Sequence record: MF327009
Direction: 5' to 3' (one strand)
Source: Shigella phage Sf25
Length of the DNA stretch: 64,000 bases
The notes below the pieces were generated by a model that saw only the letters and a list, made by a program, of their open reading frames with translations, was not told the origin of the DNA and did not search any database. Positions 1 to 64,000 of the stretch are shown piece after piece. The translations under genes and the position numbers were made by a program. Numbering within the stretch: position 1 is the first letter of the stretch; every line of letters begins with the position of its first letter.

Positions 1-332
1 CATGTAGCAACCCATGTATCAAGGCTTGGATCTGAAATTAATGACATAAGTACAGCAGACGGTGCACGACCCTGAATGCTATCCAAAAGTGATTGATACT
101 TCAGGTTATTAGTAAAAATATCTTGCTGATATTGAGGAAGCTTGTTAAATTGTGCAGCATCCATCATCAAGTTTACTTCTTCAGGACGCCAGAAAAATGA
201 CAATTGCTTTTCGGTTAAATCTTCAAAAACTTTATGGCGTTGAATATCATAACGCGCAATACCAAGACCTGAACCGAAGAACATAGGTTCTTTTAAAACA
301 TCAACTGGATTTGTATTAAAAACTGTGCTCAT
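1..332 (-). CDS. nrdB: Ribonucleotide reductase small subunit NrdB, N-terminal fragment (continues beyond window start)
   Basis: Minus-strand ATG at 330-332; hand translation MSTVFNTNPVDVLKEPMFFGSGLGIARYDIQRHKVFE...; lies immediately downstream of nrdA as in T-even phages. Confidence 0.8.
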   Translation of the reverse strand, partial: MSTVFNTNPVDVLKEPMFFGSGLGIARYDIQRHKVFEDLTEKQLSFFWRPEEVNLMMDAAQFNKLPQYQQDIFTNNLKYQSLLDSIQGRAPSAVLMSLISDPSLDTWVAT

Positions 333-383
333 AAATTTTCCGCTTAGTTAATAGATAGTGACTCGTCCGTGAGTCAAATTATA

Positions 384-2897
384 TCATAATTTACAGGATG
401 AACAATCTTCAGCTTTTGGAGTTTCTATTTCATAATCATCAGTACCAGAACCGTCACGGGTATTATGATAATAGAAATTTTTTCCGCCAAAATACCAAAA
501 ATATAAAAGGTCATCAATCATTATTGACATTGGAACCTTTCCTTTTGGAAAAATCTGCGGGTCATAATATGTATTAGCTGAAGCTGATTGACATACCCAT
601 TTCAGCATAATAGCTACTTGCGTAAGATAAGGTTTATTGCCTTTCTTAGCTAATTTCCACGTATAATCATAGAGGTCTATGTTATGCTCAATATTGGGCA
701 CGACTTGATTAAAGGAACCCTCTTTTGATTCTTTAACAGAGACTGGTCCACGTGGAGGCTCGATACCGTTTGTACTGTTAGAAACTTGGGAAGATGACTC
801 ACATGGCATAAGTGCTGATAATGTGCTATTACGGATGCCAAAGAGCTTAAGGTCTTCCCGCAGCGACGACCAGTCACAAACGTATTTTGGAGCTGCGATT
901 TGGTCAATCTTTTTATTGTACCAGTCGATAGGTAATTCGCCTCGAGACCAACGAGTGTCTGAATAATATTCGCAAGGTCCTTTTTCTTTGGCGAGCTTAA
1001 TGGATGCTTTAATGAGTCCATACTGTAATCTCTCAAATAGTTCATGTGTTAAATCGTTAGCATCTTCATAAGAAGCAAAATTACTTGCCAGCCAAGCTGC
1101 ATAGTTAGTAACACCTACACCAAGATTTCGACGCTTTTTAGCTTTTTCTGCTTCAGGAACTGGATATCCTTGGTAATCCAAAAGATTATCAAGAGCACGA
1201 ACTTGGACTTCTGCCAATTCATTAATTTTATCTTGGTCTTGCCAATCAAAGTTATCTAACACAAATGCAGATAACGTACACAATCCAATTTCAGCATCAG
1301 GACTATTCACATCATTTGTTGGAATAGCAATTTCACAGCACAAGTTGCTCTGACGAATAGGTGCCTTTTCACGAATAAACGGAGTATAGTTATTCGTATT
1401 ATCTATGAACTGTACATAAATCCTTGCTGTTCCTGAGCGTTCAGTCATGAGCAATTCAAATAGTTCACGGGCTTTAATACGCTTTTTACGAATATTAGGG
1501 TCTTTTTCTGCTGCTTCGTATAATTCACGGAAACGGTCTTGGTCTTTAAAATAAGAATAATAAAGCTCGCCACCCATTTCATGCGGACTGAACAAAGTAA
1601 TGTAATCGTTCTTTCCGAATCGTTCCATCATCAAATCATTCAGCTGAACACCATAATCCATATGACGGATACGGTTTTCTTCTACACCTTTGTTATTTTT
1701 CAAAACGAGAAGATTTTCAACTTCCAAATGCCAAATAGGATAATAAGCAGTAGCAGCGCCGCCACGAATTCCACCCTGTGAGCATGATTTAACAGCAGTC
1801 TGAAAATGTTTCCAAAAAGGAATAACACCAGTATGGCGTACTTCACCTGTGCCAATCTTAGAACCTTCGGCACGAATCATACCAACGTTAATACCAATTC
1901 CATAATCCATATGACGGATACGGTTTTCTTCTACACCTTTGTTATTTTTCAAAACGAGAAGATTTTCAACTTCCAAATGCCAAATAGGATAATAAGCAGT
2001 AGCAGCGCCGCCACGAATTCCACCCTGTGAGCATGATTTAACAGCAGTCTGAAAATGTTTCCAAAAAGGAATAACACCAGTATGGCGTACTTCACCTGTG
2101 CCAATCTTAGAACCTTCGGCACGAATCATACCAACGTTAATACCAATTCCAGCGCGTTTGGAGATATATTCAACAATTGAAGCAGAAGCCTTATTGATAG
2201 ACTTTAATGAATCACCTGCTTCAATAACAACGCATGAACTAAACTGCCGAGTTGGAGTACGGCAACCAGCCATAATAGGAGTTGGCAGTGAAATCTGTCG
2301 AGTAGATACTGCTTCATAAAAACGGATAACGTGTTTTAATCTATCAACAGGTTCATCTTGATGCAATGCCATTCCAATAGTCATAAATGCAAACTGTGGA
2401 GTTTCATAAATTTGACCAGTGGTTTTATCTTTAACTAGATATTTTTCTTTTAATTGCATCGCCCCGGAATAAGTAAATTCCATATCCCGCTCGTGCTTAA
2501 TTTTTGATTCTAAAAATGTAATTTCTTCGGCAGAATATTTTGACAACAATTCAGGGTCATATTTACCTTCATTTACACAGTAAGAAATGTGGTCAATAAA
2601 TGAACGTGGTTCATACTGCCCATAAACATGCTTACGAAGAGCGAACATTAAACAGCGTGCAGCTACATATTGATAATCAGGCTCTTCAACTGAAATAGAA
2701 TTCGCAGCAGCCTTAATTACAATGGTTTGAATGTCATCAGTTGTCATTCCATCACGGAGATATGATTTAATATTTTCATATAATTCATAAGGATCTACAG
2801 ATGTTCCTTCAGCTGCCCAAGATAAAACTTTAATAATTTTTTGCGGGTCAAAGCTCTGAGAAACACCACTACTTTTGATAACATTAATTAATTGCAT
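384..2897 (-). CDS. nrdA: Aerobic ribonucleotide reductase large subunit NrdA; 837 aa including an 83-aa in-frame internal tandem duplication
   Basis: ORF track 837 aa; class I RNR alpha sequence; peptide GIGINVGMIRAEGSKIGTGEVRHTGVIPFWKHF...ENRIRHMDY occurs twice in tandem. Confidence 0.9.
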   Translation of the reverse strand: MQLINVIKSSGVSQSFDPQKIIKVLSWAAEGTSVDPYELYENIKSYLRDGMTTDDIQTIVIKAAANSISVEEPDYQYVAARCLMFALRKHVYGQYEPRSFIDHISYCVNEGKYDPELLSKYSAEEITFLESKIKHERDMEFTYSGAMQLKEKYLVKDKTTGQIYETPQFAFMTIGMALHQDEPVDRLKHVIRFYEAVSTRQISLPTPIMAGCRTPTRQFSSCVVIEAGDSLKSINKASASIVEYISKRAGIGINVGMIRAEGSKIGTGEVRHTGVIPFWKHFQTAVKSCSQGGIRGGAATAYYPIWHLEVENLLVLKNNKGVEENRIRHMDYGIGINVGMIRAEGSKIGTGEVRHTGVIPFWKHFQTAVKSCSQGGIRGGAATAYYPIWHLEVENLLVLKNNKGVEENRIRHMDYGVQLNDLMMERFGKNDYITLFSPHEMGGELYYSYFKDQDRFRELYEAAEKDPNIRKKRIKARELFELLMTERSGTARIYVQFIDNTNNYTPFIREKAPIRQSNLCCEIAIPTNDVNSPDAEIGLCTLSAFVLDNFDWQDQDKINELAEVQVRALDNLLDYQGYPVPEAEKAKKRRNLGVGVTNYAAWLASNFASYEDANDLTHELFERLQYGLIKASIKLAKEKGPCEYYSDTRWSRGELPIDWYNKKIDQIAAPKYVCDWSSLREDLKLFGIRNSTLSALMPCESSSQVSNSTNGIEPPRGPVSVKESKEGSFNQVVPNIEHNIDLYDYTWKLAKKGNKPYLTQVAIMLKWVCQSASANTYYDPQIFPKGKVPMSIMIDDLLYFWYFGGKNFYYHNTRDGSGTDDYEIETPKAEDCSSCKL
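1651..2148. repeat. Exact direct tandem duplication, 2 x 249 bp, inside nrdA (boundaries ambiguous by about 3 nt)
   Basis: Sequence beginning cataatccatatgacggatacggttttcttc recurs at 1652 and 1901 with no mismatch seen by eye. Confidence 0.9.
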
Positions 2898-2915
2898 AAG
2901 TCCTCAACTTGAAAA

Positions 2916-3271
2916 TCGTCTTTAAACAATCGGTTAACTATATGAGCTATTATATCACCATGACACGGCTTTGGTTTACATGTGCATCCTAGCCTCATTC
3001 CACGTAAAGGCTCTAAATGTGCTTTAGTTATTTCTCCGGATTTAATTCGACGTATAAAATCTTTTTTGAATAATTCAATGGCAGCCTCCCGGCTCGTCTT
3101 TAAACAATCGGTTAACTATATGAGCTATTATATCACCATGACACGGCTTTGGTTTACATGTGCATCCTAGCCTCATTCCACGTAAAGGCTCTAAATGTGC
3201 TTTAGTTATTTCTCCGGATTTAATTCGACGTATAAAATCTTTTTTGAATAATTCAATGGCAGCCTCCCGGC
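2916..3271. repeat. Exact direct tandem duplication, 2 x 178 bp, spanning the 3' end of a small ORF just upstream of the nrdA start
   Basis: cgtctttaaacaatcggttaactatatgagc... recurs at 2917 and 3095. Confidence 0.9.
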
Positions 3272-3392
3272 TGCCAGCATCTTTACCGACGTAATTTCCC
3301 CAAAATGTACCACGGTGAATATTAACATCAAAGTCGGATTTATATTTATTCACTACCCGGCATAGACGGCCCGCGCGGTTGTAGGTGTTCAT
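3075..3392 (-). CDS. Hypothetical protein (Cys/His-containing); C-terminus altered by the 178-bp duplication
   Basis: ORF track 105 aa; in the duplicated copy the frame ends ...[11 protein letters not shown], while a single-copy reading would give ...RLFKDDFQVEDLCN overlapping the nrdA ATG. Confidence 0.5.
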
Positions 3393-3609
3393 ATTGTTCT
3401 TCCGTTAAAACAGTAATATCGTAGTAACAGTCAGAAGAAGTTTTAACTGTGGAAATTTTATTATCAAAATACTCACGAGTCATTTTATGAGTATAGTATT
3501 TTTTACCATAAATGGTAATAGGCTGTTCTGGTCCTGGAACTTCTAACTCGCTTGGGTTAGGAAGTGTAAAAAGAACGGCACCAGAAGTATCTTTAAATCG
3601 TAAAATCAT
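3346..3609 (-). CDS. Hypothetical protein
   Basis: ORF track 87 aa; stop overlaps neighbouring ORF; start overlaps td stop (ATGA-type coupling). Confidence 0.5.
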
Positions 3610-4466
3610 ATTGCCATTTTCCCTTTAATTGCTGGATGCGATTCATAATTTTCAAGGATAAAATCTTTCGGTTTCATGTATTCAGTTAACCAGTAAAGCT
3701 GTGTTTCGGTGTCACAATTTCCAAACTCTATAGGCCAATCAATTTTAAGTTCACACAGTTCTTTAGGCTCACGACGTAAAATTTCTTTACATTGCTCAGT
3801 ATGATTCATATAGATGTGAGTATTACCACCAGAAAATATCAAATCTCCTGGGATAAGATTACACATCTTAGCCACAATATGCGTCAAGGCAGCGTACGAG
3901 GCAATGTTGAATGGCAAGCCCAAGAAAACATCTACACTTCTTTGGTACCATTGTAAATCAAGATAACCATTACGCACATTAAACTGATAGAACATATGAC
4001 AGGGCGGTAATGCCATTTGATTGATTTCAGCTGGATTCCATGCTGAAACGATTTGACGTCGATCAGTTGGTAATTTTTTAATACGATCAATAGTTTCAAC
4101 TAATTGATCCACACCACCGAAATCACGCCATTGTTTACCGTATATAGGACCAAGTTCACCACTATGATATCCTAGGTCTTTAGCTTGGTTTTCATAATTG
4201 TCATCCCAGATAGTTTTACCTTGAATAAGACTACCGTGAGTAAGAAGACGTAAATCATTAACATTGGTAGAACCGGAAATAAACCATAAAAGCTCAGCAA
4301 TGCATGCATTCCAGGCGAGCTTCTTAGTTGTTACTGCAGGAAAACCTTTGGTTAAATCCCATCGTAATTTAGTACCGAACAAAGCAATTGTTCCTGTGCC
4401 CGTTCGGTCATCGGTTTCATAGCCATTTTCAAAAATGTCTTTAATTAAATCTTGGTATTGTTTCAT
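3606..4466 (-). CDS. td: Thymidylate synthase, uninterrupted (no group I intron)
   Basis: 286 aa; ThyA motifs including the PPCH catalytic-Cys region; contiguous ORF. Confidence 0.93.
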
Positions 4467-4511
4467 TTAGTACCTTATATAAATTATAATACATTTTATG
4501 AAGCTAAATAA

Positions 4512-4859
4512 TCAATACGGTTTAGCATCAAATTTTCTCTCAATTTCAGGTGTGAAATATAATTCTTTACCGCGTTTGGAAAAGCGACCAATAATATGAT
4601 AATTATTCTCATCAAACGTGATATTACCAATATCCATAGCTTTCAACCAAATATCGATATTTCTATCCAGCTTTATATCAAAATTCCAATACGGAGAACT
4701 ATTACCGAAAATACTACAAGCGGATTCAGTGAAACAGCTACTATAAATCTTGTCTTTAGGAACTACTAATTGATAGACACCTTTAATAAACTGAGGACCT
4801 TGCCATTTTGGCTGTTTCTCGTCTTTTTCTAACAGAATAGGGTAATAATTAAAATTCAT
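4512..4859 (-). CDS. Hypothetical protein located between frd and td
   Basis: ORF track 115 aa; no recognisable domain. Confidence 0.5.
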   Translation of the reverse strand: MNFNYYPILLEKDEKQPKWQGPQFIKGVYQLVVPKDKIYSSCFTESACSIFGNSSPYWNFDIKLDRNIDIWLKAMDIGNITFDENNYHIIGRFSKRGKELYFTPEIERKFDAKPY

Positions 4860-4878
4860 ATTTCCGCCACGCGTTATT

Positions 4879-5705
<827 letters not shown>

Positions 5706-5716
5706 ATTATCTCCTA

Positions 5717-6049
5717 TTAAAAAGGATCAGGAACATATCCGCTAGCTTTAATCATTTTAATTAACGTTAACATTCCTTTGTTAACTGCTCGGGAGATTTC
5801 ATCAAAAACTTCATCACTAAAAAGTTCTAACACGCCCTTCTGAACTTTTAATTTACAGCCAACAATTTCTTCATCGCCTATAGTAAATTCATTACCACCA
5901 ATTCCACCGAAAAACTTAATTACACCAGTTAACTGTCTTCCACGAGAATATGGGTCGTGTGATAAAGTAATATGAGTCACCCCGGGTACAGTTTTAAATT
6001 GGCAGCGAATATTTACTTGTGAAATTCCAGTTACATGAATGTCAGACAT
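5717..6049 (-). CDS. Hypothetical protein
   Basis: ORF track 110 aa. Confidence 0.5.
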   Translation of the reverse strand: MSDIHVTGISQVNIRCQFKTVPGVTHITLSHDPYSRGRQLTGVIKFFGGIGGNEFTIGDEEIVGCKLKVQKGVLELFSDEVFDEISRAVNKGMLTLIKMIKASGYVPDPF

Positions 6050-6059
6050 AATATTTTCC

Positions 6060-6302
6060 TCAAATAGACTTTTTCACAATTTTCCAATCAGCTTTAAACT
6101 GATCGACGTCAGAGTGATAAATCCAGAATCCTGCGCTTTCACCGTCTTCATAAAGCGGACACCCATCACATTCATCTTCCCATCCCATGCCACGTAAAAG
6201 GTGTTCAGCTTTTTCAACAAGTTCAGAATCTTTACCGATGATATTAAAATACCATTTACCTCTAACTTCTGAATCTTTGATGCTCTGGCGTTGTAATCTC
6301 AT
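6060..6302 (-). CDS. Hypothetical protein
   Basis: ORF track 80 aa. Confidence 0.5.
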   Translation of the reverse strand: MRLQRQSIKDSEVRGKWYFNIIGKDSELVEKAEHLLRGMGWEDECDGCPLYEDGESAGFWIYHSDVDQFKADWKIVKKSI

Positions 6303-6412
6303 TTTATTCTCCTTAGCAAGCTTTAATCAAAAGATATAAACAGACCAACATAACTGCTGCCATAATATAAGGTGCGAACATTTTCTTTTCTCCATTAGTT
6401 TTGATAGGGTAA

Positions 6413-6441
6413 TAGTATCACACTACTACCCTTCTGTAAAC
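6413..6441 (-). promoter_or_regulatory. Putative sigma70-type early promoter (GTTTACA -35 / TACTAT -10, 17-bp spacer)
   Basis: Reverse complement reads GTTTACA...TACTAT upstream of ORF 6060..6302. Confidence 0.35.
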
Positions 6442-6887
6442 TACTTTTTGAAAGTTTTTCGCAAAAGTTCAATGATTTCATCTACATTGTTTTCGTCAAC
6501 AATGCAGTGAATTTTTGTTACGCCAGAAACCTTGTCTATGACTTCATCTACATTGTTTTCGTCAACAATGCAGTGAATTTTTGTTACGCCAGAAACCTTG
6601 TCTTTGACTTCATCTTCTTCAGAAGTCGGTTCTTTATACTCACGAAAACAATGAAATTCATCTTCGCAAATTTCTAAAAGTCTATCTTTGAGGTAAAAAT
6701 GCTTTCCATTTGCGCATTCAATGTGTTTTACTGCTTTATATCCATTAGCGACGGAAACTTCTTTAACTTCAAACCATCCGCCATTATCTCGAATAGCTTT
6801 AACGATTGATGAATTAGAACGTGGGCTATAATTAATAAATGTATCAATAAGTCTTGGAACAAGTTCATACTTTTTGCCAATATACAT
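6441..6887 (-). CDS. Hypothetical protein carrying an in-frame 22-aa tandem repeat
   Basis: ORF track 148 aa; DKVSGVTKIHCIVDENNVDE repeated. Confidence 0.55.
   Translation of the reverse strand: MYIGKKYELVPRLIDTFINYSPRSNSSIVKAIRDNGGWFEVKEVSVANGYKAVKHIECANGKHFYLKDRLLEICEDEFHCFREYKEPTSEEDEVKDKVSGVTKIHCIVDENNVDEVIDKVSGVTKIHCIVDENNVDEIIELLRKTFKK
6477..6608. repeat. Near-exact direct tandem duplication, 2 x 66 bp
   Basis: ttcatctacattgttttcgtcaacaatgcagtgaatttttgttacgccagaaaccttgtct occurs at 6477 and 6543. Confidence 0.85.
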
Positions 6888-6930
6888 TACGTTTCCTCAT
6901 TTTGATAGGGGCTTGATAGCCCCTTGATAA

Positions 6931-7158
6931 TTATTGTTCAATCAGTCCCATGTAAAATTCTGCGTCTTCGGCATCCATGCCATCACAATATTCATTAGCC
7001 ATAAAGCGGGTGAGGTCTTCAAGAGGACCTTCAACAACAATTTGAATACTCCAAAATTTAGAATCTTGCACACTTGTGATACTAAGTTCAGGATAACGAT
7101 TACGAATAATCTCTTCAATATATTCAAAATCAACAATGTCAATATCAACTTTAGCCAT
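6931..7158 (-). CDS. Hypothetical acidic protein
   Basis: Probable start MAKVDIDIV (75 aa) with RBS AAAGAGGAAAA; the longer ORF-track start lies inside the upstream promoter. Confidence 0.5.
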
Positions 7159-7201
7159 ATTATTTTCCTCTTTAATCATCAGCAGTATTGCCGATAGTTG
7201 T

Positions 7202-7231
7202 ATAGTACCATGGAAGGACAAGGATGTAAAC
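7202..7231 (-). promoter_or_regulatory. Putative early promoter (GTTTAC-N18-TACTAT) with A/T-rich upstream element
   Basis: Reverse complement GTTTACATCCTTGTCCTTCCATGGTACTAT; upstream AAAAATTTTTTTCAC. Confidence 0.5.
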
Positions 7232-7249
7232 CGTTTTGTGAAAAAAATT

Positions 7250-7281
7250 TTTGAAATAAAAAGGGGACCTCTAGGGTCCCC
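7250..7281 (-). terminator. Intrinsic terminator downstream of gene 32
   Basis: Minus-strand GGGGACC-loop-GGTCCCC hairpin followed by TTTTTTATTTC. Confidence 0.7.
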
Positions 7282-7303
7282 AATTAATTAGTAATATAAT
7301 CTA

Positions 7304-8212
7304 TTAAAGGTCATTCAAAAGGTCATCCAGGTCCGTGTCATCAGCACTAGATGAACTGCCAGAGCTTGAGCTCATAAAATCATCTTCAGTTTTTGTATTG
7401 AAGTCATCAACATTGAATGCATCCAAATCATCAGCAACTTTATCAGCTTTCTTAGCGGCAGTTGCTGCGGCACCGCCCATCACAGCAGTTCCCATAACTT
7501 GACCGAATTTAGTGCTCAGTTCTTCAAACGATTTGAATTTATCTTTAGAAGTCATTTCAGAAAGGTCAACCATTTGTTCGAACAGTTCTTTCTGGAAAGA
7601 TTCATCATCAATGTTTGGAATCGCAGATTGATTCAGGAATTTAGATTCATCGTAGTTACTAAATCCAGAAACCTGTTTAACTTTCAGTACAAAGTTAGCA
7701 CCTTCCCACGGACAAGTTACATCAACCGGAGTTTCACCCATTTCAACATCAACCGCAATCATCGCGTTGATTTTATCCCAGATTTTCTTACCGAAACGAT
7801 ATTTAAATACTTTACCTTCATTTTCTGGAGCAGCTGGGTCTTTTACAACAAGAATATTAGCCCAGTAAGAAGTTTTACGTTTAACAAGACTGTACTCTTT
7901 ATTGTCAGTGTTATACAGATCATTTTTACTAATGTATTGACATACTGGGCAAGAATCGTAATCACCGTGGGTAGATGAACAATTTTCGATATACCATTTA
8001 CCATTTTTCTTGAAACCGTGATTTACAAGAATTGCGAATGGTGCTTGTTCATCATTTTTAGACGGAAGAAAACGAATTACTGCTTGACCGTTACCCGCAT
8101 TGTCGAGTTTCAGTTTCCACTCGCCTTTATCTTCAGAAGAAAAACCACCTTTATTTCCAGCCAGTTTAGCCATTTGTGCAGCGAGTTCAGCAGTAGATTT
8201 ACGTTTAAACAT
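7304..8212 (-). CDS. 32: Single-stranded DNA-binding protein gp32
   Basis: 302 aa; gp32 sequence with Zn-binding Cys/His and acidic C-terminal tail. Confidence 0.93.
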
Positions 8213-8310
8213 TTTTATTTCCTTTTTAATTTAATTAACAGTTGGTGCTATGACGATGTATGACCTCATAGCTGGTCAGTGAGATAATTATAATCTATTT
8301 ATAATAAGCA
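8213..8310 (-). promoter_or_regulatory. Gene 32 5' control region: A/U-rich leader (candidate autoregulatory operator) plus overlapping late (TATAAATA, 8296-8303) and MotA-box-like middle promoter elements
   Basis: Minus strand reads TTGCTTATTATAAATAGATTATAAT ... AATTAAATTAAAAAGGAAATAAAAATG. Confidence 0.5.
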
Positions 8311-8311
8311 A

Positions 8312-9136
8312 TTAATACTTGCAAGATTTCACAGTTTCAATAAAAACTTTTTTAGCTTCCTGTGAATCAATATTTAAAATTTTTCTATAAGCCTTTAACT
8401 TTATAGAATAATTATTCCAAACTAAATTATCAGTTTGTTGATCATGTTTATCAATTATATTTAAAAACGAATCAAGCAAGATAAACGTCTCAAACGAAAT
8501 TATGTTCGATTGCAGAAGTTTAAAAATATAACTTGACTGAACTTTTGGATTATACTCAAAAATTTCTTTAAAAGCAGAAACTTCAACTTTTTTACTAAAA
8601 TAATAAATGTTGCGAATATCTTCTTCAAACTTAAATTTAATTTGCTTTAAGCGTCCGATATATTCACGATAAAACACAAGTGCATCAGCGTCAGAGATGT
8701 CACCAATCCAAGCATCTTGGTTAGCAACCAAATTGCTTATAAAGATTAAAGCAAGTTCCTTTAATTTATATTTTTCTGATAACTTCTGGAAAAAATACTT
8801 ATCCCTTCGATTAGTTTTTTCACAACGAACAACAGAAGGACGTAAAAGATTTTCGTCGATAGCTTCTGACTGAATTTTTTCAATTATACCCGAAGGAATA
8901 AATTTAGCAAATTGAGTTTCAGGAATAGAATTTTCTTCTAAGAACGCTGTTGTAGCTTCAAGATAACTCATTCCAAACTCTTCTACCATTTTTTCAATAA
9001 TAAATCCATTTTCTTGGCGGTCAAGAAGCTTTGCTATTTCATCCTTTTCTTTCTTAATTGAAAGTTCTTTTTCTGAAAGACCGGTCTCATCGACCGGACG
9101 AATATCATTTAGAGAAAACTGTGTCATAAAGTTCAA
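8312..9136 (-). CDS. Apparent in-frame fusion ORF: acidic N-terminal part (gp33-like late transcription factor) joined to basic C-terminal part (gp59-like helicase loader)
   Basis: 274 aa; junction near 8806-8812 (...RCEKTN/RRDKYFFQ...); only one ORF between dsbA and gene 32 where T4 has two genes. Confidence 0.55.
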   Translation of the reverse strand: MNFMTQFSLNDIRPVDETGLSEKELSIKKEKDEIAKLLDRQENGFIIEKMVEEFGMSYLEATTAFLEENSIPETQFAKFIPSGIIEKIQSEAIDENLLRPSVVRCEKTNRRDKYFFQKLSEKYKLKELALIFISNLVANQDAWIGDISDADALVFYREYIGRLKQIKFKFEEDIRNIYYFSKKVEVSAFKEIFEYNPKVQSSYIFKLLQSNIISFETFILLDSFLNIIDKHDQQTDNLVWNNYSIKLKAYRKILNIDSQEAKKVFIETVKSCKY

Positions 9137-9374
9137 CTACCTCTTCAGTTTCAGCTTCAAACACATCACGGTTATCTTTATGATACAAAGCTAACAGACG
9201 ATTAAACATCTTACCATCAACGCCAAGTTCATCTTTGGCACGAATTCGAATATCTTTAATCAATTCATTATAACCAGAAATTTTCAGTTTATGATCAGAT
9301 GCTTCTTTAATAAATTTAGCTAAGTCTTCGCCATGGATAGCTTCATCAAATTCAACCATTTCTTTTTTAGCCAT
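9105..9374 (-). CDS. dsbA: dsDNA-binding protein DsbA (late transcription enhancer)
   Basis: 89 aa; position between rnh and gene 33. Confidence 0.75.
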   Translation of the reverse strand: MAKKEMVEFDEAIHGEDLAKFIKEASDHKLKISGYNELIKDIRIRAKDELGVDGKMFNRLLALYHKDNRDVFEAETEEVVELYDTVFSK

Positions 9375-9382
9375 TATTCACC

Positions 9383-10300
9383 TCAAAATTCATTAATGCT
9401 ATTAGTTAATTTAGAAAGACCCGCTTTTACAAAATATGAATAAATTTTGCCACGCGGTGGTAATTTATATGAATTATAGTAATTCACAATGTTTGAAGCA
9501 ATATTATCAGGAATATAATCAAAATCAATTAGAACTAAATTTTCTTTATAACGATTATATTCAGATTCAGTGAGAAGCACCTTAGCTTGCTCACGGTCAT
9601 TAGCAATAGCTTCAACAATAGAGGTTTTCATTGAAGGAGTTCGTTCACCTTCAACTCTAGTAAACCAAAAGTCAGACCGTACTTTAACTGAAGCAACGTT
9701 ATCCTTTTTGTCACCTTTAAGGATTTTAGTCATACAGTCAATTTCAGCAGAACCGCTTTTAATTTTAACCCATTTCTTGTGCATCGGTGACCATTGCTTA
9801 ACATTTGGGTATTTATGAAGTTGAGTAAAGTCACCATCCGATGAAATGATTAAAATCTTGTGTCCTTCTAAAGAGAACTTTTTAACAAGAACAGCAATAT
9901 GGTCATCTGCTTCATACTTATCAATATCCATAACAATGTATGGCATATAAGCTTTCAATTCATCTATAACTTTATGACTGGATTCAAAATAACCTTCCCA
10001 GTCCCAAGTAGATTCTTCTCGTGCTTTTCCACGGTTTTTCTTATAATAATAAGCAAAATCACGACGCCAATATCCAGATTTCGCGTTATCAATACACAAT
10101 ACAATTTTAGTGTATCCAAGAGCTTTTGCTTTTTTGACATTAAACTTAATTGAGTTCAATATCAAATGACGAACCATTGATAAATTAATTTTTTCTTTAT
10201 CTGGAAAGTTTACCAAAGCAGTTGAAAGCGCAATTTGACTAAAGTCAATTAAGCAGATTCCTTCTTTGTAATCTTCATCCAGCATCATTTCTAAATCCAT
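9383..10300 (-). CDS. rnh: RNase H (5'-3' exonuclease / flap endonuclease)
   Basis: FEN-family sequence; probable start MDLEMML at 10300 (305 aa) with GAGG RBS. Confidence 0.9.
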   Translation of the reverse strand: MDLEMMLDEDYKEGICLIDFSQIALSTALVNFPDKEKINLSMVRHLILNSIKFNVKKAKALGYTKIVLCIDNAKSGYWRRDFAYYYKKNRGKAREESTWDWEGYFESSHKVIDELKAYMPYIVMDIDKYEADDHIAVLVKKFSLEGHKILIISSDGDFTQLHKYPNVKQWSPMHKKWVKIKSGSAEIDCMTKILKGDKKDNVASVKVRSDFWFTRVEGERTPSMKTSIVEAIANDREQAKVLLTESEYNRYKENLVLIDFDYIPDNIASNIVNYYNSYKLPPRGKIYSYFVKAGLSKLTNSINEF

Positions 10301-10329
10301 ATGAACCTCGTTCAATTAGTGAGATTTCT

Positions 10330-10359
10330 ATTATATACCATCCGAATCTTAAAGTAAAC
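10330..10359 (-). promoter_or_regulatory. Putative early promoter for rnh (GTTTAC-N18-TATAAT)
   Basis: Reverse complement GTTTACTTTAAGATTCGGATGGTATATAAT. Confidence 0.5.
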
Positions 10360-10362
10360 AAG

Positions 10363-10370
10363 TATAAATA
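10363..10370 (+). promoter_or_regulatory. Late promoter TATAAATA for gene 34
   Basis: Exact TATAAATA about 35 nt upstream of the gene 34 ATG. Confidence 0.65.
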
Positions 10371-10404
10371 CTTATTATTGAAAACACAATAGGAGCCCGG
10401 GAGA

Positions 10405-13400
10405 ATGGCCGAGATTAAAAGAAAGTTCAGAGCAGAAGATGGTCTGGACGCAGGTGGTGATAAAATAATCAACGTAGCTTTAGCTGATCGTACCGTAGGA
10501 ACTGACGGTGTTAACGTTGATTACTTAATTCAAGAAAACACAGTTCAACAATATGATCCAACTCGTGGATATTTAAAAGATTTTGTAATCATTTATGATA
10601 ACCGCTTTTGGGCTGCTATAAATGATATTCCAAAACCGGCAGGAGCTTTTAATAGCGGACGCTGGAGAGCATTACGTACCGATGCTAACTGGATTACAGT
10701 CTCATCTGGTTCATATCAATTAAAATCTGGTGAAGCTATTTCGGTTAACACTGCAGCTGGTAATGATATTACATTTACTTTACCATCTACTCCAATTGAC
10801 GGTGATACTATCGTTCTCCAAGATATTGGAGGAAAACCTGGAGTTAACCAAGTTTTAATTGTAGCTCCAGTACAAAGTATTGTAAACTTTAGAGGTGAAC
10901 AGGTACGTTCAGTACTAATGACTCATCCAAAGTCACAGCTAGTTTTAATTTTTAGTAATCGTCTGTGGCAAATGTATGTTGCTGATTATAGTAGAGAAGC
11001 TATAGTTGTAACACCAGCAAGTCTCTATCAGGCGCAATCTAATGATTTTATCGTACGTAGATTTACTTCTGCTGCACCAATTAATGTTAAACTTCCAAGA
11101 TTTGCTAATCATGGCGATATTATTAATTTCGTTGATTTAGATAAACTGAATCCACTTTATCATACAATTGTTACTACATACGATGAAACGACTTCAGTAC
11201 AAGAAGTTGGAACTCATTCCATTGAAGGCCGTACATCGATTGACGGTTTCTTGATGTTTGATGATAATGAGAAATTGTGGAGATTGTTTGACGGGGATAG
11301 TAAAGCACGTTTACGTATCATAACGACTAATTCAAATATTCGTCCAAACGAAGAAGTTATGGTATTTGGTGCAAATAACGGAACAACTCAAACGATTGAG
11401 CTTCAGCTTCCAACTAATATTTCTGTTGGTGATACTGTTAAAATTTCCATGAATTACATGAGAAAAGGACAAACAGTTAAAATCAAAGCTGCAGGTGAAG
11501 ATAAAATTGCTTCTTCAGTTCAATTGCTGCAATTCCCAAAACGTTCAGAATATCCGCCTGAAGCTGAGTGGGTTACAGTTCAAGAATTAGTTTTTAACGG
11601 TGAAACTAATTATGTTCCAGTTTTACAGCTTGCTTATATAGAAGATTCTGATGGAAAATACTGGGTTGTACAGCAAAATGTTCCAACCGTAGAAAGAGTA
11701 GATTCTTTAAATGATTCTACTAGAGCAAGATTAGGCGTGATTGCTTTAGCTACACAAGCGCAAGCTAATGTCGATTTAGAAAATTCTCCGCAAAAAGAAT
11801 TAGCAATTACTCCAGAAACATTAGCTAACCGTACTGCTACAGAAACTCGTAGAGGTATCGCAAGAATAGCAACTACTGCTCAAGTGAATCAGAACACCAC
11901 ATTCTCTTTTGCTGATGATATTATCATTACTCCTAAAAAGCTGAATGAAAGAACTGCTACAGAAACTCGTAGAGGTGTTGCTGAAATTGCTACGCAACAG
12001 GAAACTAATGCAGGTACTGATGATACTACAATCATCACTCCTAAAAAGCTTCAAGCTCGACAAGGTTCTGAATCATTATCAGGTATTGTAACCTTTGTAT
12101 CTACCGCGGGAGCTACTCCAGCTTCTAGTCGTGAATTAAATGGTACAAACGTTTATAATAAAAACACTAATAATTTAGTTGTTTCGCCTAAAGCTCTAGA
12201 TCAGTATAAAGCTACTCCAACGCAGCAAGGTGCAGTAATTTTAGCAGTTGAAAGTGAAGTAATTGCTGGACAGAGCCAAGAAGGATGGGCAAATGCGGTT
12301 GTAACGCCAGAAACGTTACATAAAAAGACATCAACTGATGGAAGAATTGGATTAATTGAAATTGCTACACAGTCTGAAGTTAATACAGGAACTGATTATA
12401 CTCGTGCAGTCACTCCTAAAACTTTAAATGATCGTAAAGCAACTGAAAGTTTAAGTGGTATAGCAGAAATAGCAACACAAGTTGAATTCGACGCAGGCGT
12501 CGACGATACTCGTATCTCTACACCATTAAAAATTAAAACCAGATTTAATAGTACTGATCGTACTTCTGTTGTTGCTCTATCTGGATTAGTTGAATCAGGA
12601 ACTCTCTGGGACCATTATACCCTTAATATTCTTGAAGCAAATGAGACACAGCGTGGTACACTTCGTGTGGCTACACAAGTTGAAGCTGCTGCAGGAACAT
12701 TAGATAATGTTTTAATAACTCCTAAAAAGCTTTTAGGTACTAAATCTACCGAATCGCAGGAAGGTGTTATTAAAGTTGCAACACAAACTGAAACTGTTGC
12801 TGGTACATCATCTAATACTGCTGTATCTCCAAAGAATTTAAAATGGATCGTGCAGAGCGAACCTACTTGGGCAGCTACAACGGCTATAAGAGGATTTGTT
12901 AAAACTTCTTCTGGTTCTATTACTTTCGTTGGTAATGATACTGTTGGTTCAACACAACCTTTAGAATCATATGAAAAAAATAGCTATGCTATATCTCCAT
13001 ATGAATTAAACAGAGTATTAGCTAACTATTTACCATTAAAAGCCAAAGCAGTTGATAGTAATTTACTCGATGGTCTAGATTCACTCCAGTTCATTCGTAG
13101 GGACATCGCCCAGACAGTTAATGGATCACTAACCTTAACGCAACAAACGAATCTGAGTGCCCCTCTTGTATCATCTAGTACTGCTACGTTTGGTGGATCA
13201 GTTTCTGCTAATAGTACATTGACTATTTCTAACACAGGAACAGCTACTCGACTGATTTTTGAAAAAGGACCTCAGACTGGAACAAATCCGGCTCAAACGA
13301 TGACTATCAGAGTTTGGGGAAATGAGTTTGGAGGTGGTTCTGATACATCACGTTCAACTGTATTTGAAGTTGGTGATGAAACGTCTAATCACTTCTATTC

Positions 13401-14274
13401 GCAACGTAATAAAGCTGGTAATATTGTTTTCAGTATTAATGGTACTGTAATGCCAATAAATGTGAATGCTTCGGGTTCATTGAATGCTAATGGTGTTGCA
13501 ACATTTGGTAGTTCTGTTACTGCTAATGGTGAATTCATCAGTAAATCAGCAAATGCTTTTAGAGCAATAAATGGTGATTACGGATTCTTCATTCGTAATG
13601 ATGGTGGAAACACCTATTTCATGTTAACTGCTTCTGGTGATCAAACTGGTGGATTTAATGGATTAAGACCTTTAGCAATAAACAATACATCAGGTCAAGT
13701 TACAATCGGTGAAGGATTAATTGCAGCAAAAGGTGTTACGATAAATTCTGGTGGTTTGACTGTTAACTCGAGAATTCGTTCTCAAGGTTCTAAAACTGCT
13801 GATTTATATACTCGTGCTCCTACTGCTGATACAGTCGGATTCTGGTCAATTGACATTAATGATTCAGCTACATACAACCAATTCCCTGGTTATTTTAAAA
13901 TGGTTGAAAAAACTAATGAAGTGACTGGGCTTCCATACTTAGAACGTGGTGAAGAAGTTAAATCTCCTGGTACTTTGACTCAGTTTGGTAATACTCTTGA
14001 TTCACTTTACCAAGATTGGATTACTTATCCAATAACTCCTGAAGCACGTACAACCCGTTGGACACGTACTTGGCAGAAGAATAAAAATTCATGGTCAAGT
14101 TTTGTCCAAGTATTTGATGGTGGAAACCCTCCTCAACCTTCTGATATTGGTGCTTTACCTTCTGATAATGCAATAATCGGAAACTTGACAATAAGAGATT
14201 TCTTAAGGATTGGTAACGTCCGCATTATTCCAGATCCTGTGACTAAATCAGTTAAATTCGAGTGGATTGAATAA
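10405..14274 (+). CDS. 34: Long tail fibre proximal subunit gp34
   Basis: 1289 aa; internal imperfect TATETRRG repeats typical of the fibre shaft. Confidence 0.93.
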   Translation: MAEIKRKFRAEDGLDAGGDKIINVALADRTVGTDGVNVDYLIQENTVQQYDPTRGYLKDFVIIYDNRFWAAINDIPKPAGAFNSGRWRALRTDANWITVSSGSYQLKSGEAISVNTAAGNDITFTLPSTPIDGDTIVLQDIGGKPGVNQVLIVAPVQSIVNFRGEQVRSVLMTHPKSQLVLIFSNRLWQMYVADYSREAIVVTPASLYQAQSNDFIVRRFTSAAPINVKLPRFANHGDIINFVDLDKLNPLYHTIVTTYDETTSVQEVGTHSIEGRTSIDGFLMFDDNEKLWRLFDGDSKARLRIITTNSNIRPNEEVMVFGANNGTTQTIELQLPTNISVGDTVKISMNYMRKGQTVKIKAAGEDKIASSVQLLQFPKRSEYPPEAEWVTVQELVFNGETNYVPVLQLAYIEDSDGKYWVVQQNVPTVERVDSLNDSTRARLGVIALATQAQANVDLENSPQKELAITPETLANRTATETRRGIARIATTAQVNQNTTFSFADDIIITPKKLNERTATETRRGVAEIATQQETNAGTDDTTIITPKKLQARQGSESLSGIVTFVSTAGATPASSRELNGTNVYNKNTNNLVVSPKALDQYKATPTQQGAVILAVESEVIAGQSQEGWANAVVTPETLHKKTSTDGRIGLIEIATQSEVNTGTDYTRAVTPKTLNDRKATESLSGIAEIATQVEFDAGVDDTRISTPLKIKTRFNSTDRTSVVALSGLVESGTLWDHYTLNILEANETQRGTLRVATQVEAAAGTLDNVLITPKKLLGTKSTESQEGVIKVATQTETVAGTSSNTAVSPKNLKWIVQSEPTWAATTAIRGFVKTSSGSITFVGNDTVGSTQPLESYEKNSYAISPYELNRVLANYLPLKAKAVDSNLLDGLDSLQFIRRDIAQTVNGSLTLTQQTNLSAPLVSSSTATFGGSVSANSTLTISNTGTATRLIFEKGPQTGTNPAQTMTIRVWGNEFGGGSDTSRSTVFEVGDETSNHFYSQRNKAGNIVFSINGTVMPINVNASGSLNANGVATFGSSVTANGEFISKSANAFRAINGDYGFFIRNDGGNTYFMLTASGDQTGGFNGLRPLAINNTSGQVTIGEGLIAAKGVTINSGGLTVNSRIRSQGSKTADLYTRAPTADTVGFWSIDINDSATYNQFPGYFKMVEKTNEVTGLPYLERGEEVKSPGTLTQFGNTLDSLYQDWITYPITPEARTTRWTRTWQKNKNSWSSFVQVFDGGNPPQPSDIGALPSDNAIIGNLTIRDFLRIGNVRIIPDPVTKSVKFEWIE

Positions 14275-14282
14275 GAGGTATT

Positions 14283-15398
14283 ATGGAAAAATTTATGGCA
14301 GAGTTTGGACAAGGATATGTCCAAACTCCATTTTTATCGGAAAGCAATTCAGTAAGATATAAAATAAGTATAGCGGGTTCTTGCCCGCTTTCTACTGCAG
14401 GGCCTTATGTTAAATTTCAAGATAATCCTATTGGAAGTCAAACATTTAATGCAGGTCTTCATTTGAGAGTTTTTGATCCTACATCAGGGGCGTTAGTCGA
14501 TAGTAAATCATATGCATTTTCATCATCTAACGATACGACATCAGCTGCTTTTATTGATTTTATGAATTCAATTTCATCTAATAGAATAGTTGCTATATTA
14601 ACAAGTGGAAAAGTTAATTTCCCTCCTGAAGTAGTTTCTTGGTTAAGAACAGCAGGAACATCTGCTTTTCCATCTGATGCTATATTATCTAGATTTGATG
14701 TTTCATACGCAGCTTTTTACACTTCAGTAAAACGGGCAATCGCGTTAGAACACGTTAAATTAAGTAATAGAAAAAGCACAGATGATTATCAAACTATACT
14801 AGATGTAGTATTTGATAGCATAGAAGATGTTGGAGCAACAGGTTTTCCAAAAAGAACTTATGAAAGCGTTGAACAATTTATGTCAGCAGTTGGTGGAACA
14901 AATAATGAAATAGCGCGTTTACCTACTTCAGCCGCAATAAGTAAACTTTCTGACTACAATTTAATTCCTGGCGATGTTCTTTATCTTAAAGCACAGTTAT
15001 ATGCTGACGCAGATTTATTAGCATTAGGAACTACTAATATTTCAATTCGTTTTTATAACTCATCAAACGGATATATTTCTTCAACCCAAGCTGAATTTAC
15101 AGGACAGGCTGGATCTTGGGAATTAAAAGAGGATTATGTGGTTGTTCCAGAAAATGCAGTTGGATTTACGATATATGCACAGAGAACTGCTCAAGCAGGA
15201 CAAGGCGGCATGCGAAATTTAAGCTTTTCTGAAGTATCAAGAAATGGTGGAATTTCAAAACCCGCCGAGTTTGGTGTTAATGGTATTAGAGTTAATTATG
15301 TCTGTGAATCTGCTTCACCTCCTGATATAATGGTACTTCCAACACAATCGTCTACAAATACTGGAAAAGTTTTTGGACAAGAATTTAGAGAAGTTTAA
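14283..15398 (+). CDS. 35: Long tail fibre hinge (knee) protein gp35
   Basis: 371 aa; position and size. Confidence 0.85.
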   Translation: MEKFMAEFGQGYVQTPFLSESNSVRYKISIAGSCPLSTAGPYVKFQDNPIGSQTFNAGLHLRVFDPTSGALVDSKSYAFSSSNDTTSAAFIDFMNSISSNRIVAILTSGKVNFPPEVVSWLRTAGTSAFPSDAILSRFDVSYAAFYTSVKRAIALEHVKLSNRKSTDDYQTILDVVFDSIEDVGATGFPKRTYESVEQFMSAVGGTNNEIARLPTSAAISKLSDYNLIPGDVLYLKAQLYADADLLALGTTNISIRFYNSSNGYISSTQAEFTGQAGSWELKEDYVVVPENAVGFTIYAQRTAQAGQGGMRNLSFSEVSRNGGISKPAEFGVNGIRVNYVCESASPPDIMVLPTQSSTNTGKVFGQEFREV

Positions 15399-15403
15399 AC
15401 TGA

Positions 15404-15430
15404 GGGAGCCTTCGGGTTCCCTTTTTCTTT
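15404..15430 (+). terminator. Intrinsic terminator or processing hairpin with UUCG tetraloop between 35 and 36
   Basis: GGGAGCC-TTCG-GGTTCCC followed by TTTTTCTTT. Confidence 0.6.
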
Positions 15431-15437
15431 ATAAATA
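15430..15437 (+). promoter_or_regulatory. Late promoter TATAAATA for gene 36
   Basis: Exact TATAAATA 24 nt upstream of the gene 36 ATG. Confidence 0.65.
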
Positions 15438-15460
15438 CTATTAAAATAAAGGGGCATACA

Positions 15461-16126
15461 ATGGCTGATTTAAAAGTAGGTTCAACAACTGGAGGCTCTG
15501 TCATTTGGCATCAAGGAAATTTTCCATTGAATCCAGCCGGTGACGATGTACTCTATAAATCATTTAAAATATATACAGAATATAATAAACCACAAGCAGC
15601 TGATAACGATTTCGTTTCTAAAGCTAATGGTGGTACTTACGCTTCAAAGGTAACATTTAACGGTGGCGTGCAAATACCATATGCTATAAACAATACAAAC
15701 CAAAGCGGTATTTTTCCTGGTAATGGTGATGCTGCTACTTTTGCTACAGCAAATATTGATATTGTTTCATGGTATGGCATTGGTTTTAAATCATCACAAG
15801 GATCTGCAGGTAGAACTGTAGTAATTAATGCACGTAATGGCGATATTAGCACAAAAGGCGTTGTATCTGCTTCAGGACAAGTAAGAAGCGATATGACTGC
15901 TCCAGTTGCAGCAAATGATCTCACAAGAAAAGATTATGTTGATGGAGCAATAAATATTGTTACGGATAACGCAAATTCACGTGTATTGCGTAGAGGCGAT
16001 ACTATGACTGGAAATTTAACAGCTCCAAACTTTTTCTCACAGAATCCAGCGTCTCAACCTTCACATGTTCCACGATTTGATCAAATTGTTATTAAGGATT
16101 CTGTTCAAGATTTCGGCTATTATTAA
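15461..16126 (+). CDS. 36: Long tail fibre distal connector gp36
   Basis: 221 aa. Confidence 0.88.
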   Translation: MADLKVGSTTGGSVIWHQGNFPLNPAGDDVLYKSFKIYTEYNKPQAADNDFVSKANGGTYASKVTFNGGVQIPYAINNTNQSGIFPGNGDAATFATANIDIVSWYGIGFKSSQGSAGRTVVINARNGDISTKGVVSASGQVRSDMTAPVAANDLTRKDYVDGAINIVTDNANSRVLRRGDTMTGNLTAPNFFSQNPASQPSHVPRFDQIVIKDSVQDFGYY

Positions 16127-16134
16127 GAGGACTT

Positions 16135-19100
16135 ATGGCTACTTTAAAACAAATACAATTTAAAAGAAGCAAAACTGCAGGTCAACGTCCTGCTGCTTCA
16201 GTATTAGCCGAAGGTGAATTGGCTATAAACTTAAAAGACCGTACTCTTTTTACTAAAGATGACTCGGGAAATATTATTGATTTAAGCATTTCTGCCGGTG
16301 GTAACATTAGTGGAAATATCACTCAAAATGGTGATTATTTACAAAACGGCACGTATAATCTTAATGGAAATCAGTTTGTTTATGCAGGAAAGTATATTGA
16401 ATTCTTGCCAAAAACTGCTGGAAATGGTGCTTGGGCAAATCAGCACACAAATAAAGCTCCAATTTTCACCGATTTGAGTTCAACTACTTCAACTTCTGAA
16501 TATCATCCGCTAATTAAACAACGTTATAAAGATGGAACGTTTTCATTAGGGACTTTAGTTTCTGAAGGCTCAATGAAGATACACTATATCGATGAAACTG
16601 GCACTTCAAAATATTGGACTTTCCGACGTGATGGTGGTTTTGTTGTTGATAGTGGTAGTTTAACTGTTACTGCTGGAAACATATCTGCTTCAGGCAATAT
16701 TAATTCGGCATCAGGGGTTGTTTCAGCTCCTCAAATTAATACAAAAACCATTGTTTTAGATACAAAAGCATTTGGACAATATGATTCGCAGTCATTAGTT
16801 CAGTATGTTTATCCTGGCACTGGCGAAACAAACGGTATAAACTATCTTCGTAAAGTTCGCGCAAAATCAGGTGGTACAATTTATCATGAAATAGCTTCAG
16901 CTCAAAGTGGAAAAAGCGATGAAATTTCGTGGTGGACTGGAAATACAGCCGTTAATAAACAAATGGGTCTTCGTAATGATGGTGCAATGGTATTACGTCG
17001 TTCACTTGCTATTGGCACAATTACTACAGATGAAAACGTAAATAACTATGGATCTGCTGGAGCAATGGGAGAAAAATACATTGTTCTTGGAGATGCGTCA
17101 ACTGGACTAGCTTATAAAAAGACAGGAGTTTATGACTTAGTTGGTAGTGGTTTATCTGTTGCTTCTATCACTCCCGACAGTTTTCGTAGTACCCGTAAAG
17201 CAATTTTTGGACGTTCTGAAGACCAAGGCGGTACATGGCTTCTTCCTGGTCAAAACGCTGCTCTTCTTTCAGTTCGTACAGATATTGATCAAAATAATAA
17301 CGGTGATGGTCAAACTCATATTGGATATAATAGTAACAGCAAGTTTTATCATTATTTTAGAGGCAGAGGCCGAATGGCTGTTGGAATGGCTGAAGGTCTT
17401 ATTGTTGAGCCTGGAATTTTAGATATTAAAACTGGTTCAAATACTGTTTCTATTAGAGCTGATGGCGGAATTTCATCTACTCAGCGTCTTTCATTGCAGA
17501 ATGGTATATTTTTATCTTCTGACGGAAATAACAACGGTATATCGTTTAAAGCTTCTAGCAGTATAGATGGAACTAAAACTCTTAATTGGGATGCTGGTAC
17601 TCGTGCAGGTCAAAACAAAAATACAGTAATTTTAAAAGCATGGGGAAATTCATTTAATACAAGTGGTGGAACTGATAGACATACTGTATTTGAAGTTTCT
17701 GATTCGCAAGGATACTACTTTTATGCTCAACGTACTACCCCTGCATCCGGTCAAACAGTAGGTCCTATTAATTTTAAATTTAATGGTACTGTAGAAACCG
17801 GTCATATCAATGGATTAGGTAATATTACTTTATCTGGGGCAGTTATAGCAGATTCTGCTAATATTAAAGGACCGCTAAAAATATCTAATGCTAATACAGC
17901 TGATGCTTTTAGAATATGGAACGCTGAATATGGAGCCATTTTCCGTCGTTCAGAAACATCATTGCATATTATTCCTACACTTAAAGATGCAGGGGAAAAT
18001 GGTGGAATAAGTAATCTTCGCCCATTAAGTATTGATCTTTCAAACGGATTTGTGCAAATGCATCATTCTCTTTCTGTGGGGAATACAGTAAGAACGAATG
18101 GATTGTTTGCTGTGGATACTTCAGCTGCTCTTGTTGCAATTAACAGATGTTCCTATTGTGAAACAAAGATACGTTCAAGGGAATAGCACCTATTCATTAG
18201 GTACTTTAATTAATGGTGGTGATTTCCGTTTACATTACCATGAAGGCGGTGACAGTTCTTCAACAGGTGCAGTTATAAAAGATATTTCCTGGGAATTTAA
18301 ACGTAATGGTGATTTCTATTCGCCAGGTCGTTTACGTACAGGAAATATCTATATTGGAACTGATGGTAATATCACGGGTGGTTCTGGTAACTTTGCTAAC
18401 TTGAATACAACTTTAAACCGTAAAGTTAATTCTGGTTTTATTACTTATGGAGCAACTGCAGGTTGGTACAAGTTTGCAACAGTAACAATGCCTCAAGCTA
18501 CATCAACCGTTTCAATTACAGTCACTGGCGGAAATGGATTTAATTCTGGATCATTTAATCAGTGTGCAATTTCTGAAATTGTTCTTCGTACAGGAAACAA
18601 TAATCCTCTGGTGATACATATGACATTTATGTTAATATGGGAACATATGCTAATCAGTTGATATTTAACTATAGTTCTGTTGATAATGCCACAGTTCAAA
18701 TTATTGGCGCATTCAGTTCAGCTCAAAATCCTGTTGATGCATTGCCAGAAACATATGTTAAAGGTCAGGTAGCAGATGTATTGACTAACTTAGTTGATTC
18801 TGGAAAAACGAAGCGTTTTGTTGCTGAATCTGAAATAGCTATTAATAATCAAACTGGATTACGTATTACGAGTAATGGTGATAAATCTGGTTCAAATTCA
18901 GTATTATTCAGAAATGATGGATCAGCGTTTTATATTCTTTTAACAGATAAAAACGCAGCAGATGGAAATACGACTGCCACAGAAGGAGATTGGAATGGTA
19001 AACGTCCTTTCCAAATTAATATGACTTCTGGTGAAGTAACATTCGGAAATAATATTAATATTTCTGGAAACGGAAGCATTACTTGGACAAAAGCCGGAGC

Positions 19101-19770
19101 AAACCCTAGAAATATGAGAATATTTCATGCAGGTGATGCTTCTCGTGGTAACCGTATTGAAATCGCAGATGATACTAATTATATTGCTTACTTTGAAAAA
19201 ACTCCAGGTGGAGCTAACCGCTTTGTAGTTAATGGTGCTACTGTAGCTGGTGTTAATCAAATGAATTCATTTGGTATTAACATCAATAACGCGCTTGGTG
19301 GAAATAGTATAGCATTTGGTGATAATGACACGGGTATTAAGCAAAACGGCGATGGATTATTAGACATTTATGCGAATGGTGTGCAAACGTTCCGTTTCCA
19401 AAACGGTGATTTGTACTCATATAAAAATATAAATGCCCCAAACGTTTATATTCGTTCTGATATTCGCTTAAAATCTAATTTCAAACCTATCGAAAATGCA
19501 CTTGATAAAGTTGAAAAACTCAATGGTGTCATTTATGATAAAGCTGAATATATCGGTGGAGAGGCAATTGAAACTGAAGCGGGTATTGTGGCTCAAACGT
19601 TACAAGACGTTTTACCAGAAGCCGTCCGTGAAACAGAAGACAGCAAGGGTAATAAAATACTCACTGTTTCTTCTCAAGCCCAGATTGCTCTTCTGGTTGA
19701 AGCTGTGAAAACGCTTTCTTCTCGTGTAAAAGAACTTGAATCTAAACTTCTTGAATCTAAACTTATGTAA
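16135..19770 (+). pseudogene. 37: Long tail fibre distal subunit gp37 (T2-type with C-terminal intramolecular chaperone domain), interrupted by two frame changes (frame 1, +1, frame 1)
   Basis: Three ORF-track pieces 16135..18186, 18098..18661, 18637..19770, each with fibre-like sequence; C-terminus ...IRSDIRLKSNFKPIENALDKVEKLNGVIYDK. Confidence 0.6.
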
Positions 19771-19773
19771 AAG

Positions 19774-19791
19774 AGGGCTTCGGCCCTCTAA
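19774..19791 (+). other. UUCG-tetraloop RNA hairpin between genes 37 and 38
   Basis: AGAGGGC-TTCG-GCCCTCT, followed by AAGGA RBS. Confidence 0.5.
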
Positions 19792-19800
19792 GGATTTTTA

Positions 19801-20498
19801 ATGGCAATTGTAGGTGTTCCTGGCTGGATTGGTGAATCTGCCGTGAATGAAACAGGACAGCGTTGGATGGATGCTGCAATGAGAGCAGTCCGTGTTTCAG
19901 TTCCCGGTTGGATGAGCTCAATGGCCGGACAATCTAAAGAAGTATATTATAGCATTGGTGCTAGTAATTCTTATAATAAAGATACATTAATAAACTGAAT
20001 GCATACGTGACACTTAATATCAATTCAGGCGTGCATGTTTGGGGCCGTGGCGGGAATGGCGGAAATAACTCTGCCGGTGGAGCAGGAGGAACTGCAATAA
20101 ATAATGGAATTGGAACTAGATTGCGTATTAACAACAATGGTGTTATCGCAGGAGGCGGTGGCGGCGGTGGAGGCGGATATTATTCTCCTTTTTCACAAAT
20201 GAAATTGACTTTTGGCGGTGGCGGCGGTCGTCCATTTGGTGCTGCTGGCGGGTCTGCTAATATGGAACAGGGCGCTACTGCTGGTACTATTTCTGCACCT
20301 GGTAAAGGGTCTGTCAATGGTATCTATAATGGCGGGAATGGCGGTGATGCTGGTGCCGCAGGTGGTAAATGTAATATTCGTGGGCAAGGATCAGAATATA
20401 ACGGCGGTGCGGCCGGTAAAGCTGTTACTGGTAATGCTCCAACTTGGACTAAGGTTGGTACAATATATGGCCCTCTGATATTCTATTTGGTGTTCTAG
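19801..20498 (+). pseudogene. 38: Receptor-recognising adhesin gp38 (T2-type, glycine-rich motifs), split into two reading frames
   Basis: N-terminal 65-aa ORF (MAIVGVPGWIG...) ends at a stop at 19996-19998; the glycine-rich part (GGGGGGGGYY...) follows in another frame from 20007. Confidence 0.55.
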
Positions 20499-20503
20499 AT
20501 CGC

Positions 20504-21100
20504 TTGTTCAAAGATAACGCTACCGGGAAAGTTCTTGCTTCCCGGGTAGCTGTCGTAATTCTTTTATTTATGATGGCGATTGTTTGGTATAGGGGAGATA
20601 GTTTCTTTGAGTACTATAAGCAATCAAAGTATGAAACATACAGTGAAATTATTGAAAAGGAAAGAAATGCACGCTTTGAATCTGTCGCCCTGGAACAACT
20701 CCAGATAGTTCATATATCATCTGAGGCAGACTTTAGTGCGGTGTATTCTTTCCGCCCTAAAAACTTAAACTATTTTGTTGATATTATAGCATACGAAGGA
20801 AGATTACCTTCAACAATAACTGAAAAATCACTTGGAGGATATCCTGTTGATAAAACTATGGATGAATATATAGTTCATTTAAATGGACGTCATTATTATT
20901 CTGACTCAAAATTTGCTTTTTTACCAACTAAAAAGCCTACTCCCGAAATAAACTACATGTACAGTTGTCCATATTTTAATTTGGATAATATCTATGCTGG
21001 AACGATAACCATGTACTGGTATAGAAATGATCATATAAGTAATGACCGCCTTGAATCAATATGTGCTCAGGCGGCCAGAATATTAGGAAGGGCTAAATAA
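20504..21100 (+). CDS. t: Holin T, lacking the conserved N-terminal residues
   Basis: 198 aa from an internal Met (MFKDNATGKVLASRVAVVILLF...); SDILFGVLDRL is encoded upstream in frame but has no start codon and is preceded by an in-frame TAA. Confidence 0.8.
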   Translation: MFKDNATGKVLASRVAVVILLFMMAIVWYRGDSFFEYYKQSKYETYSEIIEKERNARFESVALEQLQIVHISSEADFSAVYSFRPKNLNYFVDIIAYEGRLPSTITEKSLGGYPVDKTMDEYIVHLNGRHYYSDSKFAFLPTKKPTPEINYMYSCPYFNLDNIYAGTITMYWYRNDHISNDRLESICAQAARILGRAK

Positions 21101-21373
21101 TTATTTGTTTGTATACATCTCTAGATATCGATATACACCCTCAAAACCCTCGTTGAATTCGTCGATGAGGGTTTTCTTATCTTCTTGAGTTAATTCAGAA
21201 ACAATTTTACGGAATGAATTCTGATTTAATTTTCTACCTTCATGCGTTACTCCAATCTCATTCAAAAATGCAATAAAATTAGCACGATTTTCAACAATAT
21301 CTTCTCTGGAAAATTTAATCAAAATAGACGCAACAGTAATAATTTCACGAACTGTATCAATGTTTTTATTCAT
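21101..21373 (-). CDS. asiA: Anti-sigma70 factor AsiA
   Basis: 90 aa MNKNIDTVREIITVASILIKFSRED... Confidence 0.9.
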   Translation of the reverse strand: MNKNIDTVREIITVASILIKFSREDIVENRANFIAFLNEIGVTHEGRKLNQNSFRKIVSELTQEDKKTLIDEFNEGFEGVYRYLEMYTNK

Positions 21374-21534
21374 TAACTATACCACTCAATTAGTTGACTT
21401 TGTTATAATATCATCAGACGCTTGATTTGTAAACTGGTCTGTGTTATTTTCTTCAAAAATTTTTTCTACGAATTCCTTGAACGACTCGCGTTCCTGAGCT
21501 ACATTATGCTCGATTACCTTTTCAAGATTATGAC

Positions 21535-21813
21535 TCATTCGAAATAATCTTCAATTTCGTAATCATGGACGTAAATCATTATAGTTTTTAATACATCATC
21601 AATACTTTTTCCTGGAGCTGGAATTACGTAAAAATATCCTGCTTTTGAGAGGTCTTTATAAGTTCCAATCAAGAAATCATTATTCTCAAGATGTAGTTCT
21701 TCAACTAATTCATTAACAATTGAGTGGTATAAATTTGGTAGAAACTTATATAGCTTTTCTAGAATATCAATTTTGATTGTATATTGAACCACGGACTGAG
21801 AATCAATAATCAT
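21535..21813 (-). CDS. arn: Putative anti-restriction protein Arn
   Basis: 92 aa; position between asiA and motA. Confidence 0.5.
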   Translation of the reverse strand: MIIDSQSVVQYTIKIDILEKLYKFLPNLYHSIVNELVEELHLENNDFLIGTYKDLSKAGYFYVIPAPGKSIDDVLKTIMIYVHDYEIEDYFE

Positions 21814-21896
21814 AGACCTTCCCCTTATGTTTCTGTTTGCGATTAGATTCTTTAAACGCTTTCTTCTTATCTTTATGAACAGAAGCTTTATTAAAA

Positions 21897-22115
21897 TTAT
21901 GTTTTGCGACTAAATTGTTCATAGTGCTGAATTACCTCTCTTAAACATTTGCATGTGAATGAAAACTTTTTAGCTACACCACATTCAAATATATGTTCTC
22001 TTAAATCGCGTGTATCGGTATATCCCATCTCAACAATAAAGTGCCTTATCAGATTTTTATCTTTATCATTCAGAGAGTTAAAATAATCAGATTTTGAATT
22101 AATTTCCCTGGCCAA
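21897..22115 (-). CDS. Hypothetical protein
   Basis: ORF track 72 aa. Confidence 0.45.
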   Translation of the reverse strand: MAREINSKSDYFNSLNDKDKNLIRHFIVEMGYTDTRDLREHIFECGVAKKFSFTCKCLREVIQHYEQFSRKT

Positions 22116-22395
22116 ATTGAATCACCTTCAGTTGACGTTTTAATTCTTTTATCATTTCTTCGTTCATCGCAATATAAAGATCGCGTAAAGCAGGTTTTAG
22201 CATGTCATTTATTATAGAACTAAATGGACACACATAATCTTTTCCTACAAGCTTTTTGGTGAATTCCATATCACAGAACTTAAATCCCGGCTCATTGGCA
22301 TAAATTCCCCAATTAGTTGACATCATTTTATTAGCATATTCCAGTGCCTGGATTTGATTCATAATTCCATCAATTTGAAACTTTTTAATATTCAT
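22099..22395 (-). CDS. Hypothetical protein
   Basis: ORF track 98 aa. Confidence 0.5.
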   Translation of the reverse strand: MNIKKFQIDGIMNQIQALEYANKMMSTNWGIYANEPGFKFCDMEFTKKLVGKDYVCPFSSIINDMLKPALRDLYIAMNEEMIKELKRQLKVIQFGQGN

Positions 22396-22856
22396 TAGTA
22401 AAGGTCCTCAGAGTAAAGTTCTTTTTCACTACCACCACGTTCAATACGTACTTGTCCAGCGTAAGTTGCAATAATCATTGCTTCTTCACGTGTCCAATAA
22501 TTACTATATTGGTCAATAAACCCTTGGTCATCATCACAAACTTGTTGAGTAACTAATTGAGGTTTAACTACATCTAAAACTTCTGCCATATCTTTAGAAT
22601 AATGACGAGCACCTGGAATAATAAGAGTTCGTCCATCTTTTAATTTAAAACGGTTGGCTGCACAGACAATTCGTCGTTGATACTTTTGGTTTTCATCCCA
22701 ATATGCAGGCTGCCAACAGATTTCAGGAACTTCTTTCAGAATATCTTCTTCTGTGCATTTATAACCATGCGCTTTAAATTTTTCAACAAGACTTTCTGGA
22801 GTTTCACGAGATAAAGGAACATTCAGCATTTTTAAACGATTAATAAATGGGTTCAT
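22395..22856 (-). CDS. Hypothetical protein
   Basis: ORF track 153 aa. Confidence 0.5.
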
Positions 22857-23182
22857 TTAAACCATCCTTTAATACGTTGCCACAAAGTTTTCTGCTGAGC
22901 TTTGTTAACACCAATTGAACGAATAACCGGTTGAGATTCCTGGAATTCTTTATAATCGGCAAGGTAAATTTCGTAAGCTGCATCCGTAAATGAACTTATC
23001 GCTGCCATAAAATTATTGCGAATACCTACTGGAGCATCTTTACTTTCACGAATAATCATGTATTTACCAGTCTTAATCTTTACGATAGTTCCAAGATAAG
23101 CTCCGTGGTACCAAATATCCCAACCCTCTTGAGTAGGTTCTGCGCAACGACGAAGTTCATTAACAATTTCTAACTTGTTCAT
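22853..23182 (-). CDS. Hypothetical protein
   Basis: ORF track 109 aa. Confidence 0.5.
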
Positions 23183-23192
23183 TATTTATTCC

Positions 23193-23828
23193 TCACAGTT
23201 CAGATGCTACAGTGATTACAGCTTCAATGTTTTCTGCCGAGCGTTTAATGTCAAGATACACATTACCGTTTTTAGCGATTTTACATGACATTCCGATGTC
23301 AGTAAATTTCTGAATATGATGTTCCATCATTTTGTATCCAAAAATTCGCATGTTTCCATTGTTGTTAATTTCAAAATTGCGAATTCCGTGAGTGCGTTTT
23401 TCTAAAATAGCGAGATAGTTACTGCGATAAGTTTCAACCTTTTTAAGAACAAATCCATTTTCATCTAAAAGTTTTAACATGAGGTCTTTATCTTCTTCCA
23501 TATCGGAAGTAATCTCGCGAGCTTTACGAGTTGCTCGTTTTTTCAGTAGTTCCGGAGCATTTTCTTGTGCGTATAAAGTTGCTGCATTTGAAATAATATC
23601 CTGAGCTTCACCAGTAATGATTAATCCATCACCAGATTTCTCCACCAGGCCTTTTTTAATCAATACCCCAATATTACTATTAACTACTGCGTTACCTAAA
23701 TCTGGATGCACCTCACGAACTTCTGCGGCTGTAATGAAATCTTTCTTAGCAATAGTAATTAAAATCGCAGCTGTTTTTTCATTCAGAACATCGTTAGAAG
23801 CTTTGATGATGTAAGTTACTTTAGACAT
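23193..23828 (-). CDS. motA: Middle transcription activator MotA
   Basis: 211 aa MSKVTYIIKASNDVLNEKTAAILITIAKKDF... Confidence 0.9.
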   Translation of the reverse strand: MSKVTYIIKASNDVLNEKTAAILITIAKKDFITAAEVREVHPDLGNAVVNSNIGVLIKKGLVEKSGDGLIITGEAQDIISNAATLYAQENAPELLKKRATRKAREITSDMEEDKDLMLKLLDENGFVLKKVETYRSNYLAILEKRTHGIRNFEINNNGNMRIFGYKMMEHHIQKFTDIGMSCKIAKNGNVYLDIKRSAENIEAVITVASEL

Positions 23829-23869
23829 TTTCTAATCTCCGTAATTCTGTATCAGTAGTTGATAGTTGT

Positions 23870-23899
23870 ATAGTACCACAGTATGCTTTGGTTGTAAAC
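23870..23899 (-). promoter_or_regulatory. Putative early promoter for motA (GTTTAC-N18-TACTAT)
   Basis: Reverse complement GTTTACAACCAAAGCATACTGTGGTACTAT with A/T-rich upstream tract. Confidence 0.5.
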
Positions 23900-23919
23900 C
23901 GTTTTGTGAAAAAATTTTT

Positions 23920-23950
23920 GAAATAAAAAAGGGAGAGCCGAGGCTCTCCC
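23920..23950 (-). terminator. Intrinsic terminator
   Basis: Minus-strand GGGAGAGC-loop-GCTCTCCC hairpin followed by TTTTTTATTTC. Confidence 0.65.
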
Positions 23951-23955
23951 TAAAA

Positions 23956-24105
23956 TTACTGCTCAAACACGATAACTATCATGATAACACGTTGAATTCC
24001 GAACGCAAGAAGACCTCCTGCTACGGCTGGAACAACACCTAAACCAGCCAGTAAAATGCTACCGGATACTAATGCAGCGCTTGTAATACCTATGAATGGA
24101 CTCAT
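23956..24105 (-). CDS. Small hydrophobic membrane peptide (49 aa), translationally coupled to gene 52
   Basis: Hand translation MSPFIGITSAALVSGSILLAGLGVVPAVAGGLLAFGIQRVIMIVIVFEQ; its ATG overlaps the gene 52 stop (ATGA). Confidence 0.5.
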   Translation of the reverse strand: MSPFIGITSAALVSGSILLAGLGVVPAVAGGLLAFGIQRVIMIVIVFEQ

Positions 24106-25430
24106 TTGATTTCCTCTAAATCTTTGGTGTATTCTGTAACTACATCAGTAGTTTTCCAATATTCGTTTTCTTCTTTTTTAGCTTTAGCTTCTTCAGCAAG
24201 TTTCTTTGCTTCATCAGAAGTCATATGAAAAATATTCATACCAACTAGTTTATCAACATAAGAAGAATACATATCAATTTTAGAAAGTTCTTCTGTCAGT
24301 TCTTTACGAGTTTTACCTTGTACAACAATTTCACCTGAAATTACTTTCTTAATGAAATGTGCCTTGGCAAAGGCTAAACGAAATGCTGATTCAGTTTCTT
24401 TGATTTTGTTATCAATTCGTTTTTGGACATAAGTTTTACGAATTTCAACAAAGTCTTTAATTAAATCGACTACGTTATCGTAAACTTGTAGTTTTCCTTT
24501 CTCATTAATAACCGTAATATTCTGAGAACGACGCTCAATCAACCCGAAGTCTTTCATAATTTTTGCATGGCGTTCTTCTTCATTATCGCTCAAAGAATAT
24601 TCTTTACGGAATTTAACTTTAAAGCCAAAACCATGCTCACCACAAGCATCATCCCATGTAATGAAGCCTTTATCTTCAAGTGGGTCTAAGATTTTACTCA
24701 CATAAGTTTCACGATCATACTTATACGGAATCTCAGTGATATGCATTTGAGTTCGTGAAGTAAACTTATATGTTCCACGAATTTCATATTGCCCATCAAT
24801 TTCAACGACTTCACCACGAAATTCTGGGAATTCTACCTTCGGTTTAGTTACTTTCTTTCCTTGAAGAGCTTGTAGTACAGCTTTCTTGACAGAAGAAACG
24901 CTATGAGGAAGAATGTAAGTTGCATAACCAGTTGCAATACCGGAAACGCCATTAAGAAGAACAGTAGGAATAATAGGCAAATAGAAAGCAGGCGGAATGT
25001 GTTCTTTATCTTGATGTACCGGAGCATATTCAGTATCTTTATATACGTTATAGAAATTTTTACTTACACGAGCAAAAATATAACGACTTGCTGCTGCTTT
25101 TTGGACGGTACGAGAACCAAAGTTTCCTTGACCATCTAACAGAGGAAAGTTATTATTCCAAGTATTAGCCATCAAAGCACCTGCGTCTTGTGCAGAGTTT
25201 TCACCATGATGATATCCAAGGTCTGCTACACCACCTGCAATAGAAGCGAGTTTGTGAAACTTATCTTTATTTCCTCGTGCCAAATCAAGAGCTCGAGAAA
25301 TAACAAATCGTTGAACTGGCTTAAATCCATCAATCATATTTGGGATAGCACGATTTTCAACCGTGTACATAGCATAAGCCAATGCTTCATTATCAATGAT
25401 ACTTTTTAAATCGCGATTATTCAGTTGCAT
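24102..25430 (-). CDS. 52: DNA topoisomerase II medium subunit gp52 (GyrA-like)
   Basis: 442 aa; breakage-reunion domain sequence. Confidence 0.92.
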   Translation of the reverse strand: MQLNNRDLKSIIDNEALAYAMYTVENRAIPNMIDGFKPVQRFVISRALDLARGNKDKFHKLASIAGGVADLGYHHGENSAQDAGALMANTWNNNFPLLDGQGNFGSRTVQKAAASRYIFARVSKNFYNVYKDTEYAPVHQDKEHIPPAFYLPIIPTVLLNGVSGIATGYATYILPHSVSSVKKAVLQALQGKKVTKPKVEFPEFRGEVVEIDGQYEIRGTYKFTSRTQMHITEIPYKYDRETYVSKILDPLEDKGFITWDDACGEHGFGFKVKFRKEYSLSDNEEERHAKIMKDFGLIERRSQNITVINEKGKLQVYDNVVDLIKDFVEIRKTYVQKRIDNKIKETESAFRLAFAKAHFIKKVISGEIVVQGKTRKELTEELSKIDMYSSYVDKLVGMNIFHMTSDEAKKLAEEAKAKKEENEYWKTTDVVTEYTKDLEEIK

Positions 25431-25434
25431 AAAT

Positions 25435-25575
25435 TTACCATACTAGTGAATGTAGTGCCATAATAACATCAGAAATGAAAAGCACGACTTGAATTAATCC
25501 GAACATTACTCCATAATATAGTGCTACCAATAAAGTAGCAAGGGCTAATGAATAGCCCAAGATTTTCTTAATCAT
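25435..25575 (-). CDS. Small hydrophobic membrane peptide (46 aa) immediately upstream of gene 52
   Basis: Hand translation MIKKILGYSLALATLLVALYYGVMFGLIQVVLFISDVIMALHSLVW. Confidence 0.4.
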   Translation of the reverse strand: MIKKILGYSLALATLLVALYYGVMFGLIQVVLFISDVIMALHSLVW

Positions 25576-25679
25576 TAGTAGATAACAACACAAATGTTAA
25601 ATATGCACACATACCCTGGGCTAAAGCTTGAAATTATTACGATAGAACTGCATCACATGTTCGTTATGGAAATTACTCA

Positions 25680-26138
25680 TTAATATGCCTGCAAAACAAA
25701 TTTAAAGTTATCAGCCAACATACGGTTCATTTCTTCAAGTGTTTGATACTCAGAATGATGATTACGAGTAAACGCTAAAGCTAACTGTCCTTTTCCAAAT
25801 CCCGTCGTCAGAGGTTTCATCTTAGAAGCAGGCAGATAAAATACTGTGTATACCATATTGTTATTTGCAATAGTACGTGCAAGCTGAGACCGACGTTGAC
25901 GAATATGACTTAGAACTGCACTGAATCCTTGCTTAGAACGCTGATTACCTACATAAAATCGTGCAGACACACATGGATTACTAAATGGACGACCATCTAA
26001 TTTACTTACTAAAAAGTAAAATCCAGGTTTAGATAAAATATCTTTATGCGGAGTTCCCAAAAACCACTCACCACCCTTGATTGTACCAATAACAGTTGCG
26101 CCTGCATTATTCAGATCAGTAACAGTCATATATTTCAT
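25680..26138 (-). CDS. ndd: Nucleoid disruption protein Ndd
   Basis: Start [13 protein letters not shown] with GAGGA RBS; about 152 aa. Confidence 0.8.
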
Positions 26139-26198
26139 ATTAATTTCCTCTAAATTATTTTCTACTCCAAGGCCGCATGAATACACGCGGCCATTAAA

Positions 26199-26414
26199 TT
26201 AATCGTCGCAGTCGACGCTCAATTCCCAAAACTCTTCTACGGTATAAGTTTCAGTATCATTTTCAATACAAAAACGTTCATTACTGTTATTTGCTAAAGT
26301 AGCATTAACTGTCGGTTTCTCGCTAGTGCTCTTAAGAGGTGAAATGCGAATTAACTGATCACCGTTATCTAAACAGAAAATTTCACCAACTTTTACATCT
26401 TTAAAACTTTTCAT
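26199..26414 (-). CDS. Hypothetical protein
   Basis: ORF track 71 aa. Confidence 0.45.
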   Translation of the reverse strand: MKSFKDVKVGEIFCLDNGDQLIRISPLKSTSEKPTVNATLANNSNERFCIENDTETYTVEEFWELSVDCDD

Positions 26415-26529
26415 AATTCACCTCAAGGAGTATAAAATCCAAATGCAGTTGTTGACCATCCCATCCAATATGGAAAATTTGCACCAATGTAAAACATAAG
26501 AATATAAAACCAAATGTTTAGTAAATTCA

Positions 26530-26718
26530 TTATTTTACACCATTCCAAATTGTTTCAACTACAGATTTTAAGCCATTTTGATGAATGTCCATTCCGACTA
26601 CCGCCATCAAATAGATTCCAACTACGTTTAACATATCAATCATTAAAACGATTGGGAATATACTCAAAACTACTAGTATTATAACTACATTCCATATAGC
26701 TTTAATAATCTTTTTCAT
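26530..26718 (-). CDS. Small membrane protein
   Basis: Start MKKIIKAIWNVVIILVVLSIFPIVL with GGAGG RBS; 62 aa. Confidence 0.5.
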   Translation of the reverse strand: MKKIIKAIWNVVIILVVLSIFPIVLMIDMLNVVGIYLMAVVGMDIHQNGLKSVVETIWNGVK

Positions 26719-26746
26719 TTTCTGTTCCTCCGTAGTTGATAGGGTA

Positions 26747-26776
26747 ATAATACCACAGAGGAACAGTCTTGTAAAC
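26747..26776 (-). promoter_or_regulatory. Putative early promoter (GTTTAC-N18-TATTAT)
   Basis: Reverse complement GTTTACAAGACTGTTCCTCTGTGGTATTAT. Confidence 0.45.
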
Positions 26777-26961
26777 AACTTTTTTAAAAATATTCGTAAT
26801 AAATGTGAATACCAACTACTACTGCTGAAACTTGCACAACCCACCACGCACAAGCAATAAGCACAGAATTCAAAATTTTCATAATAACCTCATCACAAAA
26901 GTAAATGTTAAACAAATTAATGGAATACTAATTAACCAAACGAAACACCACCATAATGAAC

Positions 26962-27225
26962 TCATAGTTCAATCTCAGCGATTTCCAAGTGTTTTTGTTT
27001 TATTGCCTTTTTAACACAATCATGGACTAAATATGACCATGAATCATTATATTCTCCATTAACTAATCGTTGGAGATCTTCACGTGATGATAAGTAAGGT
27101 TGATCTGATTCCCATTTTGATAAAAATACTGCAGTAAAAATATCTCCTTCATCTGTAGTTGAAGTCGTAAATGCAATAAATTCACCGGTAATTTTATGTT
27201 TAGCGTAATAAAATTTAAATTTCAT
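26962..27225 (-). CDS. Hypothetical protein
   Basis: ORF track 87 aa; GGAGGAG RBS. Confidence 0.5.
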   Translation of the reverse strand: MKFKFYYAKHKITGEFIAFTTSTTDEGDIFTAVFLSKWESDQPYLSSREDLQRLVNGEYNDSWSYLVHDCVKKAIKQKHLEIAEIEL

Positions 27226-27251
27226 TTTCCGCTCCTCCGTAGTTGATAGTT

Positions 27252-27281
27252 ATATAGTACCACGGTCCTTGTGGTATGTAA
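27252..27281 (-). promoter_or_regulatory. Putative early promoter (GTTTAC-N18-TACTAT)
   Basis: Reverse complement GTTTACATACCACAAGGACCGTGGTACTAT. Confidence 0.45.
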
Positions 27282-27299
27282 ACCGTTTTGTGAAAATTT

Positions 27300-27857
27300 T
27301 TAAATGGAAAGATACCATCCGTTGTAGTTGCTTTTTCTTACAACCTTACGAAGGTCTTCTCTATCACCGATGAACTTCGGAGTGTACTGGATGACACCTG
27401 GGTGAATTTCTTTAGTGTTGAATATAATTATACAGTCAGCGACCTGATGATTCAGAATGGGCCCTAGATTTATTCCAGAACCATATGGATACTCTCCGCT
27501 GCATCCTGTTGTTACAGAAATCCAACGTGAGTCAGTTTGATGTGTCTTAACTTCTACACGAAGCCCGCAGTATCTTGGATGCGCCAATACATCCCATGCG
27601 TATGTATACGGGTCATTAACATCCTCTTGGCCTTTGTTAACATATCCGCTTAGCCAATCTGCTACAAAAAACTCTGCGTACACCGCGATACGACATCTTT
27701 CAATAACTTCTGCTTTATCCTGATTTGGATTTTGTTTTAAAGAGTATCTTGCTGTATCAGCAATTTTGACCTTCATTTCACTAGTCAAGTCATTGTTCGA
27801 TAGGGTAAATGTCGGAATCTGAAATAGTCTCTGTAAACCCGGATTCGTTTTCTGCAT
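27300..27857 (-). CDS. denB: Endonuclease IV DenB
   Basis: 185 aa MQKTNPGLQRLFQIPTFTLSNNDL... Confidence 0.8.
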   Translation of the reverse strand: MQKTNPGLQRLFQIPTFTLSNNDLTSEMKVKIADTARYSLKQNPNQDKAEVIERCRIAVYAEFFVADWLSGYVNKGQEDVNDPYTYAWDVLAHPRYCGLRVEVKTHQTDSRWISVTTGCSGEYPYGSGINLGPILNHQVADCIIIFNTKEIHPGVIQYTPKFIGDREDLRKVVRKSNYNGWYLSI

Positions 27858-28119
27858 TTAGACTTTCCTTTTTACCGCTGAGATAAGCGTTATACACTTT
27901 AAGAGTACCGTAGTAAATTCGGTCATTTTCATCTAAAGACACACGGTCAAGTTCATCAAGTTCCTTTTTATCCATGACTATAACATCATTGCAATAAAGA
28001 AACCCAAGTTTTTCGTGACCAAACTCAAATTTATTACAGTACACAATATTAGCGTGATGATTTCCGTGCAGTTTAATCTCTTTTATGTCGGAATCACCGA
28101 TATTCATACAATAAATCAT
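27790..28119 (-). CDS. Hypothetical protein (overlaps denB start by about 68 nt)
   Basis: ORF track 109 aa. Confidence 0.45.
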   Translation of the reverse strand: MIYCMNIGDSDIKEIKLHGNHHANIVYCNKFEFGHEKLGFLYCNDVIVMDKKELDELDRVSLDENDRIYYGTLKVYNAYLSGKKESLNAENESGFTETISDSDIYPIEQ

Positions 28120-28144
28120 AATTTTTCCTTAAAACAAAAGGGCC
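28120..28144 (-). terminator. Intrinsic terminator with UUCG tetraloop
   Basis: Minus strand AAGGGC-UUCG-GCCCTT followed by TTTTGTTTT. Confidence 0.65.
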
Positions 28145-28157
28145 GAAGCCCTTTATT

Positions 28158-28352
28158 TTACTTGAATTGTGCAATTCTTTTCTCTAGACATTCAGCATAA
28201 GATTTCATTGAGATGAACTGTGAAAGCAGCAGTTCTTGCTCAACTGCACTAACCGTTAGAAACTTTGTGCTTTCTAAAAATTTGCTCAGTGCATTAATTT
28301 TGAGCATTAATTGATCGTATTCTTCTTTTACTCGTGCTTGATAACCTAACAT
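28158..28352 (-). CDS. Hypothetical protein
   Basis: ORF track 64 aa; AAGGAAA RBS. Confidence 0.5.
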   Translation of the reverse strand: MLGYQARVKEEYDQLMLKINALSKFLESTKFLTVSAVEQELLLSQFISMKSYAECLEKRIAQFK

Positions 28353-28380
28353 AATTTTCCTTAGTTAAGGGCCGAAGCCC

Positions 28381-29319
28381 TTATTTAAATTGCTCAGTAA
28401 CGTCTTCAACTACTTCGTATTGGCAAGTACGCATTTTAGCATCGTTGTAATCAATCGGAATTGATACTACATCACGCGGATGTACTTTAACTTTTACAAC
28501 TCGGCTAGTTGAACTACCAAAGTGACGAATATAAGATTTAGAACACACATGCAGACCACGAGAACAAGTTTGTGTATCATCGTCGTTCACACGAGTACGT
28601 GGCATTTTAACTACTTTACCAGGACTGTTATCAAAGGTATTTGAGTGACAATCAAAGTAATTGCTACGAACTACTTTCCAAGCATAGAAGTAACCATCTT
28701 CTGTAATTTCAATATCGTTTGCTACCAAGAAATCAAAGAGTCGAGATACCGCTTTTTGGCTTGGGTTTTCCAGCAGATTTTCCAAGAACGGAAAATAAAA
28801 TTCAAAGTTTTCACCTTTTTCCATCGAATCGAGAATACGATCAACTAAACCAGACCGTAATTCGATATTTTGATAGAACAAGCTTCCGCCTTCAATTCGA
28901 ACATCGCCGGAAATATATTTTTCAACAGCGCGACGAACATTAATTTTTTGTGCAGCTTCTTCCAGCTTATCCGCTACAAGCAGATTAAGAATTTCCTGGA
29001 AGTTTGAATGAGTATTAGGTGTTGCGTTATAAGTTACACCGTCGACAGTAATTGAAATGAATTTTTTAGATGCATTCCAAATAATGTCAGATTTAGCAAC
29101 TGGAGCAATAACTGCATCGCTATTAACTTTAACTGTAATATCACCGCTAATAGTAACTTTAGGGCGTTTAGCTTCTTCAGCATTTTTCAAAACACGACGG
29201 ATTGTATCAACCGATACATCCTTCCAATAAGCCAATTCCTGTTGGGTGTAATTACCGCTTGAATACAGTTTAACAATTTCAGCTTGTTCGTTTTTGGTCA
29301 GGCATTTAATATTGTACAT
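28381..29319 (-). CDS. rIIB: rIIB protein
   Basis: 312 aa MYNIKCLTKNEQAEIVKLYSSGNYTQQELAYWKDV... Confidence 0.92.
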   Translation of the reverse strand: MYNIKCLTKNEQAEIVKLYSSGNYTQQELAYWKDVSVDTIRRVLKNAEEAKRPKVTISGDITVKVNSDAVIAPVAKSDIIWNASKKFISITVDGVTYNATPNTHSNFQEILNLLVADKLEEAAQKINVRRAVEKYISGDVRIEGGSLFYQNIELRSGLVDRILDSMEKGENFEFYFPFLENLLENPSQKAVSRLFDFLVANDIEITEDGYFYAWKVVRSNYFDCHSNTFDNSPGKVVKMPRTRVNDDDTQTCSRGLHVCSKSYIRHFGSSTSRVVKVKVHPRDVVSIPIDYNDAKMRTCQYEVVEDVTEQFK

Positions 29320-29330
29320 AATTTTCCTTA

Positions 29331-31757
29331 TTAGGCCGCAAGGGCCTTCATAGTTTTAGCGATTTGAGAAACTTCATCATCACTTAAAGAGTTGCGATAA
29401 CCGATGAAGTCGGAAACAATACGGAATTTCTTGGTAAACTCAGCAACCATTTTATCACTGTTTTTTGAAGCATTATTTGATAATACATCAAAAAGATTAG
29501 TTACTGTCCAGATGTCATGACCGATGGTACCTTTTCCACCGTTGAAATATACGCCCCGCAATGAACTAACTATATTAGCGAGTCGTGTATATTCTTCAGA
29601 AACTTCATCTGTACTGAAGTACTTCATCATAAAATCTAGTTCAGGATACTTGATAATTTTATCAATATATCGTTGAGCTGAACTTGAATAACCTACGTAC
29701 TTATCATAATCTACATCATCAAAAGCATCTACATATAAATCACGCAGAGTTTCAAAAATACATTGGCACTGACCGAGTTCTTTTACCTTTTTCTGCAAAA
29801 GCGGACGAATAACATAAAATTCATTAATGCCAATAAGATTAGCCATACGAATCAAAATATTCATAGATGGATGACAAAGAGATGTAGTACCATCCATAGA
29901 GAAAATATCAGAACGATGCATATACGCTACATAACCAGTAATTTCATCTGCTTCTGATGTGAGCGTAAACAGTTCCTCTTTTTCCCATCGCCCATCTTTA
30001 ATTTCAAACTTAAATGCTGTAGCAGCTTTAGGACGAGGAGCTTTACTTTTAACTACCTTTGGAATATAGCTTTTAACTAAAGCTTCAATTTCTGACAAAT
30101 AATGAATGTTAACTTCATCACTTTCAAACATCGCCATAATATCAGGAAGTAAATCAATCTGCGATTCTACTTCTGGATTAATAAACAGAAGACGCTCATT
30201 GTGATGAATATTCAAAGTGTTATTAAATTCACTATCATCTAACGCATGTGCTAATCCACGAACAATATTAACACGATTTTTAATATTATCAATAACGATA
30301 TTAATTTTTGTTGTATTAATACCAAACAGACGATAACTTGATGCAACGGCTGAAGTTTCATGACTTTGCTTAATGCGTTTCAGTCGAGGGTCAAGATTTA
30401 CTTCATACACAACTCCTGCATTGCATAACTTACTGTCAGGTTCAAACATGCTCTGCATCTTTTTATATGACAGATTTTTAGTCGTGAATTTGACTGAATT
30501 ACTAATCATATAATCTCGAGCAGAATATCCCATCTTCATCAATTCACGATATGTGTGACGAGGAGATGTAGATTCTTTAAATCGTTTTACATCTTCATTG
30601 AATGCCTTCTCACTAAGCTCTTTAACACGCTCAATAATATTTTTACGAGTACGATCATCTAGTGAAAGAGCTTCGCGTGATGGAGCAATATCAAGTGAAC
30701 CCATTGGAAACTTAATGTAATTCACTTCATTGCGAATGCTTAGCCAGTTACGGTCTCTAATAACACCATCGATAGGATAAACAATACCGCCATAGATAGC
30801 ATATAATCCACCACGATCAGGCCAGTATCTTTCTGGATTTACACCATAATAATCATCAAAATCAGGAAAATAATCAATTTCAATAATATTTTTACGAGTA
30901 CGATCATCTAGTGAAAGAGCTTCGCGTGATGGAGCAATATCAAGTGAACCCATTGGAAACTTAATGTAATTCACTTCATTGCGAATGCTTAGCCAGTTAC
31001 GGTCTCTAATAACACCATCGATAGGATAAACAATACCGCCATAGATAGCATATAATCCACCACGATCAGGCCAGTATCTTTCTGGATTTACACCATAATA
31101 ATCATCAAAATCAGGAAAATAATCAATTTCGCGGTCAAGACCATTAATGATAGCCAAATCTTTGAACGGTCGCATGATATAAGAAACTTCATAAGCAAAG
31201 TTTCTAAAGTCTTTTTCTTCAACTGGAACTACGATTTCAATACCAGTTTTATCATCTGGACCCATTTCTTTTACGAATGTAGGTTTAATCTGTGGGCCAT
31301 CACCATCCATGTAAGCTACATAACCACGAATTTCACCTTTATGATACGAAGTAATACTAAACGTATCAGTATAACTAAACGGAGATTTAGAACCTAAACC
31401 AAATCCGCCAATAAAGTCATTAGATTCAGCCTTAGATGAACTGAAGTATGAATTATACAGCCCAGGAGAATTATCATCACCCTGAATATCAAAATCACTC
31501 ATACCCGGACCAAAATCTCGACAAACAAATCGTGGATCTAATCGTCCTGGAACTTGAATGATAAATTTTTCAGGATTTCCATTAAGTGCATGAGCATCAA
31601 TCATGTTAGTAATCAATTCACGGACTACTGCGCGAATCTTGTTTGTATACAAATCAGATGACAGAATTTTAAATACTTTAGGATTTGCTGCGATGCTAAA
31701 TGCTTTTGATTTAGAACCATTGCCAAGAATTGTTTCTTTTTCAGTGGTGATAATCAT
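29331..31757 (-). CDS. rIIA: rIIA protein; 808 aa including an 83-aa in-frame tandem duplication
   Basis: N-terminal GHKL-like ATPase sequence; peptide [25 protein letters not shown]...RTRKNII occurs twice. Confidence 0.9.
30632..31129. repeat. Exact direct tandem duplication, 2 x 249 bp, inside rIIA
   Basis: caataatatttttacgagtacgatcatctagtgaaagagc... begins at 30632 and 30881. Confidence 0.9.
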
Positions 31758-31767
31758 AATTTCCTCA

Positions 31768-31971
31768 TTAATTCATATTACGCTTAATAACTTCAGCAAC
31801 TTCTAGTAGTTCATCTTTAGTTGCAGTGTCGGATTGAATTTTATCTCTAATATCTTTAAAGCGGTTTTTAAATTCTTCGGCTTCTCCCATATCGAAAAAG
31901 CGTTGAATGATTCTATATTCTCGATGAACTGCTTTATCAAAAAGTTCTAAATTTACTTTATATGATTTCAT
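31768..31971 (-). CDS. Hypothetical protein
   Basis: ORF track 67 aa; GAGGA RBS. Confidence 0.5.
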
Positions 31972-31996
31972 TTCAATATCCTCATTTGCCCAATTA

Positions 31997-32026
31997 ATTA
32001 TACCACATCCTTGTGGTAAAGTAAAC
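31997..32026 (-). promoter_or_regulatory. Putative early promoter (GTTTAC-N18-TATAAT) overlapping the 3' end of gene 39
   Basis: Reverse complement GTTTACTTTACCACAAGGATGTGGTATAAT. Confidence 0.5.
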
Positions 32027-33846
32027 TACTGGCTCATCCATTCTTTACGAAGGTCAGCATTATCTCCCATGAGCATTTCAAAAAGCTCTTTCCAGTTCTC
32101 AGGAAGTTTAACAACATCATATACTGGGTTTTGAATCATCTCACGATATTCAGATTTTTCCAAAGAGCCAAGTCCCTTAATATAACGGATGCTATGTTTA
32201 GGTAGAGCATCTTTGGCACTCTCATATTCAGCAACTGTATAAAACCATTCTTGTTTTTTACCGACCTGAGCGATGATTACAGGAGTTTTGACGAAGCGAA
32301 TTCTTCCTTGTTCAAACAGTTCTGGCCAATTACTAAAAAATCCGAGCAGAGAAGGATAAATGCTTCCTAGACCATCATGGTCAGCGTCAGTCATAATGGC
32401 AATATTATGATAATTTAAGTTTTCAGCCTTTTCACCAAGAACTAATCCAGTGATTGCGCAAATATCAAACAGTTCTTTATTTTTAAGCATATCAGCATAT
32501 GACATACCCCAACTGTTGAGAACTTTACCACGTAATGGATAACCACCATGAAGTTCTTTATCACGAACATCAATAAGATATCCGATAGCAGAATCACCCT
32601 CAGTCAAGAAAAGAGTCGTGTCAGCATCTTTACCACAAAGATTCGCTTTAATATGTTTATGAACCTTAGCTTTAGAAGCCTTTTTAGCTGCTTTAGTTTC
32701 TGCTGCTTTTTCTGCCGCCAATTTACGAGCCAAGGCAGCTTCAATAATTGGCATTAAAATTGCTTCATTATTTAAAATAGCACGTGAAATCTTTTTAGCA
32801 TCAAGCTGAATATGACTACGGATTTCACCAAATGGAGAAGTCAGACGCTCTTTAGTTTGAGAATCAAATCGCATGTTTTTCATATCGCGAACAAACATAA
32901 CGATAGTCAAACATTCTTTAACACGTGCTTTAGTTACGTCAATTTTAAATTTACGTTTGATTTGTGGAATAAGGTCTTCACAAATATCATCCATAACACA
33001 GTCAATATGATGACCACCATTCTTAGTATGAATGTTATTGACGTATGTTAATTGACGAAAACCATCCGGTGAACGACCAACCGCAATAGAACAATTTTCT
33101 TGTTCTTGAACAATAGCATGTTCATCATATTGGCGTGCATATTTCTTAAAATTGCCCTGAACCTTTTTACCATTAAAGGTAAATTGAATATCAGGATAAA
33201 CAACAGCAAGTGTCTGGAGACGATCTAATGTAATGTCAAGATAAACTTGGGACAGCTCATTAGTTTCAAATGACATAAAATCAGGAATGAAAGTAACACG
33301 AGTTCCTTTCCATTTTCCAGGAATATCTTCCCATGATTTATTTTCCATGCCATTTGAACAACGAACTACAATATTATTTTGACCGTCGCCAGTTTCACCG
33401 ACAAACATAACAGAAAAAATGTTAGTTAAACTAGAGCCAACACCGTTCATACCGCCAGTGACGCGTTCTTTATCATCGCCGAAGTTACCACCTGCTTTTG
33501 GAATAGTCCAGGCGGCAACAGGACCAGGAATTTCTTCACCAGTAGGTGTTTTAACCATCGCTTGTGGAATACCACGACCGTTATCTTCAACTGTTACTTG
33601 ATTGTTTTTAATAGTAACGTTAATTTTATTTGCGAATTTAAACTTAGTACGAATACCTTCATCTACTGAGTTATCGATAATTTCATCAATAAGCTTAACA
33701 AGACCAGGTACATACTGAACACTTTCCCATTTACCAAACAGAAAGCGCTCATGCATTTCATTAGCTGAAGAGCCAATGTACATGCCGCTACGCTTTTTGA
33801 TATGTTCAATATCGCTCAGAATTTTAATTTCATTCTTAATCATCAC
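32026..33846 (-). CDS. 39: DNA topoisomerase II large subunit gp39 (GyrB-like ATPase), unsplit form that includes the gp60-equivalent C-terminal region
   Basis: 606 aa; GHKL motif IIDNSVDEGIRT; C-terminus ...MTDADHDGLGSIYPSLLGFFSNWPELF... contiguous. Confidence 0.9.
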   Translation of the reverse strand: MMIKNEIKILSDIEHIKKRSGMYIGSSANEMHERFLFGKWESVQYVPGLVKLIDEIIDNSVDEGIRTKFKFANKINVTIKNNQVTVEDNGRGIPQAMVKTPTGEEIPGPVAAWTIPKAGGNFGDDKERVTGGMNGVGSSLTNIFSVMFVGETGDGQNNIVVRCSNGMENKSWEDIPGKWKGTRVTFIPDFMSFETNELSQVYLDITLDRLQTLAVVYPDIQFTFNGKKVQGNFKKYARQYDEHAIVQEQENCSIAVGRSPDGFRQLTYVNNIHTKNGGHHIDCVMDDICEDLIPQIKRKFKIDVTKARVKECLTIVMFVRDMKNMRFDSQTKERLTSPFGEIRSHIQLDAKKISRAILNNEAILMPIIEAALARKLAAEKAAETKAAKKASKAKVHKHIKANLCGKDADTTLFLTEGDSAIGYLIDVRDKELHGGYPLRGKVLNSWGMSYADMLKNKELFDICAITGLVLGEKAENLNYHNIAIMTDADHDGLGSIYPSLLGFFSNWPELFEQGRIRFVKTPVIIAQVGKKQEWFYTVAEYESAKDALPKHSIRYIKGLGSLEKSEYREMIQNPVYDVVKLPENWKELFEMLMGDNADLRKEWMSQ

Positions 33847-33870
33847 TTATCCTCGTTTGGTTTCGGGAAT

Positions 33871-33895
33871 ATTATACTCCGGTAATCATAAAGCT
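33871..33895 (-). promoter_or_regulatory. Candidate MotA-dependent middle promoter for gene 39
   Basis: Minus strand AGCTTTA - 12 nt - TATAAT; weak call. Confidence 0.3.
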
Positions 33896-33912
33896 AAAGG
33901 CCCGAAGGCCTT

Positions 33913-34182
33913 TTATTTAAAACGAATAGTTGAATCCTTAAAGAACAGCCCAGAACATACTGTTCCTTCTACTTTCTGCCCGGTAGGTCCAATAGCACGA
34001 AATCCAGTGTGTTGGAAATCATTTTCAGAGCAACCGAACCAATTGTATCCAGTGATTTCAATATTAGTAAAACCACTTGATGATAAAATTTTAGTTGCAT
34101 TATCAGCATCAGTACATCCTACTAAAGATACTGCTAATACTAATGCTGCGATAGAACGATTAATATATTTCATAATTTTCAC
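33913..34182 (-). CDS. Putative lipoprotein
   Basis: 89 aa; N-terminal signal sequence with lipobox LVGC (MKIMKYINRSIAALVLAVSLVGCTD). Confidence 0.55.
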   Translation of the reverse strand: MKIMKYINRSIAALVLAVSLVGCTDADNATKILSSSGFTNIEITGYNWFGCSENDFQHTGFRAIGPTGQKVEGTVCSGLFFKDSTIRFK

Positions 34183-34550
34183 TTAAATTTAATGGCTTGA
34201 AGAAGACTAATAATTCTCAAACGGCTTCTTTCATCTTTAACTGTAAAAGAAAGAGGGTCGCCAGATTTCATGGTAATAGTGCATTCAAAATCAAAATCTT
34301 CTGTGACTTCTTCGAAGAAGTCAAATTCTTCATCATAAATTAGAACACTACTTTGCAGACTGTGAAGAGTTTTTCCAGCATTTCCAGATGCTGTACCAAT
34401 CATTGTAACATTATGACCTTTCATATCTTCAACGATAAATTCACTAGTCAATATTACAGCATTAATAGAACTATTCCTATTACTAGCAGAAAGTAGAAAT
34501 TTCTGTTCTTCACCTTCGCGAATACGATATTTCTTACCCATTTTAAACAT
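34179..34550 (-). CDS. Hypothetical protein
   Basis: ORF track 123 aa. Confidence 0.5.
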   Translation of the reverse strand: MFKMGKKYRIREGEEQKFLLSASNRNSSINAVILTSEFIVEDMKGHNVTMIGTASGNAGKTLHSLQSSVLIYDEEFDFFEEVTEDFDFECTITMKSGDPLSFTVKDERSRLRIISLLQAIKFK

Positions 34551-34552
34551 AA

Positions 34553-34729
34553 TTATCCCTTAAGTAAGTCGTAAAATCCGCCATTCACATGCTTAGGAGC
34601 AGAAGGCCGACGAGTAGACAAACGATGACATTTAGGGCAAACATCATTTTCTCGTTCAGAAATCTTTTTAATTTTTTCATATTCATGCCCGCAATCTTCG
34701 GATTGGCATTTATAATCATACATCGGCAT
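34553..34729 (-). CDS. Small zinc-ribbon protein (CxxC...CxxC), 58 aa
   Basis: Hand translation MPMYDYKCQSEDCGHEYEKIKKISERENDVCPKCHRLSTRRPSAPKHVNGGFYDLLKG; AAGGA RBS; below the ORF-track length cutoff. Confidence 0.5.
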   Translation of the reverse strand: MPMYDYKCQSEDCGHEYEKIKKISERENDVCPKCHRLSTRRPSAPKHVNGGFYDLLKG

Positions 34730-34731
34730 AA

Positions 34732-35145
34732 TTATTCCTTAAAATGTGCTTTCAGCATTTGATACAAGGACCATGCCTGTTCATTACTTTCAATAGTAAC
34801 TTTCATTATCGGGAATTCTGTAAAATCTTCTATCTGTTCCTGCTCTTCCTGCTCTTCGGCTGCCTGGTATGGATTTTCCACTTCATCAAAGAACTCAGCT
34901 TCGCTCGTTGAAAGCCAGATAAAATCTTCATCCAAAATATCTTTACCAGAAGATAATGCCAATTTTCCACTAGATGTCACAAGTTTAGTAGGACGACCAA
35001 GATAGTCAATATCTGTAACTCTAAAAGGTTCCATACCAAGACGTCGTGCATAAATTCCGTTTTCAGTATGGTCCTTGATAAAATCTTCTTGAGCTTGTTT
35101 ATTTTTAAATTGATACCATTTATTAACTTCAAATTTAATAGCCAT
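34732..35145 (-). CDS. Hypothetical acidic protein
   Basis: ORF track 137 aa. Confidence 0.5.
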
Positions 35146-35393
35146 TAATAAATTTCCTTCCAGTAAGTTGTACCGTCTTCAGTGATTTCGCGAAATACAC
35201 CGTAAATTGGTTGTTTATCACCGACTTTTTCATACACATAAACCGAAGTCAAGTGAGTGAACTTGTTGGTATGCTCTTTTTGAACTACTACCAAATTTGG
35301 GTCGAATAATACATCTTCAAATTCGTCATTAGTGCAATTCTGAACAATTTTACGTTTCATTACAATTTCCTCATTAATTGAACAGCGGAGCAA
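35145..35393 (-). CDS. Hypothetical protein
   Basis: ORF track 82 aa. Confidence 0.5.
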
Positions 35394-35643
35394 TACGTTT
35401 CAGAAGAGTAGCAGCACCTTTAGCGAATTTTACATCATGGAAAACGGTTTCTTCTTCTGTAACAACTCGAGCTTTAATATTTTCACAATCAAAGTGTTTG
35501 CGAACAATCTTCAAAAGCTGTAATAAATCTTTACATTCAGCAATATCAATAACATATCCACGGGAATCTTCCATTATCGCACGATAACCGTAAGCCATAC
35601 CATAATCGTTGAAAGATTGCTCGATGATAATTAAATTTTCCAT
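35374..35643 (-). CDS. Hypothetical protein
   Basis: Probable start MENLIIIEQ with GGAG RBS; 89 aa. Confidence 0.5.
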   Translation of the reverse strand: MENLIIIEQSFNDYGMAYGYRAIMEDSRGYVIDIAECKDLLQLLKIVRKHFDCENIKARVVTEEETVFHDVKFAKGAATLLKRIAPLFN

Positions 35644-35666
35644 TTTATTCTCCAAGTTTTTCTGTA

Positions 35667-35709
35667 TCAGTAGTTGATATTGATATAGTACCATAATCAA
35701 CTACTGATG
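35667..35709. repeat. Perfect 13-bp inverted repeat (ATCAGTAGTTGAT / ATCAACTACTGAT) with 17-bp spacer, bracketing a promoter-like -10 element
   Basis: Arms at 35667-35679 and 35697-35709 are exact reverse complements. Confidence 0.7.
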
Positions 35710-35747
35710 TATATAGTTTTATGAAAAATTTTAAACTTTATGCAAAT

Positions 35748-36167
35748 TTATGCTAAAGCTGCTTCGCACCATTTTTTAATTTGGAATTCAGGAACTACCA
35801 TGAACTGGCCTGCAAAAACAATATTGTAGAGCTTGACACCATCTTCTACCCAACGGTCAGAAATAAAACCAGCGACTTGATTCGTTGTCCATGGAGTTCC
35901 ATCTGTTGCTGCCGCAATTGTGAATTTATGGTCTTTTACAACTAAAACTGAAGAACAAAGTTTCCATTTAAATGCGCTTTCTTCTGGCTCAATGAATTGG
36001 CTTGAGACGTAACCAATGTTACCATCGGCGTCACGAACTTTAACCTCGTTACGACCAAAAACTGGATCACTTACAGAAAGAACTTCAACCAGCTTTCCTG
36101 CAACTTTAGAACGAGAAGCAACGGATACATATACGTAATCACCAATAGAGAGATTTACAATATTCAT
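35748..36167 (-). CDS. Hypothetical protein, member 1 of a tandem paralogous triplet
   Basis: 139 aa; C-terminal motif GFISDRWVEDGVKLYNIVFAGQFMVVPE shared with the next two ORFs. Confidence 0.55.
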   Translation of the reverse strand: MNIVNLSIGDYVYVSVASRSKVAGKLVEVLSVSDPVFGRNEVKVRDADGNIGYVSSQFIEPEESAFKWKLCSSVLVVKDHKFTIAAATDGTPWTTNQVAGFISDRWVEDGVKLYNIVFAGQFMVVPEFQIKKWCEAALA

Positions 36168-36176
36168 AATAATTCC

Positions 36177-36650
36177 TTAAGCTTTACGAGGAGAAACATA
36201 ACGAGTGATTTCAGATTCTTCAACAACTCGGAAGTCACCTAAAAATACAATATTGTATAGCTTTTTACCGTCTTCAATCCATTGGTCTGTGATGAAGCCA
36301 CACATCCTATCAGTTTTACTTGGACCAGCGAAATCATCAATATAATCAAATTCTTCATCAGTTACAAATTCAACGCCTTTACACAACGCCCATTTAAATT
36401 GTGCATTAGACTCAGTGGATTCAACTTCTTCAACAGAAGCAAAATGAGCGCTAACATGAGTTTCCAAAAATTTAGGACTTACGTAAGCGTACTGAGTTTC
36501 AGTTTTTCCAGAACTAGGAATGATTCGAACTTTAACTTCTTTAACACGACCAGTACCATTAGTACGAAGTCCTACCACTTCAACTAGACGACCTGCAGCT
36601 TTAGAACGAGATGCAGACGATACACGCTTAATTTCACCAATAGTAATCAT
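36177..36650 (-). CDS. Hypothetical protein, member 2 of the paralogous triplet
   Basis: Probable start MITIGEIKRV (157 aa); C-terminal GFITDQWIEDGKKLYNIVFLGDFRVVEE. Confidence 0.55.
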   Translation of the reverse strand: MITIGEIKRVSSASRSKAAGRLVEVVGLRTNGTGRVKEVKVRIIPSSGKTETQYAYVSPKFLETHVSAHFASVEEVESTESNAQFKWALCKGVEFVTDEEFDYIDDFAGPSKTDRMCGFITDQWIEDGKKLYNIVFLGDFRVVEESEITRYVSPRKA

Positions 36651-36693
36651 AATTTTTCTCTCTTTGTTGTTAAGATTTATACTCCACAGGACC

Positions 36694-36723
36694 ATTATAC
36701 TCTGGTCCCAAGAGTTTGTAAAC
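36694..36723 (-). promoter_or_regulatory. Putative early promoter (GTTTAC-N18-TATAAT)
   Basis: Reverse complement GTTTACAAACTCTTGGGACCAGAGTATAAT. Confidence 0.45.
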
Positions 36724-37223
36724 TAGTTTACATGAACATTAATCATTGCGCTGCGAGGAACTACGGAATACTCTCCAGCATGAACTACGTTCAGAAGTTC
36801 AACACCATTTTCAATCCATTGGTCAGTTACCCATCCATTTACTGGACCAGCGAATGGGCGTCGAATTGAAACATATTTACACAGCAGATCTGTAGGATCT
36901 GGAATTTTTTCAACTGGTGTTACATACATAGAAACTAAATCCATATCAATATGGGATTTTTCCTGTTCTTCTTTTTCAATTTCTGTCAATAAATTAAAAT
37001 CTTCTTCATAGATGATTAATGATGATACCTTTCCATAATAGTTTCTAATTTCCATGTACATCATACCAATGAGAATTCCATTATTAACACTAATAACAGT
37101 AAAAGGATATCCGCCAGTTGTACTAAGAAGTTCCCAAAACTTGCTATCAGTCGTATTCGACGTTGTCTGGAAATCAATTTCAGACGGTTTTTTCATTTGA
37201 TACGCAGCATTAATTTTAATCAT
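36723..37223 (-). CDS. Hypothetical protein, member 3 of the paralogous triplet
   Basis: 166 aa; C-terminal GWVTDQWIENGVELLNVVHAGEYSVVPR. Confidence 0.55.
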   Translation of the reverse strand: MIKINAAYQMKKPSEIDFQTTSNTTDSKFWELLSTTGGYPFTVISVNNGILIGMMYMEIRNYYGKVSSLIIYEEDFNLLTEIEKEEQEKSHIDMDLVSMYVTPVEKIPDPTDLLCKYVSIRRPFAGPVNGWVTDQWIENGVELLNVVHAGEYSVVPRSAMINVHVN

Positions 37224-37232
37224 ATTTTTCCC

Positions 37233-37736
37233 TTAATCTAAGGTAATAAAGCCTTTTAATTCGGCATGGGATTTACGGAACATTACTTGATGCCCACCAA
37301 TGATAACTTTATCTTCAGGAACTTCATATATAGCGAGATAAAATCCTTTAGAAGATAATTCTTCACGCTCTTCTCGTGTGAACCATCTCATCATATCATA
37401 TTCACTAGCAAAAGCAAAATGATAAAGAGCTATAAACCATCCTGGAATATAGTGATCTACGCCTACATATTCTTCTTTCTCAAAATTAGTATTAATTGCT
37501 ATATTAGCATTTTTAACTAATAATTTGTCTTCACGCGGAACAGGAATTCTTTTATTATCATTACTATGGTGCATAAAATTAGGCCTGTCATAACCTACAC
37601 GTAATAACCACTCTTCACTCCATGAATCTATTATACTCCTGTACGGAGTTATTTGAACACAAAGATCTCGACGTATTGTTATAGCATCTTCATAATTAAG
37701 AATACTAAATGATGATTCAACACGATAAATTTTCAT
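37233..37736 (-). CDS. Hypothetical protein
   Basis: Probable start MKIYRVESS with GAGGA RBS; 167 aa. Confidence 0.5.
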   Translation of the reverse strand: MKIYRVESSFSILNYEDAITIRRDLCVQITPYRSIIDSWSEEWLLRVGYDRPNFMHHSNDNKRIPVPREDKLLVKNANIAINTNFEKEEYVGVDHYIPGWFIALYHFAFASEYDMMRWFTREEREELSSKGFYLAIYEVPEDKVIIGGHQVMFRKSHAELKGFITLD

Positions 37737-37763
37737 TTTATTATCCTCAGTAGCTATGGTGTT

Positions 37764-37793
37764 ATAATACCACAACTAACCGAGGAAGTAAAC
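37764..37793 (-). promoter_or_regulatory. Putative early promoter (GTTTAC-N18-TATTAT)
   Basis: Reverse complement GTTTACTTCCTCGGTTAGTTGTGGTATTAT. Confidence 0.45.
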
Positions 37794-37799
37794 AACTTT

Positions 37800-38483
37800 T
37801 TATCGTTTAGTTGGAAGAGATAGAGGATCGCATTCTTCCTCTGATGGAGCGTCTTCTAGACCCATAGCATAGCGCAAAGCATACTTCATCATCAGGATGT
37901 CTTTCGCACAGTCATGAATAGAATCATGTGCAACGAATCCATCTAAAGTTCCCTTTGGAAGAGGACACGTGGTCATATCACGAACAAGCAGAAGTGCTTC
38001 AATTCTAGTACGAATGTCGCGTTGATTCCAGAATTTACAAGGTTCTAACTTAAATGTATCAAGTTCATTTTCAGAAACACCGTTGAAGCGCTGAATATCA
38101 CGAATAAGATCAACTAAAATTGGAAAATCAAATGACATTCCACGACACCAACCCTGAGATTTCCAAGGATCGATATTATGTGCATTGATGTAATCATTGA
38201 ATTTTGCAATACCATCAACGGTGCTTACATCTTCATCTGATGGTGCAATATTTTTTCTAGCTTCAGGCGATTGATTTTTCCACCATTCAATAGTGCTTTT
38301 AGTAAAAAGACGGTGTCCTTTTTGACTTTTTAAGTCAAATTTAATTTTAATGCCACGTGAAACTAGTTCATCGAATGTTTCAACAACTTCCGGGTTAGGG
38401 TCAAAAGCAATTACAGCCAAATCAATAACAGCTGCTTTTTCACCACTTCCCATCGTTTCAAAATCTATAATAAAATCAAACAT
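37800..38483 (-). CDS. dexA: Exonuclease A (DnaQ-like 3'-5' exonuclease)
   Basis: 227 aa MFDFIIDFETMGSGEKAAVIDLAVIAF... (DEDD exonuclease motif). Confidence 0.85.
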   Translation of the reverse strand: MFDFIIDFETMGSGEKAAVIDLAVIAFDPNPEVVETFDELVSRGIKIKFDLKSQKGHRLFTKSTIEWWKNQSPEARKNIAPSDEDVSTVDGIAKFNDYINAHNIDPWKSQGWCRGMSFDFPILVDLIRDIQRFNGVSENELDTFKLEPCKFWNQRDIRTRIEALLLVRDMTTCPLPKGTLDGFVAHDSIHDCAKDILMMKYALRYAMGLEDAPSEEECDPLSLPTKR

Positions 38484-38758
38484 TAAATTTTCCTCGCTAA
38501 ATCGCGAATTTGACCTACAGTATAATCTTGGATATAAACTTTATTAATAGGCTCATCAATAAATTTTGCCATAGATTCAATATCTTTTTGTATCTCTTCA
38601 AGACTGTATACTATCTTTGAAGCTTTTTCGCGAATAGTAACATTATCAGGTCCTGGATTTTCTTGAATGACAGCTTTAACATTTGCCATAAGAGATTTAA
38701 ATTGGTACAAACTTAATTCAATCATTAATAACCGCCTTATAAAGATGGCTAATTTCAC
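38483..38758 (-). CDS. Hypothetical protein (weak paralog of the next ORF)
   Basis: 91 aa; motif LEEIQKDIES...DYTVGQI. Confidence 0.45.
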   Translation of the reverse strand: MKLAIFIRRLLMIELSLYQFKSLMANVKAVIQENPGPDNVTIREKASKIVYSLEEIQKDIESMAKFIDEPINKVYIQDYTVGQIRDLARKI

Positions 38759-38978
38759 CTAAAACATAATCACTGATTGTAACAGTTTTCACTTCGCCAC
38801 AAAAGAATTCTAACGCAATTAAATCTCGTTCAATTTCTTCTAATTGAAGCATTAACTTGCCTGATTCAATTTTCACGTTTTTGCGATTTTTACTATAAGC
38901 TAATTCATAAATTTCACTTACTTTATCTTGAAGAAGATAAAATTGATCTTTAGTTATTTCCACGAATAGCTTCCTCAA
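38718..38978 (-). CDS. Hypothetical protein
   Basis: 86 aa; motif LEEIERDLIA...DYVLGEI. Confidence 0.45.
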   Translation of the reverse strand: MRKLFVEITKDQFYLLQDKVSEIYELAYSKNRKNVKIESGKLMLQLEEIERDLIALEFFCGEVKTVTISDYVLGEISHLYKAVIND

Positions 38979-39210
38979 ATTTGATTAGTAATTTACAGAT
39001 ACTTTCATCTAATGAAATCGACGTATCCGTATTACTATGATAAGACTGTTTTTCAATTCGTTTAATTGCAAGTATAGTATCACTTATAAGATTAAGCTTA
39101 TAAAGGAGCTCAGCTCCTGTTACCATAACATCGAGATTATCTTGCTTATCGGTGTGCATCTTTATACCATCGATTAAGCGATTTAAATATTTTAAATTGA
39201 TGTTAATCAT
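38950..39210 (-). CDS. Hypothetical protein
   Basis: ORF track 86 aa. Confidence 0.45.
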   Translation of the reverse strand: MININLKYLNRLIDGIKMHTDKQDNLDVMVTGAELLYKLNLISDTILAIKRIEKQSYHSNTDTSISLDESICKLLIKFEEAIRGNN

Positions 39211-39216
39211 ATATCC

Positions 39217-40536
39217 TCACACATAAAATACATCATAACGACCACGAGTTACACCAACATAAAGAAGCTGCTGAGCTAGTTCAGCGTCTGCATAATGAAT
39301 GCAAGGCGTATAAATGAAAGCACGATCTACAGACATACCCTGAGCTTTATGAAATGTTGATGCAGGAAGTGCTTTCACTTTACTAAACTGTGATTTAGCA
39401 TCCCAAAAATCGCTCCAAGGTGCTTTTCCGCCTTTGTTCCAATTTTTATAAGTTTCTGCTGTTTTACCTAAAAATAGGTTAAACTTATACAATTCTTCAT
39501 CAGATGAAATTATTTTAATCTTTTCACGATAATATTCATCATCACCATAAGTTTCTACTGTTAAATCCCAATGACGAATTAGATATTCTCCAGGAACACC
39601 ACGAGCTTTAACAAACGTTGATGTATACTCTGCTTCTATAATACGAACTAACTGTCCATTGTTAAAAATAATTTCTGATACCGGTTTTCCGTCAATTTTA
39701 TATGTTTTAATTAACGGTTCTTGCATTACAATAATTTCACCAACAATAAAATCTTTATCAGTTTCAAAAATCTTTTTACGAATAATGCTATTTAACTTGT
39801 CAACGGATTTATTCGTAAATGCCATTACGCGATTTTCAAACAAATCATCTAGTGATTTAACGATTGAAAAATAATTTACCATAAAATCACGTAAAGCGGT
39901 ATCACCTGTAAATCCGCGTACTCCATGACCATCAATGATTTTATCATAAATCCATTTGCCATTACGAACATCAGTAGCTACATCAATAATAGGAGCATTA
40001 CTACGTTTAACTTCAGTAAGTTCACATTGATAAAAATCTTTATGCGTAAAGAATGGACTGATATAAGCAGTATTTTCTCCTGGATCAACAGGCCTAATTT
40101 GCTTATTATCGCCTATTCCAATTATAGTACACCACGGTGGGATAGTTGAAAGCAAAATTTTGAAGAGCTTTCTATCATACATTGATACTTCGTCACAGAT
40201 TAAAACTCGACATTTAGCTAAATCTGGTACTTCTTTTTGTTCAAAAAGAACGTTTTCTTCATACGTAACTGGGTTAATTTTAAGAATACTGTGAATAGTA
40301 CTCGCTTCTTTCCCTGACAGTTTTGAAAGAATCTTTTTAGCTGCATGAGTAGGAGCTGCTAAAATAATACCAGTTTCGCCTGTAGATATTAAAGCTTCAA
40401 TGATGAATTTTGTAAGAGTAGTCTTACCAGTACCAGCAGGTCCATTAATAGTTACATGATGTTTCTTTTCTTTAATAGCCCTCATAACGATGTTAAAGGC
40501 ATTTTTCTGGCCTTCTGTCAAATCATCAAATGTCAT
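39217..40536 (-). CDS. dda: DNA helicase Dda (SF1B)
   Basis: 439 aa; Walker A GPAGTGKTT. Confidence 0.92.
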   Translation of the reverse strand: MTFDDLTEGQKNAFNIVMRAIKEKKHHVTINGPAGTGKTTLTKFIIEALISTGETGIILAAPTHAAKKILSKLSGKEASTIHSILKINPVTYEENVLFEQKEVPDLAKCRVLICDEVSMYDRKLFKILLSTIPPWCTIIGIGDNKQIRPVDPGENTAYISPFFTHKDFYQCELTEVKRSNAPIIDVATDVRNGKWIYDKIIDGHGVRGFTGDTALRDFMVNYFSIVKSLDDLFENRVMAFTNKSVDKLNSIIRKKIFETDKDFIVGEIIVMQEPLIKTYKIDGKPVSEIIFNNGQLVRIIEAEYTSTFVKARGVPGEYLIRHWDLTVETYGDDEYYREKIKIISSDEELYKFNLFLGKTAETYKNWNKGGKAPWSDFWDAKSQFSKVKALPASTFHKAQGMSVDRAFIYTPCIHYADAELAQQLLYVGVTRGRYDVFYV

Positions 40537-40844
40537 CGGAAAGTCCCTGCAATTGGAATACTAACAATACGCCCAGTATCTAAAATTCGCTGATATAATC
40601 TTTGTGTGTCTACGTCAGGCTTAACATGTTTAACTTCTATTTTATTAAACCAAAACTTGCGTGGAGTCTCAACTAGTCTTGGAATTCCCATACCTAAAGC
40701 TAGTTTATATTGGTCTTTGAGAGTAGTAAAAACTCTATCAGCAATCTCTCTTTCAAAAAACACAGCAGGACGATGTTCATCAAGTGGAACTGGCGCCGTA
40801 AATCCGTCTTTGTCTCGGTAAACTATCGCATATACATAAACCAT
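40533..40844 (-). CDS. Hypothetical protein
   Basis: ORF track 103 aa; ATGA-type overlap with dda. Confidence 0.5.
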   Translation of the reverse strand: MVYVYAIVYRDKDGFTAPVPLDEHRPAVFFEREIADRVFTTLKDQYKLALGMGIPRLVETPRKFWFNKIEVKHVKPDVDTQRLYQRILDTGRIVSIPIAGTFR

Positions 40845-40845
40845 A

Positions 40846-41592
40846 TTATCCTCGGATAAGTTTAAAAATTGAACAATTTAGCGGGTATCCTCTTTTCAGT
40901 TTAAGTTTATCAATAAAAGACAAGTTTTGATACCGCTCTACACCTTGAATAATTTTATCACACATATCATATTGCATTTCTGCTTCTGACAACTTTTTCA
41001 CAATTTTCCAATCCGAGCCTTTAAGAAGAACGTTCAGTTTAACAACTTCTGCGCCTTCTGCTATGCGAGAACCATCAATACGAGCTTTAAGTGCTATAAT
41101 CCTTAGCTTAATGTCAGAGGTCTGTTTTGATTTAGAAAGCTGAGAAATGTGTTCAATTCGATTTTCACGCTTTTTCTGTATAGCTTTAATTTGATTATAA
41201 GTCTTTTTGATTTTAGCCCATTTCTTTTCATCTAAATTTAGTTTATGAACTTTTTTCGCAGATGAACGACCAATTCGCAAAGCAAATAAATCCCGTTTTT
41301 CAATCAACTCTTCTAAAGTATAATCAGAACGAAATGTATTATACTTTTTCTTAACAGGGATAACATTTCCTTTAATATATCCAATGTCATTATTAAAACG
41401 TTCTAATGATAATTTCTCTCCTTCAATACGATTATCAAAAGGTTCTCCTGAATAGGCACAAACTTTTTGATCTAAAATGTTCTTAATGTAATTGAAGTCT
41501 AAGTTAAAATCTTTAGAACGTCTTTTTGCAGATGCCTGAGTGTGCTCTAAACGACGTTTAATTTTACGAATTTGGTTATTAGACAGTTTCAT
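40846..41592 (-). CDS. Hypothetical basic protein, possibly Srd
   Basis: 248 aa; position between dda and modA/modB. Confidence 0.5.
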   Translation of the reverse strand: MKLSNNQIRKIKRRLEHTQASAKRRSKDFNLDFNYIKNILDQKVCAYSGEPFDNRIEGEKLSLERFNNDIGYIKGNVIPVKKKYNTFRSDYTLEELIEKRDLFALRIGRSSAKKVHKLNLDEKKWAKIKKTYNQIKAIQKKRENRIEHISQLSKSKQTSDIKLRIIALKARIDGSRIAEGAEVVKLNVLLKGSDWKIVKKLSEAEMQYDMCDKIIQGVERYQNLSFIDKLKLKRGYPLNCSIFKLIRG

Positions 41593-41630
41593 ATTTTTCT
41601 CACATCTTACGGACGATTTAATACTTTATT

Positions 41631-41660
41631 ACTATAACATTTTTACTTCAGATTGTAAAC
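41631..41660 (-). promoter_or_regulatory. Putative early promoter (GTTTAC-N18-TATAGT)
   Basis: Reverse complement GTTTACAATCTGAAGTAAAAATGTTATAGT. Confidence 0.45.
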
Positions 41661-41716
41661 AACTTTATGCAAAATGCTTTAAAACTTTCATGGTATAATG
41701 AATCTAAGTCCTTCCA

Positions 41717-42163
41717 TTATAGATTAAATCCTTCAAAATCAAGAGTATAGATAGTATATGTTGAATACTTTTTGTACTCATATCTATCTGCAATTCTAAA
41801 TACACTTCCAGCTGGTATCATTACTTCTTGTTCATCTGAAACTAATTCCATATTACGATAACGATGACTATCCGGAAACTTAAAGTTTGGATTGTATTCT
41901 TTACAGCGTAGAGCTTTTATAGCATACTCCTGGAAATTGAATACCATAGGAGCTTTGAATTCAAAAATAACTTGTGTGTTATACTCTAAAATTTCATTTA
42001 ACCAAGTATGGTCATCTGGTTTATTAGTAATACAATGAATTAAAAGTTCAATTTCAGATAAATTAAACCCTTCAGAAAGTAATTCTTCACGAATAGAAGC
42101 ACGCACCGATGCATCCATTGATTTTATTTTAAAATCTTTTAGTTGCATTACTGAGTATTTCAT
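41717..42163 (-). CDS. modA: ADP-ribosyltransferase paralog (ModA-like), shorter than expected
   Basis: 148 aa; catalytic E-x-E region SDEQEVMIPAG paralogous to the upstream ORF; start overlaps the modB stop (ATGA). Confidence 0.5.
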   Translation of the reverse strand: MKYSVMQLKDFKIKSMDASVRASIREELLSEGFNLSEIELLIHCITNKPDDHTWLNEILEYNTQVIFEFKAPMVFNFQEYAIKALRCKEYNPNFKFPDSHRYRNMELVSDEQEVMIPAGSVFRIADRYEYKKYSTYTIYTLDFEGFNL

Positions 42164-42783
42164 TCAACTACCTCAATATCATAAACTTTAAATGTTCCAA
42201 ATGAATCGTGTAATTTTTCTTTTGAAATAGAAGTTATTCTATACTTTCCAATTGGAATCATCCATTCTTGTTCACGCACAATCATCATTAAGTTATCAGT
42301 ACGCTCTGAATCTAGCCCATCAGTATCTTCATACGTGTACTTAAACTCAGTATTAGGAGAAGAAAGTATAATATCGCTGATATGGTCAGAATAATTAAAA
42401 GCTTTATCAGTTTTTAAGCGAAATATTATTTCAGTGAAATACTCAACATAAGAAAAACCACATGCTGTGTGCAAACTAGTAGTAAATGAATCTACCCTAT
42501 TCGTTGAAAACACTTCTCCAACTTGTAAATCTTTAATGAGTTCTTTTGTCGATTTTGATATACCACGATATAACTGATAAGGTGATTTAGTTAAATGCTT
42601 TTTAACGATTTTATTCAACTGCCGATGAAGAGCTTCATTCTTTTTAGCTTCCATACATTGCCAAAGAACAGACTGCTCAAAGTCAGTAAATTTTTCACAG
42701 ACTTTTTTATACATATCATATTGAAAATCGACACTTTCAGCTTTTATAGATAACTGTTCAACATCTGCAAGATTAATAATCAT
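42160..42783 (-). CDS. modB: ADP-ribosyltransferase ModB
   Basis: 207 aa; YRG...STN...EQEWMIP motif arrangement. Confidence 0.7.
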   Translation of the reverse strand: MIINLADVEQLSIKAESVDFQYDMYKKVCEKFTDFEQSVLWQCMEAKKNEALHRQLNKIVKKHLTKSPYQLYRGISKSTKELIKDLQVGEVFSTNRVDSFTTSLHTACGFSYVEYFTEIIFRLKTDKAFNYSDHISDIILSSPNTEFKYTYEDTDGLDSERTDNLMMIVREQEWMIPIGKYRITSISKEKLHDSFGTFKVYDIEVVE

Positions 42784-42809
42784 GATAGCCTCCGTATACT
42801 TCAGAAGCT

Positions 42810-42839
42810 ATCATATCATCGTTAGAAAGGAAAGTAAAC
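42810..42839 (-). promoter_or_regulatory. Putative early promoter for modB (GTTTAC-N18-TATGAT); part of it is re-created in the adjacent duplication
   Basis: Reverse complement GTTTACTTTCCTTTCTAACGATGATATGAT, then GGAGG RBS. Confidence 0.5.
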
Positions 42840-43228
42840 AACTTTTTGAATTATTTTGCCCAGGGAGCCCAAGGCGGAGGGTCAAGATGGTATGAAGCTA
42901 GTTCTTCTAGAAGAGCATCTGGGGCTTCAATTCCATAATTCTGTAATACTATACGGTACTCTTTCTTATAATCACTAGAATCATTCTGGTTATTCGTAGA
43001 ATGATTATCTTCTAACATTCATATCATCGTTAGAAAGGAAAGTAAACAACTTTTTGAATTATTTTGCCCAGGGAGCCCAAGGCGGAGGGTCAAGATGGTA
43101 TGAAGCTAGTTCTTCTAGAAGAGCATCTGGGGCTTCAATTCCATAATTCTGTAATACTATACGGTACTCTTTCTTATAATCACTAGAATCATTCTGGTTA
43201 TTCGTAGAATGATTATCTTCTAACATCT
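42813..43228. repeat. Exact direct tandem duplication, 2 x 208 bp, covering a promoter/intergenic region and most of a small ORF
   Basis: atatcatcgttagaaaggaaagtaaacaactttttgaattattttgcccagggagccc... begins at 42813 and 43021. Confidence 0.9.
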
Positions 43229-43241
43229 CAAATAAATCCAT
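43059..43241 (-). CDS. Hypothetical small acidic protein
   Basis: ORF track 60 aa; intact copy lies in the second repeat unit. Confidence 0.45.
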   Translation of the reverse strand: MDLFEMLEDNHSTNNQNDSSDYKKEYRIVLQNYGIEAPDALLEELASYHLDPPPWAPWAK

Positions 43242-43249
43242 ATTAATTC

Positions 43250-43732
43250 CTAGCGATAAAAACCAAATTGACGATTAGCTTCAATAATCTTTCTTTCTTC
43301 TTCGGACATTCTCCAGCGTAGTCCAACATCAAAATGAGCCCAGACCATCTTAACAAATGCATTTATATCTTTAATATCTTCAATAATGAATGTTTTACTT
43401 TTAGAAGGTTGACCTGCTAAATTAAGTGCTAATTTAACTTTATCGTCTTCAAACAGGGCAAAAAGACCATATTCATGAGCTCTTTTATAGCCTTTAATAG
43501 TTAAAGCTTCAGAAGAAGAAAACGGTGAATCAGTATTCTGTAAAATATCTTCAGTATGCTTTATAATTAGAATAACATTTTCTGGATATTTTCTTTCTTT
43601 TATATCTTTAATTAAAATATCCGGATTTTCTGCTAAAGGAATAATTAATGAGCACTTTTTATCAAGTGTATTTACCGATTTACCTTCTTTAGACATAAAT
43701 TCTATTGAATAATGTTTTGCTACTTCAATCAT
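43250..43732 (-). CDS. Hypothetical protein
   Basis: ORF track 160 aa. Confidence 0.5.
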
Positions 43733-43885
43733 GTGATTTCCTCTTGCCTACTAATGGGCCGTCAGGAATTTTGTTTTCCTGGATATATTTCTCATTTTCT
43801 TCCATCATTTTACTGCCAATTTTAAGAAGCAAATCCAATGCTTCATTTGCTTTAGCCTTGGCCTCTTCTAGCGTCATATCTCTGT

Positions 43886-44089
43886 TCACGATTTATCCCC
43901 ATAGATGTCTCTCATCAATTTAAGCGCTGAGCGTTCTAATTTCTTTTCTTTCTCAACGCTAATCATTGATTTCATCCATTCTTCTGATTCGTTCTGCATT
44001 TCTTTATTTGCTTGTTCAACCCAACCATCATCAATGTACATTGAGTTTGGTCTATTGAACCATTCAAACATTTTCTTCAGAACTTTCAT
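43886..44089 (-). CDS. Hypothetical protein
   Basis: ORF track 67 aa. Confidence 0.4.
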
Positions 44090-44549
44090 TTGTTTTACCT
44101 AAAACAACAGTAGGAGCATCATCAAATTCATGAATTTTTAGCAAATTTGGATGTAAACTATTCCATACAGAAGAAATAAAGTATGATAAAGCATCTTCAC
44201 TCACAATTATAAATTTATTTCCTTTATCTATTTTCCAACTATATACTGAATCATACGAATAGAAAGATAAAGGTTTATCATTATAATGTTCTGTGCTAAC
44301 ATTAATGTATTCAGATTTAGTAAATGCTTCAATTGCTCTAAACGGAATATTTGGTACAGTTTCAATAATACCAATCTTTTTAAGTTTTATTTCAGCATCT
44401 TCTGGAACTGGCATTGAAACAAAATTTTCTACGAGATACATTGGGTCACAATAACCCTTATCAATCATTACTGCTACGGTAATTGGAACGTCTTTAGCAA
44501 ACGACATGCTATTACTGCTAATATACATTTCAAACAAAATCGCTTCCAT
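44064..44549 (-). CDS. Hypothetical protein
   Basis: Probable start MEAILFEMY with GAGGA RBS; 161 aa. Confidence 0.5.
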
Positions 44550-44557
44550 ATTTTTCC

Positions 44558-44899
44558 TCAATCGCAAGATGTAGATGAACAACTAGAATCGCAAGAACTT
44601 CCACACGAATCGCCCGTCCATACATGAACAGGAACATTAGTGTCATATGAATCAGAACTAGACTGTGTATTCTGCGTATTAGATGATGTAGTAGGTGTTG
44701 ACCAGCGCCAAGGATTTTTATAATATTCTTGGGCTTCTTCATAAGTCATAGTAACTGCTTCTACTGTTCCATCTCCCATATAAACATATTCAACTACAGT
44801 TAAAGGAAGGTAGTCATTTGAAATAGGAACTACACCTTCCCCAGGAGTCGTAGAGAAAAAATCCGTAAAGAAACTTTTAAACCAATTAAAGATAAACAT
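44558..44899 (-). CDS. Hypothetical protein with Ser/Cys-rich C-terminus
   Basis: 113 aa ending ...[18 protein letters not shown]. Confidence 0.45.
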
Positions 44900-45105
44900 T
44901 ACAAAAAGCCTCTTTTGAATTCAACTTGTTTATCGCCATAATCATATCGAATCTCTGCATTAAATTCAACAGAACCATCTGCGTACATCATAAATGAATG
45001 CACAACAACTTCTGTGGACCATGGCTGTAGTTCATATTTCTTCATTACATGTCGTGAAATGATAATATCTAAATCTTCATTTGGTTTAATCCAGCGATTT
45101 AACAT
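44899..45105 (-). CDS. Hypothetical protein
   Basis: ORF track 68 aa; GGAG RBS. Confidence 0.5.
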   Translation of the reverse strand: MLNRWIKPNEDLDIIISRHVMKKYELQPWSTEVVVHSFMMYADGSVEFNAEIRYDYGDKQVEFKRGFL

Positions 45106-45131
45106 AGTGCTCTCCTCTATAAGATAATTCT

Positions 45132-45161
45132 ATTATACCATACTCATTTTGGAAAGTAAAC
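45132..45161 (-). promoter_or_regulatory. Putative early promoter (GTTTAC-N18-TATAAT)
   Basis: Reverse complement GTTTACTTTCCAAAATGAGTATGGTATAAT. Confidence 0.5.
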
Positions 45162-45170
45162 CATTTAAAT

Positions 45171-45198
45171 GAAAAAAGGACTCCCGAAGGAGTCCTTG
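45171..45198 (-). terminator. Intrinsic terminator with UUCG tetraloop downstream of soc
   Basis: Minus strand AAGGACTCC-UUCG-GGAGTCCTT followed by TTTTTT. Confidence 0.7.
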
Positions 45199-45201
45199 AA
45201 T

Positions 45202-45447
45202 TTATTCACCAGTTACTTTCCACAAATCTTCATTTGCAGCAATCCATTCAGTACGTTGATTTTCTTCATATACTGTAGAATATGCTGCTTTTTCTGAAGG
45301 GAATATCTGGTAATGAGCGCCAGAAATTTTATGAACGTCAGAATAAAGAGGGAAAGCTACAGAAATTTCCTTTCCTTCAATTTTCTTATTTCCATCTAAT
45401 TTTTGCTCAAATGTTTTAATATTAACATAACCGCGAGTACTAGCCAT
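45202..45447 (-). CDS. soc: Small outer capsid protein Soc
   Basis: 81 aa MASTRGYVNIKTFEQKLDGNKKIEGKEISVAFPLY... Confidence 0.9.
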   Translation of the reverse strand: MASTRGYVNIKTFEQKLDGNKKIEGKEISVAFPLYSDVHKISGAHYQIFPSEKAAYSTVYEENQRTEWIAANEDLWKVTGE

Positions 45448-45467
45448 GTAATTCTCCTTTTATTTAA

Positions 45468-45475
45468 ATTACATG
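45468..45475 (-). promoter_or_regulatory. Late promoter TATAAATA for soc
   Basis: Minus-strand TATAAATA about 20 nt upstream of the soc ATG. Confidence 0.6.
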
Positions 45476-45530
45476 ATTATTTATAATAAATTCTCGCGGC
45501 TTTTAAGTCGTCGTTTATTTAAATGAGCTA

Positions 45531-46293
45531 TTAATAGCCTCGATCTTGACGAGCGAAGTTTTCAGCATTTTTCAGATAATAAAGTTTAAAGATTTCCTCA
45601 GCTGACATTCCAAGAGCAATGAATTTATTCATGAAAAAGTGAAATTGGTCAATCAGTTCAAATTTAATTTCAAGCTGATCTTCAGGAGATAAGTCTTGAA
45701 TTTTCTTGGATTGCATTTCAGAATAACGTTTCTTCCAAGGTTTCCATACAGCAGAAGCTTCTTTTTCACCATTACTCATACCACCAAGAGAAGTATATAG
45801 CTCGCGAGTTTCATCTGCGATATAATCGTCTTGGTTTCGCAACCAAGCAAGAACTTCTCCTGCAGTTTCAAGTGAATCAGGATGACGATTTGTTTCTGGT
45901 TTATCATTAGCCAAACGAATCTGTAAATGCCGCTGCATGTCAAATTTTCTTGGATTGCATTTCAGAATAACGTTTCTTCCAAGGTTTCCATACAGCAGAA
46001 GCTTCTTTTTCACCATTACTCATACCACCAAGAGAAGTATATAGCTCGCGAGTTTCATCTGCGATATAATCGTCTTGGTTTCGCAACCAAGCAAGAACTT
46101 CTCCTGCAGTTTCAAGTGAATCAGGATGACGATTTGTTTCTGGTTTATCATTAGCCAAACGAATCTGTAAATGCCGCTGCATGTCAAGCATAACCTGCAA
46201 TGGGTCAATACTGTGCATAATATACTCAGCATATGCACGATTTGCTTTATCAACACCTTCGATCAAATGAGCACATTCATTAAAGTGAGCCAT
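45531..46293 (-). pseudogene. 56: dCTPase/dUTPase gp56 (MazG-like) disrupted by a frameshifting 244-bp tandem duplication
   Basis: N-terminal frame MAHFNECAHLIEGVDK... (AAGGAAA RBS) terminates at the repeat junction near 45940; C-terminal part ...ALGMSAEEIFKLYYLKNAENFARQDRGY is in another frame. Confidence 0.6.
45700..46187. repeat. Exact direct tandem duplication, 2 x 244 bp (not a multiple of 3), inside gene 56
   Basis: attttcttggattgcatttcagaataacgtttcttcc... begins at 45700 and 45944. Confidence 0.9.
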
Positions 46294-46353
46294 TATTTTT
46301 CCTTTCAATTCATTAATAAGTTAAATAATTATATCATTTGAGTATGTAAGCAA

Positions 46354-47693
<1,340 letters not shown>

Positions 47694-47718
47694 TATATCA
47701 TCCTCAGCAATTTGTTTT

Positions 47719-47748
47719 ATAATACCATAACAAGCTGAGAAAGTAAAC
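47719..47748 (-). promoter_or_regulatory. Putative early promoter (GTTTAC-N18-TATTAT)
   Basis: Reverse complement TTGTTTACTTTCTCAGCTTGTTATGGTATTAT. Confidence 0.5.
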
Positions 47749-47786
47749 AAATTTATGATAAATATTAATTTAAAGGAGGACGACGC

Positions 47787-47987
47787 ATGGTACAAAAATT
47801 AATGGCACTTGTTAATGCCATCAAAGGTAATAAAAAACGTATAGCTTTTACTATTTCTGCTATGGTAGGAATTTTACTCTGGAACTTTATTTTATCACCT
47901 GTTGCAATTGCACATGGTATTAATATTCCAGTAGTTACTCTTGATACATTCGTAGATTTAGCATTTGCTTTAGTTGGGTTAATTTAA
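47787..47987 (+). CDS. Small hydrophobic membrane protein encoded on the plus strand
   Basis: 66 aa; strong RBS AAGGAGGA 7 nt upstream of the ATG; two predicted TM segments. Confidence 0.5.
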   Translation: MVQKLMALVNAIKGNKKRIAFTISAMVGILLWNFILSPVAIAHGINIPVVTLDTFVDLAFALVGLI

Positions 47988-49012
47988 ATCTTAGCATATT
48001 TAGATAACCTCATTTTAGCCATCAACCCCTGGGCAATATTATTTTTCATATATTCCATAATTTGTTCAGGGGTTGCACCTTCCTTTCTAATCATATCATT
48101 AACATCTTTTGATTTCCAGGGAGATTTATCCCAAAACATAACTCTTTCTCCTGCATCAACTAATTTAGTCATTCGTTTGATAGTGTCAGGGTGACGAGGT
48201 TCATTATCTAAAACCCACACTCGTCTATCTTTAAATGGAACAACTTCTAGGTCTAATTGACCACCCGTAATAGCTATACCATTTTCAATAAAAAGTGAAT
48301 CTATAGGTCCTTCTAGAACATATACATCACCATCTTTAACTCGTTCAACACCGTAAATTTTTGTTGCCTCAGGATAAGCTTTGATGGTGATATACTTTTG
48401 TGGAGCATCTTTCTTTAATGCACGACCTTGAAAAGACTCAGCTTTTCCGTTAGCATTATAAATTGGAATAACAAGACGAGGCTCAGAAATTTCCTTTTTG
48501 TATGTTCCCGGTGCTATGCTATTAACTAATTTAGGCCATTCGGTTGTAAACCAAAGATATTTCCATTTATCCTTTGGAATACAACGAGCTTTTACATATT
48601 TTATAATTGGATGGTCTTCCGCCAGTTTATCTAATCTAACGCATGACGGAAGAGATTTAATTATTTTCTTCTCAGGCTGTTTAGGAAGTTCTTTAGGTTT
48701 TTCTACTGGACGACTTTTACCTTTTTCTTTTCTTATTTCAAAGATATACTCACGATATAAATCAGGTTCAAACTCCTTTAAATATATTCCGATTGGTGCA
48801 TGATAGTTACAGTTATAACAATGAATATTTCCTTCATTATTATCACCATAATACCATCCACGGGCTTTATTTTGGTCGGTTTTTGAATCTCCACAAACAG
48901 GGCATCTAAACCGCAACTTAAAGGTTGAACTATTATTTACTTGTGTAAATTTAGGTAAATGAGCTAATGCACGGTATGCAAACTCATTATCAATCCAAGG
49001 TATTGATGACAT
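47984..49012 (-). CDS. 61: DNA primase gp61
   Basis: 342 aa; zinc-ribbon CPVCGDSK...CYNC and TOPRIM region. Confidence 0.92.
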   Translation of the reverse strand: MSSIPWIDNEFAYRALAHLPKFTQVNNSSTFKLRFRCPVCGDSKTDQNKARGWYYGDNNEGNIHCYNCNYHAPIGIYLKEFEPDLYREYIFEIRKEKGKSRPVEKPKELPKQPEKKIIKSLPSCVRLDKLAEDHPIIKYVKARCIPKDKWKYLWFTTEWPKLVNSIAPGTYKKEISEPRLVIPIYNANGKAESFQGRALKKDAPQKYITIKAYPEATKIYGVERVKDGDVYVLEGPIDSLFIENGIAITGGQLDLEVVPFKDRRVWVLDNEPRHPDTIKRMTKLVDAGERVMFWDKSPWKSKDVNDMIRKEGATPEQIMEYMKNNIAQGLMAKMRLSKYAKI

Positions 49013-49180
49013 TTTTACTCTTCTTTTTCTTTAGATTCCTCTTTCTTCTTTTTAGGAATCTGTTCAGGACCTTTATTTACTACAGCACCTGACGTTGTTC
49101 CAGTAGAGATATTTTCAGGATTACCACCTGAATCTCCAGCGACCATATCTTCTTTAATAAATTCTTTATATGTTTTCATA

Positions 49181-49807
49181 TTAACCTCTATTCATAAAAG
49201 CATTAAAAATTTGGTCATCAATAGAAACATTTACTTTAGACTGTTTTTCTGATGGTAATTCATATCCACATATCACAATTTTATGATCAATATCAAAATA
49301 CACAGAAGCAATATGATTAATGATATTTTCAGTGAAGTCTAAATCGACATCAATATCTTTTTGACCAAAGCCCAAAGGATAAATAATGCGAGTAATTCGA
49401 TTATCTTTAACAAAGATTCCACCGACATACTCTGTACTGCGTTTAAAGTCTACACGCCGACGAAATGAAAAATATTCAGGCTCTTTATGAGCTCGGCTCA
49501 TAGGACACAACGAATAACTAGAATAAGAGATGTCAAATCCTACGCCTTCAATATGAGCCAAAGTGTCATGATTAAACCAATTATAATCGTACGCCAAATC
49601 CATTAGATTATAATATGTAAAAGGCACCGGATTAACATCATTAGTCACAAGCATGTAATTAGCAACTGCTATAATTTCATTGTTTTTAACGAATACAAAC
49701 CGTGATTGATGCGAATGACCTGGACCCGCGTTTTCACGATTAATGATATAACACTGGGCACCTTTATATTTGTATGTATCTTTGCACTTGTGCATTTGAT
49801 AGAGCAT
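49181..49807 (-). CDS. Hypothetical protein
   Basis: ORF track 208 aa. Confidence 0.5.
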   Translation of the reverse strand: MLYQMHKCKDTYKYKGAQCYIINRENAGPGHSHQSRFVFVKNNEIIAVANYMLVTNDVNPVPFTYYNLMDLAYDYNWFNHDTLAHIEGVGFDISYSSYSLCPMSRAHKEPEYFSFRRRVDFKRSTEYVGGIFVKDNRITRIIYPLGFGQKDIDVDLDFTENIINHIASVYFDIDHKIVICGYELPSEKQSKVNVSIDDQIFNAFMNRG

Positions 49808-50100
49808 TATTCACCTACCACTTCAGCGATGATATTTTTGTTATTAAAGTTTTTATCGCAATACAGAACATAATTATACTGCATTACACCACCAGACTTA
49901 AGCTGTTTTTGCACTTCAGCTTTCATTTCAGGACGATCGCGCTCAACAATATTCATAATATCCGCTTCAATTTGAGTTTCAACCTCAGTCTGATCAGCAG
50001 TCATAGACCATTCGCACAAATCTTTATCATAACCTGCCATAGCAGGCTGAGCAGCACAAGAAGCTAAAGCAAAAATTGTAGCAAAGATAAATTTTTTCAT
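49807..50100 (-). CDS. sp: Secreted/periplasmic protein, probable spackle-like superinfection exclusion factor
   Basis: 97 aa; signal peptide MKKFIFATIFALASCAAQPAMA; GAGGAG RBS. Confidence 0.55.
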   Translation of the reverse strand: MKKFIFATIFALASCAAQPAMAGYDKDLCEWSMTADQTEVETQIEADIMNIVERDRPEMKAEVQKQLKSGGVMQYNYVLYCDKNFNNKNIIAEVVGE

Positions 50101-50128
50101 GATAATCTCCTCAGTAGTTTATGTTTAT

Positions 50129-50158
50129 ATAGTATCTCAATTTCCAACAAAAGTAAAC
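50129..50158 (-). promoter_or_regulatory. Putative early promoter (GTTTAC-N18-TACTAT)
   Basis: Reverse complement GTTTACTTTTGTTGGAAATTGAGATACTAT. Confidence 0.5.
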
Positions 50159-50160
50159 AG

Positions 50161-50460
50161 TTATTTTAAAACTTCTGTGTAATCACATGTTACAAACTGT
50201 TTCTCTAGCTTGACGATTTTACGAAAGTATCTTTTACATTGACGAATCTGTCGCTTAGTAGGGCGCACAGCAAACTTAATAAATTCCACTCGACCAAATG
50301 GAGGGCTTTCTTCTGATGGAATATCTAACACCAATTCCCATGTATCTGCAATAAGTGCTTTGAATTGAGTATTTTTCCTAACGTTATACGGAGTAGGTTT
50401 AAATAAAACAATATGCATATTATCCTCGGCAATCCACTTCACATACTTTCTTGTCATCAA
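50161..50460 (-). CDS. Hypothetical basic protein
   Basis: ORF track 99 aa. Confidence 0.5.
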   Translation of the reverse strand: MMTRKYVKWIAEDNMHIVLFKPTPYNVRKNTQFKALIADTWELVLDIPSEESPPFGRVEFIKFAVRPTKRQIRQCKRYFRKIVKLEKQFVTCDYTEVLK

Positions 50461-50602
50461 TGAAAGCTTTAACTAATGCTTTATTAACTTCAGCATACTG
50501 AGTAGTAGCCCATTGAACGTCATCTTTCATCATTGTGGTTTCTTTAGTAAACATGCTTTCATTCTTAAACCACCCCATAAAAACTACCTTTACCAATTCC
50601 AT
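50420..50602 (-). CDS. Hypothetical protein
   Basis: ORF track 60 aa; GAGGAG RBS. Confidence 0.45.
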   Translation of the reverse strand: MELVKVVFMGWFKNESMFTKETTMMKDDVQWATTQYAEVNKALVKAFIDDKKVCEVDCRG

Positions 50603-50631
50603 AACAATCTCCTCATTTAACCAACAAGATT

Positions 50632-50661
50632 ACTATACCATAGTCTTGTCAGCTTGTAAAC
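50632..50661 (-). promoter_or_regulatory. Putative early promoter (GTTTAC-N18-TATAGT) overlapping the gene 41 stop
   Basis: Reverse complement GTTTACAAGCTGACAAGACTATGGTATAGT. Confidence 0.45.
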
Positions 50662-52088
50662 TAAAATTTTAATTCATTTGCCAAAGCATCTAACTGAGCT
50701 CGAGTAGATTCATTTCTTTGATAGCGATTCTGCTCAGCCTGAATCTGTTGTGAACCTGCTACTTCGTTCACTTCAGTTGGAGTAGAATCTTGTTCAATTT
50801 CTACCCATTTCTGATTTCCTTTTTGAACACCCATCAAAAACTTATTCCATTTATTCTTATCGCCATATCGTGATTTGATTTGCTTAATGAGTTGTTGTTC
50901 AGCAGCTGCTAGCTCCTCGGTTTCAATGACCGCAAGCATAAAATCAGCTGTTGCTGGAAGACCAGCAGATTCTGCAATATCGCTCATGTTAACATCGGAA
51001 GAGTCCCAAGCTTGTTTACCAACCTGCGCTGCGGTCCAAAGAACAGTTTCGGTTTCAACAGCAAGAGCACGCAATTCCTCTGCAATAGCTTTAACAGTTG
51101 TGTAACTATTTTCTGAATAAACTCTAATGCGGCAAGATTTACAAATACCTAGATAGTCGACAATAATGATTGTTGGAACAAAATTCTTCTTGAGCTTCAA
51201 TTCATTCAAGAGAGACCTGAATGTATTAGCGTCTGCTCCACCAGTAGGATATTGCTTAACGATTAAACGACCGAGAGTAGATTTCTCACGCCATTTTTCC
51301 ATTTTTCCTTTATATTCGGCGTAAGAAATATGTCCATCATCAATATCGTCAAGAGAAACATCGAGCATGTTAGCATCAATACGTTTAGCACAGACTTCTT
51401 CTGCCATTTCCATGGAGATATAAAGAACGTTATGACCAAGCTGCAAATAATCTGCTGCTAATGAGCAAAGTCCTAATGATTTACCAACGTTAACGCCAGC
51501 CATTAAAACGTTCAGTGTTCCTGTTTCAGCTCCGCCTTTTGTAATTTTATTCAAAATACGAAGTTTAAATGGAACCTTACGAGCTTTATTCATATAAGAT
51601 AGCCAGCGTGCTTCGTAGTCATCCATCCAATCATGACCAACGTAGCTATCAAATGAAATTGATAATGCTTGGCGCATGATGTCAGGAATAGCACCTACAT
51701 CTGGCATTTTCTTATTTCGTTTTTCCGGAGGAAGCTCAGCATTAGTTTGAATTTCGATTATTTTAGACGTAGCATTAAACATCGCCCTTTGCTGAACATA
51801 TTTTTCTGTTTCTTTTACTAACCAACTATGGTCTTCCGGAGAATCAGCTAGTTTTGAAATAAGTGTTTTTACACCAGAATATTCTGTTTCAGTAAATGAA
51901 CTATTTTCTAATGCAACATTTAACGCATTAATAGATGGAACGCTATGATACTCATTAACATGAGATTTAATTAATTTGAATGTATTTTTAGCTGGACCAC
52001 TTTCAAAATATTCTGAATCCATATATGGCCAAACTTTTGAAAAATAAGCTTGATCAAATATGAGATGAGAAAGAATAATTTCTACCAC
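50661..52088 (-). CDS. 41: Replicative DNA helicase gp41 (DnaB-like)
   Basis: 475 aa; Walker A GVNVGKS. Confidence 0.92.
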   Translation of the reverse strand: MVEIILSHLIFDQAYFSKVWPYMDSEYFESGPAKNTFKLIKSHVNEYHSVPSINALNVALENSSFTETEYSGVKTLISKLADSPEDHSWLVKETEKYVQQRAMFNATSKIIEIQTNAELPPEKRNKKMPDVGAIPDIMRQALSISFDSYVGHDWMDDYEARWLSYMNKARKVPFKLRILNKITKGGAETGTLNVLMAGVNVGKSLGLCSLAADYLQLGHNVLYISMEMAEEVCAKRIDANMLDVSLDDIDDGHISYAEYKGKMEKWREKSTLGRLIVKQYPTGGADANTFRSLLNELKLKKNFVPTIIIVDYLGICKSCRIRVYSENSYTTVKAIAEELRALAVETETVLWTAAQVGKQAWDSSDVNMSDIAESAGLPATADFMLAVIETEELAAAEQQLIKQIKSRYGDKNKWNKFLMGVQKGNQKWVEIEQDSTPTEVNEVAGSQQIQAEQNRYQRNESTRAQLDALANELKF

Positions 52089-52097
52089 ACTTACTCC

Positions 52098-52436
52098 TTA
52101 AAAGAATTTAAATTTTTTCTTTGACCTTTTATTAAATGCATCTTGCAGTTGCATTGTAATACATTTTTCTACATGAGGAGCTAACTCAGCTTTTCTTTCT
52201 TGGTCAAGAACAGCAAAGTCCATTACAACCTTTCCATCAACCCAATCCAGTTTAGTTACATACACTATATGTGTAGAACCATCTTCTAGTTTAATGACAA
52301 TCTCCTGGATAACATTTTCCATAGCGGATTTAATTATCTTAAGAGACTCATTAAAAAGACGTTCTTTTCTTTCTTTTTCCCCCTCCGAAGAGGGGGATTC
52401 ATCGATAATTTCTAAATCTAAATCATCTTTACTCAT
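52098..52436 (-). CDS. 40: Hypothetical acidic protein at the gene 40 position
   Basis: Probable start MSKDDLDLEII with GGAAGAA RBS; position between 41 and uvsX. Confidence 0.5.
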   Translation of the reverse strand: MSKDDLDLEIIDESPSSEGEKERKERLFNESLKIIKSAMENVIQEIVIKLEDGSTHIVYVTKLDWVDGKVVMDFAVLDQERKAELAPHVEKCITMQLQDAFNKRSKKKFKFF

Positions 52437-53610
52437 TAAATTCTTCCATATCACTTAACTGCTCGAGGTCAGTTTCTAAATCAGCTGCTGATTTACTTTT
52501 ACTTTCTGGAGATTTAAATTTTTCAACCTTTGAGTTAATCAATTCATCAACTTCAGCTTCAACAATTTCATTACTATCAATAGCACCTAACTGATAAGCA
52601 CGTTTAATAGCATCTCGGAATGGCTGATGCTTAAATAAAGGACCCCAGAATGTAGTGCAGTTGGTATCTTTTGCACGCCAAGATTTTTCTTCGCGAATCA
52701 TCTCACCGGTTTCTTCGTCAAGAAATTCACGAGCATACCAGCCATTTTTAGGTTTTACCACAAATCCTAATTCAAGAGCCATATCTAACAATCCAGAATA
52801 AGGATCGATGCCACCGTCAAATTTAACATCAATAAAGAATTTACTTTTTTCTTTAACGGTACGAGATTTTTCTACATTTAGAACAAATTGATACCCCTGA
52901 AGATCAGAACCATCTTTAATCTGGCGCTTACCGATAATGAATACAGTATCAGCCGAATACATTACGCCTGTACCACCTGTCATCACGGTTTTACTAAACA
53001 TTTCAATTGTTTCAATTGTATGGTTAACCGCAACACATGGAATATTTTTAATGCTAAAGTAAGGAGTAACAATACGGAATAATGACTTCAGTGATTTAGC
53101 ACGAGTCATATCTGCCACAGATTTTTCATTCAAGGCATCTTCAGTTTCTTTCTTAGAAGCCATATTACCGATTGAGTCGATGAATACAATAACTTTTTCA
53201 CCGCGCTCAATAGCTTCAAGCTGATTCACCATATCAATTTTTAGCTGTTCAACTGACTGAATCGGCGTATGAATTACTCGTTCTGGGTCAACCCCCATGG
53301 ATCGCAAATAAGCTGGAGTAATACCAAATTCGCTATCATAGAATAGACAAACCGCGTCAGGATATTTGTTCAAATATGCCGCAACCATAGTCAAAGACAT
53401 ATTTGATTTAAAGTGTTTAGAAGGCCCTGCGAAAATAGTTAAACCAGACTGCATACCGCCATCAATCGCACCAGAAATAGCAATATTAAGCATTGGAATT
53501 TTTGTACGAATTACATCCTTTTCATTAAAGAATTTAGATGTAGTCAGTTCAGCAGTCATTTTAGAAGTGGAAGCTTTAATCAAACGGGATTTTAAATCTG
53601 CAATAGACAT
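52429..53610 (-). CDS. uvsX: Recombinase UvsX (RecA-like)
   Basis: 393 aa; RecA-fold sequence with Walker A GPSKHFKS. Confidence 0.92.
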   Translation of the reverse strand: MSIADLKSRLIKASTSKMTAELTTSKFFNEKDVIRTKIPMLNIAISGAIDGGMQSGLTIFAGPSKHFKSNMSLTMVAAYLNKYPDAVCLFYDSEFGITPAYLRSMGVDPERVIHTPIQSVEQLKIDMVNQLEAIERGEKVIVFIDSIGNMASKKETEDALNEKSVADMTRAKSLKSLFRIVTPYFSIKNIPCVAVNHTIETIEMFSKTVMTGGTGVMYSADTVFIIGKRQIKDGSDLQGYQFVLNVEKSRTVKEKSKFFIDVKFDGGIDPYSGLLDMALELGFVVKPKNGWYAREFLDEETGEMIREEKSWRAKDTNCTTFWGPLFKHQPFRDAIKRAYQLGAIDSNEIVEAEVDELINSKVEKFKSPESKSKSAADLETDLEQLSDMEEFNE

Positions 53611-53687
53611 TCATTTTTTCCATAGGCATCATTATATTTTCCTCACTGGTTAAAGATAGAGTAATTATAACACAATAAATTTAGGCA

Positions 53688-54536
53688 TTAATCAACTGCT
53701 ATTGGATGAATAGCATTAAACTTATGAAATGCTTCTGATTTTTCTTTACGTGAAACGCACATGCGAAGAACCTTTAATGGTTCGTCTTCTTCACCCAACG
53801 ATTTTCGTTTTTCAATATTAGAAGTTTTCCAACGAGCTTGCTCTGGAAACTCTCTATTGATTTGCTCAAGCGCTCTATTATGTTTAGAATTACTACGAAT
53901 TGAACTGCACCCGCCAGGAGCTTGTGCTTTTCCAGATACAACCAGATATTTGAACAAGGCCAAATGCGGATAACCTTGATTAATTAAATTGAGAAATGCA
54001 TACATATCTTCGCACAAATCAATTTTTCCATACCCAATTTGTTCTGTCGTAAGTTTTCCAAGGTCATACCATGTATTCGTGAATCCATATGAATTTTCAC
54101 GATAATTACCCCAAGATGAAGTAATTTTAAAAATTGGTAGGCGAGCATGACCATGATAATACCCGCAATCCATGGCATCCTCAACGTATTGAATCAATTC
54201 ATAGAACTGTTCACGGGTTAATTGATTGACTTTATCTACACAACGACGGTCATCTCTTTTTCGCATTGAACTCATACGAATAGTAGTATCATCGTCAATC
54301 ATCCAGATTCGTTGACCTGCATACATATCAGTAATTGCTTTACGAGTACCGGCAATTCCGTTTACATCATCAGGAATAGTTATAATTTTAGCTCTAGACC
54401 CATAAGCGTCATAATAAGCTTTTTCTTCATGTTCACGCACTACAATATGGGGTTCATAATCAGTCGGAAACATATCAAGGGCAGAAACTGCCCCGACACG
54501 CTGATAACTTGGAATTACGAATTGAATCATTTCCAC
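53688..54536 (-). CDS. Putative GT-A-fold glycosyltransferase at the beta-gt locus (T2/T6-type beta-alpha-glucosyltransferase-like)
   Basis: 282 aa; DxD-type motif IDDDTT; position between uvsX and gene 42. Confidence 0.55.
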   Translation of the reverse strand: MEMIQFVIPSYQRVGAVSALDMFPTDYEPHIVVREHEEKAYYDAYGSRAKIITIPDDVNGIAGTRKAITDMYAGQRIWMIDDDTTIRMSSMRKRDDRRCVDKVNQLTREQFYELIQYVEDAMDCGYYHGHARLPIFKITSSWGNYRENSYGFTNTWYDLGKLTTEQIGYGKIDLCEDMYAFLNLINQGYPHLALFKYLVVSGKAQAPGGCSSIRSNSKHNRALEQINREFPEQARWKTSNIEKRKSLGEEDEPLKVLRMCVSRKEKSEAFHKFNAIHPIAVD

Positions 54537-55381
54537 TCACCGTTATAATCTTTTTTCACAATATGAGTTTCGCCAGTATTCCACCAATGATCAACCAAGT
54601 AAAAATGACGAGAATATACATGAAGACTTCCAACATTCCATATAATAGAACCTGCTTTATACTGACGAGTTGAATCGCCGGCATTCAAATCAGATACTAA
54701 TTTATCTAATACGTATTTTTGCCATGCATAATCATTACGGAATCCGAAGACCACGTCATTTGAGCGCATGCTTACTACTGCATTGACTTTCTTATCACGA
54801 ATCAGGTACTGTACTGTATTAGTACACATGAAATCTGACATACCATCTTTATTGTAGTCAAATTGCATGGATGGACGAGTCATGCTTACTACTGCATTGA
54901 CTTTCTTATCACGAATCAGGTACTGTACTGTATTAGTACACATGAAATCTGACATACCATCTTTATTGTAGTCAAATTGCATGGATGGACGAGTATAAAT
55001 CATGATACCACGTCGAGAATCAGGATTTTGACCAAGTTCAGCTAAACACATATCATACTGGGCATAGTTATCTTCTGACCAAATAGCCCAACCATAATTC
55101 GAGTTAATTTCGCCTTTAGAAGATGCTACCTGCTGCCAAATCTTTGGTGTTTCGCCTGGAATATCTTTGACAAACAGACTTTGAGACTTGTACCATTCAA
55201 GTTCACGCTGAATGTATTCATCATTAAGAGCGCCAAAAATAAAGGGTTCATCTGCTACAAATGATGCGCCAATAATTTCAATAGTTTTAACACCGGTTTT
55301 ATCAACTACGAAATCTTTTTCTTTTAATGCAAGCCCCAAATGAAGACGGATTTCTTCAACTGTCATAAAGTCACTAATCAT
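54527..55381 (-). CDS. 42: dCMP hydroxymethylase gp42; 284 aa including a 38-aa in-frame tandem duplication
   Basis: ThyA-like fold sequence; peptide TRPSMQFDYNKDGMSDFMCTNTVQYLIRDKKVNAVVSM occurs twice. Confidence 0.9.
   Translation of the reverse strand: MISDFMTVEEIRLHLGLALKEKDFVVDKTGVKTIEIIGASFVADEPFIFGALNDEYIQRELEWYKSQSLFVKDIPGETPKIWQQVASSKGEINSNYGWAIWSEDNYAQYDMCLAELGQNPDSRRGIMIYTRPSMQFDYNKDGMSDFMCTNTVQYLIRDKKVNAVVSMTRPSMQFDYNKDGMSDFMCTNTVQYLIRDKKVNAVVSMRSNDVVFGFRNDYAWQKYVLDKLVSDLNAGDSTRQYKAGSIIWNVGSLHVYSRHFYLVDHWWNTGETHIVKKDYNGEWK
54767..54994. repeat. Exact direct tandem duplication, 2 x 114 bp, inside gene 42
   Basis: catgcttactactgcattgactttcttatcacgaatcagg... begins at 54767 and 54881. 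Confidence 0.9.
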
Positions 55382-55388
55382 TTAAACC

Positions 55389-55538
55389 TCAATTGATACA
55401 TTCATATTTAACTTGTAACAGTAATAAGCTCCAACCTAAAATAATAGTCGGAATCATAAGAGGAACCGTTACACTATAGTATATACTTATTATAATCATC
55501 AAGATTAAAAGCAACACTGTTATAATTTTGCTTTTCAT
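55389..55538 (-). CDS. Small hydrophobic membrane peptide (49 aa)
   Basis: Hand translation MKSKIITVLLLILMIIISIYYSVTVPLMIPTIILGWSLLLLQVKYECIN; ATG overlaps the imm stop (ATGA). Confidence 0.45.
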   Translation of the reverse strand: MKSKIITVLLLILMIIISIYYSVTVPLMIPTIILGWSLLLLQVKYECIN

Positions 55539-55786
55539 TCTTTCTCTCTGATGATAATTACCTGATTTGGCTGTGCAGACTTTTTAGTTTCACCAGCAAT
55601 TGACCAAATAAATGTAATAAACCAACCAATAATTGACCAGTTAAACAGTAAAGATGTGAAAAAGATTCCTACTGTCGATTTTGACCCACGCATCAAGGCG
55701 ATAAACCATGGAAGCATGTATATAATAATAGCCAACACACCTGAAACTAAAACCATAAAAATTGAACCTGCTACTAAAGTTTCCAT
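55535..55786 (-). CDS. imm: Immunity to superinfection membrane protein Imm
   Basis: 83 aa; two hydrophobic segments. Confidence 0.75.
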   Translation of the reverse strand: METLVAGSIFMVLVSGVLAIIIYMLPWFIALMRGSKSTVGIFFTSLLFNWSIIGWFITFIWSIAGETKKSAQPNQVIIIREKE

Positions 55787-55793
55787 GTTTTCC

Positions 55794-56174
55794 TCACTTA
55801 GTCAAATTTTTTACGCATGAATTATAAGAATTCACTACATACTCCATCGGAGCATTTTTACCAGTACGCCATTGGTAATTATTAGCCCAATTAGCCCAAA
55901 GCTCGGCGCAGTAGTTTTCAATTTTTTCTTCGCGTGTAATTACATCAGAATTACGATATGCTTGAGCAGATTCATTTGGACGAATAGCTTCGTCAAAATT
56001 CGCCTGCATTTGTTCTACTGTTTGCTTTGGAGCTTCTTTATAACACTTGACATTAGGATTATAAAATTTGCTTGAACAGTTTACAATTTTTCCTACATCA
56101 GACTGATTTATTACCGGTCCTTGAGCTACACAACCAGTAAGACCTAATGCAATAACCAAAATAGCGATTTTCAT
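55794..56174 (-). CDS. Putative lipoprotein
   Basis: 126 aa; signal sequence with lipobox LTGC (MKIAILVIALGLTGCVAQ). Confidence 0.55.
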   Translation of the reverse strand: MKIAILVIALGLTGCVAQGPVINQSDVGKIVNCSSKFYNPNVKCYKEAPKQTVEQMQANFDEAIRPNESAQAYRNSDVITREEKIENYCAELWANWANNYQWRTGKNAPMEYVVNSYNSCVKNLTK

Positions 56175-56184
56175 AATAATTTCC

Positions 56185-56433
56185 TCAAATGCAAGTAGTA
56201 ATTACTCCAGTAGTGCTTATGCAGGTATTACCCATTTGCACACCTAAAGATCCATTTGTATTCACATGAAGATTATCATCAATTTTAACTGATATTTTAC
56301 CATTAGTGTGAATAACGGTGCTAGATTCAATCACAGGTTGAGTATCATTTTCAACACTAACAAATGGAACTGCTGCTAATGCAACTAAACAAACTGCTAA
56401 GCATCCCATAACAATTTTCATTTTATTCTCCAA
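56185..56433 (-). CDS. Small secreted or membrane protein
   Basis: 82 aa; hydrophobic N-terminus MKIVMGCLAVCLVALAAVPFVSV. Confidence 0.5.
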   Translation of the reverse strand: MENKMKIVMGCLAVCLVALAAVPFVSVENDTQPVIESSTVIHTNGKISVKIDDNLHVNTNGSLGVQMGNTCISTTGVITTCI

Positions 56434-56455
56434 ATCCGTATTAGTTGATAGTTGT

Positions 56456-56485
56456 ATAGTACCATGGAAGAACAGTCTTGTAAAC
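56456..56485 (-). promoter_or_regulatory. Putative early promoter (GTTTAC-N18-TACTAT)
   Basis: Reverse complement GTTTACAAGACTGTTCTTCCATGGTACTAT. Confidence 0.5.
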
Positions 56486-56564
56486 AGTTTTGTGAAAATT
56501 TTTTAGGGAATTCTAAAGGTCCAGAATCATCTGTTTTTCATAAGTATAGATTTATATTACTTGT

Positions 56565-56589
56565 ATGAAAAAGGGACCCGGAGGTCCCT
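56565..56589 (-). terminator. Intrinsic terminator downstream of gene 43
   Basis: Minus strand GGGACC-UCCG-GGTCCC followed by TTTTTCATAC. Confidence 0.7.
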
Positions 56590-56601
56590 AGATTTATTCT
56601 A

Positions 56602-59445
56602 TCAGCCAAACAGGAAGTCTAACGAAGCTTTTTCTTCATAGTCCATACCAGCCGATTCACACATGCCTGCAAGCGGTTTAACAAACGATTTTTGGAACAA
56701 AGTTGAGTAGTCAATCCAAGACAGTACGTCAGAACGAATTTCTTTTGGAAGTTCTGTACCCGACGGCCAAGCAATGCATTTGTCACCAAATGGATTTCCT
56801 TCACGCAATGGAAGAACCATTACTTTATTTCCATCCAAAATTGGAGCTACACCTAAACCGCTAACAGCTCGACGATAAGTTAGCACACCACGAATATGGA
56901 ACGGACATTTAAATCCTGGCCAACCTTTATCATCATATTTCGCTATATCGTTCGCAGTTTTTACTTCAGCAATAACTTTATAGTCAAGTTGACGATATTC
57001 TTTCTCGAAGTTCTTGTAATATTCTTGGACAGACTCTTCACCTTCCTGAAGAATACGACGAATACTTTCTTCGAGAGCTTCTTGGACCGCTTTAGGCGTT
57101 GAACTCTGCTGAGTTTCCATACCCATGATTTTTAGATGCGGTTCAGCAAATCGCTTATCTTCCATATCATATACGTTCAGAGCATAACGCTTTTTCGCTT
57201 TCCAAAATCCGCCAACGCCCTTTGAACCAAGTGGAGGGCAAGAAATAGCTTCACGGTCCATATGCATCAGATGCTCGCGGTTATTCATATAATCACATAA
57301 CTCACGATATGCAACATCAATCATAGGTTCCATCTTTTTCTTACCGAACTGATTCATGAATTCAACTAAATCGTTCTGCTCTTTGAATCGGTCAAGACCA
57401 ACTTTTTCAATAACTTTATCTACACAAACATATACCGAATCAGTATCACCTGCTGCAATGAAATCTTCGCCATTAGTTCCGCATACTTTATTCAGATATT
57501 CATTAATTTTACGAGCAATCCACTGAATACCAACTTGGCCGAAAATTGTGATAGCAGTAGCATTTCGCAAATCATAGTAACGGAAATGAATATTACCAAG
57601 AGCACCATAAAGACTGTTAATAAGAATTTTACGGTTCAGCTGATTTGTGTTAGCAAGTGTAGCTGCTTTTTCACACTCTTCGATCAAACTATTAAGAACA
57701 GATTCGGTGTAATTCGATAGTTCATTTAAGAAATCATCACTGAACTTAACATATCGTTCAACTTCTGGTTTAGTTGAGCAAGACCCTGCGCCTTTCATAA
57801 TAATCTTTTTAATAGCTTCGGCATTCATTTCTTCAGCGAACATTTTCTTTTTCCAATCTTTACGCTGGAAAAATACTTTAGCGATTTCCTTTGGAATGAT
57901 ACCTTCTTGATGCTTATCATACATCCATCCATTCGGAGAACAAGAATATTCATCACTCGGTTTAGGAGCTGTTCCTGCGATATATTCATGAATTGGATGA
58001 ACTTTAAACTGACCACGAATAGTCTCAGGACTAATGTTAACCTGACGAATAATGCTCGGATACAGAGACGTCAAGTCAAAACTCATAATATATCGACGAG
58101 CAATTGGTTTAGGTTCAAACACAAATGCACCCGGAAAACTCTGTTTAACGTGCGAACCTTGTTGAGGAATAACCTTATGTTCACCTTTCAATGAGTTAAA
58201 AATAATAGCATCCCAAGTTTTAATAGGACTCATTACACCGGAAAAAGGCATTTTAGCGTAATAAGACATACTTAAAACTAGATCGATAAACCCGCGAATT
58301 TTATCAATTGCTTGAACTGATTCTACGTCAATGATGTTATAACTAATGTATCGTTGATGATTAGTCTCACGAAGTTTATTAATAGGACCGTCGTATGGTA
58401 ATTTACCTTTTTTGGTTTCATGTTGAGCAACTGATTCCAAAGAGAATGACGGCAAATTAGTAAAAGCGAATTTCTTGTACAAATCTAAATAATCAAGAAT
58501 AGATACGCCATCAATAGAATAAATTTCTTTGCTGCCGTACATATTTTGAATTAGTTTGGATTTTACCCGACCGATTGGAGAGAAACGTTTCATACTGCGT
58601 TCGCCTAGAATCATTTTAACACGATTCATGATATATGGAACGTCAAACCCCTCAATATTCCAACCGGTAAAAATAGCAGGTCGTTTCTGTTCCCAGAGAT
58701 TGATATATTCCATGAGCATATCACGCTCATTATCGAATGGCATATAAATTACTCGGTCAAGAATTTCTTGAGGAACTTCATCACCACCTTCACAGTCAAG
58801 CTTAGCAGCTAACTTTGCATCCCATTTTGATACTGAACCGTACATTGAATTCAAAAGGTCGAAAACATAAAAACGATCGTCAATTGAATCGTAATGAGTG
58901 ATAGCATCAATTTCATATTCAGCTTTCATTGGGTCAGGAAATTTATCACCAGTAACCTCAATGTCACAGTTAGCTACACGAACACCGTACATTGAATTCA
59001 AAAGGTCGAAAACATAAAAACGATCGTCAATTGAATCGTAATGAGTGATAGCATCAATTTCATATTCAGCTTTCATTGGGTCAGGAAATTTATCACCAGT
59101 AACCTCAATGTCACAGTTAGCTACACGAACAAATTTTCGGTCATAAACAATTTCTGAACCATATGTATCACTGATATAAGCGAGTTTAAAATCGTTCATA
59201 CCGAGAGCTTCGAGACCGATGTCTTCCATTCGCTTCATCCAATCTCGAGCATCTTTCATTGATGGAAATTTTTGAGGAGCGCAGTTTTTACCATAGATGT
59301 CTTTGTACTTTGACTCTTCCTTACAATGCCTAAACATAGTTGGAAGATATTCTACTTCACGAGTACGTTCCTTTCCATTTTCATCAATATAACGTTCAAC
59401 AATATTATTTCCGACTGTTTCAATAGAGATATAAAATTCTTTCAT
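56602..59445 (-). CDS. 43: DNA polymerase gp43 (family B); 947 aa including a 49-aa in-frame tandem duplication in the N-terminal/exonuclease region
   Basis: Pol B motifs (DxxSLYPS-like FDLTSLYPSII, YGDTDS-like GDTDSVY); peptide VRVANCDIEVTGDKFPDPMKAEYEIDAITHYDSIDDRFYVFDLLNSMYG occurs twice. Confidence 0.92.
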   Translation of the reverse strand: MKEFYISIETVGNNIVERYIDENGKERTREVEYLPTMFRHCKEESKYKDIYGKNCAPQKFPSMKDARDWMKRMEDIGLEALGMNDFKLAYISDTYGSEIVYDRKFVRVANCDIEVTGDKFPDPMKAEYEIDAITHYDSIDDRFYVFDLLNSMYGVRVANCDIEVTGDKFPDPMKAEYEIDAITHYDSIDDRFYVFDLLNSMYGSVSKWDAKLAAKLDCEGGDEVPQEILDRVIYMPFDNERDMLMEYINLWEQKRPAIFTGWNIEGFDVPYIMNRVKMILGERSMKRFSPIGRVKSKLIQNMYGSKEIYSIDGVSILDYLDLYKKFAFTNLPSFSLESVAQHETKKGKLPYDGPINKLRETNHQRYISYNIIDVESVQAIDKIRGFIDLVLSMSYYAKMPFSGVMSPIKTWDAIIFNSLKGEHKVIPQQGSHVKQSFPGAFVFEPKPIARRYIMSFDLTSLYPSIIRQVNISPETIRGQFKVHPIHEYIAGTAPKPSDEYSCSPNGWMYDKHQEGIIPKEIAKVFFQRKDWKKKMFAEEMNAEAIKKIIMKGAGSCSTKPEVERYVKFSDDFLNELSNYTESVLNSLIEECEKAATLANTNQLNRKILINSLYGALGNIHFRYYDLRNATAITIFGQVGIQWIARKINEYLNKVCGTNGEDFIAAGDTDSVYVCVDKVIEKVGLDRFKEQNDLVEFMNQFGKKKMEPMIDVAYRELCDYMNNREHLMHMDREAISCPPLGSKGVGGFWKAKKRYALNVYDMEDKRFAEPHLKIMGMETQQSSTPKAVQEALEESIRRILQEGEESVQEYYKNFEKEYRQLDYKVIAEVKTANDIAKYDDKGWPGFKCPFHIRGVLTYRRAVSGLGVAPILDGNKVMVLPLREGNPFGDKCIAWPSGTELPKEIRSDVLSWIDYSTLFQKSFVKPLAGMCESAGMDYEEKASLDFLFG
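58837..59130. repeat. Exact direct tandem duplication, 2 x 147 bp, inside gene 43
   Basis: accgtacattgaattcaaaaggtcgaaaacataaaaacgatcg... begins at 58837 and 58984. Confidence 0.9.
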
Positions 59446-59500
59446 AGATATTCCTTAGTTTATAGCCCGAGTTATTAGGCTCTTGATATATTATACTCCA
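59446..59500 (-). promoter_or_regulatory. Gene 43 5' control region: candidate autogenous translational operator hairpin next to the Shine-Dalgarno, plus a -10 TATAAT element
   Basis: Minus strand GGAGTATAATATATCAAGAGCCTAATAACTCGGGCTATAAACTAAGGAATATCTATG. Confidence 0.45.
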
Positions 59501-59523
59501 AATAAGGGGCCGAAGCCCCTTGC

Positions 59524-59787
59524 TTAAATTAGTACTATTTGTCGGTGAAAAATTGTCATTCCATCTGCATTAATTGACTTAACGACTGCAGTAAAGTGTT
59601 TTTGTTCTGGATGAATTAATTTTTGAAATTCTACCTGAAATTTTAGTTGAAGGTTTTCTGGTAAATCAAAAAGTGTTTCTGTTGCAGAAAGATTATATTT
59701 TTCTTTAAGAGACGTCATGTATTCTTGTGGAGTTATAGCAGTCATATTAATTACCAATCGTATATTTAGGAACGAGTTTCCATTCAT
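59524..59787 (-). CDS. Hypothetical protein
   Basis: ORF track 87 aa; overlaps regA 3' end. Confidence 0.4.
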   Translation of the reverse strand: MNGNSFLNIRLVINMTAITPQEYMTSLKEKYNLSATETLFDLPENLQLKFQVEFQKLIHPEQKHFTAVVKSINADGMTIFHRQIVLI

Positions 59788-60115
59788 GTTTTTGTTTAAA
59801 AGAAATAACTCGGAAGTTATTAGTTAAATCTTTCATAAAAGTTCTTTGACCAGGAACGATTTCAATCAATCCCCAATCTTCTAACAACCATGCAATCGAA
59901 TCACGACGAACTTCATCTTCTTCTGCCATTTCAACTTGACGACCATCCATACGAAGCATTTCTTTAAAATGAACGATATAGTATAGTCCTTTTTTCTGAA
60001 GAATATGACAGGACTGATACAGAACTTTATCTTTATTATTAGCAATTCCCATACGAGTCAAAGTTTCTTTTACTTTCAGAAAATCTTCAGGTTTTTTAAG
60101 AGTAATTTCAATCAT
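59747..60115 (-). CDS. regA: Translational repressor RegA
   Basis: 122 aa MIEITLKKPEDFLKVKETLTRMGIANNKDK... Confidence 0.9.
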   Translation of the reverse strand: MIEITLKKPEDFLKVKETLTRMGIANNKDKVLYQSCHILQKKGLYYIVHFKEMLRMDGRQVEMAEEDEVRRDSIAWLLEDWGLIEIVPGQRTFMKDLTNNFRVISFKQKHEWKLVPKYTIGN

Positions 60116-60116
60116 T

Positions 60117-60541
60117 TTACCATTCCAATGCTAGTTTTTTGAGTTGTTTCTGTTCTTTTACGTTCTTAGTCACTTCTTTCAAAAAATCATATCTTCGACC
60201 AGTTTTGCCCATTTACCATATCTTTTACCACGAGGAACTGCAGCCATCAGATAATTAAAATGAGCTTCATCACTTAAGCCTGATCCAATTAAATTCATAG
60301 CATATACAGCTGGCATGCACTCTGGAAATTGTGATAATGCATTTTCAACCATGAATTTTGAATAATCTTTTTGAGCAATAGAGCATTTAGTTTTATTATT
60401 AATAGCTCCAATTATTTCAAAAAATTCATTTTCAGCTTTTTCTTTAAAAGAATCAGCAGCAGATTGGACAGCTGTCCAATCTTTTGAATACCAAGCAACT
60501 TGATGCTCGTTTAATTGAATATCATCTTCAAATAAGCTCAT
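60117..60541 (-). pseudogene. 62: Clamp loader small subunit gp62, disrupted by an internal frameshifting lesion
   Basis: N-terminal frame [22 protein letters not shown]... stops at 60179 (...KLVEDMIF*); downstream, out of frame, [23 protein letters not shown] ends at the regA start. Confidence 0.55.
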
Positions 60542-60542
60542 A

Positions 60543-61502
60543 TCACTTCCACTGCATTTCACATGCTAATTGAATGAAAAGATAAGCTAAATGTAATTCA
60601 GTGTTAGCTGCAATACCATGATACTGATTATTTTCACCAACAATTTCGTACATACGAATAATACTTTGCGGAGTTACACGTGAATAGATTTCTTCGGCAA
60701 GTTTACCCACGAACCACGAATAATCAGCTGCATATTTTGGTGCTAAAGCTCTGAGTTGTTTAACATCTTTATTTTTGAGAGACTCAAGAACATCATCAAT
60801 AGCACCACGATCGTTAGTAACCAGTGATAAAATACCAGCATCCAAAACACCTTTAGATGAATAACTATCGAGCTCACCAATAGTTTTACGAAAATCAGGA
60901 AAATTCTTTTTAACCAAAGCTGCTACAACTTTCATATCAGCTATAGCAATTCCTTCATGCTTGCAGATTTCAGTCAATCGACGAATCATCTGCTTCATCA
61001 TTTCAATTTTATCTTCATCGGTCGGTTGACCGAATGTAATAACTCGGCAGCGTGACTGGAGAGGTTTAATAATACCATCAATATTGTTAGCAGTAATAAT
61101 AATACTACAGTTTGAACTATAAGCTTCCATAAAGGAACGAAGATGTCGCTGAGACTCTGCTAACCCTGAGCGGTCAAATTCATCAATAACGATTACTTTT
61201 TGACGACCATCAAATGAAGCGGCGCTGGCAAAATTAGTCAAAGGACCACGAACGAAATCAATTTTACAATCTGACCCATTCACAAACATCATATCAGCAT
61301 TTACATCATGACACAATGCTTTCGCTACAGTTGTTTTACCTGTTCCTGGAGAAGGAGAATGAAGAATAATATGTGGAATTTTACCTTTACTTGTAATAGA
61401 TTTAAAGGTTTCTTTATCAAAGGCGGGAAGAATACATTCATCGATAGTAGATGGACGATATTTCTGTTCAAGAATGTGTTCTTTTTCATTTACGGTAATC
61501 AT
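60543..61502 (-). CDS. 44: Clamp loader large subunit gp44 (AAA+)
   Basis: Probable start MITVNEKEH (319 aa); Walker [11 protein letters not shown]. Confidence 0.92.
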
Positions 61503-61553
61503 AATTTCCTCATACAAGTTTTAGTGTAAATTATAAAGGGCCGAAGCCCTCTA

Positions 61554-62240
61554 TTAAAAATCGTGGGTAGAATCAGCTTCAAGAGCTACTACATAATTCG
61601 CATGTTCACCTTCAAATTTAGCAGCGCCTTGTTTACCTTTTGCCCAAAGCAGAAGTTTATAATTTCCTGGTTGCATTTTCATATTTGCCATATTGATAAT
61701 GAAATTAAATGTATTTTCACCATCATAATCACCAAGAGTCAAAGAATATTTAACACGGGTAAGAGCAGAATCTTCTACTTTATTAAAACCGTTAATTACG
61801 ATTTTACCTTCTTTTACCGTGATAGCAATTGTATCAATTTGCAGACCACGAGATACACGCAACAGCTGTTGAAGGTCTTCAGCTTTAATTTCAGTAACAA
61901 CAGATGCTACCGGGAATGGAATTGGTTTATTAGGAGCAACTACTGTACTCGGATCGGCTGCTGGCCAAAAAATTGTTGAACGAGCATCAGCAATTTTAAT
62001 ATTTCCATCTTCTGACTGGGAAATTTCTGCATCATCATTAACTAGAGACAGAATACCGAGAAAACCGTTCAAATCGTAAATTGCTACATCAAAATCAATA
62101 ACGTCAGAAATATTTGCTTCCGCATAAGTTGTACCATTAACTGCGCGAGTCATAATAAATTGACCGGATTTAAGCATAATACCGGAGTTAATAGTAGCGA
62201 AATTTTTAAGCAGAGCAGTAGTATCTTTAGACAGTTTCAT
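61554..62240 (-). CDS. 45: Sliding clamp gp45
   Basis: 228 aa MKLSKDTTALLKNFATINSGIMLKSGQFIMTRAVNG... Confidence 0.92.
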   Translation of the reverse strand: MKLSKDTTALLKNFATINSGIMLKSGQFIMTRAVNGTTYAEANISDVIDFDVAIYDLNGFLGILSLVNDDAEISQSEDGNIKIADARSTIFWPAADPSTVVAPNKPIPFPVASVVTEIKAEDLQQLLRVSRGLQIDTIAITVKEGKIVINGFNKVEDSALTRVKYSLTLGDYDGENTFNFIINMANMKMQPGNYKLLLWAKGKQGAAKFEGEHANYVVALEADSTHDF

Positions 62241-62295
62241 GTAATTTCCTTCAATTCAAATGAGATTTAATTTTATAACTAATTTAATAAAGCAA

Positions 62296-62685
62296 TTAAC
62301 GATTAAAATCAGCCGCAATTGTTTCAGCAACAATTTGAGCAGCAACAATTAGGCGTTCATCTGCATTACCGCAATATTCATCTTCTAAACGTTCACCGCA
62401 TGAAGTCATAATAAATTTAGCACCGGCGTTTAGGGATTCTGCAGTATGTTTGCGCATTAGTTCAATCCATTTATTACTTACTTCACGATCGATAGCTTCA
62501 TAATACGCATGACGAGCAGGTGCAGATTTAATTTTGTTCTGAATAACTTCCATTGCGTTATCAGAAAGAGACAAAACCCATGCGCGACGAATTTTATTTT
62601 GGTTTTGCGGATTTGAGTCAGAACGCACGTGTTTTGGCTGAATATCTTTTACATCAACAGTATAATTCACAGTAATTTTAGTCAT
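62296..62685 (-). CDS. rpbA: RNA polymerase-binding protein RpbA
   Basis: 129 aa; position between 45 and 46. Confidence 0.7.
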
Positions 62686-62694
62686 AATACACCT

Positions 62695-62883
62695 TTAGTC
62701 ATAATAATCAGTAACAGTCCAAGCTTCATTTCTATTGGACATTATTTTTGTATATTCTGCTTTAAATGCATTCCTAAGCATAGATTCAGTAACTATATGC
62801 TCTTCATTAGAAAAATTATTTCTCAGAATATATCGTTTTATTTCAGGAAAAGTTAATAGATGCTGTCCAGTTGAATATTCCAT
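62695..62883 (-). CDS. Hypothetical protein
   Basis: ORF track 62 aa. Confidence 0.45.
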   Translation of the reverse strand: MEYSTGQHLLTFPEIKRYILRNNFSNEEHIVTESMLRNAFKAEYTKIMSNRNEAWTVTDYYD

Positions 62884-62938
62884 GTTTTTCCTCCATAGAG
62901 ATTATACTCTAATAAATTAAAGCATAATCTCTTATAAA

Positions 62939-64000
62939 TTAAACCATTACAGTAAATCGACCAACTTTCTTCATTTGAAGATGCTGACCATATTCTTGCG
63001 GGTCATGGTCTTTATGCGAAATTATAAAAACATTAGTGTTTTTCATTGAATTTATAATATTAGCTACACCTTTAATACCTTCGGCATCAAATGACCCATC
63101 AAACACTTCATCGAGTATTAACGTACTAATACTAACACCAGATACAATAGAAGCAATATCACGCCAAGTAAATAAAAGAGCAATATCAATTCGTGCTTTT
63201 TCACCTTCACTAAATGAAGCATAACTAAAATCTTCACGACCACGGGATTTAATTGTCTCATTAAATTCTTCATCTAATGTAAACACATAATCCGCTTCCA
63301 TTATTTTAAGATAATGGTTAATCTGCTTATTAAATAATGGAACGTACTTTTTAATAATAGCACCTTTAATACCAGAATCTTTGAGCATATCAGTCAAAAT
63401 TCCTCGGTGGTATTTTTCCATTACTAAATTAGTTTTTGTCTTAACAATTTTATCAAGTTCTTCTTGAAGCAGTGCTATTTCATCAGCATGGTCAATAAAC
63501 TCAGAAGATGCTTTTTCTATAGCTGCTTTAACTTTTTTAGCTTTATCTACCGTCGTGATTAGAGATTGCTTTTTATTGCGAATATCATTTGCCAACGACT
63601 GCTGAGTTTTAATATTATCTCGGTATTCATCAACAAGAACTTTTAAATTATCACGGTGTGTTGAAAGCTGTTCAAACGAATGCGTACATTCAGAAACTTT
63701 ATCTTTAATTTTAGAAACAACTTTATCACCGGAACTTAATTGTGACAAACAGGTTGGACATAATCCACCTTCGTGATACATATTAATGACTTTATTATAC
63801 GAGTCAATTTTTGATTTAATTAAAACTGCTTCTTGACCGATTTTATTAAATGCATCAGTCGGGTCTTCATCCAAAACAATATTAACTAATCTTTCGTTAG
63901 CTTCTTCTATTTCCGATTTTAGCGTTCTAGCTTCTTTTGCCAAATCATCATACATATTTTGTAGACGTGTAAGGTTGTCACCCGTTAATTTTTTCTGGCG
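62939..64000 (-). CDS. 46: Recombination endonuclease subunit gp46 (SbcC/Rad50-like), C-terminal part; gene continues beyond window end
   Basis: ABC-ATPase signature and Walker B region (LILDEVFDGSFD); coiled-coil with CxxC zinc hook (CPTC); reading frame stays open to position 64000. Confidence 0.88.
   Translation of the reverse strand, partial: RQKKLTGDNLTRLQNMYDDLAKEARTLKSEIEEANERLVNIVLDEDPTDAFNKIGQEAVLIKSKIDSYNKVINMYHEGGLCPTCLSQLSSGDKVVSKIKDKVSECTHSFEQLSTHRDNLKVLVDEYRDNIKTQQSLANDIRNKKQSLITTVDKAKKVKAAIEKASSEFIDHADEIALLQEELDKIVKTKTNLVMEKYHRGILTDMLKDSGIKGAIIKKYVPLFNKQINHYLKIMEADYVFTLDEEFNETIKSRGREDFSYASFSEGEKARIDIALLFTWRDIASIVSGVSISTLILDEVFDGSFDAEGIKGVANIINSMKNTNVFIISHKDHDPQEYGQHLQMKKVGRFTVMV

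Follow-up and report, generated by a model that had tools for sequence, protein, structure and literature searches.

The DNA analysed here, referred to below as the window, is a 64,000-nucleotide (64-kb) stretch of the record of Shigella phage Sf25 (GenBank MF327009). On its minus strand, at positions 54527 to 55381, it carries gene 42 (dCMP hydroxymethylase), deposited as an 855-bp open reading frame (ORF) encoding 284 aa. The assignment is based on the ORF list, on a match to the Pfam thymidylate synthase family PF00303 (E = 1.6e-13; 50.9 bits, with a cutoff of 24.3), and on the identity of the 284-aa product to AUV63453.1, annotated as dCMP hydroxymethylase of Sf25 in MF327009. The product also matched the solved T4 enzyme, with an E value of 6.5e-180 to 1b49_A. 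The surroundings of gene 42 comprise UvsX and a homologue of beta-glucosyl-HMC-alpha-glucosyltransferase, as in T2- and T6-type relatives. The latter gene (53688-54530, minus strand) matches the TET-associated glycosyltransferase family PF20691; in related phage records it is named beta-glucosyl-HMC-alpha-glucosyltransferase (T2/T6 type), and the Sf24 homologue is called beta glucosyltransferase. Nothing odd is overlapped at its stop end, and the exact protein is widespread, the contig index containing it in 349 blocks.

Within gene 42, Tandem Repeats Finder detected a tandem repeat at 54767-54994 (score, 456), in which a 114-bp period is present in 2.0 copies that match at 100% and have 0% indels. 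An exact scan placed copy 1 at 54767-54880 and copy 2 at 54881-54994; the match does not extend by even one base at either outer end. A perfect repeat of 114 bp cannot have originated by chance. The novel junction between the copies, 54880/54881, is flanked by the letters GGATGGACGAGT and CATGCTTACTAC, and the 24-mer centred on it (54869-54892) reads GGATGGACGAGTCATGCTTACTAC. As the gene is read from the minus strand, copy 2 is the first in coding order and specifies residues 130-167, and copy 1 is the second and specifies residues 168-205 of the 284; the peptide TRPSMQFDYNKDGMSDFMCTNTVQYLIRDKKVNAVVSM is accordingly found twice in tandem in the product. When one copy was taken out, the remaining ORF encoded a 246-aa protein that has nothing unusual about it within the T4 gp42 family.

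The deposited product does not align collinearly with the 246-residue T4 enzyme. Against the solved structures (1b49, 1b5d, 1b5e, and 6a9b) it gave two overlapping stretches, matching residues 1-167 and then residues 130-245, and the repeated peptide therefore corresponds to residues 130-167. In T4 dCMP hydroxymethylase, a dimeric enzyme, Cys148 is the catalytic nucleophile and Asp179 specifies cytosine, while Ser144, Asp145, and Phe146 are, together with Cys148, active-site residues (PMC6400193). The repeated residues include Ser144, Asp145, Phe146, and Cys148, and both copies carry the catalytic cysteine as a TGT codon (54938-54940 for Cys148 in copy 2 and 54824-54826 in copy 1). The equivalent of Asp179 is encoded by the GAT codon at 54731-54733. 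The original prediction of a 114-bp in-frame tandem duplication at 54767-54994 that adds 38 residues to the catalytic part of the gene 42 product was therefore correct as to position, gene, and segment, the scans, the PF00303 match, and the T4 alignment all agreeing with it. A structure of the 284-aa product predicted from the single sequence had a mean pLDDT of 35.5, too low for use.

We then determined whether the junction or the 284-aa form occurs elsewhere. In the relatives listed among the 501 phage records in which the gene is covered for the most part, gene 42 spans 741 bp, i.e., 246 codons, and all 10 independent contigs encoding an identical neighbouring glucosyltransferase (in its 280-aa form) carry a 246-aa gene 42; the predicted contrast between 284 and 246 aa is thus borne out. 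The gene as a whole is 99.9% identical to that of one other phage, Aplg8. A 100-bp query centred on 54880/54881 returned 453 matching phage records, and it was contiguous in none of the matches listed, each of which consisted of two separate 50-bp pieces (best E = 1e-17). As a positive control we used the single repeat of the Sf24 genome, described below, whose own junction was recovered contiguously at E = 2e-45 in the two Sf24 records, so a query of this kind is able to detect a real junction. The junction 24-mer of gene 42 was not found in IMG/VR or in metagenome contigs. In the eight-member protein cluster of the product the junction was missing from the other members, which are C-terminal fragments, and the exact 284-aa product was found on no contig of the assembly index. 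With the exact Dda helicase of the window as a query, the nearest contigs were about 93-95% identical over 21 kb; at this distance they served as controls and not as replicates of the Sf25 genotype.

The gene 42 repeat is one of seven perfect two-copy tandem repeats in the 64 kb, with periods, in the order of the window, of 249, 178, 249, 208, 244, 114, and 147 bp. All seven lie in minus-strand genes, whose names at these sites were taken from the Sf24 annotation. The 249-bp repeat at 1651-2148 lengthens NrdA, deposited at 837 aa, and that at 30631-31128 lengthens rIIA, deposited at 808 aa; none of 10 independent contigs had the junction of the latter in contiguous form. The 178-bp repeat at 2916-3271 shifts the frame of the NrdA.1 homologue, and the 208-bp repeat at 42811-43226 doubles a small ORF, affecting the ModA.2 homologue and its flank. 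Gene 56 (dCTPase) is frameshifted by the 244-bp repeat at 45699-46186 and split into two ORFs, one of 122 aa and one of 161 aa, which become one continuous ORF once a copy is removed. The 147-bp repeat at 58837-59130 in gene 43 (DNA polymerase) brings the deposited product to 947 aa by adding 49 aa, with residues 106-154 doubled; these include the stretch CDIEV, which we take to be the Exo I motif. Altogether, three of the seven repeats shift the reading frame. Removal of one copy restored the canonical lengths of NrdA (754 aa), rIIA (725 aa), gp42 (246 aa), and gp43 (898 aa). Sf24, the closest relative, which comes from the same study and is 99.1% identical over 19 kb, has a single copy at all seven sites, and the junctions tested were absent from about 500 related phage records and from the independent contigs covering those sites.

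To judge how unusual such a density is, the same exact-repeat scan was run on the 168-kb Sf24 genome and on 68 kb and 189 kb from 20 independent contigs. The controls yielded one repeat in 425,730 bases, that of Sf24, against seven in the 64 kb of the window (binomial p = 4.6e-6). In the 257,618 bases from independent laboratories no such repeat was found (p = 1.2e-5 against the window). The one in Sf24, a genome from the same laboratory, is a perfect 265-bp two-copy repeat (MF327008.1, 92090-92619) in a small gene of unknown function, its copies being annotated as the paralogous genes gp121 and gp122. Among 309 matching records it was present just in the GenBank and RefSeq copies of that genome, and its unit is single copy in the Sf25 window. 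It is probably an artefact of the same kind as that proposed below for Sf25. The UvsW helicase of Sf24 (34755-36266 of an MF327008.1 segment) is annotated as "non-functional due to frameshift", possibly a second problem of sequence quality in this sibling record.

The window also contains abrupt deletions. At 8809/8810, 173 bp are missing, so that gp33 is fused to a gp59 lacking its first 52 residues, and at 60190/60191 the loss of 139 bp truncates gp62, a clamp-loader subunit. Both junctions are confined to this record: about 497 and 498 phage records, respectively, contain both halves at 100% identity, always 173 and 139 bp apart and never contiguous. An alignment to Sf24 revealed a 156-bp deletion at 41990/41991 in the ModA homologue, whose junction none of 10 independent contigs contained in contiguous form. 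All three of these tested deletion junctions were thus absent from every other sequence examined. A further 173-bp deletion relative to Sf24 is located at 18146/18147 in gp37, which is broken into three ORFs, and gp38 is broken into two. More deletions relative to Sf24 were seen at about 18604, 20000, 20470, 26625, and 44625, the sizes overall being about 65-173 bp. Not every length difference between the two genomes is an artefact, as the 335-bp difference at 45498, where Sf24 has extra small genes, shows: the form present in the window is shared by 5 of the 10 independent contigs, which makes it a natural indel and no error. The notion of the gene 42 repeat as a lone feature of the phage was not supported by these observations, given six more perfect two-copy repeats and record-only deletions that break essential genes in the same window.

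The repeats have several further properties in common. Microhomology at the junctions is 0 nt for gene 42 and 0-3 nt over all seven, which is about the level of chance. None of the periods exceeds 249 bp and two are exactly 249 bp, values that would fit 250-nt reads; the repeat of Sf24 is 265 bp long. The repeated units diverge less from Sf24 than the adjoining sequence does: 13 mismatches were counted over 1,389 bp of the units, compared with 174 over 5,398 bp of the flanks (p = 4.6e-7). The sequence between joins forms blocks of two kinds, with an identity to Sf24 of 99.7-99.9% or of about 95-97%, and the changes from one kind to the other coincide with repeat and deletion junctions. Thus, identity is 99.78% for 45943-54880, i.e., up to the gene 42 junction, and 97.25% for 54881-58984 beyond it; the blocks 8810-18146, 45943-54880, and 60191-64000 contrast with the rest of the window. 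The blocks and the Sf24-like units hint at contigs that ended at points of divergence between variants, possibly from a mixed or cross-contaminated sample, but the natural mosaicism of T4-like genomes accounts for the blocks equally well.

The window holds one more tandem duplication, of a different appearance. It is a 66-bp in-frame repeat at 6472-6603 in the Frd.2 homologue, with one mismatch between its copies and with one copy fewer in the relatives listed. An imperfect 12-bp direct repeat, ATGATTTCATCT / TTGACTTCATCT, flanks it, a feature that the seven perfect repeats lack, and its second copy begins with a hybrid of ATGATTTCATCT and TTGACTTCATCT. Because of these flanking repeats and the hybrid start, it could be a genuine product of slippage or recombination.

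Genes 42, 56, 43, 62, 33, and 37 are essential in T4. For T4 with defects in genes 42 and 56, the synthesis of stable DNA requires a further defect in denB, and plaque formation requires an alc mutation in addition to that in denB (PMC1635256). The window carries an intact denB with 100% identity to its Sf24 counterpart; alc is located outside the 64 kb. By these genetics, a frameshifted gene 56 combined with an intact denB would not permit stable DNA synthesis. With essential genes broken and denB intact, it is therefore not credible that a plaque-purified phage has the genome that was deposited. An independent comparative study published in 2021 left out the Sf25 genome, since frame shifts in a number of core genes left components of the core genome missing (PMC8056088).

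Taken together, these data indicate with a probability of about 0.93 that the repeat in gene 42 is an artefact of the way the MF327009 record was built and not a feature of the virus. The reading rests on the six sibling repeats and on the record-only deletions in essential genes. Most likely, the real Sf25 phage has an ordinary gene 42 of 246 aa, and the sequencing reads would be expected to contain a single copy of the segment. As to the specific mechanism, a failure to merge overlaps during joining is probable, though we hold it with somewhat less assurance than the artefact itself. MF327009 would then consist of contigs or consensus pieces that were ordered and abutted end to end. Wherever neighbouring pieces overlapped, the shared stretch would have been written twice, giving a perfect two-copy tandem repeat, of which the 114 bp in gene 42 would be one; wherever they did not meet, the gap would have been silently closed, leaving an abrupt deletion. 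Such joining fits the chance-level microhomology, the Sf24-like units, and the switches of identity at the joins, and it may also account for the 249-bp ceiling. Two perfectly identical copies, as expected of an artefact, were found at 7 of 7 sites (100% matches, 2.0 copies), and the recurrence of repeats within the record, seven of them alongside silent deletions, is matched by their rarity elsewhere (1 in 425,730 control bases). Against an artefact, the gene 42 repeat is in frame and, taken alone, not obviously lethal, genuine tandem duplications are known in T4, and perfect overlaps of this size (114-249 bp) are normally merged during assembly.

A genuine, recent in-frame duplication, yielding a 284-aa enzyme in which one copy of residues 130-167 fills the normal position in the fold while the second is looped out, is in our view very unlikely. 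Tandem duplications do occur in T4 and are known from its genetics, the ORF stays open through the repeat, the catalytic cysteine is present in both copies, and perfect identity would suit a very recent event. None of what would set a genuine duplication apart, namely, independent support, isolation, viability, and homology at the end points, was found for the gene 42 repeat, however. It is one of seven alike, some of them frameshifting or in essential genes, and to regard it as real would require an origin different from that of its six look-alikes. Its junction occurs in no other sequence searched and shows no microhomology, unlike the 66-bp repeat at 6472-6603 with its 12-bp flanking repeats. 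Moreover, an insertion of 38 residues at the active site of a dimeric enzyme would be unlikely to be harmless, because the segment holds Ser144, Asp145, Phe146, and Cys148.

Just as improbable is that the repeats are real in a defective or minority subpopulation of a mixed lysate and entered the consensus by mistake. The blocks of identity to Sf24 (99.7-99.9% versus 95-97%), switching at joins, are compatible with a mixture, but the natural mosaicism of T4-like genomes means that they do not require one. Seven independent duplications all reaching the consensus would be far less economical than one procedural error, and the accompanying silent deletions suit an error of joining. Yet more remote, to the point of being negligible, is that Sf25 is a natural cytosine-DNA phage devoid of genes 42 and 56, the repeats being inactivating lesions. 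Genes 42 and 56 are indeed both altered, and laboratory T4 mutants lacking them are able to form plaques when mutations in denB and alc are added (PMC1635256); against this, the window has an undamaged denB that matches the Sf24 gene at 100%, the glucosyltransferase beside gene 42 is likewise intact and represents an allele found widely, and lesions are also found in gp43, gp62, and gp33/gp59, which are unrelated to cytosine modification. An artefact of record building thus remains the preferred explanation.

If the duplication were real after all, which we regard as a slim prospect, a working 284-aa enzyme would tolerate a second catalytic-cysteine segment in the core of the thymidylate synthase fold, and gene 42 would provide a fresh case of an essential enzyme that has grown by internal duplication. 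With the repeat as an artefact, the biological content is small, the gene being an ordinary T4-type dCMP hydroxymethylase, and the practical worth lies in database hygiene, that is, in flagging MF327009. The 284-aa entry (AUV63453.1; UniRef100_A0A2K9VM64) can lead studies of protein families, core genomes, and duplication rates astray, and the same holds for other MF327009 products, namely, NrdA of 837 aa, rIIA of 808 aa, gp43 of 947 aa, the split gp56, the truncated gp62, and the gp33-gp59 fusion. As a rule, when a perfect two-copy repeat is found within a gene, others should be looked for in the same record before it is interpreted.

Compared with T4 gp42 (PDB 1B49, 1B5D, 1B5E, 6A9A, 6A9B, and 6L18), Sf25 gp42 is near-identical, has the equivalents of Cys148 and Asp179, and occupies the same genomic place, between the glucosyltransferase and the imm-side genes; the T4 protein lacks the 38 extra residues, whereas the deposited Sf25 protein has a second copy of residues 130-167. 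The 265-bp repeat of Sf24 resembles those of Sf25 in being perfect, in having two copies, and in occurring in one genome, and it differs in being a lone event in 168 kb. The classical duplications of the T4 rII region are likewise head-to-tail doublings of a stretch of the genome, but these are single, selected, and usually far longer, and are not known to form clusters of seven short repeats in essential genes. False tandem duplications that arise from unmerged overlapping contig ends are a recognised class of assembly error. The Sf25 repeats share with them perfect identity, two copies, lengths of 114-249 bp (perhaps up to about a read length), and the occurrence of many in one record, as well as the silent gap-closure deletions alongside and the lack of a counterpart in related genomes; they differ in that the overlap lengths in Sf25 vary and do not correspond to one fixed k-mer length. 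On each feature that could be tested, the gene 42 repeat fits this class of false duplications.

Follow-up and report, generated by a model that had tools for sequence, protein, structure and literature searches.

The 147-nt tandem repeat in DNA polymerase gene 43 of Shigella phage Sf25 is almost certainly an assembly artefact

Gene 43 as deposited

The stretch of DNA analysed here (hereafter the window) comprises 64,000 nucleotides of the Shigella phage Sf25 record MF327009. Gene 43 is located on its minus strand at positions 56602–59445 and, as deposited, encodes a T4-type family B DNA polymerase of 947 aa. The open reading frame is an exact match to AUV63457.1, the DNA polymerase of Sf25 (MF327009.1). 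Two Pfam domains place the protein in family B, namely PF03104 (DNA_pol_B_exo1, 75.3 bits) and PF00136 (DNA_pol_B, 88 bits), the cut-off being 23 for both. The neighbouring open reading frames keep the order found in T4 and Sf24 (imm.1 - 43 - regA - 62 - 44 - 45).

Analysis of the window with Tandem Repeats Finder reveals a repeat at 58837–59131 with a period of 147, 2.0 copies, 100% matches and 0 indels. A repeat search resolves it into two abutting copies, 58837–58983 and 58984–59130, which are 100% identical, and direct string comparison agrees. An exact tandem repeat of 147 nt cannot have arisen by chance. A preliminary description of this DNA had claimed that gene 43 carries at these positions an in-frame tandem duplication of 147 bp, and all three comparisons bear it out. 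According to the codon coordinates (minus strand), the copy at 58984–59130 codes for residues 106–154 and is the N-terminal one in the protein, while the copy at 58837–58983 codes for residues 155–203 and is the C-terminal one. The 49-aa unit VRVANCDIEVTGDKFPDPMKAEYEIDAITHYDSIDDRFYVFDLLNSMYG is accordingly read at residues 106–154 and again at 155–203 in the translation. The two copies meet at a novel junction between 58983 and 58984, where GCTACACGAAC is followed directly by ACCGTACATTG with a microhomology of 1 nt (A). The Exo I motif is present twice, first as D112-I113-E114 (codons at 59104–59112, minus strand) and then as D161-I162-E163 (58957–58965, minus strand). The role of D112 and E114 we take to be that established for T4 gp43.

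The preliminary description had further stated that 49 residues including the Exo I D-I-E motif are added, giving 947 aa instead of 898 aa. Both statements are correct, as removal of one copy from the deposited protein leaves 898 aa. It had also proposed a comparison with reference gp43, and this places the de-duplicated protein only 2 residues away from T4 gp43 (DPOL_BPT4), at a length equal to that of the wild-type polymerase (898 aa; PDB 9e5y and 1noy; RB69 homologue 1ig9). The de-duplicated protein has the same Pfam domains as T4 gp43 and aligns over its full length with the solved T4 and RB69 structures. In contrast, the deposited protein differs from T4 gp43 in the doubling of residues 106–154, and it matches the T4 polymerase structure 9e5y (898 aa) in two stretches, with query residues 156–947 corresponding to chain residues 107–898 (E = 0). 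We expect the real gene 43 of Sf25 to be free of the doubling and its product to be an ordinary gp43 of 898 aa.

Absence of the repeat from related sequences

A gene 43 query of 1001 nt is spanned as 854 nt in 553 of the 553 phage records which cover it. The junction string was not found in the viral_contigs, metagenome_contigs and genome_contigs collections and has, therefore, no independent occurrence. The 947-aa protein AUV63457.1 itself is on record from only one contig. A literature search found no description of a tandem duplication in T4 gene 43.

It may be considered that codons 106–154 were duplicated very recently and in frame, by slippage or illegitimate recombination, in a phage which remained viable. 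One copy would then belong to the folded exonuclease core, while its twin would be looped out near the N-terminal/exonuclease domain border. Identity of the two copies is what a recent event would give, the reading frame stays open, and tandem duplications are known to arise in T4-type phages. The repeat unit starts at residue 106, which adjoins the N-terminal/exonuclease border of the RB69 and T4 structures; in the RB69 structure the 105/106 boundary lies near this border. Because 147 nt keeps the frame and the boundary is near a domain border, a real duplication is structurally not absurd. However, the repeat is missing from all 553 related records and from the three sequence collections, the microhomology at its junction is only 1 nt, and an unselected perfect direct repeat of 147 nt should be quickly lost through homologous recombination of the T4 type. 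The remainder of the window, discussed below, makes this reading very improbable.

Nine tandem duplications in the window

The window has nine tandem duplications that are private to this record, with lengths of 15, 66, 114, 147, 178, 208, 244, 249 and 249 nt, whereas an exact-tandem scan (periods 30–1000) of the equivalent 66.9 kb of T4 returned none. Seven of them are exact two-copy repeats (249, 178, 249, 208, 244, 114 and 147 nt in the order of the window), the 66-nt one has a single mismatch and the 15-nt one is exact. In Sf24 each of these seven exact repeats is present as one copy, and the 66-nt and 15-nt duplications are absent as well; the 66-nt duplication was not found in any listed relative. 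Eight duplications were compared with the listed relatives and with Sf24, all of which are single-copy, and the 15-nt one with Sf24 only. Many events in one record, all of them private with respect to its close relatives, is the picture given by false duplications.

Three of the exact duplications, besides that in gene 43, enlarge a protein in frame. The 249-nt duplication in nrdA (1651–2148) gives an NrdA of 837 aa instead of 754 aa (AUV63363.1), the 249-nt duplication in rIIA (30631–31128) gives a product of 808 aa instead of 725 aa (AUV63407.1), and the 114-nt duplication in gene 42 (54767–54994) gives a dCMP hydroxymethylase of 284 aa instead of 246 aa (AUV63453.1). The 178-nt duplication in nrdA.1 (2916–3271) causes a frameshift and leaves a product of 92 aa (AUV63364.1). 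The repeat scan also reveals a 208-nt duplication of modA.2 together with the adjacent spacer (42811–43226). The duplication in frd.2 (6472–6603) consists of two 66-nt copies with a single difference between them (T at 6476, C at 6542), and the 15-nt duplication occupies 19735–19764.

The 244-nt duplication in gene 56, the dCTPase gene (45699–46186), also shifts the frame and splits the gene into two fragments of 117 aa (AUV63439.1) and 135 aa (AUV63438.1), whereas relatives have a protein of 172 aa. Gene 56 is essential in T4. With an essential gene split, no phage that forms plaques can have the deposited sequence. The gene 43 event taken alone is in frame, but gene 56 and nrdA.1 are frameshifted in the same record. 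Given these broken sister genes, the record overall is not a faithful genome, which argues further against a real duplication in gene 43.

In total, three of the nine duplications cause a frameshift. Of the seven exact ones, four have a length that is a multiple of three (P = 0.17), so that selection to keep the frame is not apparent. Microhomology at the junctions of the seven exact duplications is 0–3 nt, and not the short direct repeat of several nt that slippage or illegitimate recombination would call for. The longest duplication is 249 nt, a length which is reached twice and never exceeded.

Junctions and sites that differ from Sf24

A comparison with Sf24 reveals a constant spacing around the junctions (J). 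Each of the nine has a mismatch between window and Sf24 at precisely J-250 or J-249. At gene 43, the differing sites are 58735, 249 nt to the left of the junction (G in the window, which is the T4 allele, and A in Sf24), and 59233, 249 nt to the right (C in the window, again the T4 allele, and T in Sf24). The modA.2 and gene 42 duplications likewise have mismatches at J-249 and J+249, while the nrdA.1 and frd.2 duplications have them at J-250 and J+248. The nrdA, rIIA and gene 56 duplications have the J-250 mismatch on the upstream side only. The 15-nt duplication has its mismatch at J-250, and on the downstream side Sf24 aligns with the window as far as J+247. With a background mismatch rate of 2.8% against Sf24, the chance of such a coincidence is 1.5e-9 for seven out of seven junctions and about 5e-12 for nine out of nine. 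The boundaries of the duplications are thus set at a fixed distance from polymorphic sites, which is a further mark of false duplication. No biological mechanism would be expected to set junctions at what appears to be one read length from sites that differ in another isolate, and the presence of the same signature at the eight other junctions speaks against a real duplication of codons 106–154. The preliminary description had implied a real variant polymerase, and on this point it does not stand, the gene 43 repeat being one of nine private duplications with a common assembly signature.

The window carries the T4 allele at most of the anchor sites, and these are therefore real polymorphisms and not read errors. 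The window as a whole appears as a mosaic of about 100% and about 96% identity to Sf24.

Proposed origin of the repeat

We consider it highly probable that the doubling of the 147 nt is false, having arisen during assembling or finishing of the Sf25 genome, and is absent from the phage DNA. The 249-nt ceiling and the distance of 249–250 nt between junction and anchor suggest that the library reads were about 250 nt long, and these reads may have been mixed at certain sites that distinguish Sf25 from an Sf24-like genotype. Such a read pool would not be homogeneous at those sites, and the assembler would therefore have given several contigs. Each contig would stop where the last read across a polymorphic site stops, 249–250 nt beyond that site, and adjacent contigs would overlap by less than one read length. 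If the contigs were then ordered and abutted, but not merged, during finishing, each overlap would be doubled in tandem. At gene 43, the contig on the right would begin with the 147 nt at positions 58984–59130, and the contig on the left would end with the 147 nt at positions 58837–58983. This overlap is a multiple of three and would for that reason have been annotated as an uninterrupted polymerase of 947 aa. The different alleles in the two 66-nt copies of frd.2 are what is expected for overlapping contig ends built from heterogeneous reads.

Records from the same study have been manually re-cut at CDS boundaries, namely those of Sf21 (rIIA), Sf22 (near mobD.1), Sf23 (5.4) and Sf24 (gene 2), which points to hand finishing. 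The original paper on Sf25 is that of Doore et al. 2018 (J Virol), and a later preprint agrees with the record in accession and length.

Heterogeneous reads, as suggested by the allele difference between the 66-nt copies and by the mosaic identity to Sf24, might also come from minority molecules in the lysate, heterogeneous or defective, which carry the duplication and were reported by the assembler. The repeat would then be real DNA without being part of a functional genome. However, nine independent events would be needed, each exactly one apparent read length away from a polymorphic site and none longer than 249 nt, and a pattern made of such a distance and such a ceiling would be a property of reads and not of molecules. 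We therefore regard minority molecules as an extremely improbable source.

In its simple form, with contigs breaking wherever the distance between two polymorphic sites exceeds one read, the false duplication by abutted contigs leaves some details unexplained. Mismatches to Sf24 are also located between the two gene 43 anchors (-144, -105 and +30), and the three junctions of the 249-, 249- and 244-nt duplications have no downstream anchor. These extra mismatches inside the overlaps and the missing downstream anchors suggest that the second genotype was Sf24-like but not Sf24, or that another algorithm was at work. Sf24 itself fits all upstream anchors but shows the extra mismatches, and Sf21 shares the upstream anchor of gene 43 but not the downstream one. 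No exact second genotype was found among the deposited genomes compared (Sf24, Sf21 and T4). Two other assembly scenarios were rejected. The first, a single circular contig which was rotated with its k-mer overlap left untrimmed, was dropped in view of the eight more duplications of differing lengths. The second, a mapping threshold under which every terminal read would hold equally many mismatches, does not agree with the 1 to 8 mismatches present in the last 250 nt.

Comparison with known duplications

False (heterotype) duplications in genome assemblies have been described by Ko et al. (2022, Genome Biol 23:205; PMC9516828). In those cases, allelic or heterogeneous reads keep overlapping pieces uncollapsed, so that a single sequence is doubled and genes are falsely gained or lengthened. 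The Sf25 duplications resemble them in that the 66-nt copies differ in allele and every junction is linked to a polymorphic site. However, the cases of Ko et al. are of kilobase scale and come from assemblies of diploid vertebrates, often with the copies separated by a gap, whereas the Sf25 copies are 15–249 nt long and abut each other with no Ns. The heterogeneity would lie between closely related phage genotypes in Sf25 and lies between haplotypes in the vertebrates. Moreover, the class of Ko et al. is defined by read depth and k-mer tests, and the Sf25 case by its sequence pattern.

The known genuine tandem duplications of T4, such as rII-region duplications and lab-selected amplifications, are kilobases long, under selection, single events and unstable. 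They have in common with the Sf25 repeats that both are head-to-tail direct repeats of phage sequence. Unlike them, the Sf25 repeats are nine short events within 64 kb, affect essential genes among others and have a ceiling at the probable read length.

Implications

The gene 43 repeat is almost certainly an assembly artefact and not a biological duplication. The Sf25 polymerase would then be an ordinary T4-type gp43, and the repeat is therefore without biological importance. It is scarcely credible that a plaque-forming T4-like phage uses a 947-aa polymerase with two Exo I segments, one of them looped out at the domain border; if it did, the duplicated gp43 might alter proofreading and mutation rate.

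The issue is rather one of data quality, as these 64 kb of MF327009.1 would by themselves hold nine false duplications or more. The annotated proteins affected would be the 947-aa polymerase, the 837-aa NrdA, the 808-aa rIIA, the 284-aa dCMP hydroxymethylase and the split dCTPase. AUV63457.1 is also UniProt A0A2K9VME2 and, according to the name line of the source, the RepID of an 18-member UniRef cluster. Surveys of domain architecture, pangenomes, training sets and scans for indels or duplications would pick up false signals from these entries. The 249/250-nt rule provides a cheap test which needs no reads, and it can be used to flag such artefacts in other short-read phage assemblies.

A tandem duplication in Sf24

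The sibling phage Sf24 has an exact tandem duplication of its own, 265 nt in length. This duplication does not follow the 249/250-nt rule when compared with the window, the nearest mismatches being located at -248 and +254.

Gene 43 repeat and its occurrence

The DNA polymerase gene of the window (gene 43; 56602–59445, minus strand) encodes an open reading frame (ORF) of 947 amino acids which contains both copies of a 147-nt unit. Tandem Repeats Finder places this unit at 58837–59131 with 2.0 copies, 100% matches and 0 indels, and both a repeat search and a direct string comparison reveal that the copies at 58837–58983 and 58984–59130 are identical, which bears out the 147-bp in-frame tandem duplication claimed in the preliminary description. 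The 49-residue unit occupies residues 106–154 and again 155–203, and the Exo I motif D-I-E is present twice (residues 112–114 and 161–163). The claimed addition of 49 residues including this motif, giving 947 aa in place of 898 aa, is thus correct by translation. Deletion of one copy restores a protein of 898 aa, which in alignment to the reference differs from T4 gp43 at 2 positions only. The Pfam domains DNA_pol_B_exo1 and DNA_pol_B are present in the 947-aa ORF, and the solved T4 and RB69 polymerase structures align with it end to end. AUV63457.1 (DNA polymerase, Shigella phage Sf25; MF327009.1, 168,573 bp) is an exact match to the 947-aa protein.

In a phage collection that does not contain the Sf25 record, all 553 records that cover a 1001-nt gene 43 query carry a single copy, each spanning 854 nt in two pieces. 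The junction string found no match in viral, metagenome or genome contig collections, and the Sf25 record is the sole known source of the 947-aa polymerase form. The closest relative across 40–64 kb is Shigella phage Sf24 (98.5% identity), which shares its study and its river of origin with Sf25.

Nine tandem duplications in the window

A whole-window scan reveals seven exact two-copy tandem duplications, whereas a scan of the equivalent 66.9 kb of T4 found no exact tandem duplication with a period of 30–1000. Besides the 147-nt repeat, these are 249 nt in nrdA (1651–2148; NrdA is 837 aa in the deposited record), 178 nt in nrdA.1 (2916–3271; NrdA.1 is 92 aa in the record), 249 nt in rIIA (30631–31128; 808 aa in the record), 208 nt in modA.2 (42811–43226), 244 nt in the dCTPase gene 56 (45699–46186) and 114 nt in gene 42 (54767–54994; dCMP hydroxymethylase, 284 aa in the record). 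Two further duplications are an exact one of 15 nt at an unassigned site near 19.7 kb (19735–19764) and one of 66 nt in frd.2 (6472–6603) with a single base difference between its copies. Each of the nine sites is single-copy in Sf24, and the 66-nt duplication is also missing from the other relatives compared. Because the affected ORFs are all present in the deposited record, the duplications belong to the GenBank entry and not to the preparation of the window.

Of the seven exact duplications, four have a length divisible by three, which is no excess over chance (P = 0.17); those of 178, 208 and 244 nt shift the frame. Gene 56 (45531–46308, minus strand) is split by its 244-nt duplication, with residues 1–117 in one frame and 36–172 in another, and is deposited as AUV63439.1 (117 aa) and AUV63438.1 (135 aa) instead of one 172-aa protein. 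As gene 56 is essential according to established T4 genetics, the deposited sequence cannot belong to a plaque-forming phage.

Junctions lie 249–250 nt from Sf24 differences

Four features of the duplications tie them to sequencing and assembly, not to biology: a length ceiling, a fixed anchor distance, an allele difference and a lack of microhomology. The maximum length is 249 nt, reached exactly by two duplications. If the base that opens the second copy is called J, every one of the nine junctions has a mismatch between the window and Sf24 at J-250 (six junctions) or J-249 (three). For a local mismatch rate of 2.8% and a 2-nt slot per junction, the chance probability of such upstream anchors is 1.5e-9 for seven of seven and about 5e-12 for nine of nine. 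A downstream difference is located at J+249 in three junctions, including gene 43, and at J+248 in two, while at the 15-nt junction the Sf24 alignment stops at J+247. The gene 43 anchors are positions 58735 and 59233; the window has the T4 allele at both and Sf24 the other allele, so these are genuine polymorphisms and not read errors. At one site the alleles of the 66-nt pair differ, with T at 6476 in one copy and C at 6542 in the other, as is expected of overlapping contig ends from a heterogeneous read pool. Junction microhomology is 0–3 nt across the seven exact duplications. We know of no replication or recombination mechanism that sets junctions at a fixed distance, probably one read length, from sites differing from another isolate.

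The gene 43 repeat is therefore almost certainly an assembly artefact in the public record, and its reading as a biological duplication is unsupported, since it carries the process signature of its eight sister duplications. A real duplication would be in frame and would start at residue 106, which we take from the RB69 structure to lie close to the border of the N-terminal and exonuclease domains, and is thus not structurally absurd; however, the signature common to the eight sister events, a microhomology of 1 nt and its uniqueness among hundreds of genomes make it highly improbable. The same points count against a minority rearranged subpopulation, the chances of which we consider very small. 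As an artefact, the gene 43 event resembles a neat in-frame variant only because the overlap chanced to be 147 nt.

Sf24 has an exact two-copy tandem duplication of its own, of 265 nt (MF327008.1 92090–92619; 37090–37619 in L004, a stretch of that record), from which the annotated pair gp121/gp122 results. This duplication is missing from the window and from all other relatives, which are about 267 nt shorter across the site. It deviates from the 249/250-nt rule with respect to the window, and may be either genuine or a further artefact.

A probable assembly route

Most likely, the reads were about 250 nt long and the library was heterogeneous at some Sf24-type sites, so that several contigs formed, each running as far as the outermost read that spanned such a site. 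Adjacent contigs would hence have overlapped by less than one read, and were presumably ordered and joined end to end with the overlaps left unmerged. The sibling records show clear signs of hand finishing, as their cuts fall precisely on differing CDS boundaries (Sf21 at rIIA, Sf22 near mobD.1, Sf23 at 5.4 and Sf24 at gene 2). Among published phenomena, the false heterotype duplication seen in genome assemblies (Ko et al. 2022, PMC9516828) comes closest.

Some observations fit the simple model poorly. Extra Sf24 mismatches are present between the gene 43 anchors (-144, -105 and +30), Sf21 has only the upstream anchor in common there, and the downstream anchor is missing at three junctions (249, 249 and 244 nt), where the right-hand contig begins 1–6 nt past the upstream anchor. 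These misfits suggest that either the second genotype was Sf24-like yet is represented by no deposited genome, or the algorithm was unlike the simple model. A model with a fixed mismatch count is ruled out, as the terminal 250 nt hold 1 to 8 mismatches.

Mosaic identity to Sf24

Identity to Sf24 is nearly complete (99.5–100%) in blocks at about 9–18.4, 46–54.7 and 60–64 kb and 93–97% in other blocks. The 46–54.7 kb block has the gene 56 duplication at one edge and the gene 42 duplication at the other, and both edges agree with contig boundaries at shared/divergent transitions. The mosaic could result from natural recombination among co-circulating phages or from chimeric assembly of a mixed lysate. 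The 1-kb tiles at 17000–19000 (tail-fibre/adhesin region) and around 53000 (adjoining gene 42) are at least 99.5% identical to Sf24 and have no BLAST match in the T4 reference stretches compared, which looks like ordinary T4-group cassette variation.

Consequences for database users

The main value of these results is a caution to anyone working with MF327009.1 or the protein entries derived from it; the 249/250-nt anchor test is a further useful outcome. According to the source name line of AUV63457.1, the 947-aa sequence (A0A2K9VME2) serves as RepID for a UniRef cluster of 18 members, and the falsely duplicated protein may spread as cluster representative. The gp43, NrdA and rIIA protein clusters also hold many partial T4-type proteins under bacterial names in NCBI (Pseudomonas aeruginosa, on contigs of ~5.5 kb, Enterococcus faecalis, Klebsiella and Salmonella), which probably stem from contamination of bacterial WGS assemblies with T4-like phage DNA.

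Follow-up and report, generated by a model that had tools for sequence, protein, structure and literature searches.

A 139-bp gap in clamp-loader gene 62 of a Shigella phage Sf25 record: one of about fifteen similar lesions and probably a defect of the sequence record

Introduction

In the gp44/62 clamp loader, gp62 is the A ('clasp') subunit, and structures are available under PDB codes 3U5Z, 3U60, 3U61 and 8UH7. The part of the subunit that lies C-terminal to the collar forms the A′ bridging domain (PMC3331839). The eukaryotic A subunit also has an A′ domain C-terminal to its collar, and the A′ domain of T4 shares its fold topology with that of yeast (PMC3331839). T4 deleted for genes 45, 44 and 62 does not grow unless a helper plasmid is supplied (PMC8121543), in agreement with the essentiality that an earlier note on the DNA considered here had ascribed to gene 62. 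This DNA, a stretch of 64,000 nucleotides from the record for Shigella phage Sf25 (MF327009), is referred to as the window, and within it the coding sequence of gene 62 is interrupted.

Several described systems invite comparison with such an interruption. Programmed recoding is exemplified by the 50-nt translational bypass in T4 gene 60 and by the −1 frameshift in dnaX of Escherichia coli. Spontaneous deletions in T4, the classical rII deletions for example, typically end in short direct repeats. A third comparison is with the join artefacts of draft or reference-ordered assemblies.

Results and discussion

The window and its relatives

A megablast comparison with 50,697 phage records returned hundreds of Tequatrovirus genomes at 95-99% identity. 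Shigella phage Sf24 (MF327008.1) is the closest over the whole window, at 98.2-98.5%, and identity to T4 is about 98% across genes 62-46. Where genes are untouched by the lesions described below the agreement is closer still at the protein level, with gp44, gp45, gp41, UvsX and gp61 100% identical to the Sf24 proteins and gp34 99.9% identical.

An unlesioned counterpart of the window was sought by way of the exact gp44 and Dda proteins and a strain-private regA 31-mer. The 31-mer matched nowhere in the collections searched, and the contigs fetched through identical gp44 or Dda proteins share only 92-98% DNA identity with the window. Identical gp44 is encoded on many contigs and, among those listed, ten out of ten carry a 187-aa gp62 (PF16790) together with an 898-aa gp43.

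Gene 62 and its surroundings

Translation of the window places the gene 62 remnant at 60117-60541 on the minus strand. The genes around it on that strand run in the order 46, 45.2, rpbA, 45, 44, 62, regA, a 43.1-type ORF and 43. The features at and beside the remnant are as follows.

60543..61502, minus strand: gene 44 (clamp-loader ATPase), intact, 319 aa; 100% identical to Sf24 gp44
60191..60541, minus strand: gene 62 5′ fragment, codons 1-117 in the native frame; 100% identity to Sf24 gp62 residues 1-117 by tblastn
60190..60191, no strand: gene 62 deletion junction, 139 bp absent and no microhomology; from alignments and junction sequences
60179..60190, minus strand: out-of-frame tail made by the junction, ATG ATT TTT TGA (Met-Ile-Phe-stop); from translation and alignment
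60117..60188, minus strand: gene 62 3′ fragment, codons 165-187 and stop in a shifted frame; 100% identity to Sf24 gp62 residues 165-187 by tblastn
59747..60115, minus strand: regA, intact, 122 aa; 99.2% identical to full-length Sf24 RegA

The product that starts at the ATG at 60541 has 120 residues, 117 of them native (MSLFEDD...WAKLVED) and followed by Met-Ile-Phe and a TGA at 60181-60179. The earlier note had described 120 N-terminal codons ending in a premature stop; the stop is there, but the native codons number 117 and the remaining three were created by the junction. It had also placed the C-terminus of gp62 downstream and out of frame, and this is borne out, since a tblastn search with Sf24 gp62 places residues 1-117 in frame −1 but 165-187 in frame −3, each without a mismatch (100% identity). 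Protein matches this complete to Sf24 gp62 put the lesion far beyond chance. The last 23 native residues are encoded at 60188-60120, with the stop at 60119-60117, and fall within a 31-aa ORF at 60117-60212 in the mechanical ORF list. This segment was said to end exactly at the regA start. The two are adjacent but do not abut directly, as a 1-nt spacer separates the gene 62 stop from the regA ATG at 60115, the same as in Sf24 and T4. The position between gene 44 and regA, 1-nt spacer included, is as expected for the A subunit of a T4-type clamp loader.

Alignment with phage teqskov, Sf24 and T4 places the gap between 60190 and 60191, the missing bases being Sf24 124285-124423 and T4 30416-30554. 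The deletion, previously put at about 140 bp and not a multiple of 3, is exactly 139 bp. Against teqskov it is a single, clean gap and the junction in gene orientation consists of GGTCGAAGAT joined to ATGATTTTTTG. The same breakpoint is obtained against ten further contigs, and the 139 bp are present in 20 of the 20 fetched relative loci that span gene 62. Because 139 is 3 × 46 + 1, residues 118-164 are gone and the frame is shifted.

Alignment to a reference gp62, suggested earlier as a check, gives a consistent picture. The gp62 sequences of Sf24 and T4 each have 187 residues and align over all of them with one substitution (E5K); the window gene is without residues 118-164. The likeness to the T4 system extends to a canonical 45-44-62-regA-43 gene order and to two fragments that match Sf24 gp62 perfectly; the window gene differs in having lost codons 118-164 and in carrying its last 23 codons out of frame. 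The 120-aa product matches the PF16790 profile (Phage_clamp_A) with an E value of 3.1e-43 but covers only profile positions 1-88 of 144, whereas Sf24 gp62 covers positions 1-144. The full-length, single-frame domain of about 187 aa is absent from the window gene and 56 of the 144 profile positions lie past residue 117. Since only positions 1-88 are kept, the product would by inference be without the C-terminal bridge to the E subunit and the clamp.

Could the two fragments be joined in translation? A U6 run directly precedes the new stop at 60179-60190 (AUU UUU UGA) and the native C-terminus is encoded precisely in the −1 frame, such that a −1 slip would give a putative working gp62 without residues 118-164. 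The arrangement resembles the gene 60 bypass and the dnaX frameshift in being a coding discontinuity in an essential replication gene, with U6 beside a stop. It is unlike them in that dedicated signals were not found at the window locus and that the discontinuity is not conserved, occurring in none of the 50,697 phage records. Every relative has the T6 run as native gene 62 sequence, so it is no sign of design, and nothing comparable offers a rescue at the other lesions of the window. Even a successful slip would leave the product 47 residues short, and the region past residue 117 includes the part that forms the A′ bridging domain (PMC3331839). We attach practically no credence to recoding. 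Designed −1 slippage was rejected on the grounds that the run is native and the discontinuity unconserved, and the adjacency of U6 and stop is treated as a coincidence.

Duplications elsewhere in the window

Gene 62 carries one of about fifteen lesions in 64 kb, roughly one per 4 kb, that fall in essential and non-essential genes alike. Seven are perfect tandem duplications which, in the order of the window, measure 249, 178, 249, 208, 244, 114 and 147 bp; in addition there is one imperfect 66-bp repeat. The duplications were found by an exact tandem-repeat scan of the whole window, and each appears as a backward step in the reference in block comparisons with Sf24 and, independently, with T4. 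In the list the gene 43 entry derives from the repeat scan and alignments, the others from the repeat scan and the Sf24 and T4 comparisons.

1651..2148, minus strand: nrdA, perfect 249-bp tandem duplication, 83 aa added
2916..3271, minus strand: nrdA.1, perfect 178-bp tandem duplication, frameshift
30631..31128, minus strand: rIIA, perfect 249-bp tandem duplication, 83 aa added
42811..43226, minus strand: modA.2, perfect 208-bp tandem duplication over the gene
45699..46186, minus strand: gene 56 (dCTPase), perfect 244-bp tandem duplication, frameshift
54767..54994, minus strand: gene 42 (dCMP hydroxymethylase), perfect 114-bp tandem duplication, 38 aa added
58837..59130, minus strand: gene 43 (DNA polymerase), perfect 147-bp tandem duplication, 49 aa added

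In gene 43 the ORF is extended to 947 aa, compared with 898, by a 49-residue block (VRVANCDIEVTGDKF...NSMYG) repeated in the N-terminal region; no relative has this repetition. Gene 56, which is essential, is broken: tblastn recovers residues 1-117 and 36-172 in different frames.

The imperfect repeat is in frd.2 (6471-6602), where it adds 22 residues. It shows two mismatches in about 75 nt and there is similar sequence at its ends. On these features it may be a natural repeat of the strain rather than one of the lesions.

Deletions elsewhere in the window

There are seven clean deletions of 71-173 bp, gene 62 included. Six appear in the comparisons with Sf24 and with T4 alike, and the one in gene 37 could be tested against Sf24 only. 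The other six sites, to which no strand is assigned, are listed with their basis.

8809..8810: gene 59 (helicase loader), loss of gp59 residues 1-52 with the start codon and of the last three codons of gene 33; 173 bp; Sf24 and T4
18146..18147: gene 37, frameshifting 173-bp deletion, probably of the same class; Sf24 only
20470..20471: adhesin gene 38 and holin t, loss of the end of the former, of the spacer between them and of the start codon and first nine codons of the latter; 71 bp; Sf24 and T4
25630..25633: loss of most of ac (and of stp in T4 coordinates); 136 bp; Sf24 and T4
26625..26626: ndd.2a to ndd.4, deletion of about 129 bp; Sf24 and T4
41990..41991: modA, internal 156-bp deletion; Sf24 and T4

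The coding effects were followed with tblastn. The frame is shifted in genes 62, 56 and 37 and in nrdA.1, and both gp59 and holin t have lost their start codons, the holin aligning from residue 10 only. The in-frame insertions amount to 49 residues in gene 43, 38 in gene 42 and 83 each in nrdA and rIIA. With genes 62, 56 and 37 frameshifted and gp59 and t deprived of their starts, the predicted genome is non-viable; a genome with all of these lesions could not propagate.

Shared character of the lesions

Breakpoints at 60190, 58984, 54880, 43019, 41990 and 30881 recur in comparisons with 18 further contigs, which were retrieved by way of their exact gp44 and Dda proteins. Short direct repeats at the end points, the mark of slippage-type events, were sought at the seven deletion junctions and not found; microhomology is 0-1 nt at seven out of seven, and the duplication runs exceed their period by 0-3 nt only. 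Such values indicate arbitrary breakpoints and argue against both replication slippage and assembler collapse at repeats. The copies within each duplication remain 100% identical to one another.

A small-indel signature of sequencing error was also looked for, and the small gaps that are present in the window are compensating pairs confined to divergent stretches. The sequence between lesions is clean, and sequencing error was rejected as an explanation.

Lesion sizes range from 66 to 249 bp, with 249 bp occurring twice alongside 244, 173 bp occurring twice, and none above 249 bp. A read-length ceiling might lie behind these sizes, as might a range of sizes fixed in advance.

The aberrant junctions and products were then compared with public data. 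A 44-nt probe centred on the junction seeds megablast only where a record contains the junction itself, and with such probes neither the gene 62 junction nor that of the gene 43 duplication had a match in the 50,697 phage records. A 40-mer across the gene 62 junction is absent from IMG/VR, where a flank-only control was positive, and a 24-mer is absent from the JGI metagenomes and GTDB genomes. Exact-protein lookup in a gene index of 153 billion positions returned neither the 120-aa gp62 nor the 947-aa gp43.

A defective or engineered genome as a possible alternative

One explanation to be considered is a true deletion in a defective phage genome that either persisted through complementation, by intact phage in a co-infection or by a helper plasmid, or was a dead end when it was sampled. 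The gene 62 lesion is sharply bounded between intact flanking genes 44 and regA, and T4 deleted for its clamp-loader genes can be maintained on helper plasmids in the laboratory (PMC8121543). We consider it unlikely all the same. It would have to account for about fifteen independent lesions within 64 kb, in seven or more genes that are essential or important, for duplicated copies that have stayed 100% identical, and for a junction that is traceless in public data (phage records, IMG/VR, JGI metagenomes and GTDB). In addition, assembling a mixed population into a consensus would give the majority, intact, form. The absence of microhomology at the junctions is also unlike the usual spontaneous T4 deletions. 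Events of the rII type, deletions and duplications, are comparable in size range, and in them too a segment is cleanly lost or gained, but they use short direct repeats, whereas the window junctions have 0-1 nt of homology and fifteen lesions coexist, essential genes among those hit.

A bolder form of the same idea, in which the window is a faithful copy of a real, heavily rearranged and non-autonomous T4-like genome maintained by complementation from co-infecting phage, strikes us as very unlikely. If true, it would point to an unusual rearrangement process resembling end joining in a T4-like phage population.

Deliberate removal of gene 62 in an engineered or selected laboratory mutant, as in platforms for clamp-loader mutagenesis, has a precedent in laboratory T4 strains without genes 45, 44 and 62 (PMC8121543). 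The backbone of the window is, however, that of a wild Sf24-like strain and not T4, with about 98% identity to the latter across genes 62-46. Neither gene 44 nor gene 45 is damaged, no target site or scar has been inserted, and the deletion is partial, out of frame and accompanied by fourteen unrelated lesions. We regard an engineered origin as highly improbable.

A probable defect of the sequence record

We favour a different explanation, with a probability of roughly 0.85: that the 139 bp are missing from gene 62 through a fault of the sequence record and that the gene does not have this form in a living phage. About fifteen lesions of one mechanical type are placed without regard to function, lack microhomology, have not diverged, are private to the window and interrupt an otherwise pristine backbone, a combination that leads us to suspect the production of the record. 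The manner of that production we infer. The underlying genome would be an ordinary Tequatrovirus nearest Sf24, overlaid with about fifteen arbitrary breakpoints, at each of which up to about 250 bp would have been written twice in perfect tandem or 70-175 bp left out. At gene 62, codons 118-164 would never have been written into the record and the phage itself would have a normal 187-aa gp62.

Two routes could lead to such a record. In the first, pieces would have been joined end to end, unmerged overlaps giving tandem duplications and unmarked gaps giving deletions; a reference-ordered concatenation of contigs from a thin assembly of 250-nt reads would be one example. The ceiling near 250 bp might then arise from contig ends that overlap by up to one 250-nt read. 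The second route, in-silico editing, whether deliberate or accidental, would fit equally well.

Like the join artefacts of draft or reference-ordered assemblies, the lesions are many, include both gains and losses, show exact copies, arbitrary junctions and a ceiling near 250 bp, are separated by good sequence and are absent from relatives. They are unlike them in that standard assemblers would normally merge such overlaps, and in-silico editing would look alike. Several points count against an artefact. Overlap-based assemblers normally merge 100%-identical overlaps of 150-250 bp, the unlesioned source strain turned up in none of the collections searched, and the breakpoints do not coincide exactly with the switches in divergence from Sf24.

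Those switches also bear on a special case of artefact, in which the window would be a chimeric scaffold of contigs from co-occurring T4-like strains and the lesions the joins between them. Blocks between lesions do differ strongly in how far they have diverged from Sf24, the range being about 1-3 to 20-50 mismatches per kb, and for three lesions a switch is no more than about 300 nt away. Nevertheless the switches are 250-750 nt off the lesion coordinates, most lesions sit inside uniformly diverged stretches, and the block pattern is explained by the natural mosaicism of T4-like phages. A chimeric scaffold is in our view highly doubtful. Treating the lesions as strain-to-strain joins was set aside as unsupported, divergence from Sf24 changing near the lesion coordinates and not at them.

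What, then, does a defect of the record imply? Taken alone, the frameshifted clamp-loader gene looks like a mutant or a candidate for recoding; in context it becomes one of many record defects. The earlier note had by implication presented the break in gene 62 as a notable property of the phage. That reading is not supported, given about fourteen similar private lesions of 66-249 bp, several in essential genes, with no microhomology at the junctions and with the tested junctions unseen elsewhere. Were the gene 62 lesion true, there would be a T4-like phage without a functional clasp subunit, contradicting the known essentiality of the clamp loader. The same interpretation as a record defect extends to the other broken genes and internal duplications in the window, such as the 49-residue block of gene 43, the gene 56 frameshift and the loss of the holin start. 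The record is unfit for statistics on gene content or protein length before it has been checked against reads.

Ordinary strain differences

Other departures from Sf24 are of a different kind. Gaps at about 25680, 44620 and 45499 are seen against Sf24 alone, and T4 or other relatives match the state of the window. As that state is shared, these gaps were discounted as ordinary strain polymorphism, together with the absence of segG and the divergence of the 43.1 region. The homing endonuclease gene segG is absent from between genes 32 and 59 (8276-8310), a natural difference in content, and the ORF between regA and gene 43 (59531-59746) is a different 43.1 variant common to other relatives.

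The topoisomerase large subunit (32026-33846) is encoded by a single unsplit ORF of 606 aa, as in Sf24 (605 aa). The segment corresponding to T4 2794-3910, which holds the gene 60 bypass region, 60.1 and mobA, is replaced in the window by about 64 nt, and so this is a strain without the gene 60 translational bypass.

The Dda protein (39217-40536) is identical to that encoded on contigs whose dda-containing alignment block (41989-39217) is only about 94% identical in DNA. This suggests many synonymous changes among the differences and strong purifying selection on Dda across strains.
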